From the NCBI GenBank assembly GCA_964635905.1, contig CAZWPK010000003.1, positions 66,459 through 130,458 on the forward strand: a stretch of DNA of 64,000 nt, given 5' to 3'. The stretch is from an uncultured Pseudomonadales bacterium (GTDB lineage Bacteria > Patescibacteriota > Microgenomatia > UBA1400 > UBA12028). Shown here piece by piece: positions 1-64,000 of the stretch. The notes beneath the pieces are model-generated. The model saw nothing but the letters and a program-made list of their open reading frames with translations. It did not search any database and was not told the DNA's origin. A program made the translations under genes and the position numbers. Position 1 is the stretch's first letter. The number at the start of each line of letters is the position of its first letter.

Positions 1-3000
1 CTGCATACTGTGTACACGTTCTTGGGCTACAAGCTGGAGTGGTATCACTTTCAAAAGCATTCCCATTTGATGATAAATAGATACCCGTTTTAAATCGCCA
101 GAGTGTAATTCGATACTGGTTGTTCTCTCCACAGAGAGTTCTTCCAAAATCGCGATATTGTGGGTCATTTAAGAATTCAAGTGCAGATGTAATTTTTGCT
201 CTGGCTTCTGGTTCCCATTCGTCCGAGATTTTACTTCCTTCTAATACGGAGACTTGTTCACCTGCGGGGCCAAACGTAATACAGGCAATCGAACTTGGAG
301 GATTCCCAAAAACGACAGACGCACTCTCCGCATAACTTTGAGTGGCTCCACATTGACCATCAGATTGGACGATACAATAAGTGATGGTTAGTGTGTTTGT
401 AATGAGTGTGTCATCAAACACTGGTACGGATACTCCTTCTTCTGTCGGAGCAGTGTCAGTGAAGTTAATGGTGTACTGAATAGGTCCTTCGCCAAATGCA
501 GGTTTTCCTGCACCAACATCTCCTGATAATCGGTCCAGTTGTGTCTGATCGGCCCGCTTCAAGGCTTTAAGTTCAGAGGGAATGGGGTTTCGACTAATGA
601 AATGCAAGGTATCTGTGACGGCGGAAACACGTATCTGGTATGGGTTTCCATCTGCATCCGATTTTGGCGTAAGTGTAATGGTGTACTGAATCGGTGTGGG
701 GTCTTCAGCAAAGTCATCACTTGGCGTTTTGGTTAATGTGAAGTATTCATTCTCATTTAAGAGAAAACTACCGGGCAGTAAATGGGCACTGGTAATCACC
801 GCTGCAGCTAACACGGACATGGCTGCAGTGCCACCGATCACACCAGTTAAGATGGTTCCGACAGGAGTTGAGATGCTTAAGTTTGGTAAGGTATTGAATA
901 ATGTATTTGTACTTGCCAAGGTTGTATTGGCTGCGTTTCCGAGTGCATTGGTTGCGGTTTGAGAAATAGCGCTTGATGTTTGGGCAAGTTGAGGTGCTGC
1001 TTCACCAGCAAATGAACCTGCTGCAGATGCGGCTTGAGCGCCTAAACCGGGCGGAAGTGAAATTCCAGAAGGGAACCCAAAAGCATTCAAAATCGGTGTA
1101 CCCACTGCTTGAGCAATACTTACATCTCCAACATGAATGGCTAGTGAACCGAATCCTCCTGCAGCGCCTCCTGCAAAGAACCCAATTGCTGCTCCAAGAC
1201 CCGTTCCAATGACAGGTACCACCGAGCCAATGGCTCCACCGGCGATTGCACCTGCGATACTCCCGCTAACACCTAAAACTCCAGCTCCTGTGGCACCTGC
1301 TGCTCCTTGTAGTAACCCTCCTACGATGGCAGATCCAGCTATAGCACCCACCCCACCGACGACCCAGGTTGCTGGATTTGCTGCTGCGAGACGTGCGGCA
1401 TCGGCAAGTTTCCGCAGATTCTGCATTCGAGAGACTGCCTCTTTCTTCTTGTCAGAAGGTTTGGAGAGTTTAGGAATTTTTGATAAAAGTCCTCCATCTT
1501 CGATTTCTCCACTTTCAACTTCCTCAGCGTACGATTGGGGAGATTCAATTGGAATCTGCTCAAACACTTGTGCTCCGACTGGTTCTGAAGATTCAACGAG
1601 TTCATTCTCTTCCGAAGTCTGAGGAATGGTTCGAATGATGCGGGTAATTCTAGAGCGTTTCCGTGGTTGCTGTTGTTGCTCGTACACTTGAACAGACCCT
1701 AAGGCAAGCTGAACGTCCAACAACTCTCGTTGTTCACGAGCAGTTTGAACCCCGGATTCAAGTAGCTTCCGTTGCTTTTCAACAAGTTGTTTCTTGGGAA
1801 CACTATAGAATAGACGTACCGCACGAGTTCCCATGCGGTTGGATAGATCAGCATTCGTGCGAAGCAATTCTCTTTTTTGATTAGGATTAAGATTTGATGC
1901 AAGGAGCACTTTCCCCGTCTCGATTGCCATCTGGCCTCTGAAGAATCCAATTCTATTAAAGAGGTGTGAAGCGAAACCATCGAAGATTTCTGGGTTATTC
2001 TTGATTGCAGCAGCTAGATCTACATAGCCGTTTTGAGAATCGGTCAACTCAGAAAGAATATTCTCTATGATCCAATCTCGATCTTCTTCACTTGCCACAG
2101 ACATGAACGCCGCTGAGTTTGCATAGTTATCAATCGATGCCGCTAACGTTGGGTTTTTAACCAAGAGGTCTTCCCATTGCGAACGTGTAGAAGGAGTAGT
2201 ATTTTCGGTTTCAATCTGGCGTTGTTCTTGATCCGTTTCAGCTTGAGTTGTCGTTGTCTGAGTCAGTTTTTCTTGCCACCCTTGCTCGGTTGCAACAGTT
2301 GTGTAGATCATTTCAATCTCGTTGGCAAGTTGCGGGTCTTGTTGAATTTCAGTTTGAAAGTGAGCGACAAAATCTGAAAAGGACAGTGGAGATAAACTCG
2401 TTGCCTCTGCAAGAACATCTGCTCGAAGCTGTGCTGATTGGGCTTGTGCTCCTACCAGCTCTTCACGAGATTGGAGGCTATCTAACCGCTTTTTTGTGTT
2501 TTCTATATCTGGCTCATCATCGTCATCATCGTCCGATTCGTTTGCCTTTCGGGCTTGTTCTTCAAGCTGTTTACCCCAATCCTTTTCAGTTGAGATTGTT
2601 GCGTACACTTCCTGTAGCACGGTTTCAAATGCTGGATTTTCGCGCAGTTCCCGTTGGAAATAGTCTAGAAATGCTTCATAGGTAGTAGGAGGTAATCCGG
2701 CCGCAAGCCGCACTGCCTCGCTTCGAAGCAGGGTGTTTGCTTTGATAGCTTGATCAACTTGATCTTTTAAGGGTGATTCTTCAGGAGAACCTTGCGAGGA
2801 CTGTTGACCACTTGGAAATGGAATAATCGGTGGTGTAGTAGAAGACGACCGATTCACCGGGGGGTTACTATCACTTCGACTCGTCCGAAGTCTATCTCCC
2901 ACCGCAAACAGTACAGAGTCAGTGAGGGTAGAGAGCTCCAGTATGTGTTCTCGAGTAAAGAAATCTTCTGTTTGGGACAGATCATTGATCTTGATCCAAT

Positions 3001-3247
3001 CACTCTTAAAGCGTTGTTTATTGTTTGGATCTACTAGAAATGCGGGTTCCCTTAAATCCACAATCGCAGAAAGAATGCGTTTCTTTTCGGCGTCGGTGGG
3101 GGAATTGGTTGTATTGGATGCACTAAATGTGCCATCGCGTCCTAACAGTTTGGTTAGGTTAGATGCAATCTGAATCAGAGTTTCTTGATACTCTGTAAAT
3201 TGGGACAAGACAGAATCACGTAGTGAGTTGGAGGCAGCATCCGCCAT
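1..3247 (-). CDS. Large hypothetical protein, C-terminally truncated by the window edge. It has internal ~60-aa tandem repeats, a poly-Asp stretch and a Gly/Ala-rich hydrophobic segment.
   Basis: ATG at 3247..3245 on the minus strand, with an in-frame stop upstream at 3259..3257. I translated ~110 codons by hand in this frame without a stop and spot-checked 1..120 and 1620..1670 with no stops. The plus-strand ORFs in this region read like antisense shadows (Pro/Ala-rich 1137..1622 opposite a Gly/Ala-rich sense stretch). The ORF is absent from the track presumably because it has no stop inside the window. Confidence 0.45.
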   Translation of the reverse strand, partial: MADAASNSLRDSVLSQFTEYQETLIQIASNLTKLLGRDGTFSASNTTNSPTDAEKKRILSAIVDLREPAFLVDPNNKQRFKSDWIKINDLSQTEDFFTREHILELSTLTDSVLFAVGDRLRTSRSDSNPPVNRSSSTTPPIIPFPSGQQSSQGSPEESPLKDQVDQAIKANTLLRSEAVRLAAGLPPTTYEAFLDYFQRELRENPAFETVLQEVYATISTEKDWGKQLEEQARKANESDDDDDDEPDIENTKKRLDSLQSREELVGAQAQSAQLRADVLAEATSLSPLSFSDFVAHFQTEIQQDPQLANEIEMIYTTVATEQGWQEKLTQTTTTQAETDQEQRQIETENTTPSTRSQWEDLLVKNPTLAASIDNYANSAAFMSVASEEDRDWIIENILSELTDSQNGYVDLAAAIKNNPEIFDGFASHLFNRIGFFRGQMAIETGKVLLASNLNPNQKRELLRTNADLSNRMGTRAVRLFYSVPKKQLVEKQRKLLESGVQTAREQRELLDVQLALGSVQVYEQQQQPRKRSRITRIIRTIPQTSEENELVESSEPVGAQVFEQIPIESPQSYAEEVESGEIEDGGLLSKIPKLSKPSDKKKEAVSRMQNLRKLADAARLAAANPATWVVGGVGAIAGSAIVGGLLQGAAGATGAGVLGVSGSIAGAIAGGAIGSVVPVIGTGLGAAIGFFAGGAAGGFGSLAIHVGDVSIAQAVGTPILNAFGFPSGISLPPGLGAQAASAAGSFAGEAAPQLAQTSSAISQTATNALGNAANTTLASTNTLFNTLPNLSISTPVGTILTGVIGGTAAMSVLAAAVITSAHLLPGSFLLNENEYFTLTKTPSDDFAEDPTPIQYTITLTPKSDADGNPYQIRVSAVTDTLHFISRNPIPSELKALKRADQTQLDRLSGDVGAGKPAFGEGPIQYTINFTDTAPTEEGVSVPVFDDTLITNTLTITYCIVQSDGQCGATQSYAESASVVFGNPPSSIACITFGPAGEQVSVLEGSKISDEWEPEARAKITSALEFLNDPQYRDFGRTLCGENNQYRITLWRFKTGIYLSSNGNAFESDTTPACSPRTCTQYA

Positions 3248-3497
3248 AGTTTCCAATTATACCGGGTTTTACAAATGAAATCCTTGGGCAAATCTGGAAT
3301 TTATTCAGGGCATTCCACATTTCCCATAGTTCTGGATCTTACGCCGATATCTGAGGTTTGTTATTACGAAAATCTAACACAACCTTGTGGAGGTCTTGTT
3401 GCTTTAAAGGCAAAGTAGTTGTTAGTTGAATTGCAACAGACTTTCAATTATTTTCCACTAGATCTGGAACGGCAACCAGTGTTACAATTGCGCTTCC

Positions 3498-3827
3498 ATG
3501 AAAGCTTCTATCACTTATTCCGACTTTGAAAAACTTGATCTACGTGTGGGGACGATCATCGCAGCGTCCGCCCCGGACTGGAGTTCAAAGCTGTTGCGTT
3601 TCGAGGTAGACTTTGGCGACGAAGGGAAGAAAGTTATTTTTTCTGGAATCAAAGCATGGTATAGTCCAGATGAATTTGTGGGCAAACAATTTCCTTTTTT
3701 GATTAATCTAGATCCCAAGAATATGGGGCCAGAAGAAAGTCAAGGGATGATGCTGATGGCAGATGGTGTGGACCAACCTCGGCTATTCTCACTTTCGACA
3801 GTTCCAGCAGGAACAGTCATTCGTTAA
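3498..3827 (+). CDS. tRNA-binding domain protein (CsaA/YgjH/Trbp111-like OB fold)
   Basis: 109 aa with DLRVGTI..A and KLL..VD.G motifs typical of Myf/EMAP-type tRNA-binding domains. Confidence 0.55.
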   Translation: MKASITYSDFEKLDLRVGTIIAASAPDWSSKLLRFEVDFGDEGKKVIFSGIKAWYSPDEFVGKQFPFLINLDPKNMGPEESQGMMLMADGVDQPRLFSLSTVPAGTVIR

Positions 3828-3869
3828 TGTGTACTTTATTCGTATCCGTTTCATTTTTAATTTATCGTT

Positions 3870-5792
3870 ATGCCAAAAACTGACAAAGAGACACGTGTGG
3901 ACGAAAAGAAACCCAAAGAAGAAAAGTCAAATAAGTTTACCGCCAATGGGAAAAAGATGATGAAGCTCGAGTTCGGTTTGAACTTGGATCCGCGTAAATC
4001 CATTTTGTGGCTCGTGATCTTCCTACTTTTTGTACCTTTTCTGTTTTCCTTGTTTCGATCTGGATCCAATGGTCGCATTCCATTATCGCAGCTCCTCTCC
4101 GATATCCAAGAGAATAAAGTTTCAAAGGTAGAGGTCGACGGACCCTCGATCACCGCACGCTACGGTGATGGCGAAATCAAGACGAGTCGCAAAGAGGATT
4201 CCCAAGACCTCACCACGATTTTGCGTCAAGCTGATATTTCTCTCACATCATTGGAGGTCATGGTCAAAGATCAAATGCCCGGACGGATTGTGTTGGATAT
4301 TTTGCTCAACATCTTACCCATGGTCCTCATGGTCATCTTTTTCTTGTTCTTGTTTAGACAAGCACGGGGAGCACAAGGGGACATGATGGGGTTTGGCAAA
4401 TCCAAGGCAAAGTTATTTGCAAAAGGGAAACAAGACATCAAATTCTCCGATGTTGGAGGACTCAAAGAAGCCAAGCAAGAATTAGAGGAAATTGTCGATT
4501 TCCTCAAAAACCCCAAGAAATATCACAATGTCGGAGCCAGAACTCCCAAGGGAGCTCTCCTGATTGGACCTGCAGGGACTGGAAAGACGTTATTGGCACG
4601 TGCAGTGGCTGGAGAAGCCAACGCGCCATTCTTTTCAATGGCAGGGTCGGAATTCATGGAAATGCTGGTTGGTGTTGGAGCATCACGAGTACGTGATTTG
4701 TTCGATACAGCCAAAAAATCCGCTCCCTCCATTATTTTCATCGATGAAATCGATGCAATTGGACGGATGCGTGGACATGGAAGTATGGGAGGTCACGATG
4801 AACGGGAACAGACACTCAATCAGATTCTGGTAGAGATGGATGGATTTCAGCCCAATGACGCTGTTGTCGTATTGGCAGCGACGAACCGAGCAGATTTATT
4901 AGATCCTGCCTTAGTCCGACCTGGCAGATTTGATCGACGGGTGACCCTAGATCTCCCCGATTTGGAAGAACGAAAGTATATTCTTTCCATTCATGCCAAG
5001 AATAAGCCAGTGAGCAAAGAGGTCAGTTGGGAACGCATTGCTAAACGGACCGTTGGTTTTTCTGGTGCCGATCTAGAGAACATGCTCAATGAAGCTGCTA
5101 TCTTGATTGCTCGTGAGAACTGTACGGAAATCACCTCGCCAGATTTGGAAGAGGCTGCCTTAAAGGTCAAGCTTGGTCCTGAGAAGAAACGTCTCCAGTC
5201 TGAGATTGAGCGCAAGATGACCGCCTACCACGAAGGTGGACATGCTATTGTGGCGCACTTTTTGCCCCACACGGATCCAGTGCATCGCATCTCCATTGTT
5301 TCTCGAGGTCGTGCGCTTGGGTTTACCATGGCGAGTCCGGAAGCAGATAAATACCAGCAGGTGAAAGAAGAATTGGAAGAAATGATCTCCGTCATGTTGG
5401 GTGGTCGAGCCGCAGAGCATGTTGTGTTTGGCAAACAAACCGGTGGAGTTAGTTCAGATCTGCAGCAAGTCACCAGAATTGCTCGAGCAATGGTGCTTGA
5501 CTACGGGATGAGTGATCTTCCCCCATTAAACTACGGACCTGTCTATGAGATGGGTGACTATGGCCGCGCCATGATGGAACCGTATGAGATCTCAGAAGAG
5601 TTAAAGACAAAAGTAGATTCGGCAGTCGAGAAAATCGTTGATGAAGGTTGGAAGCGCTCGGTTAAAGTTCTTAAAGACCATCGAAAAGCGTTGGATGCAG
5701 TCGCGGATCGACTACTCGAAGTCGAGAGCATGGATGAAGATGATTTTATTAAGGTCGTTGGCTCTCCTAAGAGTAAAGCAGAAGAGAAATAG
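3870..5792 (+). CDS. ftsH: ATP-dependent zinc metalloprotease FtsH
   Basis: N-terminal TM segments, AAA+ Walker [22 protein letters not shown] region, and the HEGGHAIV zinc-binding HEXXH motif. 640 aa. Confidence 0.95.
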
Positions 5793-6192
5793 GTCAAGGA
5801 TATCCTATATCAATTTGATTATCTCGAGAAATCGGTTATACTAGCCGACTATGCGTACAGAGGCTTCAATCAATTCAGCGCTTCGATTTGCAATTTGGCA
5901 ACAAGAAAACAGTAAGCACAGATTTGTTAGAGCCGTTCCTGCAAGCAGGTCAATCCAGGAGGACTCCGCTTCGTTGTTAATGGAAATTGCAATTTTAGAG
6001 CTAAAATACAGTAGCATTGCAAAATCTCCGGTTGTACCAGGAAATGAACCAAAAGTGAGTCCAGAAGAAAATCATCGCCCTGTTACTAGATCAATCCTGA
6101 TGGCATTTGAGCAGGCCGATCTGTCTTTCGATCGACTGTAAATTGTGCATTTACCCTAGTCGGTTTCTATAATTCTTGATAGCATACAAGGC

Positions 6193-7134
6193 ATGTCTAC
6201 ACTCATGCTTATTGATGGCCATGCCTTAGCGTATCGCGCCTATCATGCCTTTCCTCCCCTCACCACATCTAGTGGAGAGCTGGTCAATGCCGTCTATGGC
6301 TTCTCTAGAATCCTCTTAACCGTCCTTCGGGATCTAGAGCCGCAGTATCTCGCGTGCTGCTTTGATTTGCCCAAACCCACTTTTCGCCATACTCAGTACA
6401 CCGGATACAAAGCCCAACGAGAAGAGATGCCGGTAGACTTACAGACGCAAATTGAGCGAATTAAAGAGGTGGTTTTGGCGTTAAATATCCCAACGTTTGC
6501 CGTAGAAGGGTATGAGGCGGACGATGTAATTGGGACATTAGCGATGAAGGGAACCGATGGGCATGATGATGAGGTCGATAAAGTACTTATTGTCACGGGG
6601 GATCGTGATGCGTTTCAGCTCGTTACGGATAAAATCCATGTCTATATGCCTCCTCGAAGTAAAGAAGCCTTTTATACAGAGTTTGGACCCAAGGAAGTGG
6701 AAGAGAAGATGGGACTACGGCCCGATCAAATCGTCGATTACAAGGCTCTAGCTGGGGATGCTAGTGATAATATTCCAGGGATTAAAGGAGTTGGGGACAA
6801 GACAGCCGTACGACTACTACAATCTTTCCAAACATGTGATGGGATTTATGAATCATTAAAGGATTCAGGCTCGTTAACTGAAGACCAACTCAAGCTTCTC
6901 AAGCCAAAAGTTGTCGAAAACCTCACCAATGGGTATGAAGATATGGTGCTTTCTCGACAACTGGCAACAATCGATAGAGAAGTGCCGCTGACTCTAAACT
7001 TAGAAGAATGTGTGCTTAAAAACTATGATAAAACAACCGTCTCGAGACTGTTTGAAGATTTAGACTTTAAGAGCTTAATCAACTTACTCCCTGATGATGG
7101 GTTTGAATCTTCAGTTCAAGAAGCGTTGTTTTAG
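6193..7134 (+). CDS. Stand-alone 5'-3' exonuclease / flap endonuclease (Pol I N-terminal domain-like)
   Basis: MLIDGHALAYRAYHAF plus acidic clusters (EADDVIGT, TGDRDAFQL, GDASDNIPGIKGVG) match the 53EXO/H3TH architecture. 313 aa with no polymerase domain. Confidence 0.85.
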   Translation: MSTLMLIDGHALAYRAYHAFPPLTTSSGELVNAVYGFSRILLTVLRDLEPQYLACCFDLPKPTFRHTQYTGYKAQREEMPVDLQTQIERIKEVVLALNIPTFAVEGYEADDVIGTLAMKGTDGHDDEVDKVLIVTGDRDAFQLVTDKIHVYMPPRSKEAFYTEFGPKEVEEKMGLRPDQIVDYKALAGDASDNIPGIKGVGDKTAVRLLQSFQTCDGIYESLKDSGSLTEDQLKLLKPKVVENLTNGYEDMVLSRQLATIDREVPLTLNLEECVLKNYDKTTVSRLFEDLDFKSLINLLPDDGFESSVQEALF

Positions 7135-7176
7135 GGTACTGCTATTTTAGAAGATAAAGTAAGAAGTGTTTATCCT

Positions 7177-8520
7177 CTAGTGTCCGTGTGATTCTTCGCG
7201 AATACCCAATTTCTGTTTGTCTAATGCCGATAATTTGGAGAGTACTGTTTCCACTACTGTCTTTTCTAGATAGATGTTTCCCGGCAATCTTCCAGTTTTT
7301 ACGAAGTCCTCGAGATCAGGGGTTCGCATGTTTTTGAGGAATAAATACATCTGATCGGAAAAGTGACCGATTTTTTCAAAAAACCTAACAAGTTTGTCTT
7401 CCTTTCCCTTAAAGAGAGTAAAGAACTGTTCATGCACTTTTCCAGCTTGAAGAAGATGTAATGCATCTTGAGGAACTTCAAGTTTTAGCAAAATATCCTC
7501 TAGCTTCGTTGAACCTTCCTTCATCTCTTCCATGCTGTGGACAATCATCATGATTTCACTATGGGACCTGCCTTTTCCAAGATTCGCAATTGCTTCCATG
7601 TAGAGAAGGGCAGGAAGGACATCAGCTACAGAATTCCTAATAGAAAATCTTTTCTTTTCATGGGTAATCGGATCAGTGCCAGAAATGATCGGTGGCTCCT
7701 TTGATTCAACGGTTGCTCCTTCCAGAGGTCGTGATACAAGTTCACTGATAGGGGTGAATTCCGGTGTTTCTGCATGAGTAGTCGCAGTAGCTTGCGCAGG
7801 GGTTGCCTCCGTAGCGACTGAAGGGTCTGGTGTATCCGTTTCCGGTGCGGAATCCAATTCCTCTAAGGTTTCCTGGGTAATCTGAATCATCTCTGCAACA
7901 TTTTTTGCATTGAAATCTAAATATTCTGTTTCCGCTTGTTTAAATTGGTTAAGCAGGTCTGGATGCATGAGTCGAATTTTTTCCTCTAGGGATTGAAGCT
8001 CATGCCAACGATCTTGATAGTCACGTATGGTAGTCCAGAGATGACGTCTCTCGTCAGTAACTAGATCTGGATTTGTCTCTGACTGTAATTGTGTTAGATT
8101 ATCAACGCAGTCTGCCATGAGGAGATTTTGAATTTCCAATTCGTCCTCTAAAAATGTGTACAATTCTGGATTTGTAGTTCTCACTGAATCAGGTAATTTA
8201 TACAATAATTCTGCTACGCTGCCACCTTGCTGGGCATATTCTTGAATTTTATATTCCCAGAAGTCAGATTTTCTCCATTCTTGATCATCAATAATGAAGG
8301 GTTCAGTTCTAGGTTGGACGAGCTGGTCTTGGAAAGTAAGTTTTTGCTTTTCCCTTTCTTGCTGATTTTGCTGGTTTTCATCAAGTTGCTGATTGAAGGC
8401 TTCAGAGAGAGGATTAGAATTAGGGTTCTTGGTCACAAGAGAATTGAGGTTTTGATCGGGATCGTTAAAATCAGGATTGGAGACCACTGTTTCTTGTCGG
8501 CTTTCATCGCTCATATTCAA
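7177..8520 (-). CDS. Hypothetical acidic, Gln/Asn-rich protein
   Basis: 447-aa ORF with no recognisable motifs. The region looks AT-richer than its neighbours by eye. Confidence 0.5.
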   Translation of the reverse strand: MNMSDESRQETVVSNPDFNDPDQNLNSLVTKNPNSNPLSEAFNQQLDENQQNQQEREKQKLTFQDQLVQPRTEPFIIDDQEWRKSDFWEYKIQEYAQQGGSVAELLYKLPDSVRTTNPELYTFLEDELEIQNLLMADCVDNLTQLQSETNPDLVTDERRHLWTTIRDYQDRWHELQSLEEKIRLMHPDLLNQFKQAETEYLDFNAKNVAEMIQITQETLEELDSAPETDTPDPSVATEATPAQATATTHAETPEFTPISELVSRPLEGATVESKEPPIISGTDPITHEKKRFSIRNSVADVLPALLYMEAIANLGKGRSHSEIMMIVHSMEEMKEGSTKLEDILLKLEVPQDALHLLQAGKVHEQFFTLFKGKEDKLVRFFEKIGHFSDQMYLFLKNMRTPDLEDFVKTGRLPGNIYLEKTVVETVLSKLSALDKQKLGIREESHGH

Positions 8521-8557
8521 GTAGAATAAGCTATCTATCGAAAGAATACAAATACTG

Positions 8558-11131
8558 TTGGACTACAAACAGTTTGCAGAAAAATGCTATAATACTTGTG
8601 CTATGCCAGAAGTAAGAACAGCAGGCCAGGAATTATATGCTCACTTTCGACAAGGTGTTGATGTTTTTTCTGATGCGGTACAAATTAACACACTCAGAAA
8701 CGGGTGGCCGACTAACCTTACTAAAGACTATGGGACTGAAATTGACTTAATGGCGAACTTAGTAAGGCTTTATAGAATTAATCCGCAGAATAGACCAAGT
8801 GAAATTGAAGCTAAAACAATTATTGATCTGCGTGGTCGGGCTGAAGCCGACTTGACAGCAAAACGAGCGGAAGCATCTCATGAAGCTGTAGCAGGCGCTG
8901 ATGACGACACGATTGAAATTCATCAGCTTTATATAAGTGAATTAGAAAACTTTCTCCGATATATAAATGCAATTATTTCAAAATTAGATTTAGCCGCTTC
9001 GATTCAACGCGCTAGGCCAACTGTAGAGGAAAGACGAGGTATTGATCCCGATGCTATTTGGGACTCTTATGCAAAATGGAAAAAGCTTGCACAAGAAAAT
9101 GAAGACACAGCTTCTCCAGATGTGGTTGATAGGGTAGAACGTGCTTTATTAAACTATGCAATGGGTGTTTTGGTTACCAATTTCTGGGAAAGTTGGAATG
9201 ATGAAAAGAAGTTTTCGGATGTGATGAAGCTTCCTGTAGGTAAAGACCAGGTCGGTGGGCGAGATATTACAATTGCGGAACTTATAGACAATCATCCACC
9301 CGGTCCTTCCTCCGGTCCAGGTAGTGAAAAATTGATGCGTGAACGTCTTCAAGTGATTATAAAATCCTTTCAAGGTGGAGTGCATTTTAATGAGATGGCG
9401 AAGAGTGATAACACCCATAAGGATTCCGTAGAGCATCTTCAACATTGGATGTTTAATGGAGACGATTGGGAACAGTTAATGTCGATTCCAGCACTCGCTC
9501 CCGGAGAAAAGGATTTAGGTGATGTTGCGGGCGAAGCAATAGGAATTCTTGGAAGTTGGAATTCAAAGTTTATCAAAACCACTGTTGTTGAAAGAGATGT
9601 AATTGCTGCTCAAGTTGATGCAGAGATTGCAAGTGGAAGAATCCGACTTCCCGGTCGAAAAGAACTAGAAGCAGCACTTCATCAATATGAAAGTCAAAAA
9701 GAAAAAACTTTTTCAGGTATTTCCTTTAGAGATGCTGGTGGCTTAGATGCTAAAACTATTCTGTTCTTATACAACAACGTAGCCAGAAAAGATTACGCAA
9801 GATTTGCAAGTGCTTTTTCTATTGAAATTCAAAAGCCCAGAGTAAAAGCCAAAGAAAAAGTGCGTCAAGAAAAATTTGGTTTATTTCCTTTACGAAAATA
9901 TGGGGAAAGTCCACGTAGAGATGAAAGTGGACACATTGTAAAAAATTTAGAAATGTATATCCCTCATGTCACAATCGCTGTTGGTTGTTATCAATTGGGT
10001 CTGGGTGAATATGAAATCATTCGTAGAGAGCACCCAGTGGGAAGCGGAACTGAGACTTTAGGGATTAAATTCACTGACGCAGCTGGTGTCGTGCGCTTAC
10101 TTACCCCCGAAGAGAAAGAGAAAGCTTTGGCAAAAGGGAAAGCAGCGATGTTACTAGGGTTTCATACTTATCAAGCAAATGGCGGTCCGATTGGTGACGA
10201 TAATGTGGAGCGAAAATCAAATATCACTGCTGTTAGACTTTACGATACTGCTCAGTACCGCCTGAACTACGCTTCAACAGGAAGAGAAGGTAGATTTAAT
10301 TTAGGATATGTAAAGCGACTAAATGTTCACCCTCTAGATTACATGGCTGCGAATGGGAAATCCATTCGAAGATTAATGGCAGATAGGACTCATCGTCAAC
10401 ATGCTGATTATAAGCTGATGGGTGATATTCTTCATGCTCAAGTGGTTGAAGACTATAGTTTTGCAGAGAAAATGTATGCAGGTTATACAGGTGGATTGGA
10501 TGATGCCATAGATAATTTTGACATCATGAAGTTGGTTACTCTAGAACGTCCAAATCAGTTCTTCTCTTTAACAGAGTACATCAATATTGATGACAATGGT
10601 TTAACTGCTTTAAAGAAATTTGTTACTCAGAAGATTGGATATCTTGTTGATCGGAATATGGTAATTGGAAGGGAGGATGCCATTCGAAGTGGCTACTTTG
10701 ATGATAAAGTTTGGGAGAAAATTGTCGAAGTAAAACCTGGCGAGTGGGTCTTTAGTCCGTTACCTTCCATGTTAGCCATGACCGCAGAAGACAAAGTTAA
10801 GTTTAATGAAGATATTAAAAAATTTGGGTTTAAGTCAGCAATGATCAAAGCATTTCTTACTCCTATGTTGATAGAAACATTAATGAGAGTAGGTAGGAGA
10901 GAAGTTGAACCCTACTGGATACAAGGGCTAGTATACATTCTTTCGGGTGAAGATCCGGAGTCTAGGTACGCTATTCGAAATAAAGATAACCTAACGGCTG
11001 CACTTTCCACATCGGATGAAGGTGTTGCGTTTAACTACACATCACCCGAGGTATACAGCATGATTGCTACAGCAGCAAAGGAAGTAAAAGGTGGATTAGA
11101 GGTGTTCTTGAGTCAGCAGGGTGGTCATTAG
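8558..11131 (+). CDS. Hypothetical large soluble protein (857 aa)
   Basis: Long uninterrupted ORF divergent from 7177..8520. It has no TM segment and no P-loop (GSGTET is not a Walker A). A TATAAT sits at 8585..8590 just upstream of an alternative ATG at 8603. Confidence 0.6.
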   Translation: MDYKQFAEKCYNTCAMPEVRTAGQELYAHFRQGVDVFSDAVQINTLRNGWPTNLTKDYGTEIDLMANLVRLYRINPQNRPSEIEAKTIIDLRGRAEADLTAKRAEASHEAVAGADDDTIEIHQLYISELENFLRYINAIISKLDLAASIQRARPTVEERRGIDPDAIWDSYAKWKKLAQENEDTASPDVVDRVERALLNYAMGVLVTNFWESWNDEKKFSDVMKLPVGKDQVGGRDITIAELIDNHPPGPSSGPGSEKLMRERLQVIIKSFQGGVHFNEMAKSDNTHKDSVEHLQHWMFNGDDWEQLMSIPALAPGEKDLGDVAGEAIGILGSWNSKFIKTTVVERDVIAAQVDAEIASGRIRLPGRKELEAALHQYESQKEKTFSGISFRDAGGLDAKTILFLYNNVARKDYARFASAFSIEIQKPRVKAKEKVRQEKFGLFPLRKYGESPRRDESGHIVKNLEMYIPHVTIAVGCYQLGLGEYEIIRREHPVGSGTETLGIKFTDAAGVVRLLTPEEKEKALAKGKAAMLLGFHTYQANGGPIGDDNVERKSNITAVRLYDTAQYRLNYASTGREGRFNLGYVKRLNVHPLDYMAANGKSIRRLMADRTHRQHADYKLMGDILHAQVVEDYSFAEKMYAGYTGGLDDAIDNFDIMKLVTLERPNQFFSLTEYINIDDNGLTALKKFVTQKIGYLVDRNMVIGREDAIRSGYFDDKVWEKIVEVKPGEWVFSPLPSMLAMTAEDKVKFNEDIKKFGFKSAMIKAFLTPMLIETLMRVGRREVEPYWIQGLVYILSGEDPESRYAIRNKDNLTAALSTSDEGVAFNYTSPEVYSMIATAAKEVKGGLEVFLSQQGGH

Positions 11132-11343
11132 TTTTCACTATCAGGTTCACTTGTCCCGTTTCCCCCAGCAGGAGAACTGCTTGGATTGTTTTCCTGTCTA
11201 AAAATCTTTTCTCGTTCAGAGGATGAACTTCTTGCATTCTGAATTCCTCTACCAATATGTACGATTAATTTCAATGCTGCTTGAAGATCCACAATTTTCC
11301 CAAACGGATTGGAATTTTCTTTCATAAAATAGATTCTGGGAGA

Positions 11344-13206
11344 TTAGTTTTCACTTGTACTGCCAGTGCTGCCGTTGCCACCTGCTGCGCTAGTGTCAGT
11401 ATTTTCGGCCTCTTTAATTTTGCCTCGAGTCTCAATATTTGTTTTTGCTTCACGAAGACCTTTTCCAAGTTCTTGTGTTGATTTTAGATCTCTTTGGAGA
11501 TGACCGACTGTCGATAATGCTTTTTGTGCATAACCAAGACCGCCACCAACAATTGCTGCTCCGCCGGCTCCTACACCAAGACCACGAGCTGCATCTCTAC
11601 GGATAGTTTGCCATCGCTGACCAGCTGGAGCCTTTCGTGCATTCAACGCTCCTACTGCAGCGCCGCCCGCTAATCCAACACCAGCGCCAATTCCGAGTGC
11701 ACCAATTGCGCCACCCAATCGACCTTGTTTAGCAAAGTCTCCAATCGCTTTACCTGCATCGATATTAAACTTCCCAGAAGCTAACTGTTTGGCAATTTCC
11801 ATGGCTTGAGGGAGCATCGCCAGTAAGCCGAACTTTAGGAAGGCAAGAGCCATGGTTGCTCCAACTCCTTGGTTGGAACCAATCTGAAGTGGAGAAAATC
11901 CTCCAATCCCAGCTTCGCCAGCTGAGTTAAAATCAGGATGATAGGTAAAGTAATTAGCAATCAGGATAAAGAAGATAACGGTAGGGAAGACTAACAAGTT
12001 AGACAAAATACCTTGTATCCAGGCTCCAAAGGTGTTTTGCCCAGGCATTGCTCCAATTAACAGCTGAATAGGAGCAAAGATTACCGAGAAGAATAGACCC
12101 GCATAGGCTTTCAGCAGCCCAAAGAAGATTCTAAATAGGTTGACAAGTAATGCAACCGCAATGACCAGGAACATAATGAGGCCTGCACCAATACCGACTA
12201 CTTGTGAGATTGCTTCACTTTGCTGCAGGCTTCCCATGATATCTGCAACCATTTCAGCGAAATTAGAGGCAACGTTATTAGCAACGCTAGTAAATAGGTT
12301 GGCCCCATTTTCGAAAATACTTCGTTGGAAAGCAATTTGACTTAAGTTTGACCAGGCAAGCTGGTTATCAATTGAGTTAGGAGTAGAAAAGACACCAATC
12401 ATTAAGTAGATTGCCAAATACATGATTTCGATCATAAAACCGGCGATTGCATACGAGAAGGTAATTAACAACAGTGACACAACCATCTTCGGTAATGCTT
12501 GTTGAATGGTTATGGCTGTCTTGCCGCCTTCTTTCCGTAAAGCAATCATGACGCCTACGATTAAGAACAGGATCACAAAAAAGAAATATGCTAAGTTGCG
12601 GAACAATCGCCACAAGTTTAATACGGGACGGAGCGAGGAAAATCCTAGTCCTTGTGCATAGGCTGGAGTTGCCCCAAACGGATTTTGAATACTTTCTTTT
12701 ACATAGGCAATATATTCGGTTCCTGTAGCAGGAGGAATATACATTTTTGAAGAATAATCGATCACAGTACCCATAGCACCAGGGGAATATGAGAGATATT
12801 GCTCTCCTTTACGAGGTACACCAACTCGGGCATTGCCATTAGCATCTACGGTGATAAAAGTAAGACTATTTGCTACATCTGAACCTATTGCTCCCGTGAT
12901 GTATTTTGAAGCAAAAGCCTGAACATTTTGTTCGTTAGTGGTAGATTCTTGCCTAATGGCATCTATTTGTTCTTGTTGAATAGGGGTTAGTGCTTTTGAG
13001 AGTGTGCTTGTTGCATACAAAACTCCCGCAATGAGGAAGAACACAATTGCAAGATGATTATTGACCTTCTTATATGCCTGATAGAATCGGCCAAAAGTTT
13101 GCTTTGAAAAAGAAACGACTTGCATAGCTATATTGTACACTGCCATATTTTTGTCGTAAACGTTAGGTTTATTGCCCACAAACACTGGCTTCAGTGATTG
13201 TGGCAA
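11344..13206 (-). CDS. Polytopic membrane protein, putative VirB6/TrbL-like channel component
   Basis: N-terminal TM segment, a ~170-aa extracytoplasmic loop, six or more further TM helices, then a Gly/Ala-rich disordered C-terminus (GAIGALGIGAGVGLAGGAAVGA). This is the topology typical of the TrbL/VirB6 family. It sits immediately downstream of the SLT-domain gene on the same strand. Confidence 0.5.
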   Translation of the reverse strand: MPQSLKPVFVGNKPNVYDKNMAVYNIAMQVVSFSKQTFGRFYQAYKKVNNHLAIVFFLIAGVLYATSTLSKALTPIQQEQIDAIRQESTTNEQNVQAFASKYITGAIGSDVANSLTFITVDANGNARVGVPRKGEQYLSYSPGAMGTVIDYSSKMYIPPATGTEYIAYVKESIQNPFGATPAYAQGLGFSSLRPVLNLWRLFRNLAYFFFVILFLIVGVMIALRKEGGKTAITIQQALPKMVVSLLLITFSYAIAGFMIEIMYLAIYLMIGVFSTPNSIDNQLAWSNLSQIAFQRSIFENGANLFTSVANNVASNFAEMVADIMGSLQQSEAISQVVGIGAGLIMFLVIAVALLVNLFRIFFGLLKAYAGLFFSVIFAPIQLLIGAMPGQNTFGAWIQGILSNLLVFPTVIFFILIANYFTYHPDFNSAGEAGIGGFSPLQIGSNQGVGATMALAFLKFGLLAMLPQAMEIAKQLASGKFNIDAGKAIGDFAKQGRLGGAIGALGIGAGVGLAGGAAVGALNARKAPAGQRWQTIRRDAARGLGVGAGGAAIVGGGLGYAQKALSTVGHLQRDLKSTQELGKGLREAKTNIETRGKIKEAENTDTSAAGGNGSTGSTSEN

Positions 13207-16200
13207 ACTGACTAGACATTAACTGTGCACACTGACAGTAATTCCGACTTCCACAACCCTGGACTGCTGGCGATTTTCCTACTACTACGCCTCCGCACAG
13301 TTGACCTGCTACGTTTCCACTAGTATCGATCTGAATACGTTTTGTCTCATTACAGCCACCCGCAGAATACTGGTCGGTTGATAAGCAAAGTCCATGGTAG
13401 GCACCAGCTGCCACATACCAGCGGGCAATTCCTTCTACATCGCGGATGTTTGCCAGGTTATAGCGTTGTTTAAGCAACCGAGCTGCGCCTGTAAGTGACG
13501 CTTCCAGTTCACAGGGGTTTCCGCTCACACCTAAATTTGCCCAGACATCGACAACAGCTGCACTGCTACAGGTTTTTGAAAGAATTTGCATAGGACCGGT
13601 GGCACCCACAGAGTTAATGGTGCACGCAATCGTACTTGTGGGTTGAGAATTTGGTGCATTACAAACGGCCGTGATGGTGCCTGCACCTTCAATACGTAAA
13701 AGCCCCCACAATATTTCAGGTGGGACGCCCTCACTGCTTGCTACTGTCTGAATAATCTGCTTTAAGCCATTTCCAGTGGAAGTGTTGGTGATAAAAGAAG
13801 GAATGACGGTGGTACGACAGGCGATTGGTCCTTCCGTAGGCCCAGGGGCTTCTTCTTCCATTCCTTTTGTACAGGCTGCTGGACCTTCTTTTAGGACGGA
13901 TTCAAAGCCAGGATAGGGGGCAGTAGGAACATTGGAATTAGGTCTTCCAATATTACAGATGATTTCCCAGAGCGAACGAGCAAGTTTGCCACCAGGTGTA
14001 ACAGGATTTGCATCAAACTGATTGGTATCGGGACCAACGATTTTCCCTCGCAAACGAATAAGCTCTCCGGATCGAGTTGCAGCGGGTAGTGAAGTTGGAC
14101 CAGCAGTTGCAGCAACGGGTCCAGAATTATACTGAATTCCAATTGGACCACTTTCGGTAGGAGGGGAGGCAATCGCGAAAGAATTGTCGCTTAGTTGTAA
14201 ATATCGAAAACCAACAAATTGATTTTTTTGACGTAATCGATCTTCTTGGGCTTTTGTTAATACCCAAAACTTATTTTGTTGTTGTTCTAAGGGTAAGAAA
14301 CGATCGACCATTTTATTTTCATAGGCTTGTAAATTCCGAAACTCTTCTGGGAGCAGGAAATAGGTTCGAATTCTAGCTTCTGAGCCTCGAGGAGACTGTT
14401 TTGCAGTCAGAACGGTTTGAAGTCTGATCTGAACCTCCGAGACAGGGTCTAAGGTTCCACCAGGGTTAATAATCTGTTTTCGTTCTGACGCTTTTTCACC
14501 AGTGATATCGGTGATACCTGCACATGACTGGCTATATTCTGGATGAATTCTGGTAGGAAAGGTTTCGGCATTGATTCTGCGAACAATAATCGATTCAAGA
14601 CTGTCGGCATCAGGACCCATGCAGTCTACACATTGTATGGTCGCTCCACTGTCGGAAGGATATTTCATTGAGTCTTGTGCAGAGCGATTGATCACGGTTT
14701 CGATTTCTTGCTTTTTTTCATCGGAGATAATTTTTTGCTCCTCTTTACCAAAGATGGAATGCATGGTTTGAATAAACCCACCATTGTAGGTAGGGAATGG
14801 GTCTCCACCACTTGGATTCTTTAACTCTGCAAATCCAGCTGGAACATAGACTTTGGTGATCCGAATTAACGATTTCAAGCGTTGTTCCGCATTGGTGTTG
14901 GTCAGGCCATTGGCTGCCCAGGGGGAGAACCATTTCTGGAAACGATCAAAGGTTGTGGGTACTCCACTTTCGGTGCGATCGGGTGTATCGACATATTGCA
15001 CGATATACGCGGGCTTAAATCCTCTGTGCGTTGTCGGTTCGACTTTACTAAACGCTTCTTCAACAGACTTCCCAAGTCTTGGTGTTTGCTGTGCACAACT
15101 ATACGTGCCAGGAATTTCACTTAAAACTTGCAAATAGGTCTTCCCAGTGCCAGGGATCTCAACATCGAGAGCACATCGACCAGTATCGGTAAGTTCAACG
15201 AGGGAGGAGTTATTAATCGGTGTGGGGGAGGTGCGTGGCATAGTACATAAGGACTGGATCGCACGAAGGAACTGCAGTTTTGTTTCGCACTGTTGTTCTC
15301 TTGAGGAGAGCTTTTTCACGACCCCGTTTGCAAAGGGGCCAACAATATCTTGAATTCCTTCTGCCTGGCTAAAGGGAGCATTATAAAAGCCTTCTAAATC
15401 ATCCAATCGTCGTTTGGGATCTGTGGGACGCGGGGTATCGGCGGATTCGAAGCGAAGTAGCGGTAAGGTGGTTCGCTGATTGTTGATAAGAACAGTTGCA
15501 GTAATTCCAGAGACTCTACATCCGGAGTTTCCATTTGGACATTGGCCATCAATAAAACTGTAGTAGTTGCTAGCAGGATTACTATCCACTTTATCTTCGT
15601 TTTCTAAACCACCGGTAAACTCCATGACACTTCCACAGGTATACATGTAGCGCGCAGCCATTGCTCTTTTCTCGGCGACTGTGGGTTGATCATCGATCCC
15701 AGGATAGATAAACGAGGCGGATTGATTTCGGGAACAGTCATTAAGTACCTCCGCACCGGTGCTGTCATAGGCTTTACCATACACATAAAATAGCCAGTCG
15801 CGTTTGGTAACATTACTATTCTTACAGGGGTCAATAATGAGGGCGGTGGCAGTCTCGACTCCTGACGGGAGCTTCACGGTATCCAGAAATTCCACTTGAT
15901 CTTGGATTGAGGGAGGGGGTTGGGTATTTGGGTTTACTCCAACTCCTCCAAAGTGGACAACTTTTTTCCCCGGGCACATGTCTGTTTCTACGATTCGCCA
16001 TGCATCCAATCCAGAGATTCCAGCAACTCGAGTAGGAATTCCATCAAAGACATTGGCAACTAGTACATCTGCGCCAGCACAAGCTCCACTCGCTCGAAAG
16101 GCTTGCATCCAGGGAACAGGATCCCAGTCTCCGTTATATAAATCGGGGGGTGCGGGAGCGATCCGATAATGTGAATCACTTCCAATTGCAGCGGTAAATA

Positions 16201-16702
16201 CTTTGAACTGTTGAGCATAACGAACTCCTGCTGCACGGGTATCTGTTAAACCTTGATATTCTAATGTTAAGTTATTGAGTTCATTTCCAAGGTACACGAT
16301 TGTTCCCTGGGGAAAGGCTCCCTTGTTTGCAAGCAAGCTTTGTGCATAGGTAGTAAAGACGCTGTCGGGAGTGTTTGGTCCAAAGTCCACGACACGGATA
16401 ACAATTTTGCGATTGGCAGGCTGGGGGATTGGATTGTACGCCGGTCCTCCTAGAGCATTGGCGATCTGAACAACCCCTGTGTATTGTTGAGGCTCAATGA
16501 GGTATCGGTAGAGATCTTCTTGTGCTATTTGGATGTAGCCGGCACCGGCTACTTCAGGACCAACATCTTCACGTCGTACCCCGCTGGTTTGAGCGTATGT
16601 TGTTGAAGCGCTTACCAGTAACAAACCGATAGCCACACTCAAACACAATACAAAAAACTTCCAACAATTTTGGAGCCTAAACACCATACAGATAGTATAC
16701 AA
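13169..16702 (-). CDS. Large secreted cell-wall hydrolase with a C-terminal SLT lytic transglycosylase domain (VirB1-like)
   Basis: 1177 aa with an N-terminal signal/anchor (LVSASTTYAQTSG). The C-terminal domain carries family-1 lytic transglycosylase motifs: EILWGLLRIEGAG (catalytic Glu), GPMQIL, AAGAYHGL. Confidence 0.75.
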   Translation of the reverse strand: MYTICMVFRLQNCWKFFVLCLSVAIGLLLVSASTTYAQTSGVRREDVGPEVAGAGYIQIAQEDLYRYLIEPQQYTGVVQIANALGGPAYNPIPQPANRKIVIRVVDFGPNTPDSVFTTYAQSLLANKGAFPQGTIVYLGNELNNLTLEYQGLTDTRAAGVRYAQQFKVFTAAIGSDSHYRIAPAPPDLYNGDWDPVPWMQAFRASGACAGADVLVANVFDGIPTRVAGISGLDAWRIVETDMCPGKKVVHFGGVGVNPNTQPPPSIQDQVEFLDTVKLPSGVETATALIIDPCKNSNVTKRDWLFYVYGKAYDSTGAEVLNDCSRNQSASFIYPGIDDQPTVAEKRAMAARYMYTCGSVMEFTGGLENEDKVDSNPASNYYSFIDGQCPNGNSGCRVSGITATVLINNQRTTLPLLRFESADTPRPTDPKRRLDDLEGFYNAPFSQAEGIQDIVGPFANGVVKKLSSREQQCETKLQFLRAIQSLCTMPRTSPTPINNSSLVELTDTGRCALDVEIPGTGKTYLQVLSEIPGTYSCAQQTPRLGKSVEEAFSKVEPTTHRGFKPAYIVQYVDTPDRTESGVPTTFDRFQKWFSPWAANGLTNTNAEQRLKSLIRITKVYVPAGFAELKNPSGGDPFPTYNGGFIQTMHSIFGKEEQKIISDEKKQEIETVINRSAQDSMKYPSDSGATIQCVDCMGPDADSLESIIVRRINAETFPTRIHPEYSQSCAGITDITGEKASERKQIINPGGTLDPVSEVQIRLQTVLTAKQSPRGSEARIRTYFLLPEEFRNLQAYENKMVDRFLPLEQQQNKFWVLTKAQEDRLRQKNQFVGFRYLQLSDNSFAIASPPTESGPIGIQYNSGPVAATAGPTSLPAATRSGELIRLRGKIVGPDTNQFDANPVTPGGKLARSLWEIICNIGRPNSNVPTAPYPGFESVLKEGPAACTKGMEEEAPGPTEGPIACRTTVIPSFITNTSTGNGLKQIIQTVASSEGVPPEILWGLLRIEGAGTITAVCNAPNSQPTSTIACTINSVGATGPMQILSKTCSSAAVVDVWANLGVSGNPCELEASLTGAARLLKQRYNLANIRDVEGIARWYVAAGAYHGLCLSTDQYSAGGCNETKRIQIDTSGNVAGQLCGGVVVGKSPAVQGCGSRNYCQCAQLMSSQFATITEASVCGQ

Positions 16703-16711
16703 CGAAGGTCA

Positions 16712-17146
16712 TTAAGGAGAGCCAGGCAATTGTGTGTTGAATTGCAAAATGGTTTGCACCCCGGTAAAGTTCGCAATAAAACGCAGAATGAGGAACGATG
16801 CTAGAGCTACAACAATTCCTAGTATTGCGAAGGTAAGCGCATTCTTGCCACCTTCAACGCCTTTAGTGTTGCTGCCCGCAGTCAAGTACCGAAACGATCC
16901 CACTAAAAACATTACAAAGGCAGCAATTCCAATCATGGTAATCGCAACAGATAAGACATTAGCGACTAAGCATTCAATTCCTTCAAAAGTGGCGACATCA
17001 TTCTCGCTAGCAACGGTGGAATATCCGTGAACACAGCGATTATTAATCGAGCTCCAGGCACTTGTCTGAGCCGAAGCAGGTGGAGTGTTGAGAGAGAAAA
17101 AATAGAAGGCACTTGTTAATACAATCGCAATTACTTTAAATATCAT
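16712..17146 (-). CDS. VirB2/TrbC-like two-helix pilin family protein
   Basis: Signal peptide (PPASAQTS), then hydrophobic helix - TAGSNTKGVEGGKNALT loop - hydrophobic helix. Paralogous to the array at 18423..21566. Confidence 0.65.
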   Translation of the reverse strand: MIFKVIAIVLTSAFYFFSLNTPPASAQTSAWSSINNRCVHGYSTVASENDVATFEGIECLVANVLSVAITMIGIAAFVMFLVGSFRYLTAGSNTKGVEGGKNALTFAILGIVVALASFLILRFIANFTGVQTILQFNTQLPGSP

Positions 17147-17186
17147 ACGTAAAAAGTGTTATTTATTGACCACTTCAAATTATACA

Positions 17187-18359
17187 CTACTGATGTACTG
17201 TTTGACGCCGAAGTCTTTTTCCTAACACCACTAACAGAGCCAGTAGATATAGCGTTGGTACAAAAGGGAAAACACTCGGATAGAAGGGAGAAAAGTAGGC
17301 TAACAGAAAAGTAAGATACCCAAGAAGAATAAAAACTCTGATTTGAAGGGTTTTCTCCTTCCGTAGGAAAAACAACGGGATGAGGAGTAAGACAGCATCA
17401 TGGACATGCACATGCACGCCGCACAGGAGAATGAGCGGAACGAGCATTGCAAAGACTGCACTACTAGGTGCCAACCATACTTTGTTTTTAACACTCCATA
17501 AGGCTGTGATAAGTGTGGTTAGTCCCGTTAAACCAAGCATCAACAGGGTCGGTTTCAAATTTGGAATCAAGCGATGAAGTTGCCATGCAAATCCCTGCCA
17601 AGAAATCATGGCTTCTTTGCTGTGTTCGGGCGAACTAGATGATACATAGGAGATAAATGTTCCAAAGAAGGTACGCACTTCGGTTCCAAGAATAAAAAAA
17701 GAAAGCAAACTGAGGAGAACTCCTCCGATCAGTAACCCTTTAAGAAATGGTCGTTTCTCTCGAAGCATCCAGTACAAAGTAACGAAAATGGCTATTTGAG
17801 GCTTGTACCAAAGCACGCTTGCCAACAACCCAGCCGTAAATGGCTTATTCTTCTGAATCCGGTTTTGAATTATTAAGAGTAATAAGAGACTAAGTAATGA
17901 AGACTGCCCATTTTTTAAGGTGACAAAGAATGGAATGAAGACGCTTGCCTCAAGGAGCAGTTGACTAAAAGAGAGTTTGATAGTGAATTCAGATTTGATC
18001 AGGTAGATGCAGGCAACAAACACGGCAAGATTAAAACTCACCCATATCCCGAATGCGATGTCGACCGGGAGCCAAGCAAGGGGAGCAAAAAGAAGTGCCA
18101 AATAGGGTGGATTAATAAAGGAGAGTGTATAGAACTTCTTTTCATCGACAGGGAAAAACTGTTTTTGAGTTAGTTCTTGTTGGTCGTTTGTATAGAGACT
18201 AGATGGAGTGGTTTGAAGAATATATCCAGAGCTGTAGAACACACGGAAATCAGAGTCGTAGAGATTTGTTTTAGACAGGAGAAAGGCAAGCCACCCAACC
18301 GTAGCAATCAACACGACTTTTAAATAGAGCTGAACTGCAGACACTGCCTGCTTCATCAC
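17187..18359 (-). CDS. Polytopic membrane protein, DUF2029/GT87-like (GT-C type) glycosyltransferase candidate
   Basis: 390 aa with about 10 TM helices and a DFRVFYSSG motif in the first extracytoplasmic loop, resembling the catalytic-Asp loop of GT87/PimE-like mannosyltransferases. It is embedded between pilin genes. Confidence 0.45.
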   Translation of the reverse strand: MMKQAVSAVQLYLKVVLIATVGWLAFLLSKTNLYDSDFRVFYSSGYILQTTPSSLYTNDQQELTQKQFFPVDEKKFYTLSFINPPYLALLFAPLAWLPVDIAFGIWVSFNLAVFVACIYLIKSEFTIKLSFSQLLLEASVFIPFFVTLKNGQSSLLSLLLLLIIQNRIQKNKPFTAGLLASVLWYKPQIAIFVTLYWMLREKRPFLKGLLIGGVLLSLLSFFILGTEVRTFFGTFISYVSSSSPEHSKEAMISWQGFAWQLHRLIPNLKPTLLMLGLTGLTTLITALWSVKNKVWLAPSSAVFAMLVPLILLCGVHVHVHDAVLLLIPLFFLRKEKTLQIRVFILLGYLTFLLAYFSPFYPSVFPFVPTLYLLALLVVLGKRLRRQTVHQ

Positions 18360-18375
18360 TCTATTCTCTCATAAC

Positions 18376-18402
18376 AAAAACCCCCGCTTAAGCGGGGGTT
18401 TT
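18376..18402 (-). terminator. Rho-independent terminator (bidirectional-capable hairpin) downstream of pilin gene 18423..18827
   Basis: aaaaa-CCCCCGC-ttaa-GCGGGGG-tttt. The 7-bp GC stem is flanked by an A-run and a T-run, so it reads stem plus T-tract on both strands. Confidence 0.7.
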
Positions 18403-18422
18403 ATCTGAGTCAATTTTGTTGA

Positions 18423-18827
18423 TTAGAAACCTTGTGGGATTTCAATCGATCCACCGACACTTGTTCCGAAGAATCGGTTAATCACGGCTGCGATTGCAAA
18501 TGCGGAGGCAACGATTGCAAGTCCGATAATTGCGTTCGTAATCTTTTGTCGTGCACTTTCAGTCTTTGATTTATCTCCACCTGCAGTGAGCCATTCGACT
18601 CCACCCCAGATTAAGTAGATAAAGACTAATAGTCCAACGATTCCTAAAATTAATCGGAGTGCTCCGTTAATTAAGGTTCCAATTTGCGTAATACGGAATC
18701 CTGCTTGACCTGCATCGACATCAATGGAGTCCTCATTTGGGACACCCGCTTGTGCCAAGATAGGGGTTACCGTTGCAAAAAATGTTGCTACAGCTGTAGT
18801 AACAGATGACAATACTTTTTTAGCCAT
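18423..18827 (-). CDS. VirB2/TrbC-like pilin family protein, candidate major pilin
   Basis: Signal peptide ending ILAQA. Mature part has helix - LTAGGDKSKTESARQKITNAIIG - helix. AGGAGA RBS 7 nt upstream. An extended -10 promoter lies upstream and a strong terminator downstream. Confidence 0.75.
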   Translation of the reverse strand: MAKKVLSSVTTAVATFFATVTPILAQAGVPNEDSIDVDAGQAGFRITQIGTLINGALRLILGIVGLLVFIYLIWGGVEWLTAGGDKSKTESARQKITNAIIGLAIVASAFAIAAVINRFFGTSVGGSIEIPQGF

Positions 18828-18864
18828 ATATTCTCCTATTAGTTTACTAATAGCTAGTATAACT

Positions 18865-18873
18865 ATTATACCA
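18865..18873 (-). promoter_or_regulatory. Extended -10 promoter element (TGgTATAAT) for pilin gene 18423..18827
   Basis: Minus strand reads tattatggTATAATagttatac...aataGGAGAatatATG. The hexamer is a perfect TATAAT with an upstream TG and an AT-rich spacer region. There is no good -35. Confidence 0.35.
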
Positions 18874-18936
18874 TAATACTAGGGAGATAACGGGTCAGAG
18901 TCAAGAGAGAACTTACGAAGTATTAGAAGTACTTCT

Positions 18937-19587
18937 TTATGGACACGAAGAACCTGCTTGCCAGGACCATGCTTTGGCAGCACCATTTTGACAGCTGCAC
19001 GGTTCCCAGTGTGCATAAGGAATACCAGTGGTTGTTTGACACTTTACATTAGCGGCAGCACCACCTACACAGTATCCTCCAGCGCCACCATCACTGGAGC
19101 TTACTCCAACCTGACAGATCTGAGTCCCCGTTCCAGAACCACCTGAGCCACCACTTCCGCCGTTGCTGCTACCGGGGACATATTGTTGAGGTTGATTTAA
19201 TCCTAACAAGCTTACTGGGCCACCATTGATTCCTAAGAAGTAGAAGAGAATTCCCACAATCGCAAACACTGATGCAAAAATTGCAAAACCCACTATGGCT
19301 TGCGTAATCATGCTTCGCGCTGCTTCGACTTTGCTTTTATCTCCACCCGCAAGTACCCAGTTAGCACCACCCCAAACTAAATATCCAAATAGAATTAACC
19401 CAGTGATTCCTAGTCCCACATTCGCAAGTCGAGCAATCAGTAATCCTAAATCCACCACAAAGTATCCAGCTGTTCCCGCATCCAAGGTGAGGTCGGGTGT
19501 AGCTCCAGGTGCGCCTTGAGCAAAAATTTGAGAAGGAGCAAGAATGAATAGGAGAATGAGAACAAAGAATATAGTCTTAATATTCAT
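18937..19587 (-). CDS. VirB2/TrbC-like pilin with a C-terminal Gly/Ser linker and a small Cys-rich domain
   Basis: Signal peptide (IFAQGAPG), helix - LAGGDKSKVEAARSMITQAIVG - helix, then a GSSNGGSGGSGGSGTGT linker and about 80 aa containing 6 Cys (CQVG..YCVGG..KCQTT..EPCSC..SSCP). Confidence 0.7.
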   Translation of the reverse strand: MNIKTIFFVLILLFILAPSQIFAQGAPGATPDLTLDAGTAGYFVVDLGLLIARLANVGLGITGLILFGYLVWGGANWVLAGGDKSKVEAARSMITQAIVGFAIFASVFAIVGILFYFLGINGGPVSLLGLNQPQQYVPGSSNGGSGGSGGSGTGTQICQVGVSSSDGGAGGYCVGGAAANVKCQTTTGIPYAHWEPCSCQNGAAKAWSWQAGSSCP

Positions 19588-19595
19588 AGATAAAA

Positions 19596-20036
19596 CTAGA
19601 ATTTTCCACCCATGATAGGAGTGGGAAGATTTTGCAAACCACCTGTTCCGGTTGCCGGAACTTGCTGTCTAGACGAAAAGGTCTTCCCGAAAATATTAAG
19701 CTGAATGCGATCACCAAGTCCGAAGAAGTTAAGGACAATTGCATAGATTGCAAACACCGAGGCGAGGACCACTAGTCCAATTGCTGCTTGGGTCAACGTA
19801 GCGCGGGCTTCTTCCACTTTCCCTTTATCTCCACCGGATGTTACCCATTTAAGCGCTCCTAAAAAGAAGAACACTAATACTGCAAGCGCTCCAACAGTTA
19901 ATGCTGCGCGAGCACCTATTTCAATTAGGTTCCCAAACGTTTGAATAGGTGAGATTTCTAATGTGCGGGACTGTAAGTCAATTACTTGTGTTGGGGTTGT
20001 AGGAGCCTTTGGTGCTTGTGCAAGATAGTTCATCAT
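19596..20036 (-). CDS. VirB2/TrbC-like pilin family protein
   Basis: helix - VTSGGDKGKVEEARATLTQAAIG - helix. No classical cleavable signal peptide. The gap to the upstream gene is 1 bp. Confidence 0.7.
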   Translation of the reverse strand: MMNYLAQAPKAPTTPTQVIDLQSRTLEISPIQTFGNLIEIGARAALTVGALAVLVFFFLGALKWVTSGGDKGKVEEARATLTQAAIGLVVLASVFAIYAIVLNFFGLGDRIQLNIFGKTFSSRQQVPATGTGGLQNLPTPIMGGKF

Positions 20037-20037
20037 A

Positions 20038-20391
20038 TTAAAGATTATTGGCGAACTCTGGTTGTAATAGATTAAAGCCTAATAGACTACTAATGAACAA
20101 ACTGATTGCAACGGTACCCACAAGCACGAGCAGACCGATGATTGATTGGGTAATCCTATTTCGTGCACTTTCAATTTTCCCTTTATCACCTCCGGCCAAA
20201 ATCCATTCCAATGCTCCGTAAATCAACATTACCAGAAGGGCAATGCTTCCTAATGTAACCGCAGTTCGCCACAGAGTAACAATAATATTTCCTAGCGCAA
20301 ATGCTCCTGTTCCTGCACCAAAATCTGCTGTAATTGCAGGGTTAGTAATGACATTCTGGTTTAGCTTTGACTGTGCGATGAATGCAAACAT
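20038..20391 (-). CDS. VirB2/TrbC-like pilin family protein
   Basis: helix - ILAGGDKGKIESARNRITQSIIG - helix. 117 aa. Confidence 0.7.
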   Translation of the reverse strand: MFAFIAQSKLNQNVITNPAITADFGAGTGAFALGNIIVTLWRTAVTLGSIALLVMLIYGALEWILAGGDKGKIESARNRITQSIIGLLVLVGTVAISLFISSLLGFNLLQPEFANNL

Positions 20392-20393
20392 AC

Positions 20394-20756
20394 TTATGGT
20401 GTTAATTTTTGTAATACGGAAATAGGATCTAAAATATCAATTCCTAAAACTCCACCCACAATTCCTGAAATTGCATAGGCAGCAATAACCACGACTAGTC
20501 CGAGAGCAGCTTGTGTCATCTGGCTACGAGCACTTTCAACTTTTCCTTTATCTCCACCAGCTGACACCCAAGAGAGTCCAGCAAAGATTAAGTAGATAAG
20601 AAACATTAAGCCAGCTAGGGCCGTTAAAAATCCAATGAAAGTGCTCACAAAGGTGACAACAGGTGTACCAGCGCCGACTGCGTCCGATCCCGTTGGGGCA
20701 AATGGAGAGGCAATTGGGGCGATAGTTCCGAGTCGGACAGCGATAAGATTAAACAT
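20394..20756 (-). CDS. VirB2/TrbC-like pilin family protein
   Basis: helix - VSAGGDKGKVESARSQMTQAALG - helix. 120 aa. Confidence 0.7.
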   Translation of the reverse strand: MFNLIAVRLGTIAPIASPFAPTGSDAVGAGTPVVTFVSTFIGFLTALAGLMFLIYLIFAGLSWVSAGGDKGKVESARSQMTQAALGLVVVIAAYAISGIVGGVLGIDILDPISVLQKLTP

Positions 20757-20761
20757 AAGTA

Positions 20762-21133
20762 TTATGGTGCCTGTGGAATATCTGGATTCAGGATATACAT
20801 TGCATCGCCAAATAATAGGAAACTGATGATACCTGTGATTCCAAACGAGCCGACAATCACGACTAGTCCGAGTAAACTGTTTGTGAGTTGCTGCATTGCT
20901 TGTTCGGTGGCCTTTGGATTTCCAGCAGAGCCAAGATAAGTGTAGCCGGCAGCTATGATATTAAATAAGCCGAACAAACCAGCAATGATGCTGATAAGTT
21001 TAACTACATTAGAAATGAAGCCGAAGATACCGATGCCACCTTGTGACGCAGCGTTAAAACGCTGTACCCCTGGTGGCGGGGTCACAACCCCGAAAATTCC
21101 TTGTGTGATGAGAACATAAGCGGTTGCGTACAT
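20762..21133 (-). CDS. VirB2/TrbC-like pilin family protein (divergent loop variant)
   Basis: helix - LGSAGNPKATEQAMQQLTNSLLG - helix. The start is placed at the internal Met (MYATAYVLI) to avoid overlapping the upstream paralog. The track ORF extends to 21175. Confidence 0.6.
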   Translation of the reverse strand: MYATAYVLITQGIFGVVTPPPGVQRFNAASQGGIGIFGFISNVVKLISIIAGLFGLFNIIAAGYTYLGSAGNPKATEQAMQQLTNSLLGLVVIVGSFGITGIISFLLFGDAMYILNPDIPQAP

Positions 21134-21146
21134 AGTGTAGTTTTTA

Positions 21147-21566
21147 TTATAGCGTAGAGTTAAAGATTTGGACACCAGTGATCAACTCTACGATTTGTAC
21201 AATCCAGTATGCTGCAAAAATTACTACTAACCCTAAAACGGCGGTGACAATCTGGTTTTTCCCTTGCTCCATGTTTTTGGCGTTCCCACCAGAGGCAATG
21301 ATCGCAAAACCTCCTCCGATCAGGAGAAATAGGAAGATTAACCCAGCAACAATGAATGCTAAAGGAACAAAAAGGTTAAGAAAAGCAGCAAGATTGGGGT
21401 ACAGTGAGCTAACACCCCGATCAACAATTGGTCCTCCAGGATAAACGGGAACTCCTTGGCCAGTTTTTAGTGAGGTTCCCAAGTCGATCTGTGACAAGAG
21501 TGTAAGCATATCTACTATGTAGTATACAATATTGCGTATGACTTTTCCTAAAGAAAAGGAACTCAT
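21147..21566 (-). CDS. VirB2/TrbC-like pilin family protein (divergent loop variant), first gene of the array
   Basis: helix - IASGGNAKNMEQGKNQIVTAVLG - helix. The N-terminus is uncertain (internal Met at ~21509). The annotated start overlaps the divergent sigma-factor start by ~35 bp. Confidence 0.6.
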   Translation of the reverse strand: MSSFSLGKVIRNIVYYIVDMLTLLSQIDLGTSLKTGQGVPVYPGGPIVDRGVSSLYPNLAAFLNLFVPLAFIVAGLIFLFLLIGGGFAIIASGGNAKNMEQGKNQIVTAVLGLVVIFAAYWIVQIVELITGVQIFNSTL

Positions 21567-22071
21567 CGACCGATTGAAGAAGGGTGACGAATCAGCCGTA
21601 CGAGAATGGTACCAAGCTTACGCAACCAAGCTCTTGGGGTTTTTTCACTCCAAAGTGCAGGTGAGTAGCGACGCTGAAGAATTAGTGCAAGATACGTTTC
21701 TCTCCTGTCTTGCCTCACTCCCACTGTTCCGAGGAAGCTCAGGGCTCTACAGCTTTATGTTGGGGATCGCCCGTCATGAATTAGCGGACTATTGGAGAAA
21801 GAAGTACGCTAAGAAAGCCATCTCCGCATTGCCATTCGGTGAAGAGATCTTGCTTTCCCTAGCATCAGATCATTCTTCCCACCAAGACCAAGTCCACAAC
21901 ATTCTGTCTTCGCTTCCCGTTGAAATTTCAGAAGTACTGCTTTTAAAGTATGTGGATGGGTACTCCGTCAAACAACTGGCCGATCAGTTCGGGGTTTCCA
22001 ATGTTGCAATGCAAAGTCGGATCTATCGGGCAAAAGAAGCATTTGTAGCCGAGCTTGCTAAACAGGAATAG
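21532..22071 (+). CDS. ECF-type sigma-70 family RNA polymerase sigma factor
   Basis: Region 2 (ELVQDTFLSCLASLPLF...FMLGIARHELADYWRKK) and region 4 HTH (LLLKYVDGYSVKQLADQFGVSNVAMQSRIYRAKEAF). 179 aa. Confidence 0.8.
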   Translation: MRMTFPKEKELIDRLKKGDESAVREWYQAYATKLLGFFHSKVQVSSDAEELVQDTFLSCLASLPLFRGSSGLYSFMLGIARHELADYWRKKYAKKAISALPFGEEILLSLASDHSSHQDQVHNILSSLPVEISEVLLLKYVDGYSVKQLADQFGVSNVAMQSRIYRAKEAFVAELAKQE

Positions 22072-22073
22072 GT

Positions 22074-22295
22074 ATGAAGATGAACGAAGCAGAGTTTTTA
22101 GGTGTGCTCAAGCAAAAAGCCAGATCGCAAGCCAAAATAGATTCAAGTTCGCCGATCCCAAGTTTTTTAAAACCATTCTTTTCAGCGATGGGACTGCATT
22201 TCTGGCAGTTTTTGCTGGGGTTATCGTTTCTGATCAGCATTCCGGTGAGTATCTTAGGATTCGCAACAATATATAGTAGAGCACTGGGACTGTAA
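22074..22295 (+). CDS. Small membrane protein, putative anti-sigma factor
   Basis: 73 aa, starts 3 bp after the sigma-factor stop. Hydrophilic N-terminus followed by a TM segment (FWQFLLGLSFLISIPVSILGFATIY). Assigned by position only. Confidence 0.4.
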   Translation: MKMNEAEFLGVLKQKARSQAKIDSSSPIPSFLKPFFSAMGLHFWQFLLGLSFLISIPVSILGFATIYSRALGL

Positions 22296-22297
22296 GC

Positions 22298-22591
22298 ATG
22301 AAATTTATTTATCACGTTCTAACAACTATTACAGGATTTCTACTTCATCCCTATCCAACTATGCAAAAAGTGGTCGATCAGGATGTGCCACTGACTTATC
22401 TCTTTTTCCCATTGTTTTTATGTATCTTGGGTTGGTGGATAGCTCGCACCTTTGTAGGTTTCTTCTTAGGTATGTTGCCACTGCTTGGTGTGTGGTGGTT
22501 CTTGGAGGTTTGGTGGCTAGTCTTTTGGGCAAGTTGGCAAATTGTCCTTCTCTATCTGTATCTGCGTTTTCGTTCCATTGCATCGAATTAA
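22298..22591 (+). CDS. Small integral membrane protein
   Basis: 97 aa, Trp-rich, with 3 predicted TM helices. Translationally coupled to the preceding gene. Confidence 0.45.
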   Translation: MKFIYHVLTTITGFLLHPYPTMQKVVDQDVPLTYLFFPLFLCILGWWIARTFVGFFLGMLPLLGVWWFLEVWWLVFWASWQIVLLYLYLRFRSIASN

Positions 22592-22656
22592 TTCTCCCCT
22601 GAATGATTTATTCTCTTTTTCCCGACACTATATATGTCTCTTGGGAAAGGAGAACT

Positions 22657-22893
22657 ATGCAAATCTCACGACACTGGCGACTAAACAGTCAGAGGTACCG
22701 CCTTGAAGGAGTACGGTATCAGAACGGACATGTTAGTCTGCAAAACAGGCCAGTTGTGCTTGAGGTACGAGAATTTCGAGGTAAGGAAATCCTTTCTAAG
22801 GCAGTTGAAGTTGCCAATGCACAGCCAGTGACAGTGACAGAGACAGAGGCAGTGACTGTAGCAGATGTAACGACATATGGAAATCGAACATGA
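22657..22893 (+). CDS. Hypothetical small basic protein
   Basis: Start chosen at MQISRHWRL because an AAGGAGA RBS precedes it. The C-terminus has a VTVTETEAVTV low-complexity repeat. Confidence 0.35.
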   Translation: MQISRHWRLNSQRYRLEGVRYQNGHVSLQNRPVVLEVREFRGKEILSKAVEVANAQPVTVTETEAVTVADVTTYGNRT

Positions 22894-23432
22894 TTAGTAA
22901 TCATCTTGATCAAGTCACACTAGTAAATGCGCAAGATGAGGTCATTGGCTCCATGGATAAAGTTGAGGCGCATAAAGGAGATGGAAAGCTGCATCGAGCA
23001 ATCTCTGTGTTTTTGTTCAACGAGAAGGATGAATTGCTTATTCAGCAACGGAGTGCCAAAAAGATTGTGGGTGCGCATCAATGGGCAAATACCTGTTGTG
23101 GAAATGTTCGTCCCACAGATTCATATCTTGAATGTGCTACACGTAGGCTGTCTGAAGAATTAGGAATTACTGGGGTTACGCTAACACCCATTACTAAATT
23201 CATCTATAAGGTTCGGTGTAATGATGAATTTAGCGAGCATGAGGTAGACACAGTTTTTATTGGTACCTACACAGAGAAGGTTATGCCCAACCCCGGAGAG
23301 GTTCAAGCTTACCAGTGGATTATAAAAAGCGAACTTAGAGCACTGATGGACCAGCAAACTCTATCTTTCGCCCCCTGGGTACAGTTCTTGTTGCAGCAAC
23401 CAAAAGTTCAGAAGGTGTTATATGGTGAATAG
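22890..23432 (+). CDS. idi: Isopentenyl-diphosphate delta-isomerase, type 1 (Nudix fold)
   Basis: HRAISVFLFN, WANTCCGNVRP (catalytic Cys) and RRLSEELGIT align with E. coli Idi HLAFSSWLFN / WTNSVCGHP / RRCRYELGVEI. Confidence 0.8.
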   Translation: MISNHLDQVTLVNAQDEVIGSMDKVEAHKGDGKLHRAISVFLFNEKDELLIQQRSAKKIVGAHQWANTCCGNVRPTDSYLECATRRLSEELGITGVTLTPITKFIYKVRCNDEFSEHEVDTVFIGTYTEKVMPNPGEVQAYQWIIKSELRALMDQQTLSFAPWVQFLLQQPKVQKVLYGE

Positions 23433-24213
23433 TCGAGAAACAGGGGAACGAAGAATTCTGGGTGCACTAGCAGTTATTTCTAATCAGTCAGATATTTTGC
23501 TGATTAAAGATCCCCCCAAAGTAGAAGTTGCTGGTGCACAAAATCCGACAGCTATTAGTTGGTGGTCACGAACCGATAAGTATTCTTGGGGACTGCCTGG
23601 TGGAGGAAGGGGAGTTCAATCGAATGGTCAAGAAGAAACTTTGCTGATGACACTCTCTGGTGAGTTTACGGAAGAAGTAACAAAAAGGGAGGGTCGTCCC
23701 CATCGCAGACTTCCGTCTCCAAATACTAGGAGTGTAACCCAACAACCCTATCCCAACGTGGTGGCACAGGAAAAGAAGATTGAAGGGGAGTCTTTGTTTA
23801 TTCACCAATTTGGTGTGACATCCGTACATATCCCGCATGCGGGACTCACTAAGATCGCGCGCAAAGATATTCAACGAGCTTTGGATGAAGAACGAGCAGT
23901 TTGGATAAGTCTTCAGACACTAATAGACATCTTTAATAGTGAGGACCCTAGGTCAGCAAAAAGCGGTGACTTGAATTTTCGCCCTCAAGTTTTGATGACA
24001 GCGTATATTTGGTACCTGACATTCTCGGGGATTTCACCTTCGCATTTTAATGAAACAATCATTGAATCTAATAAAGGTGTCATTAGTTTTGTTGCAGAGT
24101 ATGCTGCTAGAACATATGGAACAATTAAAAATGGCTCGTTTGACATGAACGGTAGACTTGCTCAGCTAAATACATCAGATCGATTATTCTTACTTGGGAA
24201 GCAACGACAATGA
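23422..24213 (+). CDS. Hypothetical protein with a degenerate Nudix-like box
   Basis: WGLPGGG...SGEFTEEV resembles a Nudix box but lacks the RE dyad. It overlaps idi by 11 bp and the next gene by 4 bp, which suggests an operon. Confidence 0.4.
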   Translation: MVNSRETGERRILGALAVISNQSDILLIKDPPKVEVAGAQNPTAISWWSRTDKYSWGLPGGGRGVQSNGQEETLLMTLSGEFTEEVTKREGRPHRRLPSPNTRSVTQQPYPNVVAQEKKIEGESLFIHQFGVTSVHIPHAGLTKIARKDIQRALDEERAVWISLQTLIDIFNSEDPRSAKSGDLNFRPQVLMTAYIWYLTFSGISPSHFNETIIESNKGVISFVAEYAARTYGTIKNGSFDMNGRLAQLNTSDRLFLLGKQRQ

Positions 24214-25043
24214 AACACAATGTTACCCTTCTAAAGCTCGGTGGAGCAGTCATTACCAACAAGGAAATTCCTGAATCTGTTCGGACAGATGTTCTAGACA
24301 GACTGATTAAAGAAATTTCTCAGGCTCAAAAACAATCTTCTAAATTGCTAGTCCTTGGGAATGGCGCCGGTAGTTTTGCCCATGTTCCGGCGACTCGATA
24401 CAAAACCATCGATGGATTTGTTGGTTCAGATAGCCGAATTGGAATGGCAATAACACAGGATAGTGCCGCACGTCTAAATCGCATCGTGGTTGCATCTTGT
24501 CTTCGTGAGGATATTCCGGCTGTAAGTGTGGCACCCTCCAATTCATTAATTACCGAAGCCAAAGTTGCAACAACCTGGTTCTCGGAGGTCTTTGAAGAGT
24601 ATCTTCGTAACCAATTGACCCCCGTAACCTATGGGGATGTGCTCGTCGATCGAAAGCAAGGCTGTACGATCTGGTCTACAGATAAGGTATTTTCCTTTTT
24701 TGCGCGTCAATTTCAACAGCGTGACTGGAATGTCGAACAGATCATCCATGTGACGGAAGCAACTGGAGTATGGCAAAAGGAAGGCAGTGATTGGAAAATG
24801 GATGGCACGGAGAAAGTCATCTATCCTCAGATTACTCCATCCATGCGGGAAGAGGTAAAATTATCGATGACGGATACAAAAGGATTTGATGTCACCGGTG
24901 GAATGTGGCACAAGATTGAGGAAGCCCTATCGTTAACGGAGTTAGGAATCACCACCAGAATCATATCTGGTCTTGAACCTGGTAATGTATACAAAGTATT
25001 AACCGGTGATACTTCGATTGGAACCACGATACATGGTGATTAA
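24210..25043 (+). CDS. Isopentenyl phosphate kinase (amino-acid kinase fold)
   Basis: LLKLGGAVITNK at the N-terminus and GFDVTGGMWHKIEEAL near the C-terminus match archaeal/Chloroflexi IPK (ILKLGGS..., DVTGGM.YKI). Confidence 0.7.
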   Translation: MKHNVTLLKLGGAVITNKEIPESVRTDVLDRLIKEISQAQKQSSKLLVLGNGAGSFAHVPATRYKTIDGFVGSDSRIGMAITQDSAARLNRIVVASCLREDIPAVSVAPSNSLITEAKVATTWFSEVFEEYLRNQLTPVTYGDVLVDRKQGCTIWSTDKVFSFFARQFQQRDWNVEQIIHVTEATGVWQKEGSDWKMDGTEKVIYPQITPSMREEVKLSMTDTKGFDVTGGMWHKIEEALSLTELGITTRIISGLEPGNVYKVLTGDTSIGTTIHGD

Positions 25044-25045
25044 TT

Positions 25046-25552
25046 ATGCCAGTTGATGATCAAGAAGAATTATTCTATTGGGTTAATGAAGCTGACGAAG
25101 TGCTTGGCAGTATCACGCGGTACCAGGCGCATCACTCCTTTAAACTGCATCGATCTATTGGAATCTTACTACGCAATGAGAAACAGGAGATGCTGTTTCA
25201 GCAGAGATCTCTACGTAAAGATCTCGACGGTGGGTTGTGGTTGTTTGCAGTTGGAGGACATGTAGCATTTGGGGATAGTTACGAGACGACCGCAAATCGA
25301 GAATTACAAGAAGAATTAGGAATTACTGCAGAGCTTACTTTTCTTAGAAAAGTAATATTTAACACAGGGAAGGAATATCAAATGGCCGGTATTTTTTCCG
25401 CAACAATTCCAAAAGCGACACCTTTACAATTAGACCCAATTGAAATTCAAGCAACAGCATGGGTTCCAATCAACGGCATTGCAGTGTTTACGCTCTCGCA
25501 TCCCTGCACTAATTGGACGATTGAAACTCTTAAGCAGACAGGATTTTTGTAG
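25046..25552 (+). CDS. Nudix hydrolase (IDI-like but lacking the catalytic Cys)
   Basis: HRSIGILL.N...GGHVAFGDSYETTANRELQEELGIT Nudix box. VGGH replaces the idi Cys motif. Confidence 0.65.
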   Translation: MPVDDQEELFYWVNEADEVLGSITRYQAHHSFKLHRSIGILLRNEKQEMLFQQRSLRKDLDGGLWLFAVGGHVAFGDSYETTANRELQEELGITAELTFLRKVIFNTGKEYQMAGIFSATIPKATPLQLDPIEIQATAWVPINGIAVFTLSHPCTNWTIETLKQTGFL

Positions 25553-25571
25553 GATACAATAGAGACTTCGT

Positions 25572-26270
25572 ATGAAGCAAACTTCCAACATCCCAAACCA
25601 TCTCGCAATCATCATGGATGGAAATCGTCGTTGGGCACGATCCCATGGATGGGAAGCAATACGTGGTCACGAATACGTAGTCGATAACGTTATCGAACCA
25701 ATCGTGGATCGCTGTATTGAACTAGGTATTTCCTATCTAACCTTGTGGGCATTTAGTACAGAAAATTGGGAACGTGACAAACGCGAAATCGAAGGAATGA
25801 TGCAATTATTCCGACGTGCATTTGAGAAGAAGGTTGAAGACTTACATAAAAAAGGAGTGAAACTCCAGATTATTGGCGATATTGATCGGTTTCCCGAAGA
25901 CATTGCCAACAATGCCAAACGCTGGGTAGAGATATCGAAAGATAACACGAAGATTACGGTGAGCTTTGCGTTAAACTATGGGGGAAGGGAAGAATTGTTG
26001 CGCGCAATCAACTTGCTTCATCAACAGACTCCGACAGCGACAACAATTACCCAAGCTGACCTGGAATTACACCTTGCAACTACAGGCATGCCAGATCCCG
26101 ACTTAATCATTCGTCCTGGTGGACAGTTTCGACTATCCGGATTTTTGCCTTGGCAATCAGTGTATTCGGAGCTGTATTTCACTGACATTCTGATGCCGGA
26201 TTTTCAAGTCAATGAATTAAACGCAGCTTTAGAAGACTATGCCAACCGACAGCGTCGATTTGGCAAATAA
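25572..26270 (+). CDS. uppS: Undecaprenyl/isoprenyl diphosphate synthase (cis-prenyltransferase)
   Basis: HLAIIMDGNRRWA, TLWAFSTENWERDK, and the C-terminal RxG and FLPWQS motifs. Confidence 0.9.
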   Translation: MKQTSNIPNHLAIIMDGNRRWARSHGWEAIRGHEYVVDNVIEPIVDRCIELGISYLTLWAFSTENWERDKREIEGMMQLFRRAFEKKVEDLHKKGVKLQIIGDIDRFPEDIANNAKRWVEISKDNTKITVSFALNYGGREELLRAINLLHQQTPTATTITQADLELHLATTGMPDPDLIIRPGGQFRLSGFLPWQSVYSELYFTDILMPDFQVNELNAALEDYANRQRRFGK

Positions 26271-26738
26271 ACCCTTGTTAATTTCCGCACTTTGTTTCTA
26301 AAAACGTGTATGTTCACGAAGTCGGTTGTGGAGTTGCTCCTGATGTGTTTCCACCCGAGGGAATAGCTGTCGAACCTACTGGAGTCGCAGCACTCATCGG
26401 TCCACTTCCACCTCCCAAAGGGAGCGGTGTACTCACTACTGTAGGTGCGGGAGTCGAACCAAGGAGTGGAAGGGGTGTCCCAGCTTTTCAAACGATGAGT
26501 AGTTGTTCTGGATCCGAACTCATACTGTACTTAGATAAAATGGTGTGTGAAGAACAAAATAAACCGTACGCGTATGTTGTTTCCGACAATGGACAGTGTT
26601 ATGCGGTTTTTACCGCCCTTCAAAACCCCCACAGATCGTGCGATTGAAAAGCTAGGGTGTGAATATGGATTTGGTCCAGGGAATATGTTTAACTTCGGAG
26701 TTTCTAACGTTTCGATTCACTAATTCAAAAGTTCAAAT

Positions 26739-27851
26739 TTACAGAATATCAACGCGTAGGATTAGTTCCACTAATTGAGCTAAGAAATAGGAACAAAAGA
26801 GCAGCAAGAAACCGACAATGGCGTTCGTGATCCGTTGTTTTCCTGCCTCTTGGCTTTTGGGATTTGCGGCTCCAGTGAGCATTTCAAATCCTCCCCACAT
26901 AATCATGACGAAAAGAATGAGTCCGGCAAACGTAAACAAGTAAGGCAATAACCGAGAGATGATCCCTCTGGGGGTCGTGAGATCGGCAGTAGGCTGCTCA
27001 GCGAAAATTGAACTATTTAAGCTATCGAAAAGGGCAGTGGTGTTTTCACATACTCCTCGTGGAAAGGTACAGTCGCCAAGACCACACCCTTGAGTATTAC
27101 CACTGGTGCAGTAACTTGCGCCTCTTGAATTGATATACACCCTTGCATATCCATTTTGACGACAGAGAGCTTCTGCTTGACTGCGAAGCATTAATTGGTC
27201 GACGTTAAGGTTGATCTGTTGCCCCATACTGATCTGTCGAGCGTGCTGTTTTTGTTCTCGACTGCACAAGACATCCGTTCCATTTTCCTCAATACAGGTT
27301 TCTGTAACACTTCCATTTCCTAACAGCTGACACGAATCTGGAGCAAGTGTGAGTTGCGCTTGATTTGCGGTGGCTAAACATTGGGTGTTGGTTGCCTCTG
27401 TCCATCCGCAGCAACGTGCATTCGTTCCGCCAGCCGGATCGGTCAGAGAGATATTGGGGCACGTGGAGGGGCAATTATAATTATCTCGTGCATGTGTCCA
27501 CTTTGTTCCACAGGTTACGGTGCTACCGGGTGGGGCTAGAGGAAGAAAAGCAGATGAACATGCCCATTCGCGTCCCGGACGTTGTTGTGGGGTCTGAGTG
27601 AGTCCTAGCGGTGCAAACGCATCGACCCAGGTTGAATTCCGACAGACATAACACAGATTGTCGGTTCCCCAACACGCAGTTCCTTCCGCATACGATGCAA
27701 GCCCGTTTTCACATTTGGGTCCGCAGAGAGCTTGAGCTTTTGATGGCAGGAAAAATCCGACGCAAAAAAACAAACTAAGAATGAATACTTGGATTGTGAT
27801 TGCACTTCGCACCATCTTCTTAGTGTAGAAGATTTTCCATGATTGGTCCAA
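26739..27851 (-). CDS. Secreted Cys-rich extracellular domain fused to a C-terminal VirB2/TrbC-like pilin module
   Basis: Signal peptide (probable start MVRSAITIQV at ~27815). About 270 aa with 26 Cys. The C-terminal 75 aa (TPRGIISRLLPYLFTFAGL...TGAANPKSQEAGKQRITNAIVG...) match the pilin family and are ~85% identical to 27861..28184. Confidence 0.7.
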   Translation of the reverse strand: MDQSWKIFYTKKMVRSAITIQVFILSLFFCVGFFLPSKAQALCGPKCENGLASYAEGTACWGTDNLCYVCRNSTWVDAFAPLGLTQTPQQRPGREWACSSAFLPLAPPGSTVTCGTKWTHARDNYNCPSTCPNISLTDPAGGTNARCCGWTEATNTQCLATANQAQLTLAPDSCQLLGNGSVTETCIEENGTDVLCSREQKQHARQISMGQQINLNVDQLMLRSQAEALCRQNGYARVYINSRGASYCTSGNTQGCGLGDCTFPRGVCENTTALFDSLNSSIFAEQPTADLTTPRGIISRLLPYLFTFAGLILFVMIMWGGFEMLTGAANPKSQEAGKQRITNAIVGFLLLFCSYFLAQLVELILRVDIL

Positions 27852-27860
27852 CAGTGAGAC

Positions 27861-28184
27861 TTACAAGATGTCTACGCGAAGCACTAATTCGACAAGTTGG
27901 GCGATGAAGTACGAACAGAAAAGCAGCATAAACCCGATGATTGCGTTCATGATGCGATTTTTACCTGCTTCCTGACTTTTAGGATCAGAGGCGCCTGTTA
28001 ACATTTCCATTCCACCCCAAATGATCATGATAAAGAGAATTAGGCCAGCAAAGGTGAAAATATACGGGAGTAATTCAGAGATAATTCCACGAGGGGTTTG
28101 AAACTGTGCGACTTTGGCTGGATCAACACCGTCGAATATTTGATCATTAAGGTCTTGGATGAATTGCGCGTTGGGTTCTACCAT
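27861..28184 (-). CDS. VirB2/TrbC-like pilin module protein without a signal peptide
   Basis: The C-terminal 75 aa are near-identical at the protein level to those of 26739..27851 but diverged at the DNA level. The start is set at the internal Met (MVEPNAQ) to avoid overlap. The track ORF runs to 28232. Confidence 0.55.
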   Translation of the reverse strand: MVEPNAQFIQDLNDQIFDGVDPAKVAQFQTPRGIISELLPYIFTFAGLILFIMIIWGGMEMLTGASDPKSQEAGKNRIMNAIIGFMLLFCSYFIAQLVELVLRVDIL

Positions 28185-28191
28185 AGAAATT

Positions 28192-29538
28192 CTATGTGCC
28201 AAATCCTGGGATTTGAAGGAGTTTAACTCCAATAAACTGAAGAATGATCACAGAAAAGATGATGAATAAAATTCCCATAATTGCAGATGTCACCATCTCT
28301 TGACCTTCTTGCACTCGTTTTGGATCACCAGATGAAGTTGTCAGTAAGAATGCTCCATAGAGGATAACTAGGAGAACGATTCCACCAGCAAGGCCTAAGA
28401 TGATTCGTAAGAATGACTGAATCATACCCGTGGGAGATGTTTGAACACAACCAAAAGCTGTCCACAAACTACTAGGAGCGGCACTATCAGAGACGAGTCC
28501 TTCTTGCCCAGGCTCAGCTCCACCGCCACCTGAACCATAACATCTTAAACACTTATCACGGTCTGTTTGACCTTGAGGACCAGTATTATCTGCTTGTAAG
28601 CAGAGAGCAAAAGCGGGGTTTTCAGTGTCTGCTCCTGGGCCTTCTACCGGATTTCCCGTTTGCGGGTCAATTCTAAATGAAGCGAATTGACATGCGACTT
28701 CTACACCGCCGTTGGAATTTTGTCTTATTAGACGGAAGGAGGCACCATTGTACGACTTGTTAAAGACGTCCGTCACGGTTAAAGATGGAGCACAGTTTGT
28801 GGCTGGTGTACAGTTCGTGGATTGTTCCCGGATTTCCTGTCCATTTGCATTGGTTCCTAAGTACTGAAGGTAATACCACCTACCATCATTAGTATTAAAT
28901 CCATTTGATGGAAAATTTGCAGTAATCGATGTGGTTGTAGCTGATATATTAGCTAATGCTGGAGAGAAAACTACAGCACTGCAGGTAGGTTCCTGCGATT
29001 CGAACTCAGGACTTTCTATGTCTAATAAGCTGAGTATTCTAGAAAGATCTTCTTGGCGACAAATTGTCCAAGACTGAGTTGATAATGTAGCATTTAACGT
29101 TTTTCCTTTAAATTGAGCAACATCTCCAGCTGAGAATTGAACCGAAAAAGTATTTCCAGAACGCAAGAGATTAGCTCCGGAGAAGCTTTTTGAATAACCA
29201 TCCCCTGTAAAGGTTAAGGTTGGAGTCTGACCAGTCATGAATGAATCAAGAGTGGTGGTATTATATGAGGTTTGAACAGATATGGAGATCGTGTCACTTG
29301 GTCCAATTAATGCAATTTGTCCACTCCTGATCCGATCTTGATCAACTTGTGGGAGATGACTGAAGTTACCGTTGGTTGAAAAAAGGATAATTTTACGTCC
29401 ATCTGGGGCTACATAAGATTGAGGAATTGATGTGACAGTACACACTGCAGGCGCCTGAGCGAATGCGTTCTGAACAAAACCTACAAAAAATAGAATGGAT
29501 TGCAGGATGATGGCCAACAACTTAAAAGCAGTCCTCAT
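28192..29538 (-). CDS. Secreted ~370-aa extracellular domain fused to a C-terminal VirB2/TrbC-like pilin module
   Basis: Probable start MRTAFKLLAIIL... with signal peptide NAFAQAP (the track ORF extends to 29616). The C-terminus reads helix - TTSSGDPKRVQEGQEMVTSAIMG - helix. Confidence 0.65.
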   Translation of the reverse strand: MRTAFKLLAIILQSILFFVGFVQNAFAQAPAVCTVTSIPQSYVAPDGRKIILFSTNGNFSHLPQVDQDRIRSGQIALIGPSDTISISVQTSYNTTTLDSFMTGQTPTLTFTGDGYSKSFSGANLLRSGNTFSVQFSAGDVAQFKGKTLNATLSTQSWTICRQEDLSRILSLLDIESPEFESQEPTCSAVVFSPALANISATTTSITANFPSNGFNTNDGRWYYLQYLGTNANGQEIREQSTNCTPATNCAPSLTVTDVFNKSYNGASFRLIRQNSNGGVEVACQFASFRIDPQTGNPVEGPGADTENPAFALCLQADNTGPQGQTDRDKCLRCYGSGGGGAEPGQEGLVSDSAAPSSLWTAFGCVQTSPTGMIQSFLRIILGLAGGIVLLVILYGAFLLTTSSGDPKRVQEGQEMVTSAIMGILFIIFSVIILQFIGVKLLQIPGFGT

Positions 29539-29681
29539 ACCTACTAATTTTACCATGAAGCGTGAAAATCTAGAGGGGGAGATCGATTTTAGGTTAGATT
29601 TATAGATAGGTCTCATATCTTGAGGACATTTCCCACTATCTTCGGGTGTGCGAATGATGAGATCTTCGGTAGAATAGAGAG

Positions 29682-31439
29682 ATGTTTCATCGGATCACGC
29701 GAGTCTTAATTGTTATCTTTTTGGCTGGAATTGTATATACCCAGATGCCCATTGGACAGTATTGGGTGGCTGCTGTGGATTCCATTGAAGAACTGCAACG
29801 TCAGATCGATGAGTTAGGGAAGTTAAAAAAAATGTCAGAGGATGCAACTGCTCCCTTAGAGAAGGAAGTGAAGACGTTGGATTCCCGGATAAAGAGTGCT
29901 CAAAATGGAATCGTAACCGCACAAAAGAACTGGGAAGAGGCAGAAAAGCAAATTTCCATTCGTGAAACTAATCTGGGAACAACATATAAGCTCTTCTCTA
30001 GTCGAGTAGCTGAGAGTTATCGTCGTACCCAGGCCTACGATCCCTTTATTTTAATACTTGCTTCCAACGATTTTGTCACCCTATCTAATTCGCTAGCTTA
30101 TCAACAAAAGGCTCGAGAACGCGACCAAGCAGAATTAAAGCGTCTAAGTACGGAAATTAGTTCTCTTGAGGCTGATAAAAAGAAGCATGAAGAAACCAAA
30201 AAAACCTTAGCTGGTCTGCAAAAGAAATTGGATGAAAGTGCAGCGTTCTTTAAAGGAGAGATCGACAAGGCACGCAAGTATCAGCAAGATCTGGCAGGGA
30301 AGATTGCCGCTCTTTCTGCCGAGCAGCAGCGGTTGCTTTCTGAACGATCGGGGACTGCGACAACTAGTGTAGGGAATGCCCCCTCTTCTAAAGAACCCTG
30401 TTCCGGACCACCCGGTTCTCCGACCTATTGTGACCCCGGGTTTTCACCCGGCTTTGCGGTGTTTTCTTTTGGAGCGCCTCATTTTAATGGCCTATCGCAG
30501 TATGGTGCCTACGGACGTGCCAAGACTGGTCAAAACGTGGAGACAATCCTTAAAGCCTATTATGGGGGCGTCGAGATTAAGAAAGATTGGTCCACTGGCG
30601 TGACTATCTCGGTGAGTGGGCATGGAAGTGTGGACATTGAAACCTATACCAAGCGAATCTACGAAATGCCGACATCCTGGGGGGATAACGGGGGATTTGA
30701 AGCACTGAAGGCTCAGGCTGTCGCAGCCCGGTCCTACGCCCTAGCAGTTACCAACAATGGAGAGAAAAGCATTTGTGCCACGGAGGCGTGTCAGGTGTAT
30801 AAGCCATCCAACAAAGGCGGGAAATGGGATGAAGCGGTGGATGCGACTCGAGGATGGGTCTTGATTGCAAATGGAAAGCCCTTTATGGCAAAGTATGCCT
30901 CGACTGCGGGAGGATATATTCAGTCCTACACGTCCAATGGGCATAGCACCCCTGGCTTGTGGGATACCACTAGCGACTGGACACGCTGGGCGGATGGAGC
31001 CTACGAAGGAGCGGGAAAAGGCGATAGTCCTTGGTTCTATAAGGGCTGGTACAAGAGTCGTTCCGGAGATTCCTGTGGGAAAACCCATCCTTGGCTAACG
31101 CAGACAGAATTTGCCGATGTTCTCAATGCCTGGGTTGTTCGATATAAAGGCAATAGTGCCGATGTAGCTCGGATTACTCCAGTTAGCAGTTGTAACGGTG
31201 GGAATCCTTTCTCCATGGATGAGCTCAAAAATAAAGCCAACGAGCTTGGTGGAGCGTTCACAACCGTTTCCTCAATTCGGGTAGAACACGGAAACAACGG
31301 ATTTACGAAAAATGTCATTGTTGACACGAATAAGGGGTCGGTAACGATTCCAGGGGCAGAATTCAAAACCGCATTCAATCTTCGTGCTCCCGGCAGAATC
31401 TCGGTGAAGGGAAATCTGTTTGGCATCGAGCGAAAATAA
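29682..31439 (+). CDS. Coiled-coil protein with a C-terminal SpoIID/LytB domain (peptidoglycan remodelling)
   Basis: N-terminal TM, then ~200 aa of coiled-coil heptads. The C-terminus has LKAQAVAARSYAL, CATEACQVY and YASTAGGY, which match SpoIID/LytB signatures. Confidence 0.7.
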   Translation: MFHRITRVLIVIFLAGIVYTQMPIGQYWVAAVDSIEELQRQIDELGKLKKMSEDATAPLEKEVKTLDSRIKSAQNGIVTAQKNWEEAEKQISIRETNLGTTYKLFSSRVAESYRRTQAYDPFILILASNDFVTLSNSLAYQQKARERDQAELKRLSTEISSLEADKKKHEETKKTLAGLQKKLDESAAFFKGEIDKARKYQQDLAGKIAALSAEQQRLLSERSGTATTSVGNAPSSKEPCSGPPGSPTYCDPGFSPGFAVFSFGAPHFNGLSQYGAYGRAKTGQNVETILKAYYGGVEIKKDWSTGVTISVSGHGSVDIETYTKRIYEMPTSWGDNGGFEALKAQAVAARSYALAVTNNGEKSICATEACQVYKPSNKGGKWDEAVDATRGWVLIANGKPFMAKYASTAGGYIQSYTSNGHSTPGLWDTTSDWTRWADGAYEGAGKGDSPWFYKGWYKSRSGDSCGKTHPWLTQTEFADVLNAWVVRYKGNSADVARITPVSSCNGGNPFSMDELKNKANELGGAFTTVSSIRVEHGNNGFTKNVIVDTNKGSVTIPGAEFKTAFNLRAPGRISVKGNLFGIERK

Positions 31440-31488
31440 GCTTGAACTCTTTTGGATTATTTCTGCTTCCAGGTTGTATAATAGAAGC

Positions 31489-32175
31489 ATGGCTGAAGCT
31501 CATGAATCCAAGTCGCATACATCCCCAAAGGCTGCCGGACTTAAACGACGGACTCGTAAGGAAAATATTCTCGAAGCAGAGAAATACAGTTCGATTTTAA
31601 GAGAATCGAATGGCTCCTATAATCCGTTGGCATCATTTTGTCCAAAACCGGCAAATGTTTCCTTTGAGGTACAGCATGAAGACGAGCCCATTTTGTTGTT
31701 ACTTCGACAGCATCCAATCGTCAATCTTCGCTGGATCATCATTGCGACGTTCATGTTACTTGCTCCCTTAAGTTTGAGTTTTTTCCCATTGCTTGATTGG
31801 TTGCCAGAACGGTTTCAGTTTGTCGCTCTCATTGGTTGGTTTAGTTTGACCTTTGGGTTTATCTTAGAAAACTTTCTGATTTGGTTTTTTAACATCTATA
31901 TCATCACCGATGAGCGCGTGATTGACGTCGACTTTTTTAATTTGCTCTTCAAAAAAGTCTCGGAAGCCAAAATTGAGAACATCGAAGATATTACCTCTGC
32001 AACCGGAGGATTTTTGCAATCCGTGATCGATTTTGGAGAAGTTCGAATTCAAACGTCTGCGGAGATTCCTCAAATTGAATTTGATAAAGTTCCGCATCCT
32101 GGGAAAGTAGCCACGTTTTTAAGTGAAATGCTGGTGCAAGAGGAACAGGAAAAGATTGAAGGAAGGGTGCGATAA
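31489..32175 (+). CDS. Membrane protein with a bacterial PH (bPH_2/YdbT-like) domain
   Basis: Two TM helices followed by IYIITDERVIDVDF and GEVRIQT, typical of bPH_2. Start placed at MAEAHESK (track ORF begins at 31420). Confidence 0.5.
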   Translation: MAEAHESKSHTSPKAAGLKRRTRKENILEAEKYSSILRESNGSYNPLASFCPKPANVSFEVQHEDEPILLLLRQHPIVNLRWIIIATFMLLAPLSLSFFPLLDWLPERFQFVALIGWFSLTFGFILENFLIWFFNIYIITDERVIDVDFFNLLFKKVSEAKIENIEDITSATGGFLQSVIDFGEVRIQTSAEIPQIEFDKVPHPGKVATFLSEMLVQEEQEKIEGRVR

Positions 32176-32182
32176 TACCGTT

Positions 32183-32446
32183 ATGACAGAAGGACAAATT
32201 TTAGGTCTCATGATTGATCCCAATAGCCCTTATCTGTTCTCGGATGCCTTTATCTTTGGCATCTTGCGATGGATGGTCTTGTTAGGATTTGGACTCTACT
32301 TGTTATTTTCGATTGTTATCGTTCGACAAATTCATCTGATGACGACCACCGTGGGAACGGGGTTTGAACTGCCTATAAAAATTCTAGGATATTTACACTT
32401 AGCTTTCGCTGTGACTGTTTGGCTCATTGCCTTTACAACTCTATAA
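32183..32446 (+). CDS. Small membrane protein
   Basis: Two TM helices. Start placed at MTEGQ. Confidence 0.35.
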   Translation: MTEGQILGLMIDPNSPYLFSDAFIFGILRWMVLLGFGLYLLFSIVIVRQIHLMTTTVGTGFELPIKILGYLHLAFAVTVWLIAFTTL

Positions 32447-34259
32447 ATTCCAGCCATCTCGTCGTATGATGGTAGAAATGTCTCCGTTCATTTCTACTCT
32501 AACTGGAATTCCATCAAAAGACTGTTGGTCGGCAACCGTTTCCCAGGAAACTAACGTTGGTACGCTCGTGTGTGCGATGACGTTTTTTGGCTCAAACGCG
32601 CAACAACGAGGAAAAGAGTGTCAATCCGCGATAGAAGAATTGGCGGGGCATCTCACCACGCCAGAACAATTTGTCTCTTTTTTCCAGACTCTTCCATTGA
32701 CGGACGGGGAGCTGGTTGCCGGGCTCATTACACTTCAAGAATCACTGTTCTTTACATTTGGGAAAGCGCAAGCGGTTTTAGTGCGGGGCAATGAGAGTCA
32801 TCCGATTATCAATGAAGATGTTATCCAAACGACCCATTCGTCGTTTATGCGGGGAGAAGTGAGTGAGACAGACGACGTGTACCTCGGAACGCAGTCTTTC
32901 TTTGAATCGTTGTTTACTATCGTTTCCACCTCACTCCATCCAGAGAAGATGCTGTCGTCCTACCCCTCTGATTCACAAAACACGGCGGCGAATGCAGGGC
33001 TTTGTGTGGCGCTTGTGCAACTCAAAGAGCCAGAAGTAGAAGAACCCACAGTCCCACTTCCAGCAATTCAAACTCTGCCTCCATCCACCATAAGTCCTCC
33101 GCCGTTGTCGCATCGACCATTGCAGACACGACGCATCAAAGTTGGATTCAAACGCTCCAAACTTGTCGGAGCCTTGGGAGTTGTCATCGCTTTTTGTATT
33201 GTAATCGTTCTTGGAAACTCTCTCATTTTGGGTCGACGCAACGCGCGTGTAGAATCCGTAATCAAGCCCTACTCTTTACGGCTAGAACAGGCAAAAGGGC
33301 AATCCGAGAAGGTTGCCAAGATCCAAGCGCTATCTGCACTACTAACTGATCTTGAACAATCTAGAGTACAGTATGCCTCCGATCGCCTCATTTCTCGCCG
33401 ATTTGATGCGTTATTTCAATCGGCAAAAGCAGAGTATGAGGCAGTTTCCGCACAAAAAGAGATTGCCAAACTTTCAGTGTTCTATGATTTTAGATTAGTT
33501 GCGGCGGATTTTGTCGCATCTTCCTTTGCGTTTGATCGTCCAGGGAAATTAGCCGTTTGTTTAGATCGTACTCAAAACAGGCTTCTCTCACTGTCATTGG
33601 AAAATAAAGCCCCCCAAACCTTATCCATTGCCGACAAATTGACTGAGTCGACTGCGGTTACCGTGCAAAATCGTAAAGCCTATGTGGTGGGTACGCAGGG
33701 TGTAATCGAATTATCACTTCCTTTAGATACAATGGGAAAGCTTGTGGCTTCGGCACCCACTGATTGGCAACCGCGATTGATCTCTGCCTTTGGAGATAAT
33801 GTGTATGCTTTAGATCGAAAACAGCGCAATATTATGCGCTTTGATGTCACCGACCCAACCAGCAGTCCGTCAGCTTGGATCAAAGATAAAGAGGGGATTA
33901 ATTTTGATGAGCTAAGTTCTCTGGTGGTGGATGGGGACGTTTGGGTTGGAACAACCCAAGGAACTGTCTTGCGCTTTTCCAGAGGTGAACAGATTGGGTT
34001 CAAGCTAGAACAGGCAGTGAGCTTGCCAACCTCTACGATTGCACTGTATACAACCGAAACAAGTACCCTACTGTACATTCTTGAACCCCGAGGAAAGCGA
34101 CTGCTTGTCTATCAAAAAGATGGGACCTATGTCGCATCGGTGATCAGTCCTGATTTAGAGACAGCCAGTAGTGTTATCGTCGATGAAGAAACGCAGACAG
34201 CCTACATTTTAGCTGGCAGTCTGATCTATAGTGTCAGCTTGCAAATCCCTTCCTCCTAA
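32427..34259 (+). CDS. Hypothetical 610-aa protein with one TM segment
   Basis: Long ORF. TM at VGALGVVIAFCIVIVLG. The C-terminal half is rich in predicted beta strands. Confidence 0.55.
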   Translation: MPLQLYKFQPSRRMMVEMSPFISTLTGIPSKDCWSATVSQETNVGTLVCAMTFFGSNAQQRGKECQSAIEELAGHLTTPEQFVSFFQTLPLTDGELVAGLITLQESLFFTFGKAQAVLVRGNESHPIINEDVIQTTHSSFMRGEVSETDDVYLGTQSFFESLFTIVSTSLHPEKMLSSYPSDSQNTAANAGLCVALVQLKEPEVEEPTVPLPAIQTLPPSTISPPPLSHRPLQTRRIKVGFKRSKLVGALGVVIAFCIVIVLGNSLILGRRNARVESVIKPYSLRLEQAKGQSEKVAKIQALSALLTDLEQSRVQYASDRLISRRFDALFQSAKAEYEAVSAQKEIAKLSVFYDFRLVAADFVASSFAFDRPGKLAVCLDRTQNRLLSLSLENKAPQTLSIADKLTESTAVTVQNRKAYVVGTQGVIELSLPLDTMGKLVASAPTDWQPRLISAFGDNVYALDRKQRNIMRFDVTDPTSSPSAWIKDKEGINFDELSSLVVDGDVWVGTTQGTVLRFSRGEQIGFKLEQAVSLPTSTIALYTTETSTLLYILEPRGKRLLVYQKDGTYVASVISPDLETASSVIVDEETQTAYILAGSLIYSVSLQIPSS

Positions 34260-34291
34260 AGATAGCGACTCTGCCGTATAATTGGCCCATC

Positions 34292-34738
34292 ATGACTCCG
34301 TTGATTGAAAATAAAAAAGCTCGAAAGGATTACACGATTATCGATACGTTGGAAGCGGGAATCGTTTTGACTGGGCAAGAAGTGAAATCTCTGCGCGCGA
34401 AACGTGGGGTCATCTCTGATAGCTTTGTCAAAATCATGGGAAATGAAGCCTTTTTGATTAATGCCCGCATTGAGCAACATCAAACCACAGCCCACGTGAC
34501 CTATGATCCCACCATGTCCAGGAAATTACTGCTCCATCGACGTCAAATTCGTATGCTTGAAGAAGCTACGCACACCAAGGGATTTAGTGCAATCCCCCTC
34601 ATGCTTGGGGTGAAATCAAATTTCATTAAGGTCCTCATTGGTCTAGGAAAAGGAAAAAAGTTAGTAGATCGAAAAGAGGAACTCAAACAACGCGATTTAC
34701 GGCGCGAAGAAGATTCTCTACTCAAAAAGCTTCGTTAG
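34292..34738 (+). CDS. smpB: SsrA-binding protein
   Basis: KKARKDYTIIDTLEAGIVLTGQEVKSLR...LLLHRRQI, the classic SmpB signature. Confidence 0.9.
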   Translation: MTPLIENKKARKDYTIIDTLEAGIVLTGQEVKSLRAKRGVISDSFVKIMGNEAFLINARIEQHQTTAHVTYDPTMSRKLLLHRRQIRMLEEATHTKGFSAIPLMLGVKSNFIKVLIGLGKGKKLVDRKEELKQRDLRREEDSLLKKLR

Positions 34739-35139
34739 GGTGGAGATGCCCGGATTGAACCGGGGTCCGTATATGAACCTTGCCATCGTCTACACACGTA
34801 GGTCATTCTTGATCAAGCTAGATCGGTGAACTTCCAAGCCGTATTCTAGCGTCTCCAATGCTAAATCTTTTATCGGTAGGATTGGATACGACCGACAAGT
34901 CACACTGACTGGGTTTCCACCCATTCGCTTACATCAGTGAGATAAGACGAATGAATGCTAGCTTAAGCTAATGCGTAAGCTGGTTGTTCGTTGGTGCCAA
35001 ACACGAAGTTTGCCACACGAGCGAACAAGTTGCTAAGTTTTGAGTTAGCAGTTATTGTTTTGGCTCTGTTTTACATCTTCTCTAGCCAAAGATGGTGTGC
35101 AGATGGTAAAGAGCGATACACGTCGAAACGTACATCCCC
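34739..35139 (-). ncRNA. ssrA: tmRNA (SsrA), standard one-piece form
   Basis: Minus-strand 5' end GGGGAUGUACGUUUCGACGUG (the conserved UUCGACG). The 3' end has a T-arm CCCGG-TTCAAT-CCGGG and an acceptor CATCTCC-A-CC pairing with the 5' GGGGATG. An internal ORF encodes the tag ANFVFGTNEQPAYALA followed by TAA. The 3' end abuts the smpB stop. Confidence 0.8.
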
Positions 35140-35182
35140 AAAGGGACACTTAGTATAGCAGCTTCCCTCTAGTATTTCAAAT

Positions 35183-35953
35183 TTATTCCCCATGGGCGAG
35201 TACTAGCGCAACGACGACTTTCACCCCGGATTTTTTAAGTGTTCGGGCACATTCCTGAAGCGTAGACCCCGTTGTACAGACATCGTCGATGAGAATGACT
35301 TTTGGGGGAATTTTTGACGAATTTGGAACTGAAATATTCATGGAATCTTTGAGATTGAGGAGACGGTGTTCCCGCGATAGCTGAGCTTGCGGTGGTGTGC
35401 TTTTTGTTTTTATTAAGAGGTTTGGAAGTAGATAGATGCCAAGTTTGGTTGATAATTGTTGTGCATACAACTGGCTTGCATTAAATCCTCGTTCCCACCG
35501 CTTTTTCCAGTGCAGTGGAACCGGAACGATGGCAGTTGTTTGTCTTGAAAACGAGTTCCAAATTCCAAGTTTTTCCCCTTGCCAATGCAGGAGATTCCCA
35601 CCCAGACTTGCCATATCATAGATGAGACGATATTTAACTGCTCTAATTAATATGGCGATGACTCCATCATAGTTTGAAACGGCATACAGCCCATCCAGTG
35701 TCGTTTTACTTTTACACCGGCTATGTACTCCAAAATGGTTGAGTTCTTTCATGCAGCCAGGGCAAAGGTACGTAGAATTGAAATGCATCGTTTGAAAACA
35801 GGTTGAACAGAGATAGTCCCCAAAGGCACCACATCCGATACAGTCTTTGGGAAAGATAACGTCCAAGAGAAACGTAAGATGCCCCATATTCTTAGCATAC
35901 ATCGTTCTCAAGATGTCTGATATACTAGAGGTACGGATTGAAGATTGTGGCAA
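35183..35953 (-). CDS. comFC: ComF family protein (competence phosphoribosyltransferase, ComFC-like)
   Basis: N-terminal zinc-ribbon Cys pairs (CIGCG..C..C, CPGC) and the C-terminal PRTase motif VILIDDVCTTGSTL. The true start may be the internal Met at ~35902. Confidence 0.75.
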   Translation of the reverse strand: MPQSSIRTSSISDILRTMYAKNMGHLTFLLDVIFPKDCIGCGAFGDYLCSTCFQTMHFNSTYLCPGCMKELNHFGVHSRCKSKTTLDGLYAVSNYDGVIAILIRAVKYRLIYDMASLGGNLLHWQGEKLGIWNSFSRQTTAIVPVPLHWKKRWERGFNASQLYAQQLSTKLGIYLLPNLLIKTKSTPPQAQLSREHRLLNLKDSMNISVPNSSKIPPKVILIDDVCTTGSTLQECARTLKKSGVKVVVALVLAHGE

Positions 35954-35978
35954 AAAATACGGCCACTTTTATCAATGG

Positions 35979-36065
35979 GGAGAGGTCGCATAGTGGCCTA
36001 GTGCGGAAGTCTTGAAAACTTCTGTGGGTTTACGCTCACCGTGGGTTCGAATCCCACCCTCTCCG
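35979..36065 (+). tRNA. tRNA-Ser (anticodon UGA), type II with a long variable arm
   Basis: Acceptor GGAGAGG/CCTCTCC, anticodon stem GAAGT/ACTTC with loop CUUGAAA, T-arm GTGGG-TTCGAAT-CCCAC, discriminator G. Confidence 0.8.
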
Positions 36066-37817
36066 CAATACTGAACAAACAGGCTCTAGATCAAGCATTT
36101 GCACGGATAGATCAGCATATTTCCCAGGTTGTAATCTATTTGCTGTGTCCAACATTTCTCTCTTGCCTTTTTCAACTAAAAAGTACGATTTATCCCCATC
36201 TATCAGTAATTTTCGTTCAAATACTCGTAGGTTAGAACCAAGTTTCTTTAATACATAAGTCTTTTCTTGAACCGTGCCATGCTCAAATTGGTATCTTGCG
36301 GTACTGACAAAATCAAATGTTTCCTTAGTTTGAGCGATCCACTGTTGCTGTTGAACGTCAGCTTCTTCAAGTTTCTTTTTTAGGTCTGCTTTCTTATTTG
36401 AGATAGATAATTCCTCTTCCTCGTATAGTTTTTTTCTATCACCATCGTATTCAAGATACTCAGGAGAAATGCGTATTCGAATAAGCGACTTTAACTGATC
36501 ATCCATCCGCTTATACTCTCGAAGTAGTCTCTCTTTTACTTCCGTGTCTTTTTTTTCTTCTGTCAGGTTTAACTCATGAATATACTCAAACGCCCAATTT
36601 TTAAACTCCTCTGGAATTTCAAACCTTTGTAATTCTTGATCTATTTTCCTTTCCAGATCTTTCACAGACAGACTTCCTTGAGTACAGTTTTCATGGATCT
36701 TTTTCGTACAACGGTAATGGACATACTGAAGCGTCTTAGGATGTTCCATCTCTTCCAATTTTGTATTACAAGCAGGGCATTTGCTGGTTAATTTTCCTTT
36801 ATGGAATTTGGTCTTACAGACTGGGCAGATTATTTGCCATTTTTCTTCACAAGTGATTGACCCCTGACATTCTCCGCAGATCAGCACTTGTTTATATGGA
36901 AAGTCCTTTTTTGTGTAATGAGAAGTTCTTTTTCCCGATAAACGAATTTGTATTTGCTCAAATTCTCCTTCTTTGATCATTGGTTCATGTTTTCCAGTCT
37001 CTTCTTTAATTTCCTTTTCAACCCTCCTCCTCATGAGTCTATAGTAAAAAGGATCTCTAAGTATTCCGTAGAAAGTTGTTCGACTCATGGGGCGACTTGG
37101 GTGCTTCAAGGTCTGACGTGTCTTGTATCCCCACTCGTTGTTTAGTAAATCAAAGATCTTCATAGGAGCCCCACCTCCCGCAATCATTTTTAGGGCATTT
37201 TGGATTATTGGGAAACGCTCTCGATCTGTGATAATTGTATTTTCCTTTGTTAAAGGGTTCGTATAATTCAAATACCCAGGCTTCGCAGGACCACCCCACT
37301 CTTTCCTTTCAATGAATTTCTCTCGATTGCCTCGACGAACATTCTTACTAAGATCATCAGATGATTTTTTAGTGAGAGTAAAGTCAATTCCTAGAGACAT
37401 CTTGTCATCACTGTTATTGGTAAAAATTCTCTGTGGGGTTCTAAATTCAATTAGTTTTTCCTCATCAAAAAGATAGATAAAACTCCCTGAATCCTTACTG
37501 TTTCGTGCAATTCGAGATGAATCCCAAGCTAAAACTGCATTTCCTTCTCCCATTTCAATGCGTTGAACCATTTCGTTAAAATACGTTCTCCCAATTTTAA
37601 AAGCACTTTTTGACTCTTTATACAATTCGACTATTCTCAATCCAAACCTATTCGCATACTCGGAGAGTATTTTCTCTTGATCAGGGAGTGATGCTATTTG
37701 CTTGTCCTCACTATCACTGCTCTTACGACAATAGATAAAGAATTTAATTTTTTGGAGATCAATTTCATGAGTTCGCAATGGAAAACCGCCACTTGTTAAA
37801 ATAGCGAATGAAAACAA
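36036..37817 (-). CDS. Large serine recombinase (phage/ICE-type integrase) with its 5' end interrupted by an IS30-family element
   Basis: Resolvase catalytic domain (FIYCRKSSDSEDKQIASLPDQ, LAWDSSRIARN), a recombinase domain and a Cys4 zinc ribbon (CGECQG...CPVC...CPAC). The last 10 codons are antisense to the tRNA-Ser T-arm (GWDSNPR). The first ~15 codons (..SGGFPLR..) are read out of the left IS inverted repeat, so the native N-terminus is probably displaced. Confidence 0.75.
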   Translation of the reverse strand: MFSFAILTSGGFPLRTHEIDLQKIKFFIYCRKSSDSEDKQIASLPDQEKILSEYANRFGLRIVELYKESKSAFKIGRTYFNEMVQRIEMGEGNAVLAWDSSRIARNSKDSGSFIYLFDEEKLIEFRTPQRIFTNNSDDKMSLGIDFTLTKKSSDDLSKNVRRGNREKFIERKEWGGPAKPGYLNYTNPLTKENTIITDRERFPIIQNALKMIAGGGAPMKIFDLLNNEWGYKTRQTLKHPSRPMSRTTFYGILRDPFYYRLMRRRVEKEIKEETGKHEPMIKEGEFEQIQIRLSGKRTSHYTKKDFPYKQVLICGECQGSITCEEKWQIICPVCKTKFHKGKLTSKCPACNTKLEEMEHPKTLQYVHYRCTKKIHENCTQGSLSVKDLERKIDQELQRFEIPEEFKNWAFEYIHELNLTEEKKDTEVKERLLREYKRMDDQLKSLIRIRISPEYLEYDGDRKKLYEEEELSISNKKADLKKKLEEADVQQQQWIAQTKETFDFVSTARYQFEHGTVQEKTYVLKKLGSNLRVFERKLLIDGDKSYFLVEKGKREMLDTANRLQPGKYADLSVQMLDLEPVCSVLRRGWDSNPR

Positions 37818-38791
37818 GGAAGCATTTAAGTGATCAGGAACGGGATCAGATTGCAGTCTGGAGAGCCCAAAAAACTAGTATTCGGGAGATTGCTCGGAGA
37901 CTGGGACGACATCACTCCTCCATTGAAGCAGAGCTCCAGAGGAACCGATGGGGTGAAGCATATATTGCCATCCATGCAAAGAAAGAGACGAGGAAGAGAA
38001 TGCAGACTGCTAGGAAGAAACATCCTCTAAAGGATCCTGCAACATATGCGTATGTATTGGAGAGACTCCGGTGGGGATGGAGTCCAGAAGAGATCTCTGG
38101 AAGATTGGAATTGGAGAGAGGAGAAAAGTTCTTGCATCATGAAAGTATCTACCGATTCATCTATGCCCAGAAAAACAAAGGTTTGAAGTTGTGGGAGTAC
38201 CTTCCCAGAAAACAGAAGAAAAGAAGGAAACAAACAGGGAGAAGTAGTCACAAGAGTAGGATTCCAAACAGAGTCTCCATTCACCAGAGGCCAGAGGAGA
38301 TTGAGTCAAGAGAGGTGTTTGGACATTGGGAGGGAGATTCAGTGGTGGGACTAGGAAAGAAGGAATCCATACAGAGGTAGAGAGAAAGACCAGGTTTCTT
38401 CTCGCTAAGAAGGTTGCAAAGATCGGAGCTGTGGAAACAGCTGATGCTCAGGTCCAACTGTTTGCACCACTTCCAAACAAAGCAAGGAAGACCACCACGG
38501 TGGACAATGGAAAAGAATTCACTAAACATGAACAGGTCACGATACATATGGGACTGAAGATCTATTTTGCAGATCCATATTCATCTTGGCAAAGAGGAAC
38601 CAATGAAAACACAAATGGAAGACTGAGAAGATATCTTCCCAAGAAAACCAGTTTCAAAGAATTGGAACAAACAGAGCTGGATGAGATTGTAGCAGAGATC
38701 AACAATCATCCCAGAAAGTGTTTACAATACAGAAAGCCAGTAGAAGCATTTAATCAGGAGTTAACAACTACTGGCGGTTTTCCATTGCGAA
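37772..38791 (+). mobile_element. IS30-family insertion sequence (~1020 bp) with 20-bp perfect terminal inverted repeats
   Basis: Left inverted repeat ttcgcaatggaaaaccgcca at 37772..37791, and its exact reverse complement at 38772..38791. The transposase reads out through the right repeat (..TGGFPLRM*). Confidence 0.7.
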
Positions 38792-38796
38792 TGTAG
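37808..38796 (+). pseudogene. IS30-family DDE transposase split by a -1 frameshift into two ORFs
   Basis: ORF1 37808..38380 carries the HTH and the first Asp (GHWEGDSVVG). ORF2 38326..38796 carries DNGKEF and WQRGTNENTNG. The catalytic triad is therefore split across frames, and no canonical slippery heptamer is visible in the overlap. Confidence 0.65.
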
Positions 38797-38876
38797 GAAA
38801 CTTAGTTGAGAGAATCAATATGGTATTATAGGTGATATAGAGACTACTATCTCTTTCAGTAAACAGGAGGTTTTGT

Positions 38877-39713
38877 ATGTCAGAAATTCCAAATCCACCA
38901 CCTAACCCTGGACAGAAAACACAGGCAGAAATTGATGCAGAGTACGCAGGTATTAAACCTATTATCGATGCTTCTACGGTTCCTGATTCAGTACCTTTAG
39001 CTCATCAAGAAACTGGAGCTGGGGATATATTCAAACCTGTCATTGAAATCAAGAGAGGTGAAAATCGTGAATTTGGTGAGAAGTTCCCTCCAATGCCAGA
39101 CGTTCTCTTATCAAAGGTTGATGAGATTCGTGGTGTGGAGGACTTATATCCAGTCTTAGACCTTATTCGTACGTCTAATCAAGAAGGTACATTAGTGGGT
39201 GAATATTACGATTCGCTTAAAGTTCGCATAGCCGAAAAGATGACGAGAGTATTAGTTCGAGCTGCTAAAGCCTCAACACTTGACCCAGAGATAATAGGAT
39301 TGGAAATGCGGAAGTATGCATCCTATTCTTACCTCTCTCCAGAGCAAGTTCAAACAGTAGAAGCCGCTATCCGCTCACGCTCAGAGTTTAATTTGGCAAC
39401 TGCCTCCCTTGTTGATATCCATCGAAAATATGGAACACGAGGGAACTTACAAAACGATATAGATAATATTGATGACCCTACATACTTAATGTTCATTGCA
39501 GAGTCCATAGATGACCAAATAAGAGGAGGTGGAGCTATTGGGAAGGATGGACGAAGAGAAGAAGCAAGCGCTCTTGATTCCGCAACGAAAGCGTATGGAG
39601 AAGGCATAATTTATGCAATCTCAGAGAGAATGTTGGAATTAAAAAATCCAATGCAGGCGGCAATGCGGAGAATATCTCAGAAGATGGAAAAGTACCTCCG
39701 AGATTCTAAGTAA
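38877..39713 (+). CDS. Hypothetical protein (278 aa)
   Basis: GGAGG RBS. No recognisable motifs. It lies in the AT-rich island. Confidence 0.5.
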   Translation: MSEIPNPPPNPGQKTQAEIDAEYAGIKPIIDASTVPDSVPLAHQETGAGDIFKPVIEIKRGENREFGEKFPPMPDVLLSKVDEIRGVEDLYPVLDLIRTSNQEGTLVGEYYDSLKVRIAEKMTRVLVRAAKASTLDPEIIGLEMRKYASYSYLSPEQVQTVEAAIRSRSEFNLATASLVDIHRKYGTRGNLQNDIDNIDDPTYLMFIAESIDDQIRGGGAIGKDGRREEASALDSATKAYGEGIIYAISERMLELKNPMQAAMRRISQKMEKYLRDSK

Positions 39714-39876
39714 TAAATAAGTAGCCTACTTGCTTACTAAATTCTTACTTGTTTAAATTGCAACAACCATTTCAGATGTATTTATGGTGTTCAAAGTTCT
39801 AAAATAGGTTAGAACTTCGTTCACGGTTCTCCGCCACAACTGACAGAAATAAAAACAAAGTTACATAAATAGACAA

Positions 39877-40863
39877 CTATTTTGCTAATTCTCTTTTAAT
39901 TTCAGCAATGGTCAATCGATCTTTGTCTTGTAATTTTCTGATCTTTTTAATGATGGACACCTGGTCTTGACCATATAACTGATATCCGCCTTGGGAATAC
40001 TCAGCCACTTGTAATAATCCCTCTTTTGTCCAGTGACGAATGGTTGGCACGGTTGCACCAACGAGCTCAGCCAGCTCGCCAATTTTGAGGACATTTTTCT
40101 TTTCTAACACTCTCTCTTGAGCTTTACCCTCTAAAGCTTGAAGGTAAATATCTAATGAGCGATTTATTGCTTCATACATTAGAGCGTAGTAATCCGCGAG
40201 TGAGCCTCCAAGTTGAGCCTTTTCAATACTGGTAATGTATTGCTTCCGTTCCTCTTTACGGATAATGGCTGGAGGATAACCAACTTGCATGAGTAGTAAG
40301 TTCATCAGTAAACGAGCAACTCTGCCATTCCCGTCCACAAAAGGGTGAATACTTACTAACTTGAAATGAGCATCCACGGCTACCGTCAAAGGATTGTCCA
40401 TATTCTTCTGTAACCATGAAACATACTCGCCCATGAGCTCTGGGACCTTCATGGCATTGGGCATAATAACGGTTGAACCTGCGATGCGAACCGGAACAGT
40501 GCGATATCGTCCGGCTTGGTTATCAGCGATTTTTTGGAGAATCAGCTGATGCAAATCCAAGATTGTATTCTCTGTAATATCCTGTTTTGTCGTATCAATT
40601 CGGTGAATCACCCAATCAAAGGCTTGGGCATGGTTCACTGCCTCTAAGTACTCTTGAAGGGTCTTCCCATCGACTGTGACGCCTTTTTCCACCACTAAAG
40701 CAGTTTCAGCTCTAGAGAGGGTATTCCCCTCAATAGCGTTGGACGTATACGTCAACTCAATCTTAAACCATTCACGAAGGTTCGTTACAAGATCAACCGA
40801 AAAAGGCCTGAAACCATCCAATCGTTGTTTTTTCTCCTCTAGTGTAGCCAGAATGTTTGCCAT
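39877..40863 (-). CDS. Fic (AMPylase) family protein with an N-terminal inhibitory motif and a C-terminal MerR-type HTH
   Basis: Fic active site HPFVDGNGRVARLLMN. Inhibitory [ST]xxxE[GN] motif TYTSNAIEGN near the N-terminus. The C-terminus (LKIGELAELVGATVPTIRHWTKEGLL...) resembles a MerR-family HTH. Confidence 0.75.
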   Translation of the reverse strand: MANILATLEEKKQRLDGFRPFSVDLVTNLREWFKIELTYTSNAIEGNTLSRAETALVVEKGVTVDGKTLQEYLEAVNHAQAFDWVIHRIDTTKQDITENTILDLHQLILQKIADNQAGRYRTVPVRIAGSTVIMPNAMKVPELMGEYVSWLQKNMDNPLTVAVDAHFKLVSIHPFVDGNGRVARLLMNLLLMQVGYPPAIIRKEERKQYITSIEKAQLGGSLADYYALMYEAINRSLDIYLQALEGKAQERVLEKKNVLKIGELAELVGATVPTIRHWTKEGLLQVAEYSQGGYQLYGQDQVSIIKKIRKLQDKDRLTIAEIKRELAK

Positions 40864-41279
40864 GTAATGTTAAGTGTAACGTTACACTTCATGGTTGTCA
40901 AGCCAGATATCAAGTACCTACACATCACCAATTTTAGTGGTTTTATGTCTGTGTTGTCGCAAATACGAAGACGGAAAATTCAGTTCCATGCCGTCAGTAA
41001 GGTTTTCAAAAGTTTTTTATGATTTGGCAGAGATCTCCAGGCTTTGAAGGCTGGAGGTGAATGCCTGCCCGGAGTGAAGCGGCGGTACAATGTCATGATT
41101 GATGATTCAACTCATATTGGGAGACAGATCCACTGCAGAGTTTATCGAGATTCTGTGGGAGAATGGAGCGCATGTACAAATTACAGCATAAATTGATTTT
41201 TTGCAGTAACGCTTCTCGGTAAAGTAAATAAGGTATTCACATTCCAGCACACAACTCTGGTTGTTCTACCATAGTAGCT

Positions 41280-41627
41280 ATGCACATTTCTGTTCAAATA
41301 ATCAAAAAACAAACCAACTCCACTCTCAATCGTTCTCAGAAGATGTGGTTGATCTTGATCATTGGGGTCTCTGTAGTGCATCTTATTCGGGATATCCTGC
41401 AGGAATTTGGGATACGATACTGGATTTCAACAATTCTGGTGAAGCCAGGACCACATACGAAGGCATTACTTTGGCATCCCTACAATACACTGATCATCGA
41501 GCTTTTTCTCATTCTTTGTTCACTTGTTATCCTCAAGCGCGAACGGTTTGGACGACTAGGATGGGCAACCGTCTTCGCTGTTATCGTTACCGGATTGGCC
41601 TGGGTCTACTACTGGTATTTCGTGTGA
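41280..41627 (+). CDS. Hypothetical small membrane protein
   Basis: Three hydrophobic segments. Weak call that overlaps the alternative ORF 41261..41680. Confidence 0.3.
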   Translation: MHISVQIIKKQTNSTLNRSQKMWLILIIGVSVVHLIRDILQEFGIRYWISTILVKPGPHTKALLWHPYNTLIIELFLILCSLVILKRERFGRLGWATVFAVIVTGLAWVYYWYFV

Positions 41628-41691
41628 AAGCTTTGCGTTTGATCGAGCAGGGGAAAAGTGTTAGACTACAAGTACGGTAATTAAAATTGAC

Positions 41692-41717
41692 AAGGTGGGT
41701 TTCCCACCTTTTTTTAA
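41692..41717 (+). terminator. Rho-independent terminator
   Basis: aaGGTGGG-ttt-CCCACCtt followed by TTTTTTT. It lies between the island genes and nusA. Confidence 0.6.
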
Positions 41718-41731
41718 AGCGAAGTTCTTGA

Positions 41732-42862
41732 GTGCTTCAAGGATTTGCATGTAGTTTAGGAGTTACTATGGCAGCTGTTTCGTCATCTGCTAGTGCACGT
41801 ACAGAATTTGCAACGGCACTAGCTCAAATTGCTTCGGAGCGTGGAATAGAAGTATCCACCATTATTGCTGCAATTGGAGAAGCCATTAAAGCGGCCTACC
41901 GTAAGGACTATTTATTAGTACATCCTGAGGAAGAGTTTGAGGATGCTGATTTTGACGTGGTTGTGAATGAAGACACTGGAGAAGCTCGAGTCTATGATGT
42001 CACGGTAGAACCAAAGAAAGATGTTACCCCTCCAGGGTTTGGTCGGATTGCTGCTCAAACCGCCAAACAGGTCATATTGCAAAAAGTTCGCGAAGCGGAA
42101 AAGGATGCAATCATTGCGGATTATTCTACGAAGATCGGCAACCTAATTCAAGGAACAGTGATTCGTTACGATGACGAGCACGTGATTGTGGATATTGGGC
42201 GCGGTCAGGCCTGGATGCCCGTAGAAGAACAGATGCGTGGAGAACCTTATCGCATCAATAGTCGATTTACCTTCTTTATTAAAGAAATTCGAGAAACACA
42301 TCGAGGCAAGACAATTATTGTGTCCCGTGCCGACAAGCAGCTGATCGCGAAATTATTCGAACGAGAAGTTCCTGAAGTGTCTTCCGGAGCCGTCGAAATA
42401 GTCTCTATCGCTCGAGAAGCTGGTGTTCGTACCAAGATCGCGGTAGCCTCCGCTCAAGAAGGAGTCGATCCAGTGGGTGCTTGTGTCGGTCAAAAGGGAG
42501 TTCGAGTTCAAGAAGTGATCAAAGAGGTGAATAACGAGAAAATTGACATTATTCAACACTCGTCCGATCAACGCATGTTCATTCAAACAGCTTTGGCCCC
42601 AGCAGAACACCTCAAGGTAACCTTAGACGACCCCTCAAAGACAGCCAAAGTTATCTGTCCCGATGATCAGCTCTCGTTAGCAATTGGACGCAATGGTCAA
42701 AACGCTAGACTCGCTGCTCGTTTGACAGGGTGGAGAATTACGATTGTGGGAGAAACCATCACCCCTGAAATTGAAACTACGGAGTTTGCTCCAGAAGAAC
42801 CAACCGTAGAGCCAGTAGTATCAGCAGAGGCTGAACCAGTCTTAGAAACGAAAACAGCATAA
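41732..42862 (+). CDS. nusA: Transcription termination/antitermination factor NusA
   Basis: NusA N-terminal domain (ALAQIASERGIEVSTIIAAIGEAIKAAYRK), S1 and tandem KH regions (GACVGQKGVRVQEV). The start is likely the internal MAAVSSS at ~41768. Confidence 0.85.
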   Translation: MLQGFACSLGVTMAAVSSSASARTEFATALAQIASERGIEVSTIIAAIGEAIKAAYRKDYLLVHPEEEFEDADFDVVVNEDTGEARVYDVTVEPKKDVTPPGFGRIAAQTAKQVILQKVREAEKDAIIADYSTKIGNLIQGTVIRYDDEHVIVDIGRGQAWMPVEEQMRGEPYRINSRFTFFIKEIRETHRGKTIIVSRADKQLIAKLFEREVPEVSSGAVEIVSIAREAGVRTKIAVASAQEGVDPVGACVGQKGVRVQEVIKEVNNEKIDIIQHSSDQRMFIQTALAPAEHLKVTLDDPSKTAKVICPDDQLSLAIGRNGQNARLAARLTGWRITIVGETITPEIETTEFAPEEPTVEPVVSAEAEPVLETKTA

Positions 42863-42874
42863 AGGAAGAATTCA

Positions 42875-44290
42875 ATGTCACTTTTACCTCGACCACCAGT
42901 AATTGCAATCATGGGACATGTTGACCACGGGAAAACATCGCTCTTGGATGCAATTCGCAAGACCAATGTGGCCGGTGGGGAAGCTGGCGGAATTACGCAG
43001 CATATTGGCGCGTATCAGATCGAGTACAACAAGCGGTTACTCACCTTCTTAGACACCCCGGGACATGCGGCGTTTTCTAAAATGCGCTCCCGTGGTGCCA
43101 ATGTTACGGATATCGTCATTTTGGTAGTCGCTGCCGATGATGGTGTGAAGCCGCAAACCTTGGAATCGATTCAACATATCAAACAATCCGGAGTAGAGTA
43201 CATCGTGGCAATCAATAAAATTGATATGCCTGGAGCTGATCCAACCCGGGTCAAAACGCAGCTGGCTGAACACGAAGTCTTTGTCGAAGGATTTGGTGGA
43301 AGTGTCTCGGTTGTTGAAGTCAGTGCGAAGACCAAGCAGGGTATGGATGCCTTACTTGATTTAATCCTCCTTACCGCGGATGTCGCTGATCTTCAAGCAG
43401 ATCCACAAGCTTCTTTTAAAGGTGTTGTGATCGAATCCGGAAAAGATCCTCGAAAAGGGGTCTATGCCACGGTCTTAATCCAAGAAGGTTCCTTAAAACT
43501 CAAAGACACATTCTATGTCGGGGACATTGCAGAAAAAGTGCGCATTATGCAGGATGCATTTGGCAAACCTGTAGCGTTGGCAACCCCATCGATGCCAGTC
43601 CAAGTGCTGGGATGGACCGACGTTCCCGCAGTGGGTTCCACCGTAACTGGTGCAGCTATCTCTCAGGATGCAGTTGAGCGTGCAGCTGTTGTTCCACCCG
43701 ATGCAGAAAAACTCAGTGTCATCATAAAAGCAGATGTCGTTGGATCACAAGAAGCGCTAGTTGGCAGTATGCCAGCAGATGTGAATGTGATTGTTTCCAG
43801 TGTCGGTGACGTGAGTGATTCGGATGTCTTATTGGCGCAAACAACCGGAGCACGCATTTTGGGATTTGGAATTAAGGTAACAAAATCAGTACAAGATCTG
43901 GCAGATGTGCATGGAGTTAAAATTAAAAACTATCGCATTATCTACGAGTTATTAGAGGATCTTGAACGACAAGTGTTCCTCTTTAAGAATCCGAAAGCCA
44001 ACGAACAGGTGATTGGTAAAGCAGAAATCATCGCCCAGTTTGAGATTAAAGGGGATAAGATTGCCGGATGTAAAATCATCGAAGGCGAGTTTAAACGTGG
44101 ACAAAATATCTACTATCACTTAAAACGTGCCGAAGCTGAGATCGGAGATCCTCGAATTCGTTCCTTAAAACAGGGGAAGATGGATGTGGAATCTGTCAAA
44201 GCTCCCAACGAATGTGGATTAGTCTTTAGAGGTACTGTTCGCTTCCAAATTGGTGACACCATTGAGTGTTACAGCTTCAAAGAAATTTAA
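42875..44290 (+). CDS. infB: Translation initiation factor IF-2, short form lacking the N-terminal domains
   Basis: G domain ([29 protein letters not shown]) followed by beta-barrel and C-terminal domains. Only 471 aa. The nusA-infB order is conserved. Confidence 0.85.
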
Positions 44291-44355
44291 TCGTTTCAAA
44301 CCACGCCACGGATTGGAATTTCACAAGCAACGGAAAAACGGTGGAGATTTGTGTA

Positions 44356-45291
44356 TTAAGTTCGTTTCCGTTCGGCAATCCAGACTCCAGACAAGATAAG
44401 GAGCATCGCAGCAATTTCAAAACCACCGATCCTTTCTCCTAGAAGCACGACTGCCAGAGGAATAGAGATGACTGGCTGGAGATAGGTAAATAAGCCTGCT
44501 TCCGAAGCTTCAATCCCTGCTTGTCCTTTAATATATGCTGTCAGCCCGATAATTGACCCAAATACCGCTGCAAACACCACTACGATGATGACGCGTAGTG
44601 AAGTGAAATCCTGGATCATTACAGAATACAGTGAGGACACGGAAAACGATGACTCGACCAGGCTTAAGATCAAAAATGTAACAAGGCCGACGATAAAACT
44701 AATACTACTTACGAATAATTTAGGGATATGTTTAAAGGTAGATTTTGCTTTCAAGAAATAAATCACTGTAGCCAACGTGTGCACTAAAATCAGAACATTA
44801 CCGCGCATCAGTCCACCCATCGAGGGGGATAACATCGCCAAAAGTGGAGAGACAACTAAGAGAAGTGTTCCAATGATTGCCAAAAAGAGTCCCCACAACT
44901 CCCGTTTTTCCTCTTTCTCTTTGAGGAAATAGACACCTCCAAGCGTAAGTAAAATGGGTGCAGTAGTCCCGATCAAATTCGCTTCAATAGACGTTGTATA
45001 TTGCAAACCAACATATAAGACAGACAGAGCCAGTGAGGTTCCAATCAGCTCTAGCGAAACAATTGTTTTGATTGCCTGAAAAGGCATTTTTACTCGGGGG
45101 AAATAATGCCAGAGAATAGGAACTGAAAGAATGGATGCGAGTAGAAATCGATAGAAGAGGTAGCGAAAGGGTGAGGTATCCTGTAGTCCCCATTTAGCAA
45201 AGGGAAGGAGTGCTCCCCAACACATCGTGTTGATCAGCAGATAGAAGTAGGAAGTCGCTCGTAGTTTGGCTTTTTTGGAGATCACTTTCAT
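44356..45291 (-). CDS. EamA/DMT-superfamily transporter
   Basis: 311 aa with about 10 TM helices in two EamA-like repeats. Confidence 0.6.
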   Translation of the reverse strand: MKVISKKAKLRATSYFYLLINTMCWGALLPFAKWGLQDTSPFRYLFYRFLLASILSVPILWHYFPRVKMPFQAIKTIVSLELIGTSLALSVLYVGLQYTTSIEANLIGTTAPILLTLGGVYFLKEKEEKRELWGLFLAIIGTLLLVVSPLLAMLSPSMGGLMRGNVLILVHTLATVIYFLKAKSTFKHIPKLFVSSISFIVGLVTFLILSLVESSFSVSSLYSVMIQDFTSLRVIIVVVFAAVFGSIIGLTAYIKGQAGIEASEAGLFTYLQPVISIPLAVVLLGERIGGFEIAAMLLILSGVWIAERKRT

Positions 45292-45420
45292 CTACTATAC
45301 GGGATAGAGTGACCACAGGGGAAGTCTGAGACAACCAAGTCAGATAGAATCTCAAAAAGTTGCTTGTATTTGATACAATGACACCCTGTAGTAATCTCTG
45401 GAGGGGTCGCATAGTGGTTT

Positions 45421-45505
45421 AGTGCAGCGGTTTACTAAACCGCCGTAACGAAAGTTACCGAGGGTTCGAATCCCTCCCCCTCCGCAACAAAGTTGTATTT
45501 CTTAC
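45421..45505 (+). tRNA. Type II (Ser-like) tRNA with an atypical anticodon loop UUACUAA (canonical reading gives anticodon ACU)
   Basis: Acceptor GGAGGGG/CCCCTCC, long variable arm, T-arm GAGGG-TTCGAAT-CCCTC, discriminator G. Anticodon stem GCGGT/ACCGC. It is a near-copy of the downstream tRNA-Ser(GCU) with G34 changed to A. Confidence 0.6.
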
Positions 45506-45525
45506 TTCCTTCTATTCTTGAGAAG

Positions 45526-46500
45526 CTATCTTTTCCACATAGTCTCGCCAGAAGTCAAAACGTTTTCGCCTCTTTTCTGTCGTTTCAATGTCAGATAGAG
45601 CATTGCAAGGTCGGAAAAATTTTCAAATTCTCTCTTTAATTCAGGTGTATCAAGAAAAGACTCTCTCTTTTTTCCTTGTGTCAATCTCCGAACCCTATCG
45701 CGTGCTTCAAAGAAACGCGGCTCAATTGTGCTCAATTCAGGTGTACTCACCAATCTGTCAAAAAGCAAAGCCAAATCAGGGTCAGTTGCTAGAAAATAAT
45801 CTCTAAGTTGTTTTCGTCCTTCAAAGTACCTTTGAATGCGGCGTACAGCATCACGTGCAGTACTTTCATGTACCCTGAAAACTTGAGCTTCGTCTGCGAT
45901 CGGAATCTCCATACCAAAACGATGGTGAAAGAGGATTCGTAAATAAGTATCATCCGAATGAACATTTGGAAATTCGGAAATAAATGCAGTATCCATACCA
46001 TAACAGTCTCCTCGAAAGGTGCGTGCTCCACTAGAAATGCATTTAGTATAAAAGGCGAGTTCTCCGACCAGACTGACGGAATTTTTAACACTGGGAATCC
46101 CGTCTAATGGGATAGGGTAAGGAGTTGACAGTGACCCTGCTACAGGAATTCCACTTGAAAGCACTTTTATTAAAGCTTCAAAAGTAGTATCAAGGGGTTC
46201 GACATCATCATTCAGGAAAATACAGTATGGTAGTGAAAAAGCTCTAGTAAATTCCAATCCACGATTCATCGCTAAGCGACGACTTCCTTTCTCCTCCACA
46301 TGGAGCTTTACATCATTTTTCCCATTCAGCTCATTCTTCAACCAGTTGCTAGTTCCAGCATCGCAACCATTCGCGTCGATGTACCACAAAAAGTCACCTT
46401 CAAATTTCTGATTTAATCGTTGAAAAGTACCTAAAAACTTATTGGTATGTTCTGCATCATTAATGATGTGTAGTGGAACAATAATTGTTGCTTTGTGCAT
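45526..46500 (-). CDS. Putative glycosyltransferase (GT2-like)
   Basis: N-terminal TIIVPLHIIN and the acidic YIDANG / LNDDVEPLD motifs are consistent with a GT-A fold. Confidence 0.4.
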   Translation of the reverse strand: MHKATIIVPLHIINDAEHTNKFLGTFQRLNQKFEGDFLWYIDANGCDAGTSNWLKNELNGKNDVKLHVEEKGSRRLAMNRGLEFTRAFSLPYCIFLNDDVEPLDTTFEALIKVLSSGIPVAGSLSTPYPIPLDGIPSVKNSVSLVGELAFYTKCISSGARTFRGDCYGMDTAFISEFPNVHSDDTYLRILFHHRFGMEIPIADEAQVFRVHESTARDAVRRIQRYFEGRKQLRDYFLATDPDLALLFDRLVSTPELSTIEPRFFEARDRVRRLTQGKKRESFLDTPELKREFENFSDLAMLYLTLKRQKRGENVLTSGETMWKR

Positions 46501-46783
46501 ACAAGGTTAGTATTTTACCATTTTCATACTTTTTTATGCGATTCACTCGGATTTTTTTGTAAACTACCTCTTCTGTAGAGTCCTAGCTATGGATAACTGA
46601 GCACAATGTGTAACTAACTCAAGGTATCTTGAGCTGGGTGGTCAGATTCCTCAAGGGATTATTTGGATTCAAATGATTGGATAAATGTGTCAATCTGATT
46701 TACCCTTTCCTGCGGCGTGGATCACTGCAGGTGTTGTGTAGCCTGTAACAATATTGCATTTCTTTTGATACACTTCACTCACT

Positions 46784-47179
46784 ATGAAAACTATTCTAGT
46801 TGATGCCGTCTATGCGTTTGTCGTCAAAACGGAACAGGGCTTTTCAATCTACAAACCGATGCACGAGATGCTGGATCAGTTTCCCAACCCCAAAATAGTG
46901 TTAACAGGCGCTGATGATGAACAGATGAAAGAGTTTGGATTAACAGCACTACCCTACGAGCTTTTTTCCTTAAAACATCATCCGGAGAAATCCGATCCCA
47001 AGTACTACACCTTGATGCTGGAACACTTTGGTCTTACGGCTGAGGACGTTGTCTATTTTGAGCATAACGCCGACGCGGTGAAGAGCGCTCAGTCCGTGGG
47101 GATTACTACCTACCACTATGATCCCGAGGCACGCAGTATCGACCTACTTCGAAGTTTCTTAGCCGCAAACCTTGATTGA
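46784..47179 (+). CDS. Hypothetical protein (possible HAD-like fold)
   Basis: 131-aa ORF. The C-terminal VVYFEHNADAVKSAQSVGI resembles HAD motif III/IV, but motif I is degenerate. Confidence 0.3.
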   Translation: MKTILVDAVYAFVVKTEQGFSIYKPMHEMLDQFPNPKIVLTGADDEQMKEFGLTALPYELFSLKHHPEKSDPKYYTLMLEHFGLTAEDVVYFEHNADAVKSAQSVGITTYHYDPEARSIDLLRSFLAANLD

Positions 47180-47194
47180 TGAAAAAACCACACT

Positions 47195-47641
47195 ATGCCA
47201 TCCGTACTCTCCTCAGTTAAAGCACTTTTGTTTCATCAGGGAAAGTTTATAGTTCTCAAAGAAGAGCTGCATAAAAAAGACATTTGGGATCTTCCGGGAG
47301 GGAAAATCGAATACGGTGAAAATCCCAGTGATGCCCTGCATCGTGAGATTCAAGAAGAGCTTTGTTTGAGTGTTGAGATCAAGCTCTCAGTGGGACTATG
47401 GTATTTCTTTTCAGCAACACATCAGCATCAAGTAATTTGCCATACGTATCTGTGTACTCCGGTAGGTGAACTGCAGATTGATACCACAAAGAATCCAGCA
47501 GATGAGAATTTTACGGAGCTTCGATGGGTAACGATAGATGAAGTGTTAGCTTCTAAGGAAATCATTTTAGAGGAAAGTTTGGTACTGTTACTCAAAGGTC
47601 TGCAAGTCGACCCCCGATTTACTTCTGAGTATAAAAAATAG
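47195..47641 (+). CDS. Nudix hydrolase (MutT-like)
   Basis: Nudix box GGKIEYGENPSDALHREIQEELCL. Confidence 0.7.
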   Translation: MPSVLSSVKALLFHQGKFIVLKEELHKKDIWDLPGGKIEYGENPSDALHREIQEELCLSVEIKLSVGLWYFFSATHQHQVICHTYLCTPVGELQIDTTKNPADENFTELRWVTIDEVLASKEIILEESLVLLLKGLQVDPRFTSEYKK

Positions 47642-47737
47642 GTTTAGATGCCTCTGCATAACGGGGAGCAGTCTGCCCAAAAACCTGCCATCCTCTTTTA
47701 CGATCCAATTTGATATCATTGTGCCAGATTTCTCTGA

Positions 47738-47824
47738 GGAAGCGTCGCATAGTGGCCTAGTGCAGCGGTTTGCTAAACCGCGACCCTTAATCGGGTCTCG
47801 TGGGTTCGAATCCCACCGCTTCCG
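47738..47824 (+). tRNA. tRNA-Ser (anticodon GCU)
   Basis: Acceptor GGAAGCG/CGCTTCC, anticodon stem GCGGT/ACCGC with loop UUGCUAA, long variable arm, T-arm GTGGG-TTCGAAT-CCCAC. Confidence 0.8.
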
Positions 47825-47919
47825 CCTCTGTGCTTGATACCATCACACCCCTTAACTTTTGAATGTTTCGTTTTTTGCATTTTCTCTGTAGGATGTGACT
47901 AGTAGATCTACACACAGAT

Positions 47920-48432
47920 ATGTCATATCCCGCGTATTCGATTTGGCTGATGCCAGATCAAGAGTCTTCCGCAAGTATTAAGCAACTCATCGATCCCTTG
48001 AGCTTAAAGTATCATTCCCATTCGTTTGAACCCCATATTACGTTGTTATCGCGAATTGGAAAAAGTGAAGGATATGTCCGGGATCGCGTGAAAGATCTGT
48101 CCAAGGTGATTCATCCCTTTGAGATAGAGCTCAAAGAAATCGAATACAATACGACCTATTTTCAGTGCGTCCTCGCTCAGATCAAGCCCACTCTGGAATT
48201 AATGGAAGCTAGAGTTCTTGCGCAAGATCTCTTAGAAGCGGATAAAACAATGTTTTATAATCCGCACTTAAGTCTCTTGTATGGGGATTTTGTCTTGGAA
48301 GAACGAGAAAAAATCAGTCGACAAATTACTCTTCCCATTCACACGCTTCGAATTGAGAAGATATGGATGACCCCATCTGGAGTTCGACCGGAGCAGTGGG
48401 TAACCTTAGAAGAGTTTGTGTTAACCCCATAA
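47920..48432 (+). CDS. 2H phosphoesterase family protein (LigT/ThpR-like cyclic phosphodiesterase)
   Basis: Two H-x-[TS]-x motifs (HITL, HLSLLY) spaced as in the 2H family. Confidence 0.6.
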   Translation: MSYPAYSIWLMPDQESSASIKQLIDPLSLKYHSHSFEPHITLLSRIGKSEGYVRDRVKDLSKVIHPFEIELKEIEYNTTYFQCVLAQIKPTLELMEARVLAQDLLEADKTMFYNPHLSLLYGDFVLEEREKISRQITLPIHTLRIEKIWMTPSGVRPEQWVTLEEFVLTP

Positions 48433-48444
48433 GTTTTAATCCTA

Positions 48445-48923
48445 TGAACTGGAAACTTCCTCCCCGCATAAAAATCTATGAAGCCCTTGGGTGTGTAGCC
48501 GATGAACGATTGACGTTAAACGAGAAGGGTGCAGAAGTAACATCATCGGATGGGTCAAAAACCTACACCGTTATTTTTGATGCAGAGCAGAAAATGATCT
48601 GTGCAAATGATAATGGGTCATTTTGGCAAGGATATTCGGGCTATCCCGCAATCGCGTACTTACTAAAAACGGAATCACTTTCCTTCGAGCCGGAGATCGC
48701 AGAACTTCTTTCAGGAATTGCATGGAAGAAAATCAATCAACTCCATAAAAATGACTGGGAGAAAACAGAGGCATGGATTTATACGCAACAGCTTAGTAAT
48801 GACAAAACCAAGATCCAATCGTTGGAACGCTATGCCAGTCAGCTAGCTCGAGCGATTGATGCACTTTCACTGCAGCAACCCCCAAAGCGACTTCGACCTC
48901 CTAGCGTCAAAAAAGCTGATTAA
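48445..48923 (+). CDS. Hypothetical protein
   Basis: Start placed at MNWKLPPR (track ORF begins at 48363). No motifs. Confidence 0.4.
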
Positions 48924-51900
48924 TCAGCGATGCCTTCGGGCCAGCAGTGCGAAAAGAATTCACACTCCGAGCAGGCAGCTGTGTTTGGAGTATGGTCAAA
49001 CTTTAGGGCTCTAATTTCTTGCATCACCGTTCGGATGGTCGTTTTGAGCTCTTCAACTTCTTCTCTACTAATGCTAAACGACTCTTGTTTATGTTTTCCA
49101 CTCGTTTTATCGGGTTCAATAAAATCAAGCACGAAGTTTTCTGCGGTTGGAGTAAAGGTTTTGTCTAGCTCTGTGAGCAATTTATAAAAAACCAATTGTC
49201 GTTTGTAGGCAGGATCTTTTTTCCCAGTTTTACCTTCAATTTCATTGCGGGTACGCAGACGACCTGTTTTGTAATCGATGATGCGCACAATTTTATCGGA
49301 TTCACTCAGCCAATCAATCCGATCAACTTTTCCGGTTAACGGGATATCGTCCAAATAGGTTTTAGACCACCCCGATCCAAACTGCCGTTCACAGAAGAGT
49401 GGAACAGTAAATTGATCCAGATTGGACTGGTAATACGACTGCAAGATGAGTTCTCCATGGCGACGGCGTTTTTTTTCTGCCTCGGGCGTTAAGAGCTCAT
49501 TTTGTAATGCGCTGTTAAAGGATTCCAAGAGAAAATCGACCGATGGAGTTAGTTTGTCAGCCTGAAGTTTCAGGAAAAAGAGTTCTAATGCTTTGTGAAT
49601 TGCGGTACCTAAGGCTTGATGTTCTGATTGCGCACGAGGAACTTTTAATAAGTGGTTAAGTTTAAATTTATACGGACACTGTAGATAGGTGTTTAGAGCA
49701 GTTGGGGACAACTTGAACCTTGCCACTAGATCTGACAAAAACTCTTCTTCTTGATTGGTTCGTACCACGGGCGGTCTTGGAGATACCAATTTTTCTAGGA
49801 GTGCAGCCGGACTAGATTCAAACTGTTCTAAACTGACGTCTTGGAGGTATGTTGGGTTTATTTCCGTGGTAAAAATGCTGGGAACGGTCTCTTTGCTAGA
49901 ATCGCCGGAGATTAATGTCGACGGTATACTCAGTGTGACCGATGATTTCGCTCGGGTGAGGGCGACATAAAATAATCGACGTTCATCTTCATTCGGATCT
50001 TTGGAGGAGATGTCCATGGACGTAATGATCGATTCGGGGAGTGGAAGCAGGTTACGAGTGGAATTGTTTCCCCACTTTTTGTCGATTGCAGTCAGGATAA
50101 ACACGTATTCCCATTCCTGACCTTTTGATTTATGGGCGGTAGTGAGATGGACGGCGTGATGTTGTATATTTTGATCTTCTTCTGTAATCGATAGATCATG
50201 TGCATTTAAGGTTTCAATTACCCGTAAAAATCTATCTAAATTCAGCGTATGGTCAAGGTTTGCAAGTCGTTTAATCTCATTAAACAGAGTATTAACGCGG
50301 TTGAGATCCTCTACTACACTTTGGCGTTGTAACACAAAAGGGAGGAAACCAGAGCTTTGCAGAACCGATTCAAACCAAGTGACAAAGGTATGGTTTGTTT
50401 CTGCGTTCAGCAATGCAACAAGTTTTAATACAAAACGCTGGATCGCTGCAATAGCAGGATCCGCATTACAAACAAATGAGGCTGGAAGGTACGCATCAAT
50501 TGGAATGCCTACTGAAGGTGTCTCGCTGGATGATTGGTTCTCATCGTTTGCTGGCGGGTTTAACACTAGGGTGACTTCTTGGACATCGCCAGTAGATTCA
50601 GGTGCACTGGAATCTCCAGGAACAACTGCAGGCACGTTTTCTAAAATGACATCTAAAATCTGAGTATGTTGGGTTGCGGCTTTCCGTGTCAATTTAAGAA
50701 TTGCTAACGGATCTAAGCCCGTCCATTCAAAATTGAGCAGAGTGAAAAGGTCCATGTCTTCGATTCCCGTTTTGAGGCCGGAAATGACACGCAATAACAA
50801 CAATAATTGTCCAATGATTGGGGTAGTTAGAATGTTGACCCCTCCATCAATTTCATACAGAATGCCCCATTTGGCTAAGGCACTGGAAATGGCAATAGAG
50901 TCGTTGTTGTGACGATAGATCACAGCAATGGATGATGGATCAACCTTTGCATCGAGCAGCTCTTTAATTTTTTCCGCAACAAATACAACTTCAAGTTGAC
51001 CCGATGAGGGACGAATGAGTGACAGGGGAGTACCTTCACCTTTTTGGCTTAGTAGTGTATGTGCATGTCCCGTTAAGGTGTCTAAGCGGATATTGTTATG
51101 GAGAATTAACGACTGTGCAGCGTCCAAGATCGTCTGAGTGCTTCGATAATTTTGTTCTAAATGCACAACGGTAGCCGCGGGGTACTGTTTAATAAAGTTG
51201 AGTACATTTTCTGCGGAGGCACCTTGGAAACGATAAATGCTTTGATTGATGTCTCCAACGACAAACAGATTTGCGGATTCTCCCCAGAAAGAACTTAATA
51301 AATTGATCACATGAAACTGGGCGCCGTTGGTATCTTGATATTCATCAATTAAAATAAAGTGAAATTTTTCTTGATAGGTCGCAAGCAATAACTCCTCTGT
51401 TTGAAACGCATGCGATACCAGCATGATCATATCGTCGAAATCAAATCTTCCAACTTTTGAAAGGGTATCTTGATACTGGCGATAAATAATGAGGAGATCT
51501 CGGTGTTTTGAAATGTTTTTTTCTTTGAGTAATCGAGCGGTTTTCTTGAGTTCGACGGTGTTATTTTCCCTTACTTCCTGGTCAATAATCTCTTGCAATT
51601 GATCCGGTGTAATCCCTTCACGTTTCAAATCAGAAATTGATTTAATAATGGCTTTGACATAGTAGTCTGGAGCGTTTAAGGGTTTTAAGATTTCAAGCTC
51701 GTTGTTGGCAATGATGGTAGAAAAAATCTCATACCGTTCAAGTTCTGATAACGCCTGAGCATCGGGGGGAAGAGGGAAGTATTCAGGGTGATCGGAAATG
51801 ACATCGGCGCAGAATGCATGGAAGGTGGAGATGTAGACGTAATACCCAGTCTGACCAATGAGGCTGATGAGCCGTTTTCGCATCGCAGCAGCTCCACTTT

Positions 51901-52102
51901 CTGTAAAGGTGAGAGCCAAGATTGAACTGGGGTTTGTGTCTGTTTTGCTTAAGATATTGGCAATGCGCGTTGCAAGAATCTGTGTTTTACCAGTTCCGGG
52001 ACCTGCAACGACCATCACCGGGCCTTCTAACGTATCTACCGCAAGTTTTTGTTCTGCATTTAAGGCAGCATAGGCTGTTAGGAAGGACGATGACACTGGC
52101 AT
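48920..52102 (-). CDS. UvrD/PcrA-family DNA helicase fused to a C-terminal RecB/AddA-like PD-(D/E)XK nuclease with a Cys cluster
   Basis: Helicase motif I VMVVAGPGTGKTQILATRI and motif II FILIDEYQDTN. The C-terminus has a nuclease domain with Cys in CPYKFK and CSECEFFSHCW. Start placed at MPVSSSF (52102) to avoid an 80-bp overlap with typA. Confidence 0.8.
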   Translation of the reverse strand: MPVSSSFLTAYAALNAEQKLAVDTLEGPVMVVAGPGTGKTQILATRIANILSKTDTNPSSILALTFTESGAAAMRKRLISLIGQTGYYVYISTFHAFCADVISDHPEYFPLPPDAQALSELERYEIFSTIIANNELEILKPLNAPDYYVKAIIKSISDLKREGITPDQLQEIIDQEVRENNTVELKKTARLLKEKNISKHRDLLIIYRQYQDTLSKVGRFDFDDMIMLVSHAFQTEELLLATYQEKFHFILIDEYQDTNGAQFHVINLLSSFWGESANLFVVGDINQSIYRFQGASAENVLNFIKQYPAATVVHLEQNYRSTQTILDAAQSLILHNNIRLDTLTGHAHTLLSQKGEGTPLSLIRPSSGQLEVVFVAEKIKELLDAKVDPSSIAVIYRHNNDSIAISSALAKWGILYEIDGGVNILTTPIIGQLLLLLRVISGLKTGIEDMDLFTLLNFEWTGLDPLAILKLTRKAATQHTQILDVILENVPAVVPGDSSAPESTGDVQEVTLVLNPPANDENQSSSETPSVGIPIDAYLPASFVCNADPAIAAIQRFVLKLVALLNAETNHTFVTWFESVLQSSGFLPFVLQRQSVVEDLNRVNTLFNEIKRLANLDHTLNLDRFLRVIETLNAHDLSITEEDQNIQHHAVHLTTAHKSKGQEWEYVFILTAIDKKWGNNSTRNLLPLPESIITSMDISSKDPNEDERRLFYVALTRAKSSVTLSIPSTLISGDSSKETVPSIFTTEINPTYLQDVSLEQFESSPAALLEKLVSPRPPVVRTNQEEEFLSDLVARFKLSPTALNTYLQCPYKFKLNHLLKVPRAQSEHQALGTAIHKALELFFLKLQADKLTPSVDFLLESFNSALQNELLTPEAEKKRRRHGELILQSYYQSNLDQFTVPLFCERQFGSGWSKTYLDDIPLTGKVDRIDWLSESDKIVRIIDYKTGRLRTRNEIEGKTGKKDPAYKRQLVFYKLLTELDKTFTPTAENFVLDFIEPDKTSGKHKQESFSISREEVEELKTTIRTVMQEIRALKFDHTPNTAACSECEFFSHCWPEGIAD

Positions 52103-52169
52103 GGCATCAAGCGTACCACGGCCTACAACCGATGAAAAGACGAAAAAGAATGGCAACGTTAAGTACGAG

Positions 52170-53999
52170 TTATTCTTTTTTCTTTGAAGCCCGAGCGCGT
52201 TCCGCCTGTGTGAGTAATCGTTTGCGAAGACGGAGAGTTGAGGGAACAACTTCTAATAATTCGTCATCAGCAAGAAAATCTAAGGATTGTTCTAATGAGA
52301 AGCGCACGGGAGGCGTTAATTTCACCATCATATCTTTGGTGGCTGAGCGCACATTACTACTGGCTTTCACTTTGTTGACGTTCACTTCCATGTCTTGTTC
52401 GCGTGAGTTTAAGCCGACGATCATTCCCATGTAGGTTTCTTCTCCAACCCCAATGAAGAGCAGTCCACGTTGTTGGGCGTTATCGAGTCCTTCCGTAGCA
52501 CTCTTGCCATGTTCGGAAGCGACCAGAACACCATTGCGTAATTGACTAAATTCAGTTCCGACCGGTCGATACTCTAAAAAGATCGAACTCATTTGTAATG
52601 TTCCACGGGTATCCGTGAGTAGTTTGGTTCGAGCTCCCAAGAGGTTGCGTTCGGAGATTTCAAAGACCATTCGCGTATCTCCGCGTCCGTTCGGATCAAT
52701 CGATTGTGTGACGGCACGGCGCTGACCAAATTCGGTGGTAATTACACCGACAAACTCGTCAGGAATATCTATCGTTACTTCATCGAAGGGCTCTAGTTTG
52801 ACTCCATTTTCCTCTTTCAAAATGACCTGAGGTCTAGAGACTTCAAGCTCATAGCCTTCTCGACGCATGGTTTCAATCAAGACAGCCAGGTGGAGTTCAC
52901 CGCGTCCGGAAACAACGAATCCAACCCCAGTTGGATCTTCTTCGATGCGTAGTCCCAAATTGGTTTCTTTTTCTTTGAGTAAGCGTTCTTGAATTTGACG
53001 AGAAGTTAGATATTTCCCTTCACGTCCCGCCAGTGGAGAGGTGTTGGGACCAATAGTAATTTTAATGGTGGGTTCACTGACTTTAATCGAAGGGAGAGCC
53101 TCTGGGGTGGTCGGAGCGGTAACCGTCCAGCCAATCGAGAGTTCTTTCATTCCGGCAATGGCGACAATATCTCCAGAGACAGCAGATTCAACCGGGACCT
53201 TTTCAATTCCTTTGGAGACAAACAATTTTTCAACACTATATGTTGCTTGATGACCGTCTTGGGTTACCAACGCAGCGCGATCACCTGTATGTAATGTTCC
53301 CCGTGTAATACGACCAATACACATTTTCCCTAGGTAGGGGTCGCGCTCAAGTGTTGAGATTAAGAGCTGGAAGGGAGCTTCATCGTCCCCTCGGGCTGAG
53401 GGTACGGTTTTTAGAATCTGCTCAAAGAGGGGAAGTAAATTTCCCTCGCTCATTTTCTCTTCTTCTGTGGGCAAATGATCCCAAGCTTTTCCTTCTCGTC
53501 CGATGGCATAAATGACAGGGAAATCGAGCATGGATTCGTCATCGGCAAGATGGAGGAACAAATTTTCTACTTGATGAAGAACAGTTGAAGGTTCTGCATC
53601 TCGCTTGTCAATTTTATTAATCACAACGATTAATTTTAGTTTTCGTTTAATTGCCTGTTGTAAGACGAAACGTGTTTGGGGGAGTGGGCCTTCTGCTGCA
53701 TCCACGAGTAAGAGGGCGCCATCTGCCATGTTAATGATGCGTTCTACTTCACCACCAAAGTCAGCGTGACCTGGGGTATCAATGATATTGATCTTTACTT
53801 CACCATATTGAACCGCGGTGTTTTTTGCAAGAATGGTGATTCCTTTTTCTCGCTCTAAATCATTACTGTCCAAAATCGTTGTTTGTTGCATTTCTGCTTG
53901 ATTATCGCGGAAGGAATGTGTTTGTTTGAGTAGTTCGTCGACAAGGGTTGTCTTCCCGTGGTCAACGTGTGCAATGATGGCAATGTTTCGAATATCCAT
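52170..53999 (-). CDS. typA: Translational GTPase TypA/BipA
   Basis: MDIRNIAIIAHVDHGKTTLVD, DTPGHADF, NKIDK, and an EF-G-like domain arrangement. Start at MDIRN. Confidence 0.9.
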   Translation of the reverse strand: MDIRNIAIIAHVDHGKTTLVDELLKQTHSFRDNQAEMQQTTILDSNDLEREKGITILAKNTAVQYGEVKINIIDTPGHADFGGEVERIINMADGALLLVDAAEGPLPQTRFVLQQAIKRKLKLIVVINKIDKRDAEPSTVLHQVENLFLHLADDESMLDFPVIYAIGREGKAWDHLPTEEEKMSEGNLLPLFEQILKTVPSARGDDEAPFQLLISTLERDPYLGKMCIGRITRGTLHTGDRAALVTQDGHQATYSVEKLFVSKGIEKVPVESAVSGDIVAIAGMKELSIGWTVTAPTTPEALPSIKVSEPTIKITIGPNTSPLAGREGKYLTSRQIQERLLKEKETNLGLRIEEDPTGVGFVVSGRGELHLAVLIETMRREGYELEVSRPQVILKEENGVKLEPFDEVTIDIPDEFVGVITTEFGQRRAVTQSIDPNGRGDTRMVFEISERNLLGARTKLLTDTRGTLQMSSIFLEYRPVGTEFSQLRNGVLVASEHGKSATEGLDNAQQRGLLFIGVGEETYMGMIVGLNSREQDMEVNVNKVKASSNVRSATKDMMVKLTPPVRFSLEQSLDFLADDELLEVVPSTLRLRKRLLTQAERARASKKKE

Positions 54000-54131
54000 A
54001 CACTTACTTTCCTTTAATTGGCTCGCAATGCCTACACCTAGGTAAGGACCTAGAAAAATCAACTCACGAACTTCAAGGGAACGAGGCTGACGAAGCAAAA
54101 CTATAGGTTAATTATTATACGCTATTTTCTT

Positions 54132-54878
54132 TCAGTTGTCAGCTCTTTCCTTAGATTGGGGCTCTGTGCTGATAAAGACGAAGGATGCAAGGATGGCTTT
54201 AAGCGTTTGCCGATCCCGATTCGGGCCGGAAAAGACGATTGCAGACTGAGAGCTCATTTGAGCAAACACGTCGATGAGATCTTGTGAATTACTCGTATAG
54301 GTAAGTTCTACGGCGGGAAGATTTCCAATCTTTACGGTAGACTGTGGAGAAAGTAAAGCTCCAGAGACGGAGGTTTGCTGAGCATTCTCCAATCGTTCCT
54401 GCACTAGACTTTCCAGGGTTTGCCAGAGGGGAACGACAGTAATCTGATAGTCGCGCTGTAAAGTCGGAGAGGTATCAACTTGGGCAGGAGACAACGACGT
54501 TACTGAGGTGGCATTCGTCTCTTTTAAGGGGGACACCACCCATGACGGTGGGTAATGAAACCGATACGATCCGGCAGGATGGATGAATTCCTTCCAGTCA
54601 CTTTGAAAGACACTCGTTTCTGGTTCGGGGCAGGGAGCGAAGCTGCAGTTGGGGCCTTGTCTGCCCACAAAAGAGCCGTCAGGGCACTGCAGTGCTTCCA
54701 TCGTACACATTACCTCTTCACTCGGAGGAACCAGACGTTGTGGGGCTGAGGCTGAATAGACCCCCAGCAGATAACCTACCGTTCCCACGCACAGCACCGA
54801 TAGTCCCACAATGACCCCAATTATACTGAGGGTCGCAATCCACTCTTTTCCGGGGCTATGTGTCGGACGAAACATCAT
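54132..54878 (-). CDS. Hypothetical membrane-anchored protein with a Cys-rich region
   Basis: N-terminal TM (LSIIGVIVGLSVLCVG), then CTMEALQCPDG..GPNCSFAPCP. Confidence 0.45.
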   Translation of the reverse strand: MMFRPTHSPGKEWIATLSIIGVIVGLSVLCVGTVGYLLGVYSASAPQRLVPPSEEVMCTMEALQCPDGSFVGRQGPNCSFAPCPEPETSVFQSDWKEFIHPAGSYRFHYPPSWVVSPLKETNATSVTSLSPAQVDTSPTLQRDYQITVVPLWQTLESLVQERLENAQQTSVSGALLSPQSTVKIGNLPAVELTYTSNSQDLIDVFAQMSSQSAIVFSGPNRDRQTLKAILASFVFISTEPQSKERADN

Positions 54879-55047
54879 ACTGGTAGTCTAGCTTTGTATG
54901 GAGGAGCTTGGCAAGTTGAGTTTACGCAGGCTGATACGGATCGTTGTACCCACGTGTTCGATAGGCACGTTCCAGATGATCTATCACATTCGAACATATT
55001 TGCTAATATACATCTGATGACTTCTATTATTTGAAAGGTATTTATCT

Positions 55048-56169
55048 ATGACACGTTTGGGAGTGATTTTTGGATCGCGTTCAGTGGAACATGAGGTAAG
55101 TATCATCACTGCTTGCCAGCTCATGAAGAATGCCAGTACAAAGAACTATACCGTGGTTCCTCTCTATATTGATAAGCAAGGGAAGTGGTGGTCCGGTGAC
55201 CGGGCGATGACCATTGCGGGGTTTAAGGGACAAGATTTAGATAATCCGACTGGATTTGAGGCGGTGGATTTTTCGCCCGATCCAAGCCGCGATCATGGAA
55301 TTGATGTGGCGATTATCTGTACCCATGGAACACATGGAGAAGATGGCTCTATTCAAGGATTATTAGAGTTAGCTGGAATTCCCTACCAAGGTCCAGGCGT
55401 GGTTGGTTCTGCGTTGTGTATGGATAAAATTCTGACCAAACATGTGTTGCGAGCGTCGGGAATACCCGTCGTACCATTTCAGTGGTGTACCAAAGACGAG
55501 TGGAATCAAGATTCGCAAACAGTAGTGTCTCGATTGCTCGATACCAAACAAACAGAACCACATCGTCTCTCATTCCCACTGTTTGTAAAGCCAGCCAATT
55601 TGGGATCCAGTGTTGGTATCAGTAAAGCCACCGACCAATTATCGTTAGAAGCAGCCATTGAAGTGGCCTTCCAGTTTGATCGTCGTGTCCTAATTGAGCA
55701 GGGAAAAGAAGATATCAAAGAAATCAATGTCTCAGTCTTAGGGTTTACTGAATTGATCGCTTCAACTCCAGAGGAGCCTGTTTCGAGTGGAGAGCTACTT
55801 TCCTATAGCGACAAGTATGAACAGGGAGGTAAAAAAACTGGTGGGATGGCATCCTTACATCGTCGGATTCCTGCGCCGATTCCTATGAGTTTGACAAAGA
55901 TTATTCAAGAAACGGCGATCAATGCCTGCCGGTCTCTGGATGTCAGTGGTGTGGTTCGTATCGATTTTCTCGTAAACCCAGGAACTGGAGAGTACTGGCT
56001 TAATGAGTTAAATACAATTCCTGGAAGTATGTCCTTTTATTTATGGGAAGCGTCAGGAGTTACGTATCCGGAATTAATAGATCGATTGGTGGCAATTGCG
56101 CTTGAACGACAAGCCTCGATGGAAACCATGGTTACATCGATCGCAACTCCCATTATTACCAATAGTTAA
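55048..56169 (+). CDS. ddl: D-alanine--D-alanine ligase (ATP-grasp)
   Basis: LGVIFGSRSVEHEVSI, HGTHGEDGSIQGLLELAGIPYQGPGVVGSALCMDK and the C-terminal ATP-grasp motifs. Confidence 0.85.
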   Translation: MTRLGVIFGSRSVEHEVSIITACQLMKNASTKNYTVVPLYIDKQGKWWSGDRAMTIAGFKGQDLDNPTGFEAVDFSPDPSRDHGIDVAIICTHGTHGEDGSIQGLLELAGIPYQGPGVVGSALCMDKILTKHVLRASGIPVVPFQWCTKDEWNQDSQTVVSRLLDTKQTEPHRLSFPLFVKPANLGSSVGISKATDQLSLEAAIEVAFQFDRRVLIEQGKEDIKEINVSVLGFTELIASTPEEPVSSGELLSYSDKYEQGGKKTGGMASLHRRIPAPIPMSLTKIIQETAINACRSLDVSGVVRIDFLVNPGTGEYWLNELNTIPGSMSFYLWEASGVTYPELIDRLVAIALERQASMETMVTSIATPIITNS

Positions 56170-56172
56170 CGC

Positions 56173-56580
56173 CTATTCCTCGGAAACGAGAAGCCAGTGA
56201 AAAAAGCTGAGTGTCCAGGCTAATAAAAAGGTGAAAAGAAAATACGTCCACAGTAGTTTTAGCGTGATTTCCGGAATAATAAATCGTCCTAACTGAATGC
56301 TTGATAGATGAAAGGGTGTGATGGAAAAACCGGGAACCAGCAAAACGACCAGAACAATGACGATGATGTTAAGCACCCAGGCGAATAATCCTAAGGTAAT
56401 AATGTTAATAGGAAGCCAGAGAATCTTTAAGAAAGGTTTGCCGATCGTGTTGAGAACGTAGAGAGTAGTGGCTGCCGACAATAAAATCGCCAGACTTCGA
56501 ATTTGGATAAACGTAAAGACACTATCCAGTAAATACAGTGAGACTAAATGTAAAAACCATTCCCGAATAATTGCGCGCAT
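56173..56580 (-). CDS. Hypothetical integral membrane protein
   Basis: 135 aa with four predicted TM helices. Confidence 0.4.
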   Translation of the reverse strand: MRAIIREWFLHLVSLYLLDSVFTFIQIRSLAILLSAATTLYVLNTIGKPFLKILWLPINIITLGLFAWVLNIIVIVLVVLLVPGFSITPFHLSSIQLGRFIIPEITLKLLWTYFLFTFLLAWTLSFFHWLLVSEE

Positions 56581-56592
56581 GCACTCATCATA

Positions 56593-58008
56593 CTACTTCA
56601 GGAAATTGTTCGTACGCTTGATCGTATGCAGGCGTTTAGCAAAACGATGAGATTCATCACGAATAGTTTGAATTAATAGAGTTGCGGCGATTTCATCGGT
56701 TAAGGGAATTTCTTTATACGTCAATGATGGAATCGCTGTTTTCTTCGTAGACTTTGAGAGAATCGGAATAAGGAGACGATCTGGTTTTTTGGCGATGGAA
56801 ATCACAATGGATGGCCACTTCCAGACCGACAACACAGATCGCAATTGCCCTTTCCCACCATCAATGAGGATGACATCTGGGATTCCCCATTCTGGATGTC
56901 CTTGGCGTCGAGTCAGTGCTTCTTTAAGCATTCCAAAATCATTGGGGGTAGAAAGCGTTTGTATTCCGAAATGCTTGTATTCCTGATGATCCATTTGCCC
57001 ATTGATGGCCACCACCATGGAACAGGACGCATTCGTCCCCATAATATTACTAACATCGTATCCTTCAATGCGAGTCAGCGGAGCTGTTGCCGGTACACTT
57101 AAATATTGACGTAATACGGCGCGTAAGCTGACCAAGGATTCTTCCTGTAAATTGCTGGTTAAGGTAGGCAAAATGAGGTCCGGAGCTAACCGATATTTCG
57201 GGGACGTTACATGCACAATCGTTTGGAGTCGATCGCGAATGAGGGCGGCTTGTTCAAACTCTTTAAAGAGAACATGACGCTCAATCTCCTGTTTGTAACT
57301 ACTGATTAATTGGGCAGTTTTGCCATTTAGGAATTGCTTGACCTCCGTCATTTTACGCTGATATTCCTCTTTCGAACAGGTTCCCACACAAGCTCCGTCA
57401 CACAGATTAATGTGATAATAAAAACACGCACGTCGCTTTTTTTGGGAAACTTGATCCGGATGGTCGCACCATTTAAAGATGCTACGAGCGATGGAAAGGA
57501 CCTGCGATACGCGTAATCCGGAAGGAAAGGGACCAAAGGTTGTTAGTTTACGTACACTTCGAAGAATTTCTGGCTTGCGAGCCGTGAAAATTCGAGGATA
57601 GGAGTCTTTTGACAGACAGATATACAGATCCGACTTATCGTCTTTTAACAGGATATTAAAATGCGGCTGATAACGCTTAATCAGCTCCGCTTCTACCAGA
57701 AGTGCTTGTAGTTCACTTTCTAAGACTTCCCACTGCACTTTACGTGTTTGTTGGGTTAGGGCAAAAATTTGCGGGCGGTCATCTTGTGCATGGGCATACT
57801 GACTTAAGCGTTTTTTTAACGACTTTGCTTTTCCCACGTACAGTACCTTATCGTTTTCGTCGAGGAACCAGTAAACGCCAGGTAATAAAGGTAGCGATTC
57901 CCAAGATTGCTGCCACCACGACGGTAACGAGGAGGAGAGGGAGGTTGTCTTGGAGGGTGCTTTGGACGGTAATGGCATGATCAAAACTTTGATTTTGGAT
58001 TCGAACAT
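56593..58008 (-). CDS. uvrC: Excinuclease ABC subunit C, short form
   Basis: GIY-YIG (LPGVYWFLDENDKVLYVGKAKSLKKRLSQY), a Cys-rich UvrC region, and the endonuclease motif IDGGKGQL. Only 471 aa, with no C-terminal HhH. The 5' end overlaps the stop of the upstream gene by 130-160 bp. Confidence 0.7.
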   Translation of the reverse strand: MFESKIKVLIMPLPSKAPSKTTSLSSSLPSWWQQSWESLPLLPGVYWFLDENDKVLYVGKAKSLKKRLSQYAHAQDDRPQIFALTQQTRKVQWEVLESELQALLVEAELIKRYQPHFNILLKDDKSDLYICLSKDSYPRIFTARKPEILRSVRKLTTFGPFPSGLRVSQVLSIARSIFKWCDHPDQVSQKKRRACFYYHINLCDGACVGTCSKEEYQRKMTEVKQFLNGKTAQLISSYKQEIERHVLFKEFEQAALIRDRLQTIVHVTSPKYRLAPDLILPTLTSNLQEESLVSLRAVLRQYLSVPATAPLTRIEGYDVSNIMGTNASCSMVVAINGQMDHQEYKHFGIQTLSTPNDFGMLKEALTRRQGHPEWGIPDVILIDGGKGQLRSVLSVWKWPSIVISIAKKPDRLLIPILSKSTKKTAIPSLTYKEIPLTDEIAATLLIQTIRDESHRFAKRLHTIKRTNNFLK

Positions 58009-59737
58009 TTACTGTCGTTGCATAGGTAGACAGGATGTCTTTTCTGGGTAAAGCGATGGGTATATCGACGCTTCCTAATGGTGCCAATGTTACTTTATCA
58101 GACAGCTCAAGGCTACCAGCAGTATTTTGTACGCGGATGGTTGTAGGTACGGCATAGACAGCCGATAAGGATGTGTTGGTTAGTCGTAGACGATAGGTAT
58201 TTTGAAGGCCAAACAGTGCACTGGGGCTCACGTGTAAATCCGTACTAAAGTTTTGGGTAGAGCTAGGGATGGAATCCACGAATTCCACATGGATTTGTTT
58301 ACCCTCTTGGGTCGGGGATGTATACATTCCAGCAGCCAATGGAAACTGGCTGGAAATTCCCAGCGTAGCAAACGCAATATGGCTAAAATCCATTCGAGAA
58401 AAGTAGTTGACACCGCCGGTGGTATGTTCCCAGGTTGGATCGACAGCAATCCATTGCTCGGTCGTTTCATCCCAGTATTCTGGCCATGAATGGAGCACAT
58501 CACGCACCAAACTTAAGGGACGCAATGATTCATTTTGGGTATAGGCGTAGCCAATCACCGAGCGAGCAGGGATTCCTGCGGCGCGCGAAAGCGAGACAAA
58601 CAGATCGGTAAATTCTTGGCAGAGGGCTTGATTGGGCTGTTCAAGCACGCGGCTGGCTCCATACCGTTCATTAGAATCAGATAACCGTTTGTAGTCATAC
58701 ACAAGGTTTTTTACCACATATGCATAAATCGCCTCGGGGGTTTTCAACTCTTTGGCTAGTTTTTGAATGGTGTGATCGTTGGTTTGCCAGTAGGGTTGTG
58801 TTTTTAAATACTCCGATCCTGGCCGTTTGGTGGTGAATTTTGCATGATCTTGAGAAGTTAATCGTAGATTTACGTAGAGTGTTGCCGAGATTGAAAGTTG
58901 TTCTCCGGAGGCTAATTCATAGTTGGCCATCCAGTTACCGTCAGCGTCGGGAGTGATGGAGACAGGGATTGGTTCTATAGAATCGATATAGACACGCTGA
59001 TACCGCGTGTCGGATGGTAACGCCACGGACATCGTCCCTTTCGTGTTTGTTGGATTTGAGAGAATATAGGAGAGCAAGACTTTAGCATTCTGTTGATCGC
59101 CAAAAATCACACTAATCCCACGATCTTGCGGGGCATTTGGGAAACTCACAATGACGTTTCCATTTTCACTTCTTGTGGTGAAATCTTTTGGAAATGCCAC
59201 GCTGGGTGTTTGGTACTGCTCATCGACGACAAGGTGTACCACATAGCGGGAAAACTCTTGCGTACGCGCTAATTTGGGAATGTTCACTTCCAGAGTTTTT
59301 GTGGTAACTGTGGCTAAATCCGTGGTGTCATATTCGACCACAAAATTTCTCGTTTGGTCTTTTCCTACAACTTTATCTGGGAATGCAATTTGGATCGTGG
59401 TTTTATTGCTTTGACTCGTTGTTGTGGGTTTTAGCTGTAAACCATTGCTGGTCACTACAATGTTACTGACTGTATTGGATCCCACTTCCAAGGCGTAATG
59501 CGTCGCATAGGTGGTGGAGGTGGTGTTTGCTAAAGAGAATTGAGCCTTCACATGAACAGTTCCGTTTTTTCCTATGGTATAGGTACTTTCTAATTGGGTA
59601 GCAAATCGATCGACGGCATGGACGTTGATCGGGATAAAAAAACCGAGCAATAGTAGTCCGATGGTGGAAGTTAGAATGGATACAATTGACATCACGTGTC
59701 TGTCTATTGTACTTGGTGGGATCAACTTCAAGTACAT
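57848..59737 (-). CDS. Transglutaminase-like domain membrane protein
   Basis: N- and C-terminal TM anchors. Transglutaminase-core Cys/His region (ALCQEFTDLFVSLSRAAGIPARSVIGY ... LHSWPEYWD). Confidence 0.6.
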   Translation of the reverse strand: MYLKLIPPSTIDRHVMSIVSILTSTIGLLLLGFFIPINVHAVDRFATQLESTYTIGKNGTVHVKAQFSLANTTSTTYATHYALEVGSNTVSNIVVTSNGLQLKPTTTSQSNKTTIQIAFPDKVVGKDQTRNFVVEYDTTDLATVTTKTLEVNIPKLARTQEFSRYVVHLVVDEQYQTPSVAFPKDFTTRSENGNVIVSFPNAPQDRGISVIFGDQQNAKVLLSYILSNPTNTKGTMSVALPSDTRYQRVYIDSIEPIPVSITPDADGNWMANYELASGEQLSISATLYVNLRLTSQDHAKFTTKRPGSEYLKTQPYWQTNDHTIQKLAKELKTPEAIYAYVVKNLVYDYKRLSDSNERYGASRVLEQPNQALCQEFTDLFVSLSRAAGIPARSVIGYAYTQNESLRPLSLVRDVLHSWPEYWDETTEQWIAVDPTWEHTTGGVNYFSRMDFSHIAFATLGISSQFPLAAGMYTSPTQEGKQIHVEFVDSIPSSTQNFSTDLHVSPSALFGLQNTYRLRLTNTSLSAVYAVPTTIRVQNTAGSLELSDKVTLAPLGSVDIPIALPRKDILSTYATTVNVRIQNQSFDHAITVQSTLQDNLPLLLVTVVVAAILGIATFITWRLLVPRRKR

Positions 59738-59749
59738 TCTCCTGATTCT

Positions 59750-60412
59750 TTATAACAATTGTTGCTGTGCCGTATAGTGCTTCACGGATTCTGGAAGATA
59801 GTCATGACGACCTTGCAAGACCGCAGTAGATGAGGCGTGAGTTGCCAAGTCCGAAAGGAAACGGGCATCGGGTGGAAGTATGCAGAGCTGTTGAGAATCT
59901 AAATAGGGAAACAACTCTGGAGCTAAACTTTTTTGTATTTGAAGTGGAGTATGGAGTGCTGCACGAGGAACAATATATAACCGTGCAAGTATTAGAATTT
60001 CTTTCCAATCCTTCCAGCGCGTAAAGGAAGCTGCTGCATCGGCTCCCATCACAATTCCGATCGTTTGTGATTTTGGAATTTTCGTACGCAAGAAACGCAG
60101 AGTGTTAATCGTATAGTTACCGGATATTCCTTCGTCAAGAAGTTTCAATTCAATGTCGCTGATCTGAATTTTTCCCTGATCAAGGTTGGAAAGTTCACTC
60201 CGAAACGCTTCTGTTAACATAGATACTCGGTGCTCGAATGGAAGTGTGTATTGTCCCCAGGTTGGAGTGTCGGGAGAGGGAACGACAGTAATTCCGAATG
60301 TGGGGGCAATGAGTTCTAGCGCAATTCTAATCACACTGATGTAGCCGTGATGGGCAAGATTGAAGCGGCCAAAATAGAAGAGGTGATCAACGGATGGAAT
60401 TGATGCTGACAT
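59750..60412 (-). CDS. nadD: Nicotinate-nucleotide adenylyltransferase-like nucleotidyltransferase
   Basis: FGRFNLAHHGY ((H/T)xGH-like) and the downstream ASSTAV (SSTxIR-like) motif. Confidence 0.55.
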   Translation of the reverse strand: MSASIPSVDHLFYFGRFNLAHHGYISVIRIALELIAPTFGITVVPSPDTPTWGQYTLPFEHRVSMLTEAFRSELSNLDQGKIQISDIELKLLDEGISGNYTINTLRFLRTKIPKSQTIGIVMGADAAASFTRWKDWKEILILARLYIVPRAALHTPLQIQKSLAPELFPYLDSQQLCILPPDARFLSDLATHASSTAVLQGRHDYLPESVKHYTAQQQLL

Positions 60413-60475
60413 TCTGGCAGGCAGTATAGCAGTCTTTGATCAGTTCTGTCAGCGTTTCTTTGGTATACTCGCCTC

Positions 60476-62242
60476 ATGAGCTCCCAGATTGCCCAGGTAA
60501 AAGATGCGATTGATATTGTGGCCTTGATTTCAGAAAAGGTTAAATTAACCAAAGCCGGCAAAAACTATAAAGGTTTATGTCCTTTTCACAGTGAAAAGTC
60601 TCCTTCTTTTTTTGTAACTCCCGAGCTTGGTAGATATAAGTGCTTTGGTTGTGGTGAGTCAGGGGATGCGTTTACCTACTTACAGAAAACAGAGAACCTC
60701 TCCTTTGCAGAAAGCTTGCGAGAACTTGCAAGTAAAGCAGGAATCAAACTGGAATCCGTTCCACTTACGCAGGAAGATCATCACAAAGATCGTCTTAAAG
60801 AAATTCTTTCTTTGAGTAAAGAGTTCTATCATTACTTGTTAACCTCGCATGAGGTTGGGCAGACTGCACGTGACTACATAACCAAACGTGGGGTAACCAA
60901 CGATACGATTCGGTTGTTTGGACTGGGAGTGGCGCCGGATGCCTGGGATAGTCTCCTGCATTATTTGGTTGGGAAAAAAGGATTTGATCAGGATGATGTT
61001 GTCGATGCCGGGTTAGCAATTCGATCTGAGAAAGGGCATTACTATGACCGCTTTCGCCATCGACTAATGTTTCCCCTCACTGATAAGCGCGGACAAGTGG
61101 TAGGCTTTTCCGGTCGACTGCTGGATAACAGTGCCAAAGAAGCAAAGTACATTAATTCCCCGGAAACGCAGCTGTATCACAAGAGCGAACTATTGTTTGG
61201 CTATTCCCAACTTTCAACTGCAATTCGTCAATCTGAAGAAGTGGTGGTCTGTGAGGGGGAATTTGACGTCATTAGTTCTTTTCAAGCCCACGTCAACAAT
61301 GTCGTCGCCATTAAAGGTTCCGCATTGTCCCTCACTCAAATACAATTGCTCTCCCATTCCGTGCGCCGGATTTGTTTGGCTCTAGATGCCGATTCTGCAG
61401 GAATTGAAGCCACAAAACGCGCTATTCAACTGGTGAAGGAAAGTGAGGTAGATGTAAATCTACGGGTCATTCCCGTTGCGGGTGGCAAAGACCCGGATGA
61501 AGTCGCTCGGTCTTCACCTGCAAAGTGGCGGGAAATGGTGCAAAAGAATATTTCCGTGTATGAATATTTAATCGATGTTTCCTTTGCCGCCAATGACGTC
61601 AAATCGGGAGATGGGAAAAAGGAAATCACCAAAGAGTTGGTGCCACTGCTAAGTCAAATTCAAAACGCGGTTGAGCAAGCACACTACGTGCAACAGGTTG
61701 CGCGTCGATTGGGAGTCTCGGAAGAAATTTTTGAAAAAGAACTACGGAAAGCAAAATTGCCGCCGACATTTTCAAAATCGGAGGGATCAAAAAAGTTAGA
61801 AGAAGTAAGCAAGCCAAAGAATCGTTCGGAAGTTTTGCAGCGCTATCTCTTTTTAGTCTTACTGGCAAGTGATGGAGCGGACTTTCCCTCAAGACTAGAA
61901 CAATTACGACAAAATGGAACATTTTCTGGAGTGTATGCAAAGTTACTCTCGGTAAGCGTTGCGTTTACTGTTACCGACCCATTAAGTTTTACGCAGGCTC
62001 TGCCGGAAGAATTGAAAGAATTCTTTACGAGTTTGTATTTGGAAGCTTCCGAATTAGGGACCCAAGCGGATTTGAAATCAGAGTTTGAAAATGCCTTGTT
62101 AGAACTCACTGAAATTGTAAAAAAAGAAGATAAAATCAAACTGGCAAAAGAAGTTGGATTATTAGAAAGTAAAGAAAACTTAACCCCACAAGAAGAAATG
62201 CATTTAAAAGAACTTACCGTGAAAATGAAAGAGCTTTCCTAA
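60476..62242 (+). CDS. dnaG: DNA primase
   Basis: CHC2 zinc finger (CPFHSEKSPSF..C..C), RNA-polymerase domain and TOPRIM (VVVCEGEFDVIS, ALDADSAG). Confidence 0.9.
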   Translation: MSSQIAQVKDAIDIVALISEKVKLTKAGKNYKGLCPFHSEKSPSFFVTPELGRYKCFGCGESGDAFTYLQKTENLSFAESLRELASKAGIKLESVPLTQEDHHKDRLKEILSLSKEFYHYLLTSHEVGQTARDYITKRGVTNDTIRLFGLGVAPDAWDSLLHYLVGKKGFDQDDVVDAGLAIRSEKGHYYDRFRHRLMFPLTDKRGQVVGFSGRLLDNSAKEAKYINSPETQLYHKSELLFGYSQLSTAIRQSEEVVVCEGEFDVISSFQAHVNNVVAIKGSALSLTQIQLLSHSVRRICLALDADSAGIEATKRAIQLVKESEVDVNLRVIPVAGGKDPDEVARSSPAKWREMVQKNISVYEYLIDVSFAANDVKSGDGKKEITKELVPLLSQIQNAVEQAHYVQQVARRLGVSEEIFEKELRKAKLPPTFSKSEGSKKLEEVSKPKNRSEVLQRYLFLVLLASDGADFPSRLEQLRQNGTFSGVYAKLLSVSVAFTVTDPLSFTQALPEELKEFFTSLYLEASELGTQADLKSEFENALLELTEIVKKEDKIKLAKEVGLLESKENLTPQEEMHLKELTVKMKELS

Positions 62243-62247
62243 CTCCT

Positions 62248-62763
62248 ATGACTGATGAGCAGGTTGATATTTTGGATGACCACGGGAACGTGCTGTATTC
62301 CACCTTAAAAACGCAAGCTCACAAACTAGGGCTATTGCATACAACGGTAATTAGTCAGGTGATTAGCCGGGATGGCAAGTGGTTACTGGTACAGCAAGCC
62401 GCTAATCGTCAGGATCCTGGTCAGTTTGTCTCTCCGATTGGAGGACACGTGAAAGCAGCAGAGTCGTGTGAAGCGGCATTAATTCGAGAAGGCGCGGAAG
62501 AACTAGGGATTGAGGTTGAAAAATTCCAGCTCATTGGCCAATTTGTCTTTAATCGACCAGTGATTGGACGTAAGGAAAACCATTGGTTCGTTGTCTATGA
62601 AGTGTTTTGTGATCAGTCGATCTCTCTGAATGAAGAATCTACTGATTTTGTGTGGTTATCTCCACAAGAAATGAAGGAACAATTTCGACAGCATCCCGCC
62701 TATTTTGGGGCATCTTTTCATGCGGTGATTGATCACCTTTATCCACACCTCAAAACGATTTAA
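62248..62763 (+). CDS. Nudix hydrolase
   Basis: Nudix box GGHVKAAESCEAALIREGAEELGIEV. Confidence 0.7.
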   Translation: MTDEQVDILDDHGNVLYSTLKTQAHKLGLLHTTVISQVISRDGKWLLVQQAANRQDPGQFVSPIGGHVKAAESCEAALIREGAEELGIEVEKFQLIGQFVFNRPVIGRKENHWFVVYEVFCDQSISLNEESTDFVWLSPQEMKEQFRQHPAYFGASFHAVIDHLYPHLKTI

Positions 62764-62802
62764 TTATTCGAATAGATAGATCTTTTTAATCACAGCTTGC
62801 CC

Positions 62803-62831
62803 TTGTGTTTTTTTGATCTATTGCGTATAAT
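62803..62831 (+). promoter_or_regulatory. Sigma-70-type promoter upstream of rpoD
   Basis: TTGTGT, a 17-nt spacer, then TATAAT. It lies 159 bp upstream of the rpoD ATG. Confidence 0.4.
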
Positions 62832-62989
62832 CACTCTATTATTTGCTTGAGGTAGGCCATAGTCCAATATACTATTTTGCACGTTACAACCAATGCACGT
62901 GCTCCAAGTTCTCAAGCAATATTGACTGTACAATTTTCCAAATAACCCATGCCTGGCAGAACCTGCACAGGCTTTTTATCTATTTTGTT

Positions 62990-64000
62990 TATGACAACAA
63001 CATTGAAAAATGCGATTGACGAGCTCGTGAAACGTGGCAAGAACCAAGGGTATCTTACCCAGGATGATATCCTCGCTGTGTTTGCGGAACCAGAAGAGCA
63101 CGTAACGCAGCTCGATGACTTTTATAAAAAAGTATTTTCCTTTGGAATTGACGTGTTTGAGAATGTCTCGGAAGAAGACATGAAACAGGACGCCGCTGTT
63201 TCTACCGACTTAGAAAAAGAATTAGAAATGTTGTCATCGCTCGATGACAAGAGTGTGTCCGATCCCGTCCGCATGTATTTAAAAGAGATCGGTCGTATTC
63301 CTCTTTTAAACCGTGAAGAAGAAGTCGATTTAGCCCAGCGTGTCGAACAGGGTGATTTGCAAGCCAAAGCCAAGCTTACCGAAAGTAACTTACGACTCGT
63401 TGTCTCCATTGCCAAAAAATATATTGGTCGGGGAATGACATTTTTAGACCTCATCCAAGAAGGAAATAAAGGTCTTATTCGTGCCGTTGAAAAGTACGAC
63501 TGGACCAAGGGATTTAAATTTTCCACCTATGCTACCTGGTGGATCCGTCAGGCTATCACCCGTGCCATCGCAGACCAAGCCCGAACCATTCGTATTCCCG
63601 TCCACATGGTCGAAACCATCAATAAGATGATGCGGGTACAGCGTAAATTGATGCAGGATTTGGGAAGAGAACCAGAACCATCGGAAATCGCGATCGCCAT
63701 GGGTGATCAAATGGATGAAGAAAAAGTGCGTGAGATTATGAAGATCTCACAAAAAACAACGTCACTAGAAACTCCAATTGGTGATGATGAAGATTCTTAT
63801 TTGGGTGATTTCATTGCCGATGAAACGCAAGCTTCTCCGTATGATGCCACAAGCAAAAAGTTACTCAAAGAAAACATTGATGAAGTACTTTCAGCCCTCT
63901 CCGATCGGGAAGCTAAAGTGTTAGCGATGCGATTTGGACTCAATGGCGCACGACCAATGACATTAGAAGAAGTGGGACAGAAATTTGGTGTTACCCGTGA
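62990..64000 (+). CDS. rpoD: RNA polymerase sigma factor RpoD (primary sigma-70), 3' end truncated by the window
   Basis: Region 1.2/2 ([52 protein letters not shown]) and region 3. The ORF has no stop in the window and is absent from the track. Confidence 0.9.

Follow-up and report, generated by a model that had tools for sequence, protein, structure and literature searches.

A class-wide Microgenomates locus joining VirB2-like pilin hairpins to large predicted surface domains, one of them replaced between close relatives

Introduction

Three tandem minus-strand genes (g3, g2 and g1) of an uncultivated, ultra-small Woesebacteria/CPR bacterium end in the same VirB2-like pilin hairpin, which in g3 and g1 is joined to a large, predicted surface domain; the fusion locus is class-wide, and alignments of close relatives indicate that the ectodomain of g3 has been exchanged outright. 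In the favoured reading, to which a probability of roughly 0.45 is assigned and in which entry into a pilus is deduced, the three products would be exposed at the cell surface and would belong to a VirB2-like assembly as its minor subunits or anchors, g3 providing a replaceable specificity cassette. For host recognition and attachment in CPR/Patescibacteria, a surface domain swapped between near-identical genomes, carried on a hairpin fusion conserved across the class, constitutes a concrete candidate specificity determinant. Positions refer to the window, the whole 64-kb stretch of DNA that was analysed (Table 1).

A shared pilin hairpin in three tandem genes

A hairpin of two transmembrane (TM) segments forms the C-terminal end of g1, g2 and g3 and matches Pfam PF18895 (T4SS_pilin; gathering score 26.6 bits), with g2 (49.8 bits, E 3.6e-13) and g1 (38.5 bits, E 1.3e-9) above the gathering score and g3 (24.5 bits, E 2.9e-5; aa 393–462 of the 474-aa ORF) slightly below it; orthologues of g3 bear a precomputed PF18895 label. 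All 11 modules in the window match this profile and share the loop motif GG..W/M.T.GGD/N.K..E.A/GK..I..A, with hydrophobicity segments and alignment placing two TM helices around a short conserved charged loop (GGD/N.K..E..K/R). The initial annotation, which had recognised one VirB2-like module at the ends of three minus-strand genes and had proposed a check against generic TM composition, is borne out on both counts. A hidden Markov model built solely from the eight pilins of the other array, with 300 shuffles per module as a control, gave 72 bits for g2, 69 for the module of g1 and 45 for that of g3, against a shuffle maximum of 10.7 bits overall and 9.7 for g3, which rules out chance or TM composition as the source of the likeness. 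These comparisons establish homology between the hairpin and the pilins encoded by the nearby eight-gene array, the g3 module being only ~31% identical to those of g1 and g2.

By hydrophobicity, g1 and g3 each have two TM segments preceded by a signal peptide; the hairpin loops are basic, and among the bare forms, which have an M-x-LLAQ mini-leader, the net charge of the N-tail ranges from −6 to +1. The start ATGs of the three genes are likely the true starts (g3 homologues begin MVKLVGM), and the resulting products are identical to the database proteins P0001 (g1), P0065 (g2) and P0063 (g3). With intergenic gaps of 7 and 45 nt the genes probably form one operon; promoter and terminator scans returned sites in numbers not above those of shuffles.

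Table 1. Features of the three-gene locus and its surroundings (window coordinates)
Feature	Position	Strand	Description
Main array	16712..21566	-	Eight small PF18895 pilin genes; a GT87 glycosyltransferase gene (17187..18359) interrupts the series
uppS (Prenyltransf)	25572..26270	+	Convergent with g1; right border of locus
g1 (P0001)	26739..27815	-	ATG 27815, 358 aa; ORF reaches TTG 27851
g1 parts	within 26739..27815	-	Signal peptide, Cys-rich ectodomain, linker (LFDSLNSSIF), hairpin
g1 linker and hairpin module	26742..27029	-	aa 263–358; 83% identical to g2 module
g1 Cys-rich ectodomain	27030..27728	-	aa 30–262, 20 Cys; from Cys counts and alignment
g2 (P0065)	27861..28184	-	ATG 28184, 107 aa; bare hairpin, no signal peptide
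g3 (P0063)	28192..29556	-	ATG 29556, 454 aa; further ATG upstream at 29616
g3 parts	within 28192..29556	-	Signal peptide, variable ectodomain, Cys-stapled stalk, VirB2-like hairpin
g3 hairpin module	28195..28440	-	TM1, loop SSGDPKRVQEGQE, TM2; 45 bits to array-only model
g3 membrane-proximal stalk	28441..28668	-	aa 297–372; four Cys; F.LC.QA...D..C..C...WTAFGC
g3 replaceable cassette	28617..29529	-	Two modelled beta-sandwich domains, aa 89–166 and 196–305
g3 signal peptide	29458..29556	-	aa 1–33, ending ..NAFAQA before PAV; hydrophobic segment, 21 homologues aligned; inferred cleavage site
SpoIID-like gene	29682..31439	+	Divergent from g3; left border; Pfam SpoIID 3e-15

Locus conservation and genomic context

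The order SpoIID, g3-type, (g2), g1-type, uppS is found in the loci L001–L006. Across 60 GTDB species loci, a g3-type gene lies directly upstream of a g1-type gene in 51 and SpoIID is present in 51, while uppS is present in ~40; in ~50 of 60 Microgenomates species the pair has a SpoIID-like gene on one side and uppS on the other, which defines a conserved core locus, and synteny on this scale shows g3-type and g1-type genes to be an ancient pair across Microgenomates. Hairpin distances of the g3-type and g1-type proteins are correlated (partial correlation 0.66, permutation p ~0.0005; 46 loci, SpoIID distance controlled), a mirror-tree value that may be inflated by shared phylogeny that SpoIID misses. 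Two extra genes in L003, of 499 and 103 aa, were considered as a split fusion and proved to encode unrelated hydrophilic proteins.

Patescibacterial arrays have been defined as 2–11 PF18895 genes, in tandem or parted by one non-pilin gene (PMC12102498), a range that includes the tandem g3, g2 and g1; such arrays lie near virB4 or other T4SS genes in 1135 of 1948 assemblies (PMC12102498). Within the window neither was seen in the vicinity, as Pfam searches of its large ORFs returned no VirB4, VirD4, VirB6, PrgI or other recognisable T4SS gene. A 1177-aa protein beside the main array has a weak SLT match (E 0.15), the sole T4SS hint, and one pilin of that array carries a C-terminal Cys-rich extension, at the opposite end from the ectodomains of g1 and g3 and likewise predicted outside.

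Such surroundings suit an alternative in which the hairpin is merely a C-terminal double-pass anchor, the three proteins form a membrane-resident adhesion or envelope-maintenance complex that never enters a pilus, and the likeness to PF18895 reflects common ancestry only: the core locus is bordered by envelope genes (SpoIID-like and uppS) and not by T4SS genes, the window is without VirB4, and large ectodomains fit poorly in a VirB2-type filament. This is possible but doubtful, since plain anchors mostly keep hydrophobicity alone, whereas loop and helix residues here are invariant across 60 species, with module dN/dS of 0.015–0.07, and in distant relatives only the hairpin-coding DNA of the locus remains alignable. 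A bare copy (g2, or the sole g1-type gene in many species) would also be senseless as an anchor, and the divergent SpoIID and convergent uppS are not co-operonic with the pair.

The cysteine-rich g1 and the bare g2

The g1-type linker and hairpin are 50–96% identical across the 60 GTDB species loci. The g1 ectodomain had been described as ~270 aa with 26 Cys; the actual count is 20 within a mature ectodomain of ~233 aa, and 22 in the whole protein. It contains a single clear CG..Y..CP..CP...CCGW unit at ~aa 97–150, the only confident part (pLDDT ~70–74) of its AlphaFold model; overall, confidence is low to moderate in this model as in that of g3 (mean pLDDT 54 and 63, respectively). Across g1-type ectodomains the repeat units are heterogeneous, and no single Cys repeat could be cleanly defined. 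Foldseek gave no match at E up to 0.001 for the g1 model, which at mean pLDDT 54 is too poor to use, Pfam identified no known domain in the ectodomain of either g1 or g3, and a search of 5.8 billion proteins with the g1 ectodomain recovered only g1 itself and an 88%-identical orthologue. In close relatives the ectodomain is stably inherited at 85–91% identity (dN/dS 0.04–0.05); by alignment it is a variant of the Cys-rich region typical of the g1-type subfamily.

The modules of g1 and g2 share 65 of 78 aa (83%) and 71% of nucleotides, close to the ~85% and ~70% first estimated, with only 38% identity at third codon positions, and dN/dS is 0.015–0.03 for the g1 module and 0.03–0.07 for the g2 module, against 0.02–0.06 for neighbouring genes. 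Saturated dS together with dN/dS of 0.015–0.07 supports the earlier suggestion of an old duplication under purifying selection. As had been noted, g2 is signal-less, having no hydrophobic N-terminal segment and instead an acidic 30-aa N-tail of net charge −4; four related genomes have it annotated at 107 aa, its orthologues include L001, L005 and L008, and a signal-less bare form is the commonest state of the g1-type gene among other species. In close relatives with a swapped g3, both g1 and g2 are still 81–92% identical.

The idea that g2 is a silent or intracellular donor, with ectodomains shuffled among the three genes at a TPRGIIS boundary in a form of antigenic variation, draws on the near-identical g1 and g2 modules, which follow a shared linker (..LN..IF..TPRGIIS) and could serve as a recombination arm. 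It is very improbable and largely refuted: 38% identity at third codon positions rules out recent gene conversion between g1 and g2, the g1 ectodomain is stable in relatives, and the replaced cassette sits in g3, the gene with the divergent module. Conserved orthologues and a module dN/dS of 0.03–0.07 also rule out a pseudogene or silent donor, and by these measures g2, which is intact, is a selected gene of the expressed type.

Predicted structure and replacement of the g3 ectodomain

The extracellular part of g3 comprises ~340 aa with 10 Cys, six in the variable domain and four in the conserved stalk, where C319, C336, C339 and C370 are invariant in 21 of 21 aligned g3-type sequences; the initial annotation, in calling it a Cys-poor, beta-rich domain of ~370 aa, was right on the beta-rich fold seen in the AlphaFold model and wrong on size and Cys content. 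Two domains of the model reach pLDDT 70–84, and Foldseek matched tandem FnIII/Ig receptors (2.4e-5, probability 1.0); the modelled ectodomain may thus consist of FnIII/Ig-like sandwiches in tandem, borne by a four-Cys stalk. The N-terminal part of g1 is unrelated to that of g3 (E 0.13 in a single-pair BLAST), in keeping with the distinct domains first perceived there. An exhaustive search of 1.84 billion representatives returned matches to the g3 domain only in g3-type proteins; with this domain confined to its own type and that of g1 to near-identical orthologues, the searches do not support domains borrowed from known adhesin or cargo families, and nothing supports an effector role for the displayed domains.

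Within the clade of the window, three unrelated g3 ectodomains occur among close relatives whose neighbouring proteins are mostly >90% identical. Relative to L005, protein identity is 97% for SpoIID, 92% for UppS, 89% for g1 and 92% for g2, and the g3 stalk and hairpin are 85% identical, yet the g3 N-domain is unalignable; DNA homology of ~80% ends nine codons into g3 (29529) and returns at 28617. Relative to L001, SpoIID is 92% and the g3 module 53% identical, the N-domain is again unalignable, and the breakpoints lie at 29641 and 28464, where homology returns at the WTAFGC motif just before the hairpin. The N-domain of g3 has no protein similarity to those of P0034 and P0040 (E at least 0.4), the g3 module of L001 has a dN of 0.41 against a genome background of ~0.04, which points to import of a distant allele, and more widely BLAST sorts 54 g3-type N-domains into 29 clusters. 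Base composition bears no foreign signature, the GC of the cassette (0.419) being near that of the window (0.439).

Alternatively, the g3 N-domain could be orthologous in all relatives and have diversified beyond recognition in place; other lineage pairs (SpoIID 82–91%) do keep g3-type N-domains alignable at 30–70%, indicating fast, continuous divergence. For the clade of the window this is unlikely: the three N-domains measure 263, 246 and 308 aa, contain 6, 11 and 21 Cys, have no pairwise similarity (E at least 0.14), and lose homology within a few codons at sharp breakpoints that differ between L001 and L005, and the dN of the L001 module argues for an imported allele. Breakpoints flanking the domain thus show, so far as comparison of genomes can, outright replacement of the g3 ectodomain between close relatives. 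The cassette shuffling onto a pilin module that had been envisaged, with breakpoints sought at the module boundary in related genomes, is therefore seen in g3 and not in g1; in general the hairpins match their housekeeping neighbours in conservation, and the ectodomains evolve fast.

Proposed function

In the preferred reading, where the products serve a VirB2-like assembly as minor subunits or as anchors, g3 and g1 would be exported by Sec, with signal peptides cut at ..AQA, and the hairpin would insert with both ends outside and its basic loop cytoplasmic, as in VirB2 that has yet to assemble; with both ends outside, the ectodomains of g1 and g3 are proposed to be displayed on the cell surface, the former as a disulfide-rich knot region and the latter as two FnIII/Ig-like sandwiches on a disulfide-stapled stalk. 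The acidic N-tail of g2 would be inserted without a signal peptide, yielding bare subunits with the module of g1. Hairpins would then assemble with one another or pass through pilus machinery, as strict conservation of the loop and helix face and co-variation of g3-type and g1-type hairpins argue, and the fused forms would be minor, tip or sparse subunits conferring binding specificity. As a strain-specific recognition cassette, g3 would be swapped by homologous recombination on conserved flanks, namely the start of the signal peptide on one side and the stalk or hairpin on the other; an outer domain that differs in each close relative is a plausible host- or surface-recognition determinant.

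Counting against the pilus reading, the pair stands apart from the array, as a single-copy core locus next to genes of the cell wall, and the 64-kb window holds no recognisable T4SS gene. An N-terminal domain of 230–340 aa on a VirB2-type subunit may clash with helical packing, as F- and T-pilus structures indicate, save at the tip or at low occupancy.

A bolder proposal, and a tentative one that is rather unlikely to hold, is that g1- and g3-like proteins are the first native display pilins: VirB2-type subunits bearing folded domains of 100–450 aa, co-assembling with bare subunits (g2, or in other species the bare g1-type product) and supplying the adhesin missing from the patescibacterial T4SS-like pilus, with the g3 ectodomain a strain-specific, horizontally exchanged host-recognition cassette. 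If true, this ectodomain would help to determine, at the genetic level, which hosts Microgenomates episymbionts can use. The locus would also widen the range of cargo that a VirB2-type pilin scaffold can bear, and the cassette offers a marker of strain-level and host-range diversity in metagenomes.

Comparison with known systems

Arrays of VirB2-like pilins occur widely in Microgenomatia (PMC12102498, PMC10633639, PMC12857230), and in the only lineage tested, that of a cultivated Saccharibacterium, the T4SS-like system and its VirB2-like pilins proved essential (PMC10633639). The PF18895 arrays of Patescibacteria (Quinonero-Coronel et al. 2025, PMC12102498; Wang et al. 2023, PMC10633639) belong to the same Pfam family as g1–g3 and, like them, consist of tandem, sequence-divergent paralogues, reported as especially abundant in Microgenomatia; a classical eight-gene array lies 5 kb from the present locus. 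Described array members are small and bare, whereas g1 and g3 bear ectodomains of ~230–340 aa that are predicted to fold; unlike those arrays, the g3/g1 pair has a locus of its own, flanked by SpoIID and uppS and deeply syntenic, and the g3 ectodomain is replaced between close relatives. Hairpin-ectodomain fusions go unmentioned in the papers searched.

VirB2, TrbC and TraA (PF04956 and relatives) share with g1 and g3 a leader peptide, a two-helix hairpin and a short basic loop, and with the window modules a predicted topology in which both ends are outside. Profile searches gave no significant match to this group (TrbC for g2 only, E 0.041, 14.5 bits against a cut-off of 27.9) and a weak one to CagC (E 0.0054, one array copy), and a profile of all 11 modules, run against PDB sequences, found no VirB2, TraA or other pilin. 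VirB2-type conjugative pilins polymerise with bound phospholipid into an extracellular pilus; they have mature lengths of ~50–90 aa and are not known to carry a folded extra domain; g2 (107 aa) fits this small, hairpin-only form, in contrast to g1 (358 aa) and g3 (454 aa).

The adhesins of T4SSs (VirB5, TraC and CagL in diderms; PrgB-type in Gram-positives) have the same proposed role, binding specificity of a surface structure, but are separate proteins without a pilin module, whereas here the binding domain would be fused to the hairpin; neither VirB5 nor PrgB shows any likeness to the present proteins in sequence or fold. In large type IV minor pilins and the pIII of filamentous phages, a conserved assembly or anchor module carries a variable receptor-binding domain beside a bare major subunit. 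This architecture resembles that of g1–g3, although protein families and assembly machines are unrelated and type IV pilins have an N-terminal assembly helix, unlike the C-terminal hairpin of g1 and g3. No PrgB or VirB5 adhesin has been identified in patescibacterial T4SS-like systems (PMC12102498). Bartonella and Anaplasma have multiple divergent VirB2 copies proposed to diversify host interaction (cited in PMC12102498); variation in these arrays lies inside the small pilin, whereas in the present locus the hairpin is conserved and variation resides in an appended, exchanged cassette.

Three tandem genes with a shared pilin-like hairpin

An initial annotation held that three minus-strand genes, g1, g2 and g3, share a C-terminal module and that one copy lacks a signal peptide, and both points are borne out by the open reading frames and by PF18895 (T4SS_pilin, a VirB2-like hairpin), which matches all three C-termini (38.5 bits in g1, 49.8 in g2 and 24.5 in g3, the last slightly below the 26.6-bit cut-off). 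Both g1 and g3 carry a hydrophobic signal-like segment at the N-terminus and two transmembrane segments at the C-terminus, and g2 two transmembrane segments only; MVKLVGM is the start of the g3 homologues. With gaps of just 7 and 45 nt in the g3–g2–g1 tandem, the genes are likely a single operon. Going by the source names attached to homologues, the window belongs to Candidatus Woesebacteria (CPR/Patescibacteria, Microgenomates). The cysteine counts needed revision: a domain described as ~270 aa with 26 Cys is a g1 ectodomain of 233 aa with 20 Cys (22 in the whole protein), and the supposedly Cys-poor domain of g3 has six Cys in its variable part and four in the stalk, its beta-rich character being retained in the structural model.

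A hydrophilic loop motif is common to all 11 PF18895 copies in the window. A hidden Markov model made from the eight array genes only gave 72 bits for g2, 69 for the module of g1 and 45 for that of g3, against a maximum of 10.7 bits for 300 shuffles of each; generic transmembrane composition, raised initially as a possible source of the similarity, therefore does not account for it. The PF18895–VirB2 link itself appears only weakly here. The g3 module, ~31% identical to those of g1 and g2, is a distinct subtype. Between g1 and g2, 65 of 78 module residues (83%) and 71% of nucleotides are identical, close to the ~85% and ~70% first estimated, and third positions agree at only 38%, pointing to an old duplication without recent gene conversion. 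The accompanying claim of purifying selection also stands: dN/dS for both modules is 0.015–0.07, comparable to SpoIID, UppS and a kinase gene (0.02–0.06). A ratio so similar to that of its neighbours marks g2 as a functional gene and not the silent donor once suggested. The g1 ectodomain is 85–91% identical in close relatives (dN/dS 0.04–0.05), and in more distant relatives the hairpin-coding part is the sole DNA of the locus still alignable.

Features of the window (positions on the whole stretch)
Feature	Position	Strand	Length	Description
g1	26739..27815	minus	358 aa	ATG 27815; identical to database protein P0001; length agrees with independent public gene calls
g2	27861..28184	minus	107 aa	ATG 28184; identical to P0065; length agrees likewise
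g3	28192..29556	minus	454 aa	ATG 29556; identical to P0063; length agrees likewise
Pilin array	16712..21566			Eight small PF18895 genes
Extended array pilin	18937..19587		216 aa	C-terminal Gly- and Cys-rich extension of ~90 aa, 6 Cys
Mini-leader copies	27861..28184, 19596..20036, 20038..20391, 20394..20756, 20762..21133			Signal-less PF18895 proteins
GT87-family gene	17187..18359			Polytopic glycosyltransferase, inside array, flanked by pilin genes 16712..17146 and 18423..18827
Two genes directly after array	11344..16702		1177 aa; 620 aa	Secreted protein; polytopic membrane protein
Two NUDIX genes and AA_kinase-family gene	22890..25552			Adjoining uppS; AA_kinase is candidate isopentenyl phosphate kinase
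Gene remnants	26281..26720			Two frameshifted genes between g1 and uppS
Low-GC (0.39) insertion	36036..40863			Between ComF-like gene (35183..35953) and nusA (41732..42862)

Two subfamilies at a conserved locus

Database homologues form two ancient subfamilies: the g1-type, with a C-terminal module of ~95 aa (50–96% identical) preceded by 0 to about 450 aa, and the g3-type, with a C-terminal unit of ~155 aa, comprising a stalk with four invariant Cys and the hairpin, behind a large variable region. Gene neighbourhoods reveal a syntenic block of a divergent SpoIID-like gene, a g3-type gene, an optional bare copy, a g1-type gene and a convergent uppS. About 5 kb beyond this block come an ECF sigma gene and the main array of pilin genes. 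When one genome per GTDB species was scanned, the g1-type module occurred at 60 loci, in Woese-, Cerri- and Roizmanbacteria and other Microgenomates, with a g3-type gene directly upstream in 51, a SpoIID-like gene in 51 and uppS in ~40, frequencies that mark it as a vertically inherited, class-wide core locus and no accessory island.

The shortest g1-type protein has 101 aa and the longest 532 aa; forms of at most 140 aa lack a signal peptide, as in g2, those of 177–250 aa have one plus ~100 aa with 6 Cys, and longer ones have as many as 42 Cys. Thus the g1 ectodomain, with one clear CG..Y..CP..CP..CCGW unit, is a long variant of the Cys-rich region typical of its family. Nearly every g3-type protein bears a large ectodomain (median length 414 aa), and BLAST sorts 54 g3-type N-domains into 29 clusters, of which 20 have a single member. 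The N-domains of P0031 (g1-type module) and P0036 (g3-type module) align (E 8e-30), one domain type on both module subtypes being compatible with occasional exchange between the two genes or with shared ancestry.

Pfam has no match in the g1 or g3 ectodomains. Among 1.84 billion representatives, the g3 ectodomain retrieved a 98% twin, the g3-type protein P0058 (32% identical) and stalk-only matches; that of g1, searched alone, recovered only itself and an 88% orthologue. This near-absence of relatives points to family-specific ectodomains of no known adhesin or effector origin. The g3 AlphaFold model (21 sequences; mean pLDDT 63) has beta-rich domains at aa 89–166 and 196–305 (pLDDT 70–84), the stalk and a helical hairpin, and Foldseek matched it to tandem FnIII/Ig-like ectodomains (IL-12Rb1, E 2.4e-5, probability 1.0), with further matches to IL-4R, integrin beta4 FnIII pairs and a bacterial ice-binding adhesin. 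For g1, the model is poor outside the CCGW unit and hairpin.

Many MAG records with this CPR-specific locus in the GTDB set (L009–L066) are titled 'uncultured Pseudomonadales bacterium', one locus-bearing record 'Vitreimonas sp.' and one 'Methylococcaceae bacterium'; evidently the titles are placeholders or mistakes, or the bins are contaminated, and they should not be relied on as organism labels for the locus.

Replacement of the g3 ectodomain

In the close relatives compared (loci L005, L001 and L008), the N-domains of g3 match that of the window in neither length nor Cys count and have no similarity to it (E at least 0.14). Identities to the window in SpoIID, UppS, g1 and g2 are 97, 92, 89 and 92% for L005 and 92, 94, 87 and 81% for L001. 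DNA homology of ~80% with L005 covers the intergenic region and the first nine codons of g3, ends at 29529 and returns at 28617, the start of the stalk, with stalk and hairpin 85% identical. In L001 homology returns only at 28464, in a WTAFGC motif right before the hairpin, and the g3 module has a dN of 0.41 versus a genome background of ~0.04. Such unlike breakpoints mark independent events. The breakpoints forecast at the module boundary are accordingly seen in g3, and not at TPRGIIS in g1 and g2.

Anchor or assembly

The hairpins are homologous to the array pilins and strongly constrained, synteny is kept, g1 and g3 carry signal peptides, and the ectodomains are fast-evolving or replaced. 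Sec would export g1 and g3, with cleavage at ..AQA, and both ends of the hairpin would lie outside because the loops are basic; bare forms, whose N-tails are acidic or neutral, may need no signal peptide for these tails to cross. The extension of the 216-aa array pilin would be an ectodomain at the hairpin's other predicted outside end.

A static membrane-anchored surface complex is the main rival. Among the large ORFs scanned across the window there is no VirB4 or other recognisable T4SS gene, and it is doubtful that such large domains fit sterically into a filament; for a mere anchor, however, loop and helix residues are too constrained, bare copies carry the same module, and g3-type and g1-type hairpin distances correlate when SpoIID is controlled (partial correlation 0.66, p ~0.0005, 46 loci). 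Together these three observations argue for hairpins that assemble mutually or via pilus machinery, and the anchored complex seems rather unlikely. We therefore favour, at a probability of roughly 0.45, a VirB2-like assembly in which g1 and g3 are ectodomain-bearing minor, tip or sparse subunits alongside bare subunits, g3 being an exchangeable specificity cassette.

Other features of the window

Signal-less PF18895 proteins open with a mini-leader, M-x(0-6)-[LIV][LIA]-A-Q (MLLAQ, MITLIAQ, MMNYLAQ, MFAFIAQ; g2 starts MVEPNAQ), also found in short g1-type genes (loci L014, L015, L026, L028, L040, L041, L046, L053, L067). Its 'AQ' is the same as at the predicted signal-peptidase site of signal-bearing paralogues (..KAQA|L, ..AFAQA|P, ..ILAQA|G), and it may be a lost signal peptide's vestige or a short processed leader.

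The GT87 gene possibly serves pilin or envelope glycosylation. The 1177-aa protein has a sole, weak SLT (lytic transglycosylase) match (aa 985–1103, E 0.15) and the 620-aa protein no Pfam match; the pair may represent divergent counterparts of VirB1 and VirB6. At the position of the NUDIX and kinase genes, distant relatives (L003, 9568..13761) have GHMP-kinase and MVD-like mevalonate-pathway genes, and the isoprenoid gene set appears to differ among lineages. Intact versions of the two frameshifted genes in L001 and L005 (153 aa and 293/317 aa) indicate recent deletion or decay in the window's genome. The low-GC insertion, probably a mobile element that has integrated here, carries a Fic/DOC-MerR gene alongside genes for an HTH_38 transposase-like protein and a 593-aa large serine recombinase; syntenic L005 has a single 324-aa gene in its place.

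Relation to known systems

A search of the open-access literature turned up no mention of PF18895/VirB2 hairpins fused to large ectodomains, of the SpoIID–uppS locus or of ectodomain replacement, and patescibacterial VirB2-like systems are reported to lack any recognisable adhesin (PMC12102498, PMC10633639, PMC12857230). PF18895 has also been reported to dominate structure clusters specific to freshwater. VirB2-like pilin arrays of 2–11 genes are present in Patescibacteria, especially Microgenomatia, and are essential in Southlakia (PMC12102498, PMC10633639, PMC12857230).

Follow-up and report, generated by a model that had tools for sequence, protein, structure and literature searches.

The locus lies within a 64,000-nucleotide stretch of DNA from a Candidate Phyla Radiation (CPR) bacterium that was analysed as a whole (the window). 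At 35979-36066 (+), both ARAGORN and the Rfam tRNA model (56.6 bits) confirm the tRNA-Ser(UGA) gene named in the initial annotation; the gene is intact and aligns with the serine tRNAs of relatives, and its encoded CCA now reads CAA. The idea that this tRNA was brought in by a mobile element was rejected, since the D arm, among other features, follows the local Woesebacteria type.

A large serine recombinase (LSR) gene, present in its integrated form, occupies 36036-37778 (-). The encoded protein contains a resolvase domain (PF00239, E=1.9e-15, residues 27-167) and a recombinase domain (PF07508, E=2.3e-5, 25 bits versus a cut-off of 21.1), and matches the PHROG integrases with E=2.4e-48. Its zinc ribbon gives a weak PF13408 match of 18.5 bits, under the cut-off of 25.3; eight cysteines are invariant across the LSR family, and several homologues have a precomputed PF13408 match. 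Similarity to solved LSR structures covers the catalytic domain only. Across 23 homologues, the YCRKSS motif (including R18 and S20) does not vary. As first described, the gene lies 3' of the tRNA and its C-terminal codons are antisense to the T arm: the protein ends in ...RRGWDSNPR*, the stop codon (36036-36038) falls inside the T arm, and the antisense overlap measures 31 nt. The seven sense codons and the stop of GWDSNPR* are antisense tRNA and lie past the core shared by the two element ends. The earlier length of 590 aa counts codons inside the neighbouring IS30 repeat; the NCBI protein (P0001) has 580 aa and starts at a TTG within that repeat, into which the first 7 nt of the gene (TTGCGAA) fall.

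The recombinase gene is directly followed by a defective IS30-family element (37772-38791, +), which abuts LSR codon 3. The copy resembles other members of the IS30 family in its HTH_38 and DDE (rve) transposase domains, its match to NF033563, its length of ~1.02 kb and its terminal inverted repeats, which are exact over 20 nt (37772-37791 and 38772-38791; a looser repeat match stretches the element to 37763-38800). Unlike the family, which has a single DDE transposase and 2-3 bp target duplications, this copy has no target-site duplication, and a -1 frameshift near 38345-38350, where no slippery site is present, splits its transposase. Both transposase halves match NF033563 and the full profile is covered; the two-ORF structure recurs in independent Logan assemblies.

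Between the IS30 element and the Fic gene lies a single orphan gene (38877-39713, +), not two as first stated; the second gene so described lies beyond the Fic gene and has a family. The orphan encodes 278 aa; its ATG is preceded at 7 nt by the ribosome-binding site AGGAGG. Among 5.8 billion proteins it matches only itself, and searches of Pfam, PHROG, PADLOC and NCBIfam gave no match. AlphaFold predicts a mostly helical protein at low confidence (pLDDT 62), and no fold match with E<0.4 was obtained.

Further downstream, a Fic-MerR gene unit with its own promoter spans 39855-40902 (-), with the coding sequence at 39877-40863. The fusion of an autoinhibited Fic protein to a MerR-type HTH had been recognized initially and is supported by both domain matches in the 328-aa product (PF02661, E=5.4e-22; PF13411, E=1.9e-15). 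Class II Fic proteins have an HxFx(D/E)GNGRxxR active site and an inhibitory (S/T)xxxE(G/N) motif N-terminal to it. The translation contains the active-site motif HPFVDGNGRVAR and the inhibitory SNAIEG, and by these motif criteria the protein is predicted to be a class II (N-terminally autoinhibited) Fic AMP-transferase. An effector-binding domain is absent. The promoter (TTGACA-17-TACACT) carries a palindrome, AAGTGTAACGTTACACTT (40872-40889), in its spacer, which measures 17 nt; MerR promoters typically have spacers of 19-20 nt. Next comes a small membrane-protein gene (41280-41627, +; true start probably ~41343) with 39 family representatives (best E=1.8e-51), and a hairpin with a T-run in the nusA leader (41692-41717, +). 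No RNA gene was detected in 40900-41270, which had no Rfam match and fold z-scores of -1.0 and -0.6.

Boundaries of the integrated element

The far end of the element was identified with an nhmmer profile built from the P' arms of 27 other, related elements. This profile has a single match in the window, at 39834-39799 (-; E=5.8e-6), the next best having E=0.49. The putative attR (39753-39834, -) consists of the core GCGGAGA (39834-39828), the far element arm P' with its motif GTTCTAACCT (39815-39806, -), and a displaced LSR C-terminal tail, TVNEVLTYFRTLNTINTSEMVVAI* (39827-39753, -). This tail corresponds to the native last 24 LSR codons (TVNEVLTYF...), which are now at the other end of the element. 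It was missed in the window by both a regular expression and a protein HMM because VLT stands where VRT was expected; the DNA profile caught it. At the near end, the tRNA forms the bacterial (B) arm of attL, with the T-loop TTCGAA at 36046-36051, and the core TCTCCGC (36060-36066) covers its acceptor 3' strand and discriminator plus one more base. Scripted junction scoring gives the core as GCGGAGA in LSR orientation. The same TCTCCGC recurs as a direct repeat at 39828-39834; by itself, a repeat of 7 nt is at chance level, with about seven such 7-mers expected. Local alignment was not enough to locate attR: with the 3' half of the tRNA plus flanking sequence aligned to 38.8-41.76 kb, no score rose above shuffled controls, and shared 7-8-mers were as numerous as expected by chance.

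The profile match and the direct repeat together set the bounds of the element at 36067-39834, i.e., 3,768 bp, or 2.75 kb without the IS30 passenger, with the LSR gene, the frameshifted IS30 and the 278-aa gene, its sole cargo, as content. The reconstructed attP unites 39760-39834 and 36067-36140 (junction: GGTTCTCCGC joined to AATACTGAAC), and the reconstructed attB unites the tRNA 3' end and the sequence from 39835 onward (junction: CCCTCTCCGC joined to CACAACTGAC).

Base composition follows the same bounds. The region up to 41.7 kb had been described as AT-richer than its surroundings, which is true of the LSR gene (GC 0.372 versus 0.444 for flanking DNA). Of all tetranucleotide windows in the 64 kb, the ten that deviate most fall within 36.0-39.75 kb; the anomaly stops there, and composition is back to normal from ~39.8 kb on. 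Logan contigs run through 39834 unbroken. Contig breaks at 41045/41071 were rejected as an island right end or an excision polymorphism, and their overlap of 27 nt is consistent with an exact 33-nt repeat (41042-41074) that has its second copy outside the window. A presumed inverted attL copy at 41010-41080 (TGAA and a dyad, seen by eye) ranked 64th of 634 windows and was dismissed as noise. The same population yielded neither a circular junction nor an empty site, and in exact-protein look-ups for island-free strain variants every match was the same genome.

Relatives provide a comparison for the uninterrupted locus. In L105, a tRNA-Ser(UGA) gene ending in ...CCCTCTCCGCCA is convergent with a 91%-identical Fic-MerR gene 103 nt away. 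We read this junction as the empty site; the predicted element end at 39834 agrees with it and with the shift in composition. In the more distant relatives L006 and L007, only ~140 nt separate tRNA-Ser(UGA) and nusA. The locus has been rearranged, since the tRNA is on the other strand in L006 and L007 and its other neighbour in L105 differs from that in the window.

The absence of everything between tRNA-Ser(UGA) and nusA in L006 and L007 would also be expected if a single island extended from the tRNA through the nusA hairpin (35979-41717), with the Fic-MerR gene and the small ORFs included, as the initial annotation had it. In the same direction point the matches of Fic proteins to candidate defence families and the position of the Fic gene beside mobile-element genes in L106. 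Such an extent is nevertheless very unlikely: attR lies at 39834, composition is normal past 39.8 kb, the tRNA in L105 faces Fic-MerR with no element between them, and neither a tRNA fragment nor an att-like sequence was found near 41.0-41.7 kb. The conserved Fic unit comprises just 39855-40902, and its location differs among all four genomes checked. The strong terminator that was thought to end the block does exist, but it belongs to the nusA leader and is not an island boundary, because it is kept in relatives that lack the whole block. The Fic-MerR and membrane-protein genes belong to the resident DNA, as does the nusA hairpin. With 65-91% identity over the best 120 of 6,666 matches, Fic-MerR appears as a very conserved Patescibacteria gene unit that is not cargo of the LSR element. 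The tRNA-Ser-associated island is thus retained with a smaller extent: 36067-39834 is very probably a 3.77-kb integrative element that entered the extreme 3' end of tRNA-Ser(UGA) by means of its own LSR, with the flanking Fic-MerR gene being resident.

Target sites and C-terminal tails in the recombinase family

Convergent overlap with a tRNA gene was found in 31 of 67 readable loci of LSR homologues, and in 22 of the 27 with at least 37% identity; the tRNAs are of the Ser, Gln, Met, Asn and other types. Homologues without a tRNA share a conserved tail, (L/V)D(D/E)VRT(W/Y), which in tRNA-adjacent homologues is substituted at the same point. In five loci (L023, L026, L044, L056, and L091), the displaced tail lies on the same strand, 2-9 kb upstream. 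L028/L029 and L030 are 100% identical over 11,677 nt up to TGGCTG, which is complementary to the 3' end of tRNA-Gln, and part exactly there. L034 contains a 17-nt direct repeat with copies 10.76 kb apart. Insertion swaps the last 24-37 residues for antisense-tRNA codons because attP is situated inside the LSR frame. On these comparisons, the antisense overlap with the tRNA is meaningful, marking the integrated state across the whole LSR family.

The related elements carry genes for a Prim-Pol primase, DnaD-like, Cro/CI and DUF5659 proteins, and the element in the window is devoid of these replication and regulation genes. None of the genes of the window occurs beside the LSR homologues. A viral origin was considered and rejected, as IMG/VR yielded just two weak LSR relatives.

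Sequence comparisons also revealed a recurrent motif, GTT(A/C)GAACCT, which is conserved in two reading frames as L/F-E-P and V-R-T. Of 32 non-redundant loci, 27 have GAACC at -63/-65 relative to the tRNA end. In the window, the P arm contains CTAGAGCC (36082-36089, -), a variant of TT(A/C)GAACC that is centred 20 nt from the core and encodes L-E-P in the LSR. A degenerate third copy, M1 (ATTACAACCT for GTT(A/C)GAACCT; 36127-36136, -), has a family-fixed position in the LSR frame. In the element arms, the T-loop-like TTCGAA is 5 nt farther from the crossover than it is in the tRNA; both window motifs, TTCTAA in P' and CTAGAG in P, depart from this consensus. With automatic scoring, the offset is exact in four of six junction pairs (window, L026, L044a, and L091), and in the other two it is obtained only with the core registered by hand. 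Common cores, defined in silico, measure 4-8 nt in the scored pairs and 17 nt in L034.

These features suggest a mechanism in which attP would lie within the 3' end of the LSR reading frame and crossover would take place within a few bases of the tRNA acceptor end (here TCTCCGC), leaving the tRNA whole. The frame would be cut at the crossover and, after insertion, continue into antisense tRNA (...RR followed by GWDSNPR*), with the native last 24 codons (TVNEVLTYF...) stranded at the other element end. The enzyme would recognize the TTCGAA motif as the tRNA T-loop on the bacterial side and as a copy 5 bp farther out on both element arms. An offset of 5 bp is the known spacing rule for sites of the serine-integrase zinc-ribbon domain and is established for the LI integrase.

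The serine tRNA genes have changed strands among relatives, tRNA-Ser(UGA) relative to L006 and L007 and tRNA-Ser(ACU) in L006, which would be explained if the LSR were a chromosomal invertase or resolvase acting around tRNA genes. The inferred core centre (CG or GC) is a palindromic dinucleotide that would remove polarity, and the protein has a weak PHROG 'DNA invertase' match in addition to its integrase match. Such a role seems scarcely plausible for a protein with full LSR architecture (at least 570 aa). The displaced tails are direct, not inverted, the segment 36067-39834 has a single orientation and no alternative junctions in five assemblies, and neither an LSR fragment nor an att arm was found near the flipped tRNAs of L006 and L007. 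The comparison of the insertion with the empty site likewise favours integration, which we retain as the probable activity of the family.

State of the element copy

In all 11 homologues examined, the LSR starts with an ATG 8-20 codons ahead of YCRKSS, and a leader hairpin is common to L023, L027, L031, and L037. Comparison of the 5' ends showed that no native start codon is left in the window and that the hairpin is gone. The copy is probably immobile because IS30 replaced the start codon and leader of the LSR gene; it would then be stuck and dead, although both att sites and a 570-codon frame are intact. An element that is still autonomously mobile, with the LSR translated from the TTG in the IS30 repeat and perhaps transcribed from an outward IS promoter, is rather doubtful. 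The open frame with all 47 family-invariant residues, the recognizable att sites, the annotation of the TTG start by NCBI and the end of the IS30 repeat in TTGCGA, which resembles a -35 box, speak for mobility. Against it stand the missing ATG and leader, the lack of a convincing ribosome-binding site ahead of the TTG, the loss of the conserved tail in the integrated LSR, and the uniform junctions in the assemblies.

Relation to known integration systems

As a textbook rule, tyrosine integrases use tRNA genes and serine integrases use protein-coding genes. Serine integrases are not known to use tRNA genes (survey PMC4383910), their sites have been placed within protein-coding genes (PMC5704250), and a large LSR survey does not mention tRNA (PMC10083194). 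The window LSR has the domain order of serine integrases such as phiC31, Bxb1, A118/LI, TP901-1, CcrAB, TnpX, and XisF (resolvase catalytic domain, recombinase domain, and cysteine-rich zinc ribbon), and shares with them a very short common core of attL and attR and an attP half-site motif ~5 bp farther out than in attB (LI). Unlike these enzymes, its family targets tRNA 3' ends, has attP in its own frame and would use a recognition motif that mimics the T-loop.

Islander-type or P4-like islands of tyrosine integrases are similar in their insertion at a tRNA 3' end that leaves the tRNA intact, the adjoining integrase gene and the direct repeat at both ends. The integrase family is unrelated, and the repeat is typically ~40 nt compared with 4-17 nt in the LSR family, so that the element supplies almost no tRNA. 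With its serine recombinase and a displaced fragment of 7 nt, the window element is not an Islander-type island, although it works alike. In phage Mx8, integration cuts the integrase frame (intP/intX), and the prophage protein has a different C-terminus. SSV1-type archaeal integrases are outlined as having attP inside int, with the gene split on integration (PMC8371274). Both resemble the LSR family in this position of attP and differ in being tyrosine recombinases; literature searches found no example of a serine integrase with attP inside its own gene. Tycheposons of Prochlorococcus, small integrative elements associated with tRNAs, combine primase/helicase modules with variable cargo, and 27 of 937 have a large serine recombinase (bioRxiv 10.1101/2020.12.28.424599). 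They are cyanobacterial and defined by a deep-branching tyrosine recombinase and a replication module beside one of seven Prochlorococcus tRNA genes, and the portion of that preprint cited here reports neither an ORF-spanning attP nor a T-loop motif. The segment 36067-39834 contains no tyrosine recombinase, primase or helicase and belongs to a Woesebacteria genome, which sets it apart from tycheposons.

In the literature searched, tRNA targeting combined with exchange of the C-terminal tail on insertion is undescribed for serine integrases. One tentative extension, which we regard as possible rather than probable, is that CPR bacteria (Patescibacteria) hold a large undescribed class of serine integrases that read the TTCGAA T-loop, cross over at the acceptor end, carry attP in their own gene and use tail exchange as a directionality switch. 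Integration would remove the conserved (L/V)DDVRT(W/Y) tail; the full-length LSR would integrate, and the truncated prophage form would be locked or need a partner to excise, making a separate directionality factor unnecessary. M1, 43-45 nt upstream, might serve as an accessory site. The directionality idea is testable, as the sequence alone suffices to derive both forms of the protein and the four att sites.

For the window, the practical outcome is a corrected island boundary around a copy that is probably dead. More broadly, a whole serine-integrase family may break the rule on target choice, across Patescibacteria of the Woese-, Levyi-, Pace-, and WWE3-types. Serine integrases are favoured as tools since they work without host factors and on short sites, and enzymes reading the T-loop and the acceptor end would find conserved landing sites already present in many genomes, with a possible use in genome engineering. 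The LSR family would also offer a way into the study of gene flow among CPR bacteria, a group with poorly known mobile elements.

Extent of the element at tRNA-Ser(UGA)

By its NusA relatives, the window belongs to Candidatus Woesebacteria (Candidate Phyla Radiation, CPR/Patescibacteria). The locus opens with smpB (34292–34738, + strand), tmRNA (34739–35139, −) and a comF-like gene (35183–35902/35953, −), followed by tRNA-Ser(UGA) (35979–36066, +), a large serine recombinase (LSR) gene (36036–37778, −), IS30 (37772–38791, +), a 278-aa ORF (38877–39713, +) and Fic-MerR (39877–40863, −). Beyond a spacer in which no gene was identified (40864–41279) lie a small membrane-protein gene (41280–41627, +), a hairpin with a T-run (41692–41717, +), nusA (41768–42862, +) and infB (42875–44290, +).

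The initial annotation had taken everything from the tRNA to the hairpin as one AT-rich tRNA-Ser island. The AT-richer block is real: GC is 0.372 in the LSR versus 0.444 in the flanks, and all ten of the tetranucleotide windows that deviate most across the 64 kb fall within 36.0–39.75 kb. However, it ends at ~39.8 kb, and Fic-MerR and all DNA beyond it have ordinary composition. An nhmmer profile of 27 far-arm sequences (the arm at the element end away from the LSR), none taken from the window, has one match there, 39834–39799 (− strand, 21.8 bits, E = 5.8e-6; runner-up E = 0.49). This arm, GCGGAGAACCGTGAACGAAGTTCTAACCTATTTTAG, aligns column for column with those of four relatives' loci (L023, L026, L044 and L090). 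The 7-nt core TCTCCGC is found at both 36060–36066 and 39828–39834, and joining the ends restores a 587-residue LSR frame ending ...LEPVCSVLRR followed, across the join, by TVNEVLTYFRTLNTINTSEMVVAI and the stop. The far-arm match, core repeat and restored frame together delimit an element of 3,768 bp, 36067–39834. The reconstructed attB reads ...CCCTCTCCGC joined to CACAACTGACAG, so that the tRNA would formerly have had an encoded CCA; the predicted attP circle junction is CACGGTTCTCCGCAATACTGAACAAAC and the predicted empty attB junction CCCACCCTCTCCGCCACAACTGACAG.

Independent confirmation comes from a relative's locus, L105 (GCA_964477065.1), which is an empty site. Its Fic-MerR, 91% identical, is convergent with a tRNA-Ser(UGA) that ends ...CCGTGGGTTCGAATCCCACCCTCTCCGCCA, 103 nt away, without any LSR, IS30 or orphan gene in between, an arrangement that matches the prediction from removal of 36067–39834. 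The island had thus been largely correctly observed and interpreted correctly in kind, but its extent was wrong.

In two more distant relatives with 79% identical NusA (L006 and L007), the tRNA lies ~140 nt from nusA on the other strand (9767–9855 and 9767–9854, respectively, against 35979–36066 in the window), flipped relative to nusA in both. The neighbourhood of tRNA-Ser(UGA) is a rearrangement hot spot, rearranged also otherwise than by the element. The hairpin before nusA is kept in both relatives and so belongs to the nusA leader. The L105 tRNA has yet another neighbour, a polyprenyl synthase.

Between IS30 and Fic, two orphan genes had been expected; the 278-aa ORF is indeed an orphan, matching only itself among 5.8 billion proteins, but it is the only one. 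It has no family match, and its helical model (pLDDT 62) has no fold match. Fic-MerR, described earlier as an autoinhibited Fic protein fused to a MerR-type HTH, does contain in its translation the active-site motif of Fic proteins and, N-terminally, the inhibitory one. Identity is 65–91% across the best 120 of 6,666 matches, of which the named ones are all Patescibacteria. Only 39855–40902, a stretch that includes a promoter for the gene and a palindrome of 18 nt, is conserved as a DNA unit (77–81% nucleotide identity), and its neighbours differ in every genome checked. In L106, from the same genome assembly as L007, Fic-MerR adjoins Replic_Relax and TraG-like genes. Two candidate defence families, PDC-S04 and SoFic, are matched by the Fic part.

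Within 41280–41680, public assemblies annotate a 111-aa frame (41345–41680) that is probably wrong; the overlapping frame 41280–41627 encodes the small membrane protein, and 39 representatives of its family were found. Logan assemblies of the same genome (six runs) all break within 41035–41074 (ends at 41071, starts at 41045). The 27-nt contig overlap fits a 33-nt exact repeat, 41042–41074, that has its second copy outside the window and overlaps a 22-nt near-palindrome, CTCCAGGCTT-TG-AAGGCTGGAG. The source runs of the genome are SRR8893623, SRR31757420-22 and SRR31051128/32.

A Ser-type tRNA with anticodon ACU (window 45400–45485) is kept in four Woesebacteria genomes (L005 5171–5256; L006 14640–14728, opposite strand; L007 14763–14848); a normal tRNA-Ser(GCU) is also present (window 47738–47826). 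Outside tRNA-Arg(ACG), an A at position 34 is unusual. The tmRNA (34739–35139) encodes a tag of 28 residues, ANSKLSNLFARVANFVFGTNEQPAYALA, as long as that of L006; the usual tag, ~10 residues, is far shorter.

IS30 and the state of the copy in the window

The IS30-family element proposed beyond the LSR is borne out by perfect 20-nt inverted repeats and by a transposase whose halves match IS30 profile positions 1–150 and 144–267. A −1 frameshift splits the gene, a slippery site is absent, and the split structure recurs in independent assemblies.

All 11 LSR homologues examined start with ATG, 8–20 codons before the YCRKSS active-site motif, and four of them share a ~55-nt hairpin just upstream of the start (L023 ~4960–5020, L027 ~815–880, L031 and L037 both ~9915–9985). 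This hairpin, AATGCCyCCAT...GGGACAG...ACCGTTCTGA...GGTGGrGGCATT, could have a leader or regulatory role. In the window it is gone and IS30 is in its place, with the IS30 repeat abutting LSR codon 3. When IS30 is removed in silico, an in-frame TAA follows and then no ATG, GTG or TTG; the sole in-frame start, used by NCBI, is a TTG within the IS30 repeat. No target duplication was found at the IS30 ends in the window. We infer that an IS30-associated deletion took the LSR 5′ end and that this copy is probably immobile. The LSR frame, all 47 family-invariant residues and both att sites are retained. Five assemblies of the same genome showed no alternative junctions; this is weak evidence, because assembly prunes minor variants. 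The window element is a small, probably dead family member.

Integration at tRNA genes within the recombinase reading frame

Resolvase and Recombinase domains are present in the LSR, along with a weak match to the zinc ribbon. The protein ends in ...CSVLRRGWDSNPR, and its stop codon lies within the T arm of tRNA-Ser(UGA), in line with the earlier reading of its last codons as antisense to that arm. Among the 120 homologues listed, the best of 448 matches, those with source names are Patescibacteria. In nearly all of the 23 homologues that were examined, the C-terminus is ...W(R/L)RxxDSNPx, which corresponds to a tRNA's acceptor and T arms translated in antisense. From 80 metagenomic and 2 viral loci retrieved, 67 non-redundant ones have a readable LSR 3′ end. 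A convergent tRNA gene overlaps the LSR stop codon in 31 of these, the antisense T-arm is visible in the LSR tail at five more, and 21 have a different, conserved tail. The overlap is found in 22 of 27 homologues of at least 37% identity, and the targets are tRNA-Gln(UUG/CUG), Asn, Ser(GGA/UGA/CGA/GCU), Met, Tyr and Arg.

LSR homologues lacking an adjacent tRNA have the tail ...NP(I/V)L(R/Q)x(L/V)D(D/E)VRT(W/Y)...; in tRNA-adjacent homologues, antisense-tRNA codons replace it at the same position. In integrated loci (L023, L026, L044 twice, L056 and L091), a tail profile locates the displaced tail-coding piece on the strand of the LSR, 2–9 kb upstream of it. Together with the break points given next, this places attP inside the LSR reading frame, so that integration swaps the C-terminal 24–37 residues. 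Two loci integrated at tRNA-Gln, L028 and L029, share 11,677 nt with L030 at 100% identity and diverge from it directly after TGGCTG, the complement of the tRNA CAGCCA end; the L030 frame runs on for 36 codons past this point (ALVDDFRTPSW...). The same break point occurs in L040, in a tandem arrangement. In L034 (tRNA-Met), a 17-nt direct repeat, with copies 10.76 kb apart, spans the last 14 nt of the tRNA. The geometric centre of the core is CG or GC, which would be an unusual crossover centre for an LSR because these dinucleotides are palindromic.

DUF5659, Cro/CI-type HTH, Prim-Pol/PriCT primase, DnaD-like and methylase genes are found in the related elements, which are small, integrative and probably replicative; the window shares none of their genes. 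Arrays of far-arm or tail remnants (L106 77–111, 513–550 and 1142–1178; L044 943–1014 and 1559–1642; L079 12938–13012 and 15240–15308; L065 13174–13245) suggest that elements of this family integrated at one site repeatedly or in tandem.

A T-loop-like motif and its relation to known integrases

The V-R-T codons of the tail read GTT(C/A)GAACCT in 23 of 27 far arms. The same ten bases recur inside the LSR at a fixed −63/−65 from the tRNA end, in another frame (L/F-E-P). GAACCT stands at that position in 25 of 32 non-redundant loci, whereas the codon use of these genes (GAA 68%, CCT 38%) would predict ~26%. Such conservation in two reading frames argues for a site in the DNA and not a protein motif; the sequence is that of the T-loop, TTCGAA(CC). 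On the tRNA side, the T-loop centre is 5 nt closer to the shared core than the far-arm motif centre (11 versus 16 nt in the window, 14 versus 19 in L026 and L044a, 10 versus 15 in L091); the remaining two junction pairs give this offset only with a hand-chosen core. The near-arm motif, at the LSR 3′ end, is 20 nt from the core in the window and 19 nt in L023. Work on the LI integrase reportedly established an attP/attB spacing rule for the zinc-ribbon domain of serine integrases, and the 5-nt offset agrees with it; the LSR zinc-ribbon domain may read the T-loop. The third motif copy, GTT(A/C)GAACCT inside the LSR frame (M1; window 36127–36136), is present at the equivalent position in 27 of 32 related loci. 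Its distance is 43–45 nt to the near-arm motif and 83 nt to the real T-loop, and it might serve as an accessory site for binding.

According to the Islander paper, no serine-family integrase was known to use tRNA genes as targets (PMC4383910). In a review of integrative mobilizable elements, the sites of serine recombinases lie within genes (PMC5704250), and the word "tRNA" is absent from a large LSR survey (PMC10083194). The association is not wholly unseen, as the tycheposon preprint gives an LSR in 27 of 937 tRNA-associated elements (bioRxiv 10.1101/2020.12.28.424599). No serine integrase with attP inside the integrase gene was found in the open-access literature. The known parallels for such an attP, the Mx8 and SSV1-type integrases, are tyrosine recombinases, in contrast to the serine recombinase here. 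Three traits of this LSR family are unusual: the targeting of tRNA 3′ ends by a serine integrase, an attP that spans the integrase's own reading frame, with its tail exchanged on insertion, and T-loop-like half-sites.

Follow-up and report, generated by a model that had tools for sequence, protein, structure and literature searches.

Members of the IS30 family of insertion sequences (IS), including IS30 of Escherichia coli, ISApl1, and ISPpu17, encode one DDE transposase with an N-terminal HTH_38 region, an rve core, and a D..D(33)E arrangement of catalytic residues, the DD(33)E spacing being typical for the family in ISfinder. The elements are ~1.0-1.2 kb long, are bounded by terminal inverted repeats of ~26 bp, and are flanked by a 2-3-bp target duplication. 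Transposition is by a copy-out-paste-in route via a circle with abutted ends, as stated in a bioRxiv preprint (10.1101/2023.06.07.543989, citing Kiss & Olasz 1999). Large serine recombinases such as CcrB/CcrC, XisF, and the PHROG 95 phage integrases are proteins of ~580 aa in which Resolvase, Recombinase, and zinc-ribbon domains follow one another in that order, and those of integrative elements are encoded where an island ends, adjoining its attachment site.

The locus described here brings the two together in a Candidatus Woesebacteria-like (CPR/Patescibacteria) genome, from a group in which genomes are small. In the window, by which is meant the whole stretch of 64,000 nucleotides that was analysed, an IS30-family element very probably lies within the first codons of the large serine recombinase gene of an island beside tRNA-Ser(UGA).

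The IS was delimited as a 1,032-bp repeat unit at 37766-38797 on the plus strand by two element-only Logan unitigs, L008 and L009, which correspond to precisely this interval with 100% and 99.8% identity, and the sequence from one SRA run (L003) parts from the window after 38797. A copy of 86% identity in an unrelated context (L002) aligns over 37765-38799, and the element's true ends may alternatively be 37765 and 38799, for a length of 1,035 bp. The earlier note had reported perfect 20-bp terminal inverted repeats bounding a ~1020-bp element. The positions of the repeats, 37772-37791 and 38772-38791, are confirmed exactly, with 0 matches in dinucleotide shuffles of the window, and the repeats do bound the element, but the length was too short, as the ends are 6 nt (perhaps 7-8) further out. 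Because the element ends outside the perfect repeats, as seen in L008/L009 and L002, the terminal repeats are 26 bp long (left, 37766-37791; right, 38772-38797, both given on the plus strand), and the left terminus CATGAGTTCGCAATGGAAAACCGCCA matches the reverse-complemented right terminus CCTACATTCGCAATGGAAAACCGCCA at 22 of 26 positions. The right repeat also codes for the transposase C-terminus GGFPLRM, and this ending is kept as ...GGFP[LFK]RM in the relatives P0001, P0002, and P0038. At the left end of the IS, a weak hairpin and a T-run are present on the minus strand at 37807-37786. A scan of the genome contigs with the 20-mer repeat core gave three isolated matches, which are chance matches because no transposase lies nearby, and the same scan of the metagenome contigs gave nothing.

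The transposase is encoded in two pieces on the plus strand. ORF1 (37808-38380; 190 aa) contains the HTH_38 region (Pfam, 6.6e-17) and the GHWEGD motif with the first catalytic Asp, and is ended early by a frameshift; ORF2 (38326-38796), in the -1 frame, contains the second Asp (DNGKEF) and the Glu (NENTNG) and matches Pfam rve with 2.9e-06. The catalytic residues are thus split over two frames, as had been claimed, and the transposase does read out through the right repeat, where ORF2 terminates in ...TGGFPLRM with its stop codon at 38794-38796. Rejoined, ORF1 and ORF2 score 284.7 bits against the NF033563 model for IS30-family transposases (cutoff 80) over profile positions 1-267 of 267, and the catalytic residues D177, D234, and E268 are spaced as D(56)D(33)E. 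The proposed IS30-family identity is upheld by the agreement of model, Pfam domains, and catalytic spacing; membership in IS481 or IS21 was rejected, with model scores far under the cutoffs. Some 7,900 transposase homologues were found, and among the matches listed almost all are single proteins of 320-335 aa, several of them carrying the name IS30 family transposase.

The recombinase ORF extends on the minus strand from a TTG inside the element at 37817 to 36036, leaving the IS through the left repeat (...SGGFPLRTHEIDLQ...). Its native part, defined by Pfam and by homologues, runs from codon I19 (IDLQKIKFFIYCRKSS...) to the stop (37764-36036), and the remaining 5′ extension (37817-37765) is derived from the IS and holds the only canonical in-frame starts. 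According to the codon map these are TTG at 37817-37815 and TTG at 37778-37776, the latter being where the NCBI protein P0121 begins. The N-terminus is therefore an IS-derived fusion, as the earlier note had recognized, and comparison with homologues also puts the IS at the extreme 5′ end of the gene. The 18 homologues inspected have 13-17 residues before RKSS in the pattern M-x-x-ID[LI]xxL[KR]F, and native sequence in the window recombinase begins only at IDLQKIKFF; judged against these proteins, the IS occupies the place expected for codons 1-4 of the recombinase. The insertion would have removed or displaced the gene's own start codon and upstream region. A suggestion that the recombinase itself is decaying had no support beyond the missing start. 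The ORF runs without interruption, and the three domains (Resolvase PF00239, 1.9e-15; Recombinase PF07508, 2.3e-05; Zn_ribbon_recom PF13408, weak at 0.0026) and the RKSS catalytic motif are kept, with the active-site serine motif YCRKSSDSEDKQ conserved in all homologues. Alignment with homologues of 570-620 aa covers 95-97% of its length with 50-57% identity. The earlier note had suggested that expression may depend on an outward IS promoter; a consensus scan gave none above its threshold at the left end of the IS, and promoters in Patescibacteria may differ from the consensus. The recombinase may be silent, in which case the island would be locked in place, or else weakly made as a hybrid with the IS-encoded N-terminus MRTHE....

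An alternative is that the IS missed the coding sequence and inserted immediately ahead of a recombinase gene left intact, with a non-canonical ATT codon (37763-37761) as its start, such that only a promoter or leader was hit. A protein beginning there would have 12 residues before RKSS, near the shortest homologue (13), and when the IS is removed in silico a stop directly precedes ATT-GAT-CTC with either known right flank (TAA with that of the window, TGA with that of L003). ATT starts are very rare, however, no Shine-Dalgarno-like sequence lies ahead of this one, and in all 18 inspected homologues an ATG-encoded initial Met precedes the ID motif by 1-5 residues. The chance that this account is correct is small. 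Reconstruction of a native start from the right flank of the window or of L003 was also tried and rejected, as neither supplies an in-frame ATG or other start; because either flank leaves a stop and no in-frame ATG, the pre-insertion sequence cannot be rebuilt. An empty-site allele was not found in a scan of the genome contigs, nor in metagenome contigs searched with the recombinase 5′ junction and the repeat core.

An insertion within the first codons, the preferred reading, would have affected the recombinase of a strain-specific 5.5-kb island (36067-41604) that is not present in the syntenic relatives L015 and L016. Both relatives are collinear with the window up to 36066 and again from 41605, and are without recombinase or IS. 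The left border and attachment region is the tRNA-Ser(UGA) gene (35979-36066, plus strand), at the 3′ end of which the island begins exactly, and the last 31 nt of the recombinase gene overlap this tRNA gene in antisense. Recombinase homologues in two other loci (L012 and L013) likewise adjoin tRNA-Ser(UGA). In addition to the recombinase and the IS, the island contains genes for a 278-aa unknown protein and a Fic/MerR protein, as well as a small membrane ORF, and its GC content is 0.37-0.41 as compared to ~0.45 in the flanks. A second attachment site, in the form of a direct repeat of the tRNA 3′ end, was not found between 36.1 and 41.7 kb; the only matches to the tRNA 3′ end are in the other two tRNA-Ser genes, and the right border was placed by synteny. 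A near-identity of 21 nt was observed between 37748-37768 and the start of an EamA gene (45271-45291). Four of these bases belong to the tip of the IS, and a 16/17 match over the rest, in AT-rich DNA, could have arisen by chance.

Target duplications were sought in other copies of the element as well as in the window. In L003 (ATT/ATT) and L002 (GTA/GTA), 3-bp repeats flank the 1,032-bp core, offset by 1 nt on the left and by 2 nt on the right. At the same offsets the window has a candidate left copy, ATT at 37762-37764, and at 38800-38802, where the right copy is expected, it reads ACT (both on the plus strand), so that the window copy has no intact duplication. L003 is 99.94% identical to the window over 37182-38797 and unrelated beyond, and its right flank was absent from the window and from all fetched loci. 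Because the window is without a duplication and the left junction recurs in a second strain, there with another right flank and a perfect ATT/ATT, a later IS-mediated rearrangement is suggested. The right IS junction of the window would then not be the original insertion partner of the left one, and the rearrangement may have been by recombination between two copies, or by a deletion or inversion adjacent to the IS. More than one left flank and more than one right flank adjoin the frameshifted unit in two samples, a pattern that would agree both with continued mobility and with rearrangement.

The frameshift was located by DNA alignment with L002 to a 4-nt deletion at 38361-38365 on the plus strand, where the window has GGAAAGAAGGA^ATCCAT as against GGAAAGAAGGAAGGGATTCAT in the intact relative L002; across the site the sequence of the intact protein P0001 is GLGKKEGIHTEVERK. 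Homology of ORF2 to intact transposases starts at ~38361 (EGIHTEVERKTR...). The gap relative to both DNA and protein confirms the earlier claim that the transposase is truly frameshifted. The lost bases were probably one unit of a GGAAGGAA tandem, removed by replication slippage either before or after the insertion, and the loss would leave an HTH-only ORF1 and a catalytic-core ORF2, with a full transposase no longer made by the window copy itself. Comparison with its relatives indicates that the lineage normally has a single-ORF transposase and that the window copy is a defective member by secondary deletion.

The split transposase could instead be alive if a -1 slip at GGA_AAG (38355-38360), by re-pairing of tRNA-Lys from AAG to AAA, fused ORF1 and ORF2 into a 329-aa transposase, a form of regulation found in the IS1 and IS3 families. 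ORF2 does sit in the -1 frame, and a slip at A_AAG would give ...GLGK-EGIHTEVERK..., collinear with intact P0001 less one Lys; by contrast, the canonical X_XXY_YYZ heptamer is absent and the 101 nt surrounding and following the site (38340-38440) fold no better than shuffles (z = +1.04). Two samples contain the identical frameshifted unit as a separate 1,032-bp unitig, implying at least two left and at least two right contexts unbroken by any intact variant, and L003 provides a second right context, but recombination between copies accounts equally well for the additional contexts. In addition, the closest relative contains the four bases lost here and encodes its transposase in a single ORF, the arrangement of essentially all homologues among the matches listed. 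On the slip motif, the folding result, and the single-ORF relatives, programmed frameshifting was ruled out as the main reading and is regarded as very unlikely. It is also highly improbable that rare -1 slippage at GGA_AAG, with ORF1 alone acting as an inhibitor that binds the inverted repeats, is combined with a functional hybrid recombinase started from the TTG in the left repeat. If true, an IS dependent on recoding would explain the identical frameshifted unit in several genomic contexts.

That the frameshift arose in sequencing or assembly and the element really has one ORF is almost certainly wrong, for although indels in short purine-rich repeats such as GGAAGGAA are a recognized type of error, a 4-nt loss is atypical of homopolymer errors, the identical gap is common to the NCBI metagenome-assembled genome and five separately assembled SRA runs (SRR8893623, SRR31757420, SRR31757422, SRR31051128, and SRR31051132), and the sequence from one run (L003) has its own SNP and another flank. 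From these assemblies the 4-nt deletion is taken to be genuine rather than a sequencing error.

An IS insertion of this kind is an ordinary event that leaves current understanding of IS biology unchallenged, and its implications are for the annotation and history of the locus. What appear as two 'transposase' ORFs form a single broken IS30-family gene, and the annotated N-terminus of the recombinase, in its 593-aa and 580-aa versions alike, comes from the IS. A 5.5-kb tRNA-Ser island, its recombinase probably disabled or rewired, is also marked by the element, and a strain-level rearrangement becomes visible at the IS.

Compared with the described systems, the recombinase has the domain order, the length, and the island-edge position of large serine recombinases, but scores against named models of these enzymes were all far under the cutoffs, and its nearest relatives are unnamed Patescibacteria proteins of at most 57% identity. 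It is unlike known large serine recombinases in that the 3′ end of its gene overlaps tRNA-Ser(UGA) and the 5′ end is replaced by an IS. The closest relative of the element is the P0001/L002 copy (GCA_017973895.1, contig JAEMOI010139907.1), with 89% amino acid and 86% nucleotide identity. The two share terminal sequences (TCATGAG...TGTAGGAA), the transposase start, and a C-terminus inside the right repeat; the relative differs in its uninterrupted 330-aa ORF, 1,036-bp core, other insertion site, and perfect GTA duplication. With respect to IS30, ISApl1, and ISPpu17, the transposase architecture, repeat length, and element size are the same, and the 3-bp repeats flanking the L002 and L003 copies would correspond to the target duplication. 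Amino acid identity to the window transposase is only ~41% for the nearest annotated members on plasmids, a Bifidobacterium IS30-family element and ISPpu17, and the element is therefore, by sequence comparison, a previously unnamed IS30-family member that would get a new IS name. The window copy is set apart from other family members by its 4-nt deletion, the lack of an intact target duplication, and its CPR host.

The sequence comparisons indicate that a new IS30-family element, itself defective, is inserted in the start of the large serine recombinase gene of a 5.5-kb island. The earlier note, which had read the element in this way, is correct in essentials, and all of its sequence statements, including those on repeats and open reading frames (ORFs), hold on re-examination of the window. 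Such an insertion is ordinary biology, and is of use mainly for annotation.

The recombinase stop codon (36036-36038) lies within tRNA-Ser(UGA) (35979-36066), and the protein ends in ...RRGWDSNPR, which is the tRNA T-arm read antisense. This antisense overlap is present in three of three loci with homologous islands (window 36036-36066, L012 3867-3956, and L013 8702-8787), and the motif ...R[RK]xx[DE]S[ND]P..., a translation of the antisense T-arm, is terminal or internal in 12 of 18 recombinase homologues. This looks like a family of Patescibacteria islands with large serine recombinases, directed at tRNA-Ser(UGA), in which the reading frame crosses the attachment site. Two syntenic relatives (L015 and L016; ~76-90% nucleotide identity) have the gene order smpB, tmRNA, comF-like, tRNA-Ser, then nusA, infB, and EamA. 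Because their alignment with the window runs to 36066 and resumes at 41605, with an unrelated gene for a 324-aa multi-pass membrane protein in between (L015 11867-12841), the segment 36067-41604 is, by synteny, a strain-specific island. Its GC content is below that of the flanks, and it contains the recombinase, the IS, a 278-aa protein with no match in a family search, a protein in which a Fic domain is joined to a MerR-type HTH (39877-40863), and a small membrane ORF. A cluster mate of IF-2 is named Candidatus Woesebacteria.

The perfect 20-bp inverted repeats reported previously are found at 37772-37791 (TTCGCAATGGAAAACCGCCA) and 38772-38791; no further copy occurs in the 64-kb window, and none in 100 dinucleotide shuffles. 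The limits of the element lie outside this core, since a copy with 86% identity in an unrelated context (L002, GCA_017973895.1) aligns over window positions 37765-38799, and Logan unitigs from SRR31051128 (L008) and SRR31051132 (L009) correspond exactly to 37766-38797 (1,032 bp). The terminal repeats are thus 26 bp with 22 of 26 positions matching (CATGAG plus core on the left, CCTACA plus core on the right). Flanks compared at offsets of 1 nt (left) and 2 nt (right) from the 1,032-bp core read GTA/GTA in L002, ATT/ATT in L003 (a Logan sequence from SRR31757422), and ATT/ACT in the window. The two other copies, where the earlier note had proposed seeking duplications, have 3-bp direct repeats, and the identical offsets suggest an element of 1,035 bp that generates 3-bp duplications.

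Between the repeats, ORF1 (37808-38380, plus strand, 190 aa) carries HTH_38 and is overlapped in the -1 frame by ORF2 (38326-38796, plus strand, 156 aa), which carries the rve core (Pfam). The closest relative, P0001, is a 330-aa transposase with 89% identity that is encoded by one ORF and reads ...GHWEGDSVVGLGKKEGIHTEVERKTRF...; at the DNA level, GGAAAGAAGGAAGGGATTCAT in its gene corresponds to GGAAAGAAGGA----ATCCAT in the window, and the window copy therefore lacks 4 nt at ~38361-38365. Slippage that removed one unit of an ancestral GGAAGGAA tandem would produce the window sequence exactly. The deletion is genuine and not an error, as it is common to L001 (SRR8893623; 100% identical over 37296-41071), L007 (SRR31757420; one mismatch over 36315-41071), L003 (one mismatch over 37182-38797; its ORF1 carries P76L, an independent change), L008, and L009, and the frameshift described from the window alone is thus borne out. 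Programmed -1 frameshifting at GGA_AAG, where a slip would restore a collinear protein, is a very improbable source of full transposase: the site lacks a canonical slippery heptamer, shuffled sequences fold as well as the RNA around it (z = +1.04), and relatives are single-ORF.

The recombinase ORF (36036-37817, minus strand, 593 aa) begins inside the element and exits via the left repeat, as previously described. It has Resolvase, Recombinase, and weak zinc-ribbon domains and matches PHROG integrase family 95. Its homologues, with identities of at most 57%, are unnamed Patescibacteria proteins of the large serine recombinase type (Levyibacteriota, Pacebacteria, WWE3). In 18 homologues, 13-17 residues precede the catalytic RKSS, typically M-x-x-I-D-[LI]-x-x-L-[KR]-F, whereas in the window non-IS sequence runs only from I19 (IDLQKIKFFIYCRKSS), and two of the three bases of codon E18 already come from the IS. 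By this comparison the IS takes the place of the first 1-5 codons, and the only canonical in-frame starts, TTG 37817 and TTG 37778, are within the IS, in agreement with the proposed IS-derived fusion. The NCBI protein record (P0121; 580 aa, MRTHEIDLQ...) starts at TTG 37778; since this leaves 17 residues before RKSS, inside the natural range, the hybrid could function if expressed. The Shine-Dalgarno-like GGCGG 7 nt ahead of TTG 37778 is a poor one, and a weak hairpin-plus-T-run lies at 37807-37786 (minus strand); a search for promoter-like sites facing outward from the IS found none. The suggestion that the recombinase may be decaying is not upheld apart from the start, as homologues with 50-57% identity span 95-97% of the query. 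Neither the window nor the L003 flank allows the native 5′ end to be rebuilt, because in silico excision of the IS with either one places TAA/TGA directly before ATT-GAT-CTC.

The window copy has no flanking direct repeat of at least 3 bp at any offset from 0 to 4. L003 shares its left junction, and its right flank is unrelated from 38798 on, with no second occurrence in the window or any compared locus. Unitigs that stop precisely at both repeat ends imply that in SRR31051128 and SRR31051132 the repeat is bordered by at least two different sequences on each side. Together, the L003 junctions and these unitigs suggest that the population holds two or more copies that have recombined with each other, or else that a deletion or inversion took place next to the IS; the window arrangement is probably the derived one. 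Small co-directional genes lie upstream of the recombinase in L012 and L013, whereas the upstream gene in the window is divergent, which fits rearrangement. An imperfect direct repeat, GAGA(A)TCAAT, flanks the IS (37755-37763, 2 nt from the left end; 38812-38821, 15 nt from the right), and reads on the minus strand ATTGAT(T)CTC in one copy and ATTGATCTC, the recombinase codons I-D-L, in the other; the repeat may be due to chance or may be a trace of the rearrangement. Independent Logan contigs L001 and L007 both end exactly at 41071, in the non-coding right part of the island, which suggests a population-level variation point or repeat edge.

The recombinase/IS junction (37748-37768) matches the first EamA transporter codons (45271-45291; minus strand, ATGAAA[T/G]TGATCTCCAAAAAA) at 20 of 21 nt, a likeness that is probably chance in AT-rich sequence, as the IS tip accounts for four of its bases. 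A tRNA-Ser with anticodon ACT (A34; loop TTACTAA) lies at 45400-45485 (plus strand), and is kept in L015 (16727-16812) and L016 (8894-8979) at ~90% nucleotide identity; the paralogous tRNA-Ser(GCT) (47738-47826) has an identical anticodon stem. It is unusual for bacteria to serve the two-codon AGY box with an A34 tRNA, which, once deaminated to inosine, would read the Arg codon AGA as well. Directly downstream of smpB, the tmRNA (34739-35139, minus strand) has an unusually long predicted tag peptide of 28 aa (ANSKLSNLFARVANFVFGTNEQPAYALA), similar to the 29-aa tag of relatives.

The rejoined transposase matches the NCBIfam IS30-family model over its whole length (284.7 bits; cutoff 80), and membership of IS481 or IS21 is rejected by scores far under the respective cutoffs. 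The catalytic residues D177 (GHWEGD), D234 (DNGKEF), and E268 (NENTNG) give D(56)D(33)E, the spacing that marks the IS30 family in ISfinder. The homologues retrieved number about 7,900, and almost all of those listed are single proteins of 320-335 aa. IS30-family transposition is of the copy-out-paste-in type via circles with abutted ends, and ISApl1 generates 2-bp duplications (bioRxiv 10.1101/2023.06.07.543989). By sequence identity the element is a new member of the family, since the window transposase is only ~41% identical to a Bifidobacterium IS30-family element and ISPpu17, its nearest annotated relatives on plasmids.

Follow-up and report, generated by a model that had tools for sequence, protein, structure and literature searches.

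Results of our analysis indicate that the window (the whole 64-kb stretch of DNA analysed here) carries a serine tRNA gene with the anticodon ACU, and that its product is probably a working elongator tRNA which would read AGU by a Watson-Crick A34:U pair, with A34 most likely left unmodified. Adenine at position 34 in the Ser/Arg split box has been described as "universally missing", and A34 tRNAs of two-fold boxes as only sporadic (PMC8007984; bioRxiv 10.64898/2026.05.15.725136). In a GtRNAdb survey of 4047 bacteria, seven two-fold-box ANN tRNAs were universally absent, the sporadic genes of this kind always occurred beside a GNN isoacceptor, and a strong, ancient selection against them was inferred (bioRxiv 10.64898/2026.05.15.725136). 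Our literature searches returned no report of a natural bacterial tRNA-Ser(ACU), nor of TadA in CPR bacteria. Within the literature searched, a lineage-wide conserved tRNA-Ser(ACU) is thus unreported, and genes of this kind have probably been annotated in public CPR MAGs before, with no remark on them. The tRNA described here would be an additional isoacceptor, old and evolving on its own, in a broad CPR/Patescibacteria group with Microgenomates at its centre, and it coexists with an ordinary tRNA-Ser(GCU), which reads AGC and AGU. As such, it would represent the first lineage-wide natural exception to the missing A34 of the Ser/Arg box.

The first-pass annotation had placed the gene at 45421-45505, which is about 20 nt too far right of the ARAGORN position, 45400-45485 on the forward strand (Table 1). 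Its description of a Ser-type body with the loop UUACUAA, a cloverleaf, a long variable arm and G73 is borne out by ARAGORN, Rfam and the sequence itself, and its canonical reading of the anticodon as ACU agrees with the ACT reported by ARAGORN. The covariance score, proposed earlier as a check, amounts to 56.1 bits (E=2.2e-9, full model 1-71 of Rfam RF00005), which is above the gathering score of 29 and comparable to the scores of the two neighbouring Ser tRNAs (56.6 and 54.4 bits). The acceptor stem comprises 7 bp (GGAGGGG/CCCCTCC), the D arm (GCA...UGC with G18G19) has a stem of 3 bp, the anticodon stem GCGGU/ACCGC closes a 7-nt loop U-U-A-C-U-A-A with U33, the variable arm is composed of 5 bp and a GAAA loop, and the T arm reads GAGGG-UUCGAAU-CCCUC. 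As ARAGORN assigns the amino acid by the anticodon alone, the Ser identity of the gene rests on these structural features. Hallmarks of tRNA-Sec are a UCA anticodon, an extended acceptor stem and a long D stem; an identity as tRNA-Sec was ruled out by the 7-bp acceptor stem, the 3-bp D stem and the anticodon ACU.

Table 1. Positions of the tRNA-Ser(ACU) gene and of related features in the window
Feature	Position	Strand	Evidence or remark
tRNA-Ser(ACU) gene, class II, G73, no encoded CCA	45400..45485	+	ARAGORN, Rfam RF00005, orthologues, family covariation
Anticodon A34-C35-U36 in loop U32 U33 A C U A37 A38	45434..45436	+	sequence and ARAGORN
TGATACAAT, extended -10-like motif, putative promoter	45371..45379	+	20 nt upstream of the mature 5' end
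EamA-family transporter gene, conserved neighbour anchoring the tRNA position across species	44356..45291	-	Pfam EamA; tblastn synteny in L002, L004, L006, L007
tRNA-Ser(GCU), conventional AGY reader coexisting with the ACU tRNA	47738..47826	+	ARAGORN, Rfam
tRNA-Ser(UGA), third of the syntenic Ser trio, mobile element at its 3' end	35979..36066	+	ARAGORN, Rfam, Pfam
tmRNA	34739-35139	-	ARAGORN
Large serine recombinase	36036-37817	-	3' end overlaps the 3' end of tRNA-Ser(UGA)
Split IS30-like HTH_38/rve ORFs	37808-38796		in the insertion
Fic+MerR protein	39877-40863	-	in the insertion

The motif TGnTAnAAT is present upstream of the orthologues of the gene in relatives L002 and L007 and, as a variant, in L004 (alignment), so that it lies 18-30 nt upstream in three of four Woesebacteria species and in a variant form in the fourth. 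A scan around the gene for terminators and for sigma-70 promoters with a required -35 element returned nothing, and the promoter listed in Table 1 therefore stays putative. The single-sequence MFE fold is a hairpin and not a cloverleaf, in which, at positions 45414-45443, the D-loop segment GUGGUUUAGUG pairs with UACUAAACCGC, the anticodon included; this pairing is not conserved, as most family members among the metagenome matches listed carry GGCCUAG or GGUCUAG there.

The IF-2 encoded in the window shares 97% identity with that of a Candidatus Woesebacteria MAG and 69-76% with those of six other species-level genomes. NCBI places Candidatus Woesebacteria in the Microgenomates group of the Patescibacteria group, and the host is a small groundwater CPR bacterium of Candidatus Woesebacteria. 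The records of four relatives (L002, L003, L006, and L007) bear the title 'uncultured Pseudomonadales bacterium'; these MAGs belong with Woesebacteria by their IF-2, NusA and synteny, and the titles look like mislabelling.

Loci of relatives (L001-L007) were fetched via IF-2 and then analysed with ARAGORN, with no selection on the anticodon. In three species whose IF-2 is 71-76% identical to that of the window (L002, L004, and L007), a tRNA-Ser(ACT) gene lies beside the EamA gene, which marks the conserved position as genomic context and not by function; an exact-protein look-up of this EamA neighbour returned no record. The comparison with orthologous tRNAs of relatives, suggested in the first-pass annotation, has thus revealed the same A34 gene beside EamA in three other species, with the A-C-U anticodon loop common to all these synteny-based orthologues. 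The L004 orthologue has compensatory changes in each of its acceptor (GGAGAGG/CCTCTCC), anticodon (GCCGC/GCGGC), T (GTGGG/CCCAC) and variable stems, and the loop YUACUAA is kept. Such orthologues in synteny show that A34 is neither an error of sequencing nor a mutation private to this genome, and that it did not arise by a recent duplication. The complete UGA/ACU/GCU trio of Ser tRNAs is present in L004 and L007. In L007, the tRNA-Ser(ACU) gene (13566-13654, reverse strand) is inverted relative to the EamA gene as compared with the window, L002 and L004, and its position is the same. In the close relative L006, the region within 10 kb of infB is devoid of an ACU gene; the tRNA-Ser(GGA) of L006 was considered as an anticodon-switched orthologue and dropped, as its similarity to the ACU genes is 0.73-0.84 and to GGA genes 0.74. 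The loci of L001, L003 and L005 end too early for the presence of the ACU gene to be judged.

A pattern comprising the D arm and TACTAA (20 specified bases) was used to scan metagenomes and matched at least 120 loci. Because both the ACT anticodon and one D-arm sequence were built into the search, the resulting set is uninformative on other anticodons in the family and on the fraction of CPR lineages that carry the gene. According to ARAGORN, at least 114 intact tRNA-Ser(ACU) genes are present in metagenomes, at least 97 of them distinct; most of the remaining pattern matches among those listed are located at contig ends. In an alignment of 98 sequences from among the matches listed, the cloverleaf is paired in 99.6% of cells, both sides have changed in 18 of the 25 pairs, and the covariation score is 0.454 vs. 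0.144 in shuffles, with none of 500 shuffles reaching the observed value, while slid controls are paired in 42-62%. Over the 69 columns not fixed by the search pattern, the pairwise identity among these listed matches has a median of 76% and a minimum of 46%. In E. coli, the Ser identity set consists of G73, G1:C72, G2:C71, A3:U70 and C11:G24. Among the matches listed, G73 and C11:G24 are each present in 98 of 98 sequences, G1:C72 in 97 of 97, and G2:C71 and A3:U70 each in 96 of 97. The variable arm of the listed matches has a 5-bp stem, all pairs of which covary, and a GAAA or GCAA loop, and G18G19 and the TTCRAAT T-loop are conserved in the ACU family among these matches. A viral origin was rejected: the single viral pattern match (L201 9795-9824) is a chance one, inside a 1611-aa ORF and without tRNA structure.

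The SmpB proteins encoded on ACU-bearing metagenome contigs among the matches listed are only 35-47% identical to that of the window (66% in the case of L004 and L007), which indicates that the ACU-bearing lineages are deeply diverged. Several of the listed ACU-bearing contigs are 0.75-1.4 Mb in length, which fits near-complete CPR genomes. The loci among the matches listed encode also other Ser tRNAs, namely GCU (54), UGA (34), CGA (29) and GGA (18), and thus the ACU tRNA is an additional isoacceptor and not a replacement. When neighbour proteins within 3.5 kb were clustered for 121 loci among the matches listed, no consistent partner was found; the largest groups were a 174-aa protein without Pfam hits (23 loci) and a ComF-like protein (18), followed by GIY-YIG proteins (9) and fragments of large serine recombinases (7). 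In L101 (593-1387) and six other listed metagenome loci, Recombinase/Zn_ribbon_recom ORFs are located directly 3' of tRNA-Ser(ACU) on the opposite strand, which indicates that in other lineages this tRNA gene is itself an integration target.

The closest tRNA to compare is the bacterial tRNA-Ser(GCU) of serV type, which shares with tRNA-Ser(ACU) the class II fold, the long variable arm, G73, the GGAG start of the acceptor stem, the U33/U36/A37/A38 loop context and the codon box, and is found in the same loci, often about 150 nt away among the matches listed. They differ in position 34 (G there, A in the ACU tRNA), in the tRNA body, which in the case of ACU has evolved separately, and in the expected decoding, as the former reads AGC and AGU and the latter would read AGU only. 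In the window, the D arm and the anticodon arm of the two genes are common apart from position 34. The first-pass description of the ACU gene as nearly a copy of tRNA-Ser(GCU) holds for these arms and is overstated for the whole gene, since 65 of 87 aligned columns are identical; the differences concern three acceptor pairs, the whole variable arm and one T-stem pair, and all of them preserve pairing. Among the matches listed, GCU is the commonest close neighbour of the ACU gene (median distance 152 nt, vs. 95 nt for UGA), lies within 3 kb of it in 11 of the 14 loci that extend 3 kb or more to either side, is 62-78% identical to it and is most often its nearest relative among co-resident Ser tRNAs. 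This proximity and relatedness fits an old tandem duplication that may have been followed by the change of G34 to A.

Three Ser-type tRNAs had been noticed within 12 kb, and indeed the UGA, ACU and GCU genes span 11.85 kb and are, together with the tmRNA, the four RNA genes detected by ARAGORN in the window. One of them had been thought to be an integration site, which is confirmed by an integrated element at tRNA-Ser(UGA). An insertion of ~5.6 kb (36036-41700) separates this gene from nusA; besides the elements given in Table 1, it holds a 278-aa ORF without Pfam hits, and its GC content is 0.39-0.41 vs. about 0.44 elsewhere. A search for att repeats of this element revealed none that were convincing. 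L004 and L007 lack the insertion, and in both of them tRNA-Ser(UGA) is located ~130 nt from nusA and on the other strand. The earlier suggestion that mobile elements duplicated the Ser tRNAs does not agree with the synteny of the UGA/ACU/GCU trio in relatives that have no inserted element.

The genetic code, as judged from codon alignments, is standard, with AGA/AGG for Arg, AGU/AGC for Ser and TAG as a stop. Opposite the AGA codons of the window, homologues have chiefly CGN (31%) and Lys, which rules out a reassignment of AGA to Ser, while opposite the AGT codons they have chiefly TCN, Thr and Ala; tests limited to close relatives and to conserved columns agree with these results. Counting of AGY versus UAG, another check proposed in the first-pass annotation, gave 260 AGU and 111 AGC codons in the window, with TAG ending 14 of the 41 long ORFs. 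The U fraction of 0.70 equals that of the other two-fold boxes and is no outlier, so that a codon usage signal is visible only against other lineages. As a measure, we used the AGU-over-AGC log-odds relative to other two-fold NNY boxes. In this comparison, which is crude on account of mechanical ORF calls, phylogenetic non-independence of loci and control CPR loci that may carry the ACU gene too, the median log-odds was -0.91 in 63 non-CPR loci, -0.86 in 10 other CPR loci, -0.30 in the 78 ACU-bearing metagenome loci among the matches listed and about 0 in six loci of the Woesebacteria group, and the Mann-Whitney test for the listed ACU-bearing loci gave p of 0.0012 vs. other CPR and 1.3e-8 vs. 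non-CPR. The usual preference for AGC thus seems to be relaxed where the ACU tRNA exists, as would be expected if this tRNA has a role in translation.

Two conditions would make such a tRNA tolerable, one concerning serylation and the other position 34. SerRS does not use the anticodon, and the replacement of G34 by A would therefore leave charging intact; the blindness of SerRS to the anticodon would explain how Ser could gain a two-fold-box A34 tRNA with no loss of charging. The other condition is the absence of a system converting A34 to inosine, and hence of an ICU anticodon that would misread the Arg codon AGA. We infer the expression of tRNA-Ser(ACU), its serylation, the unmodified state of A34 and the decoding range.

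Almost every bacterial or eukaryotic tRNA known to encode A34 has it converted to I34, and the loop UUACUAA resembles the loop of TadA substrates except for position 36, so that deamination by a TadA-like enzyme, yielding a tRNA-Ser(ICU) which would read AGU, AGC and possibly AGA, has to be taken into account. It appears quite unlikely to us. Inosine pairs also with A, and AGA, which aligns with Arg in homologues, is a common codon (150 in the window; 9-15 per 1000 codons, with 15.5 per 1000 in the ACU-bearing loci among the matches listed), so that ICU would put Ser at many Arg sites and I34 would be costly. In the boxes where I34 is used, the codons ending with U, C and A specify one amino acid, whereas here AGA/AGG specify Arg and AGU/AGC Ser. 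Among the matches listed, 25 ACU-bearing loci contain tRNA-Arg(GCG) and 12 contain tRNA-Arg(CCG), none contains tRNA-Arg(ACG), and Ser(ACU) is the only A34 tRNA. CPR bacteria have been reported to be devoid of tRNA-Arg(ACG) and to use GCG instead (Shulgina and Eddy, PMC8629427), and the presence of tRNA-Arg(ACG) has been tied to that of tadA (Ehrlich et al., PMC8007984). A search for a TadA/CDA deaminase by motif and tblastn found nothing below E=0.5 in the 64-kb window and 2.1 Mb of related loci. An inosine system seems to be missing from these bacteria, the absence of TadA being deduced from tRNA-Arg(GCG) and the literature. As concerns engineered tRNAs, a two-fold-box A34 tRNA (Phe-tRNA AAA) was inferred to be partly deaminated in E. 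coli (bioRxiv 10.64898/2026.05.15.725136), whereas an engineered ACU tRNA was unmodified in the same host and decoded AGU at 9.4%, AGG at 0.36%, and AGC and AGA below detection (PMC11066159). The frequent AGA, the tRNA-Arg(GCG) and the unmodified engineered ACU tRNA together point to an unmodified A34 that would read AGU. Thus, of the modified-A34 decoder considered in the first-pass annotation, the A34 decoder stands, and an unmodified state of A34 is favoured, as AGA is a common Arg codon and tRNA-Arg(GCG) is found instead of ACG. In 25 listed metagenome loci (L081-L200), tRNA-Arg(GCG) shares clusters with tRNA-Ser(ACU), e.g., at L081 13037-13111.

Since tRNA-Ser(ACU) looks redundant with tRNA-Ser(GCU) and yet is strongly conserved, it might serve a specialised or non-ribosomal purpose, such as the donation of serine to cell-wall or other tRNA-dependent transferases, regulation, or a spare copy resistant to G34-specific anticodon nucleases, or else its A34 might bear an unrecognised modification. 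Dedicated non-proteinogenic tRNAs exist in Staphylococcus; tRNAs of the cell-wall type are marked by a degenerate G18G19 or T-loop and by linkage to Fem-type transferases. The conserved G18G19 and T-loop and the lack of a Fem-type neighbour in the 121 loci clustered among the matches listed do not fit a non-proteinogenic, cell-wall tRNA. More generally, the ACU family keeps the canonical form of all the elements that EF-Tu and the ribosome require (G18G19, T-loop, U33, A37 and a G:C-rich T stem), its neighbours among the matches listed include no recurrent tRNA-dependent transferase or other enzyme family, and the shift in AGU/AGC usage fits ribosomal use; a specialised role or an unrecognised modification is therefore improbable, if still worth considering. 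We give a similarly small chance to the idea that the conserved A34 is more than tolerated, owing either to a CPR-specific wobble modification other than inosine or to a non-ribosomal or regulatory use of seryl-tRNA. If true, a CPR-specific A34 modification or a dedicated use of seryl-tRNA would mean a chemistry of decoding or of tRNA use that has no known counterpart. The first-pass annotation had also pointed to an amber suppressor, in which a one-base shift of the anticodon loop would present CUA. The letters CUA do occur at loop positions 35-37, but in a standard 7-nt loop with U33 they cannot occupy positions 34-36: the 5-bp stem is conserved and covarying, U33 precedes A34, and the presentation of CUA would need A at position 33. 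Moreover, TAG is in regular use as a terminator of long ORFs, AGU and AGA align with Ser and Arg, respectively, and IF-2 aligns end to end (residues 1-471) with close homologues, so that nothing suggests in-frame stops; the suppressor reading has virtually no probability left. A pseudogene, an error of sequencing or assembly at position 34, or a recent G34A duplicate of tRNA-Ser(GCU) driven by a mobile element might be suspected from the identity of the D and anticodon arms with those of the window GCU gene apart from position 34, and from the mobile element at the nearby tRNA-Ser(UGA). However, the same A34 recurs in three syntenic species and at least 114 independent metagenome contigs, the pairing of 99.6% of cells with many compensatory changes among the matches listed reflects strong covariation, the identity to the co-resident GCU gene among these matches is only 62-78%, and the Ser trio is syntenic in relatives without the inserted element. 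An explanation of this kind, the pseudo-tRNA of the first-pass annotation included, seems very improbable and may be regarded as already refuted by the comparative data.

An elongator tRNA-Ser(ACU) with unmodified A34, the reading that we prefer, has partial counterparts among known systems. The tRNA-Arg(ACG), the one A34 tRNA that is near-universal in bacteria, similarly has an encoded A34 conserved across a lineage, but it belongs to a four-fold box, is always deaminated to I34 by TadA and has G36, whereas the ACU gene belongs to the Ser/Arg split box and has U36. Lineage-wide A34 tRNAs are represented also by tRNA-Thr(AGU) of Mycoplasma and tRNA-Leu(AAG) of Lactobacillales/Oenococcus (PMC11066159, PMC8007984, bioRxiv 10.64898/2026.05.15.725136), and A34 of the former is unmodified, as proposed for Ser(ACU). 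In contrast to Ser(ACU), which coexists with a GNN tRNA in a two-fold split box, both of these serve four-fold boxes, where misreading is harmless, and replace the GNN tRNA. The engineered orthogonal M. jannaschii ACU tRNA used in E. coli (PMC11066159) has the same anticodon, is unmodified and shows the AGU reading proposed here, but, being artificial and built on a Tyr-tRNA body, it does not represent a natural or conserved gene. The supD-type tRNA-Ser(CUA) resembles Ser(ACU) in its Ser tRNA body and differs in having C34-U35-A36, while the normal 7-nt loop of Ser(ACU) has CUA at positions 35-37.

With tRNA-Ser(ACU), the question of why A34 is avoided would become testable in a natural system, and the constraint on A34 may depend on whether TadA is present and whether the synthetase recognises the anticodon. 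A natural AGU-specific decoder would be also of interest for sense-codon reassignment. Additionally, screens of genome quality or genetic code that are based on tRNAs should not flag Ser(ACU) in CPR MAGs as an error.

The rest of the window is ordinary chromosomal DNA, with genes for FtsH, a 5'-3' exonuclease, an ECF sigma factor, UppS, SmpB, a ComF-like protein, NusA, and IF-2, as well as the EamA transporter, an AddA/UvrD-type helicase-nuclease, TypA, Ddl, UvrC, and DnaG. Genes for SerRS, a deaminase or a tRNA-dependent transferase were not found in the 64-kb window. The IF-2 (42875-44290) is only 471 aa in length, as in close relatives; it has no long N-terminal region and is made up of the GTPase domain, domain II and the IF-2 domain alone. 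The tag encoded by the tmRNA is unusually long, 28 residues (ANSKLSNLFARVANFVFGTNEQPAYALA), and the tmRNA of L007 (7441-7843) specifies a 28-residue tag as well, of a different sequence. Four large ORFs (857, 620, 1177, and 610 aa) without a Pfam match are located at 8558-16702 and 32427-34259. T4SS-pilin-like domains are present in three proteins (18937-19587, 26739-27851, and 28192-29616), and four NUDIX paralogues are encoded at 22890-23432, 25046-25552, 47195-47641, and 62248-62763.
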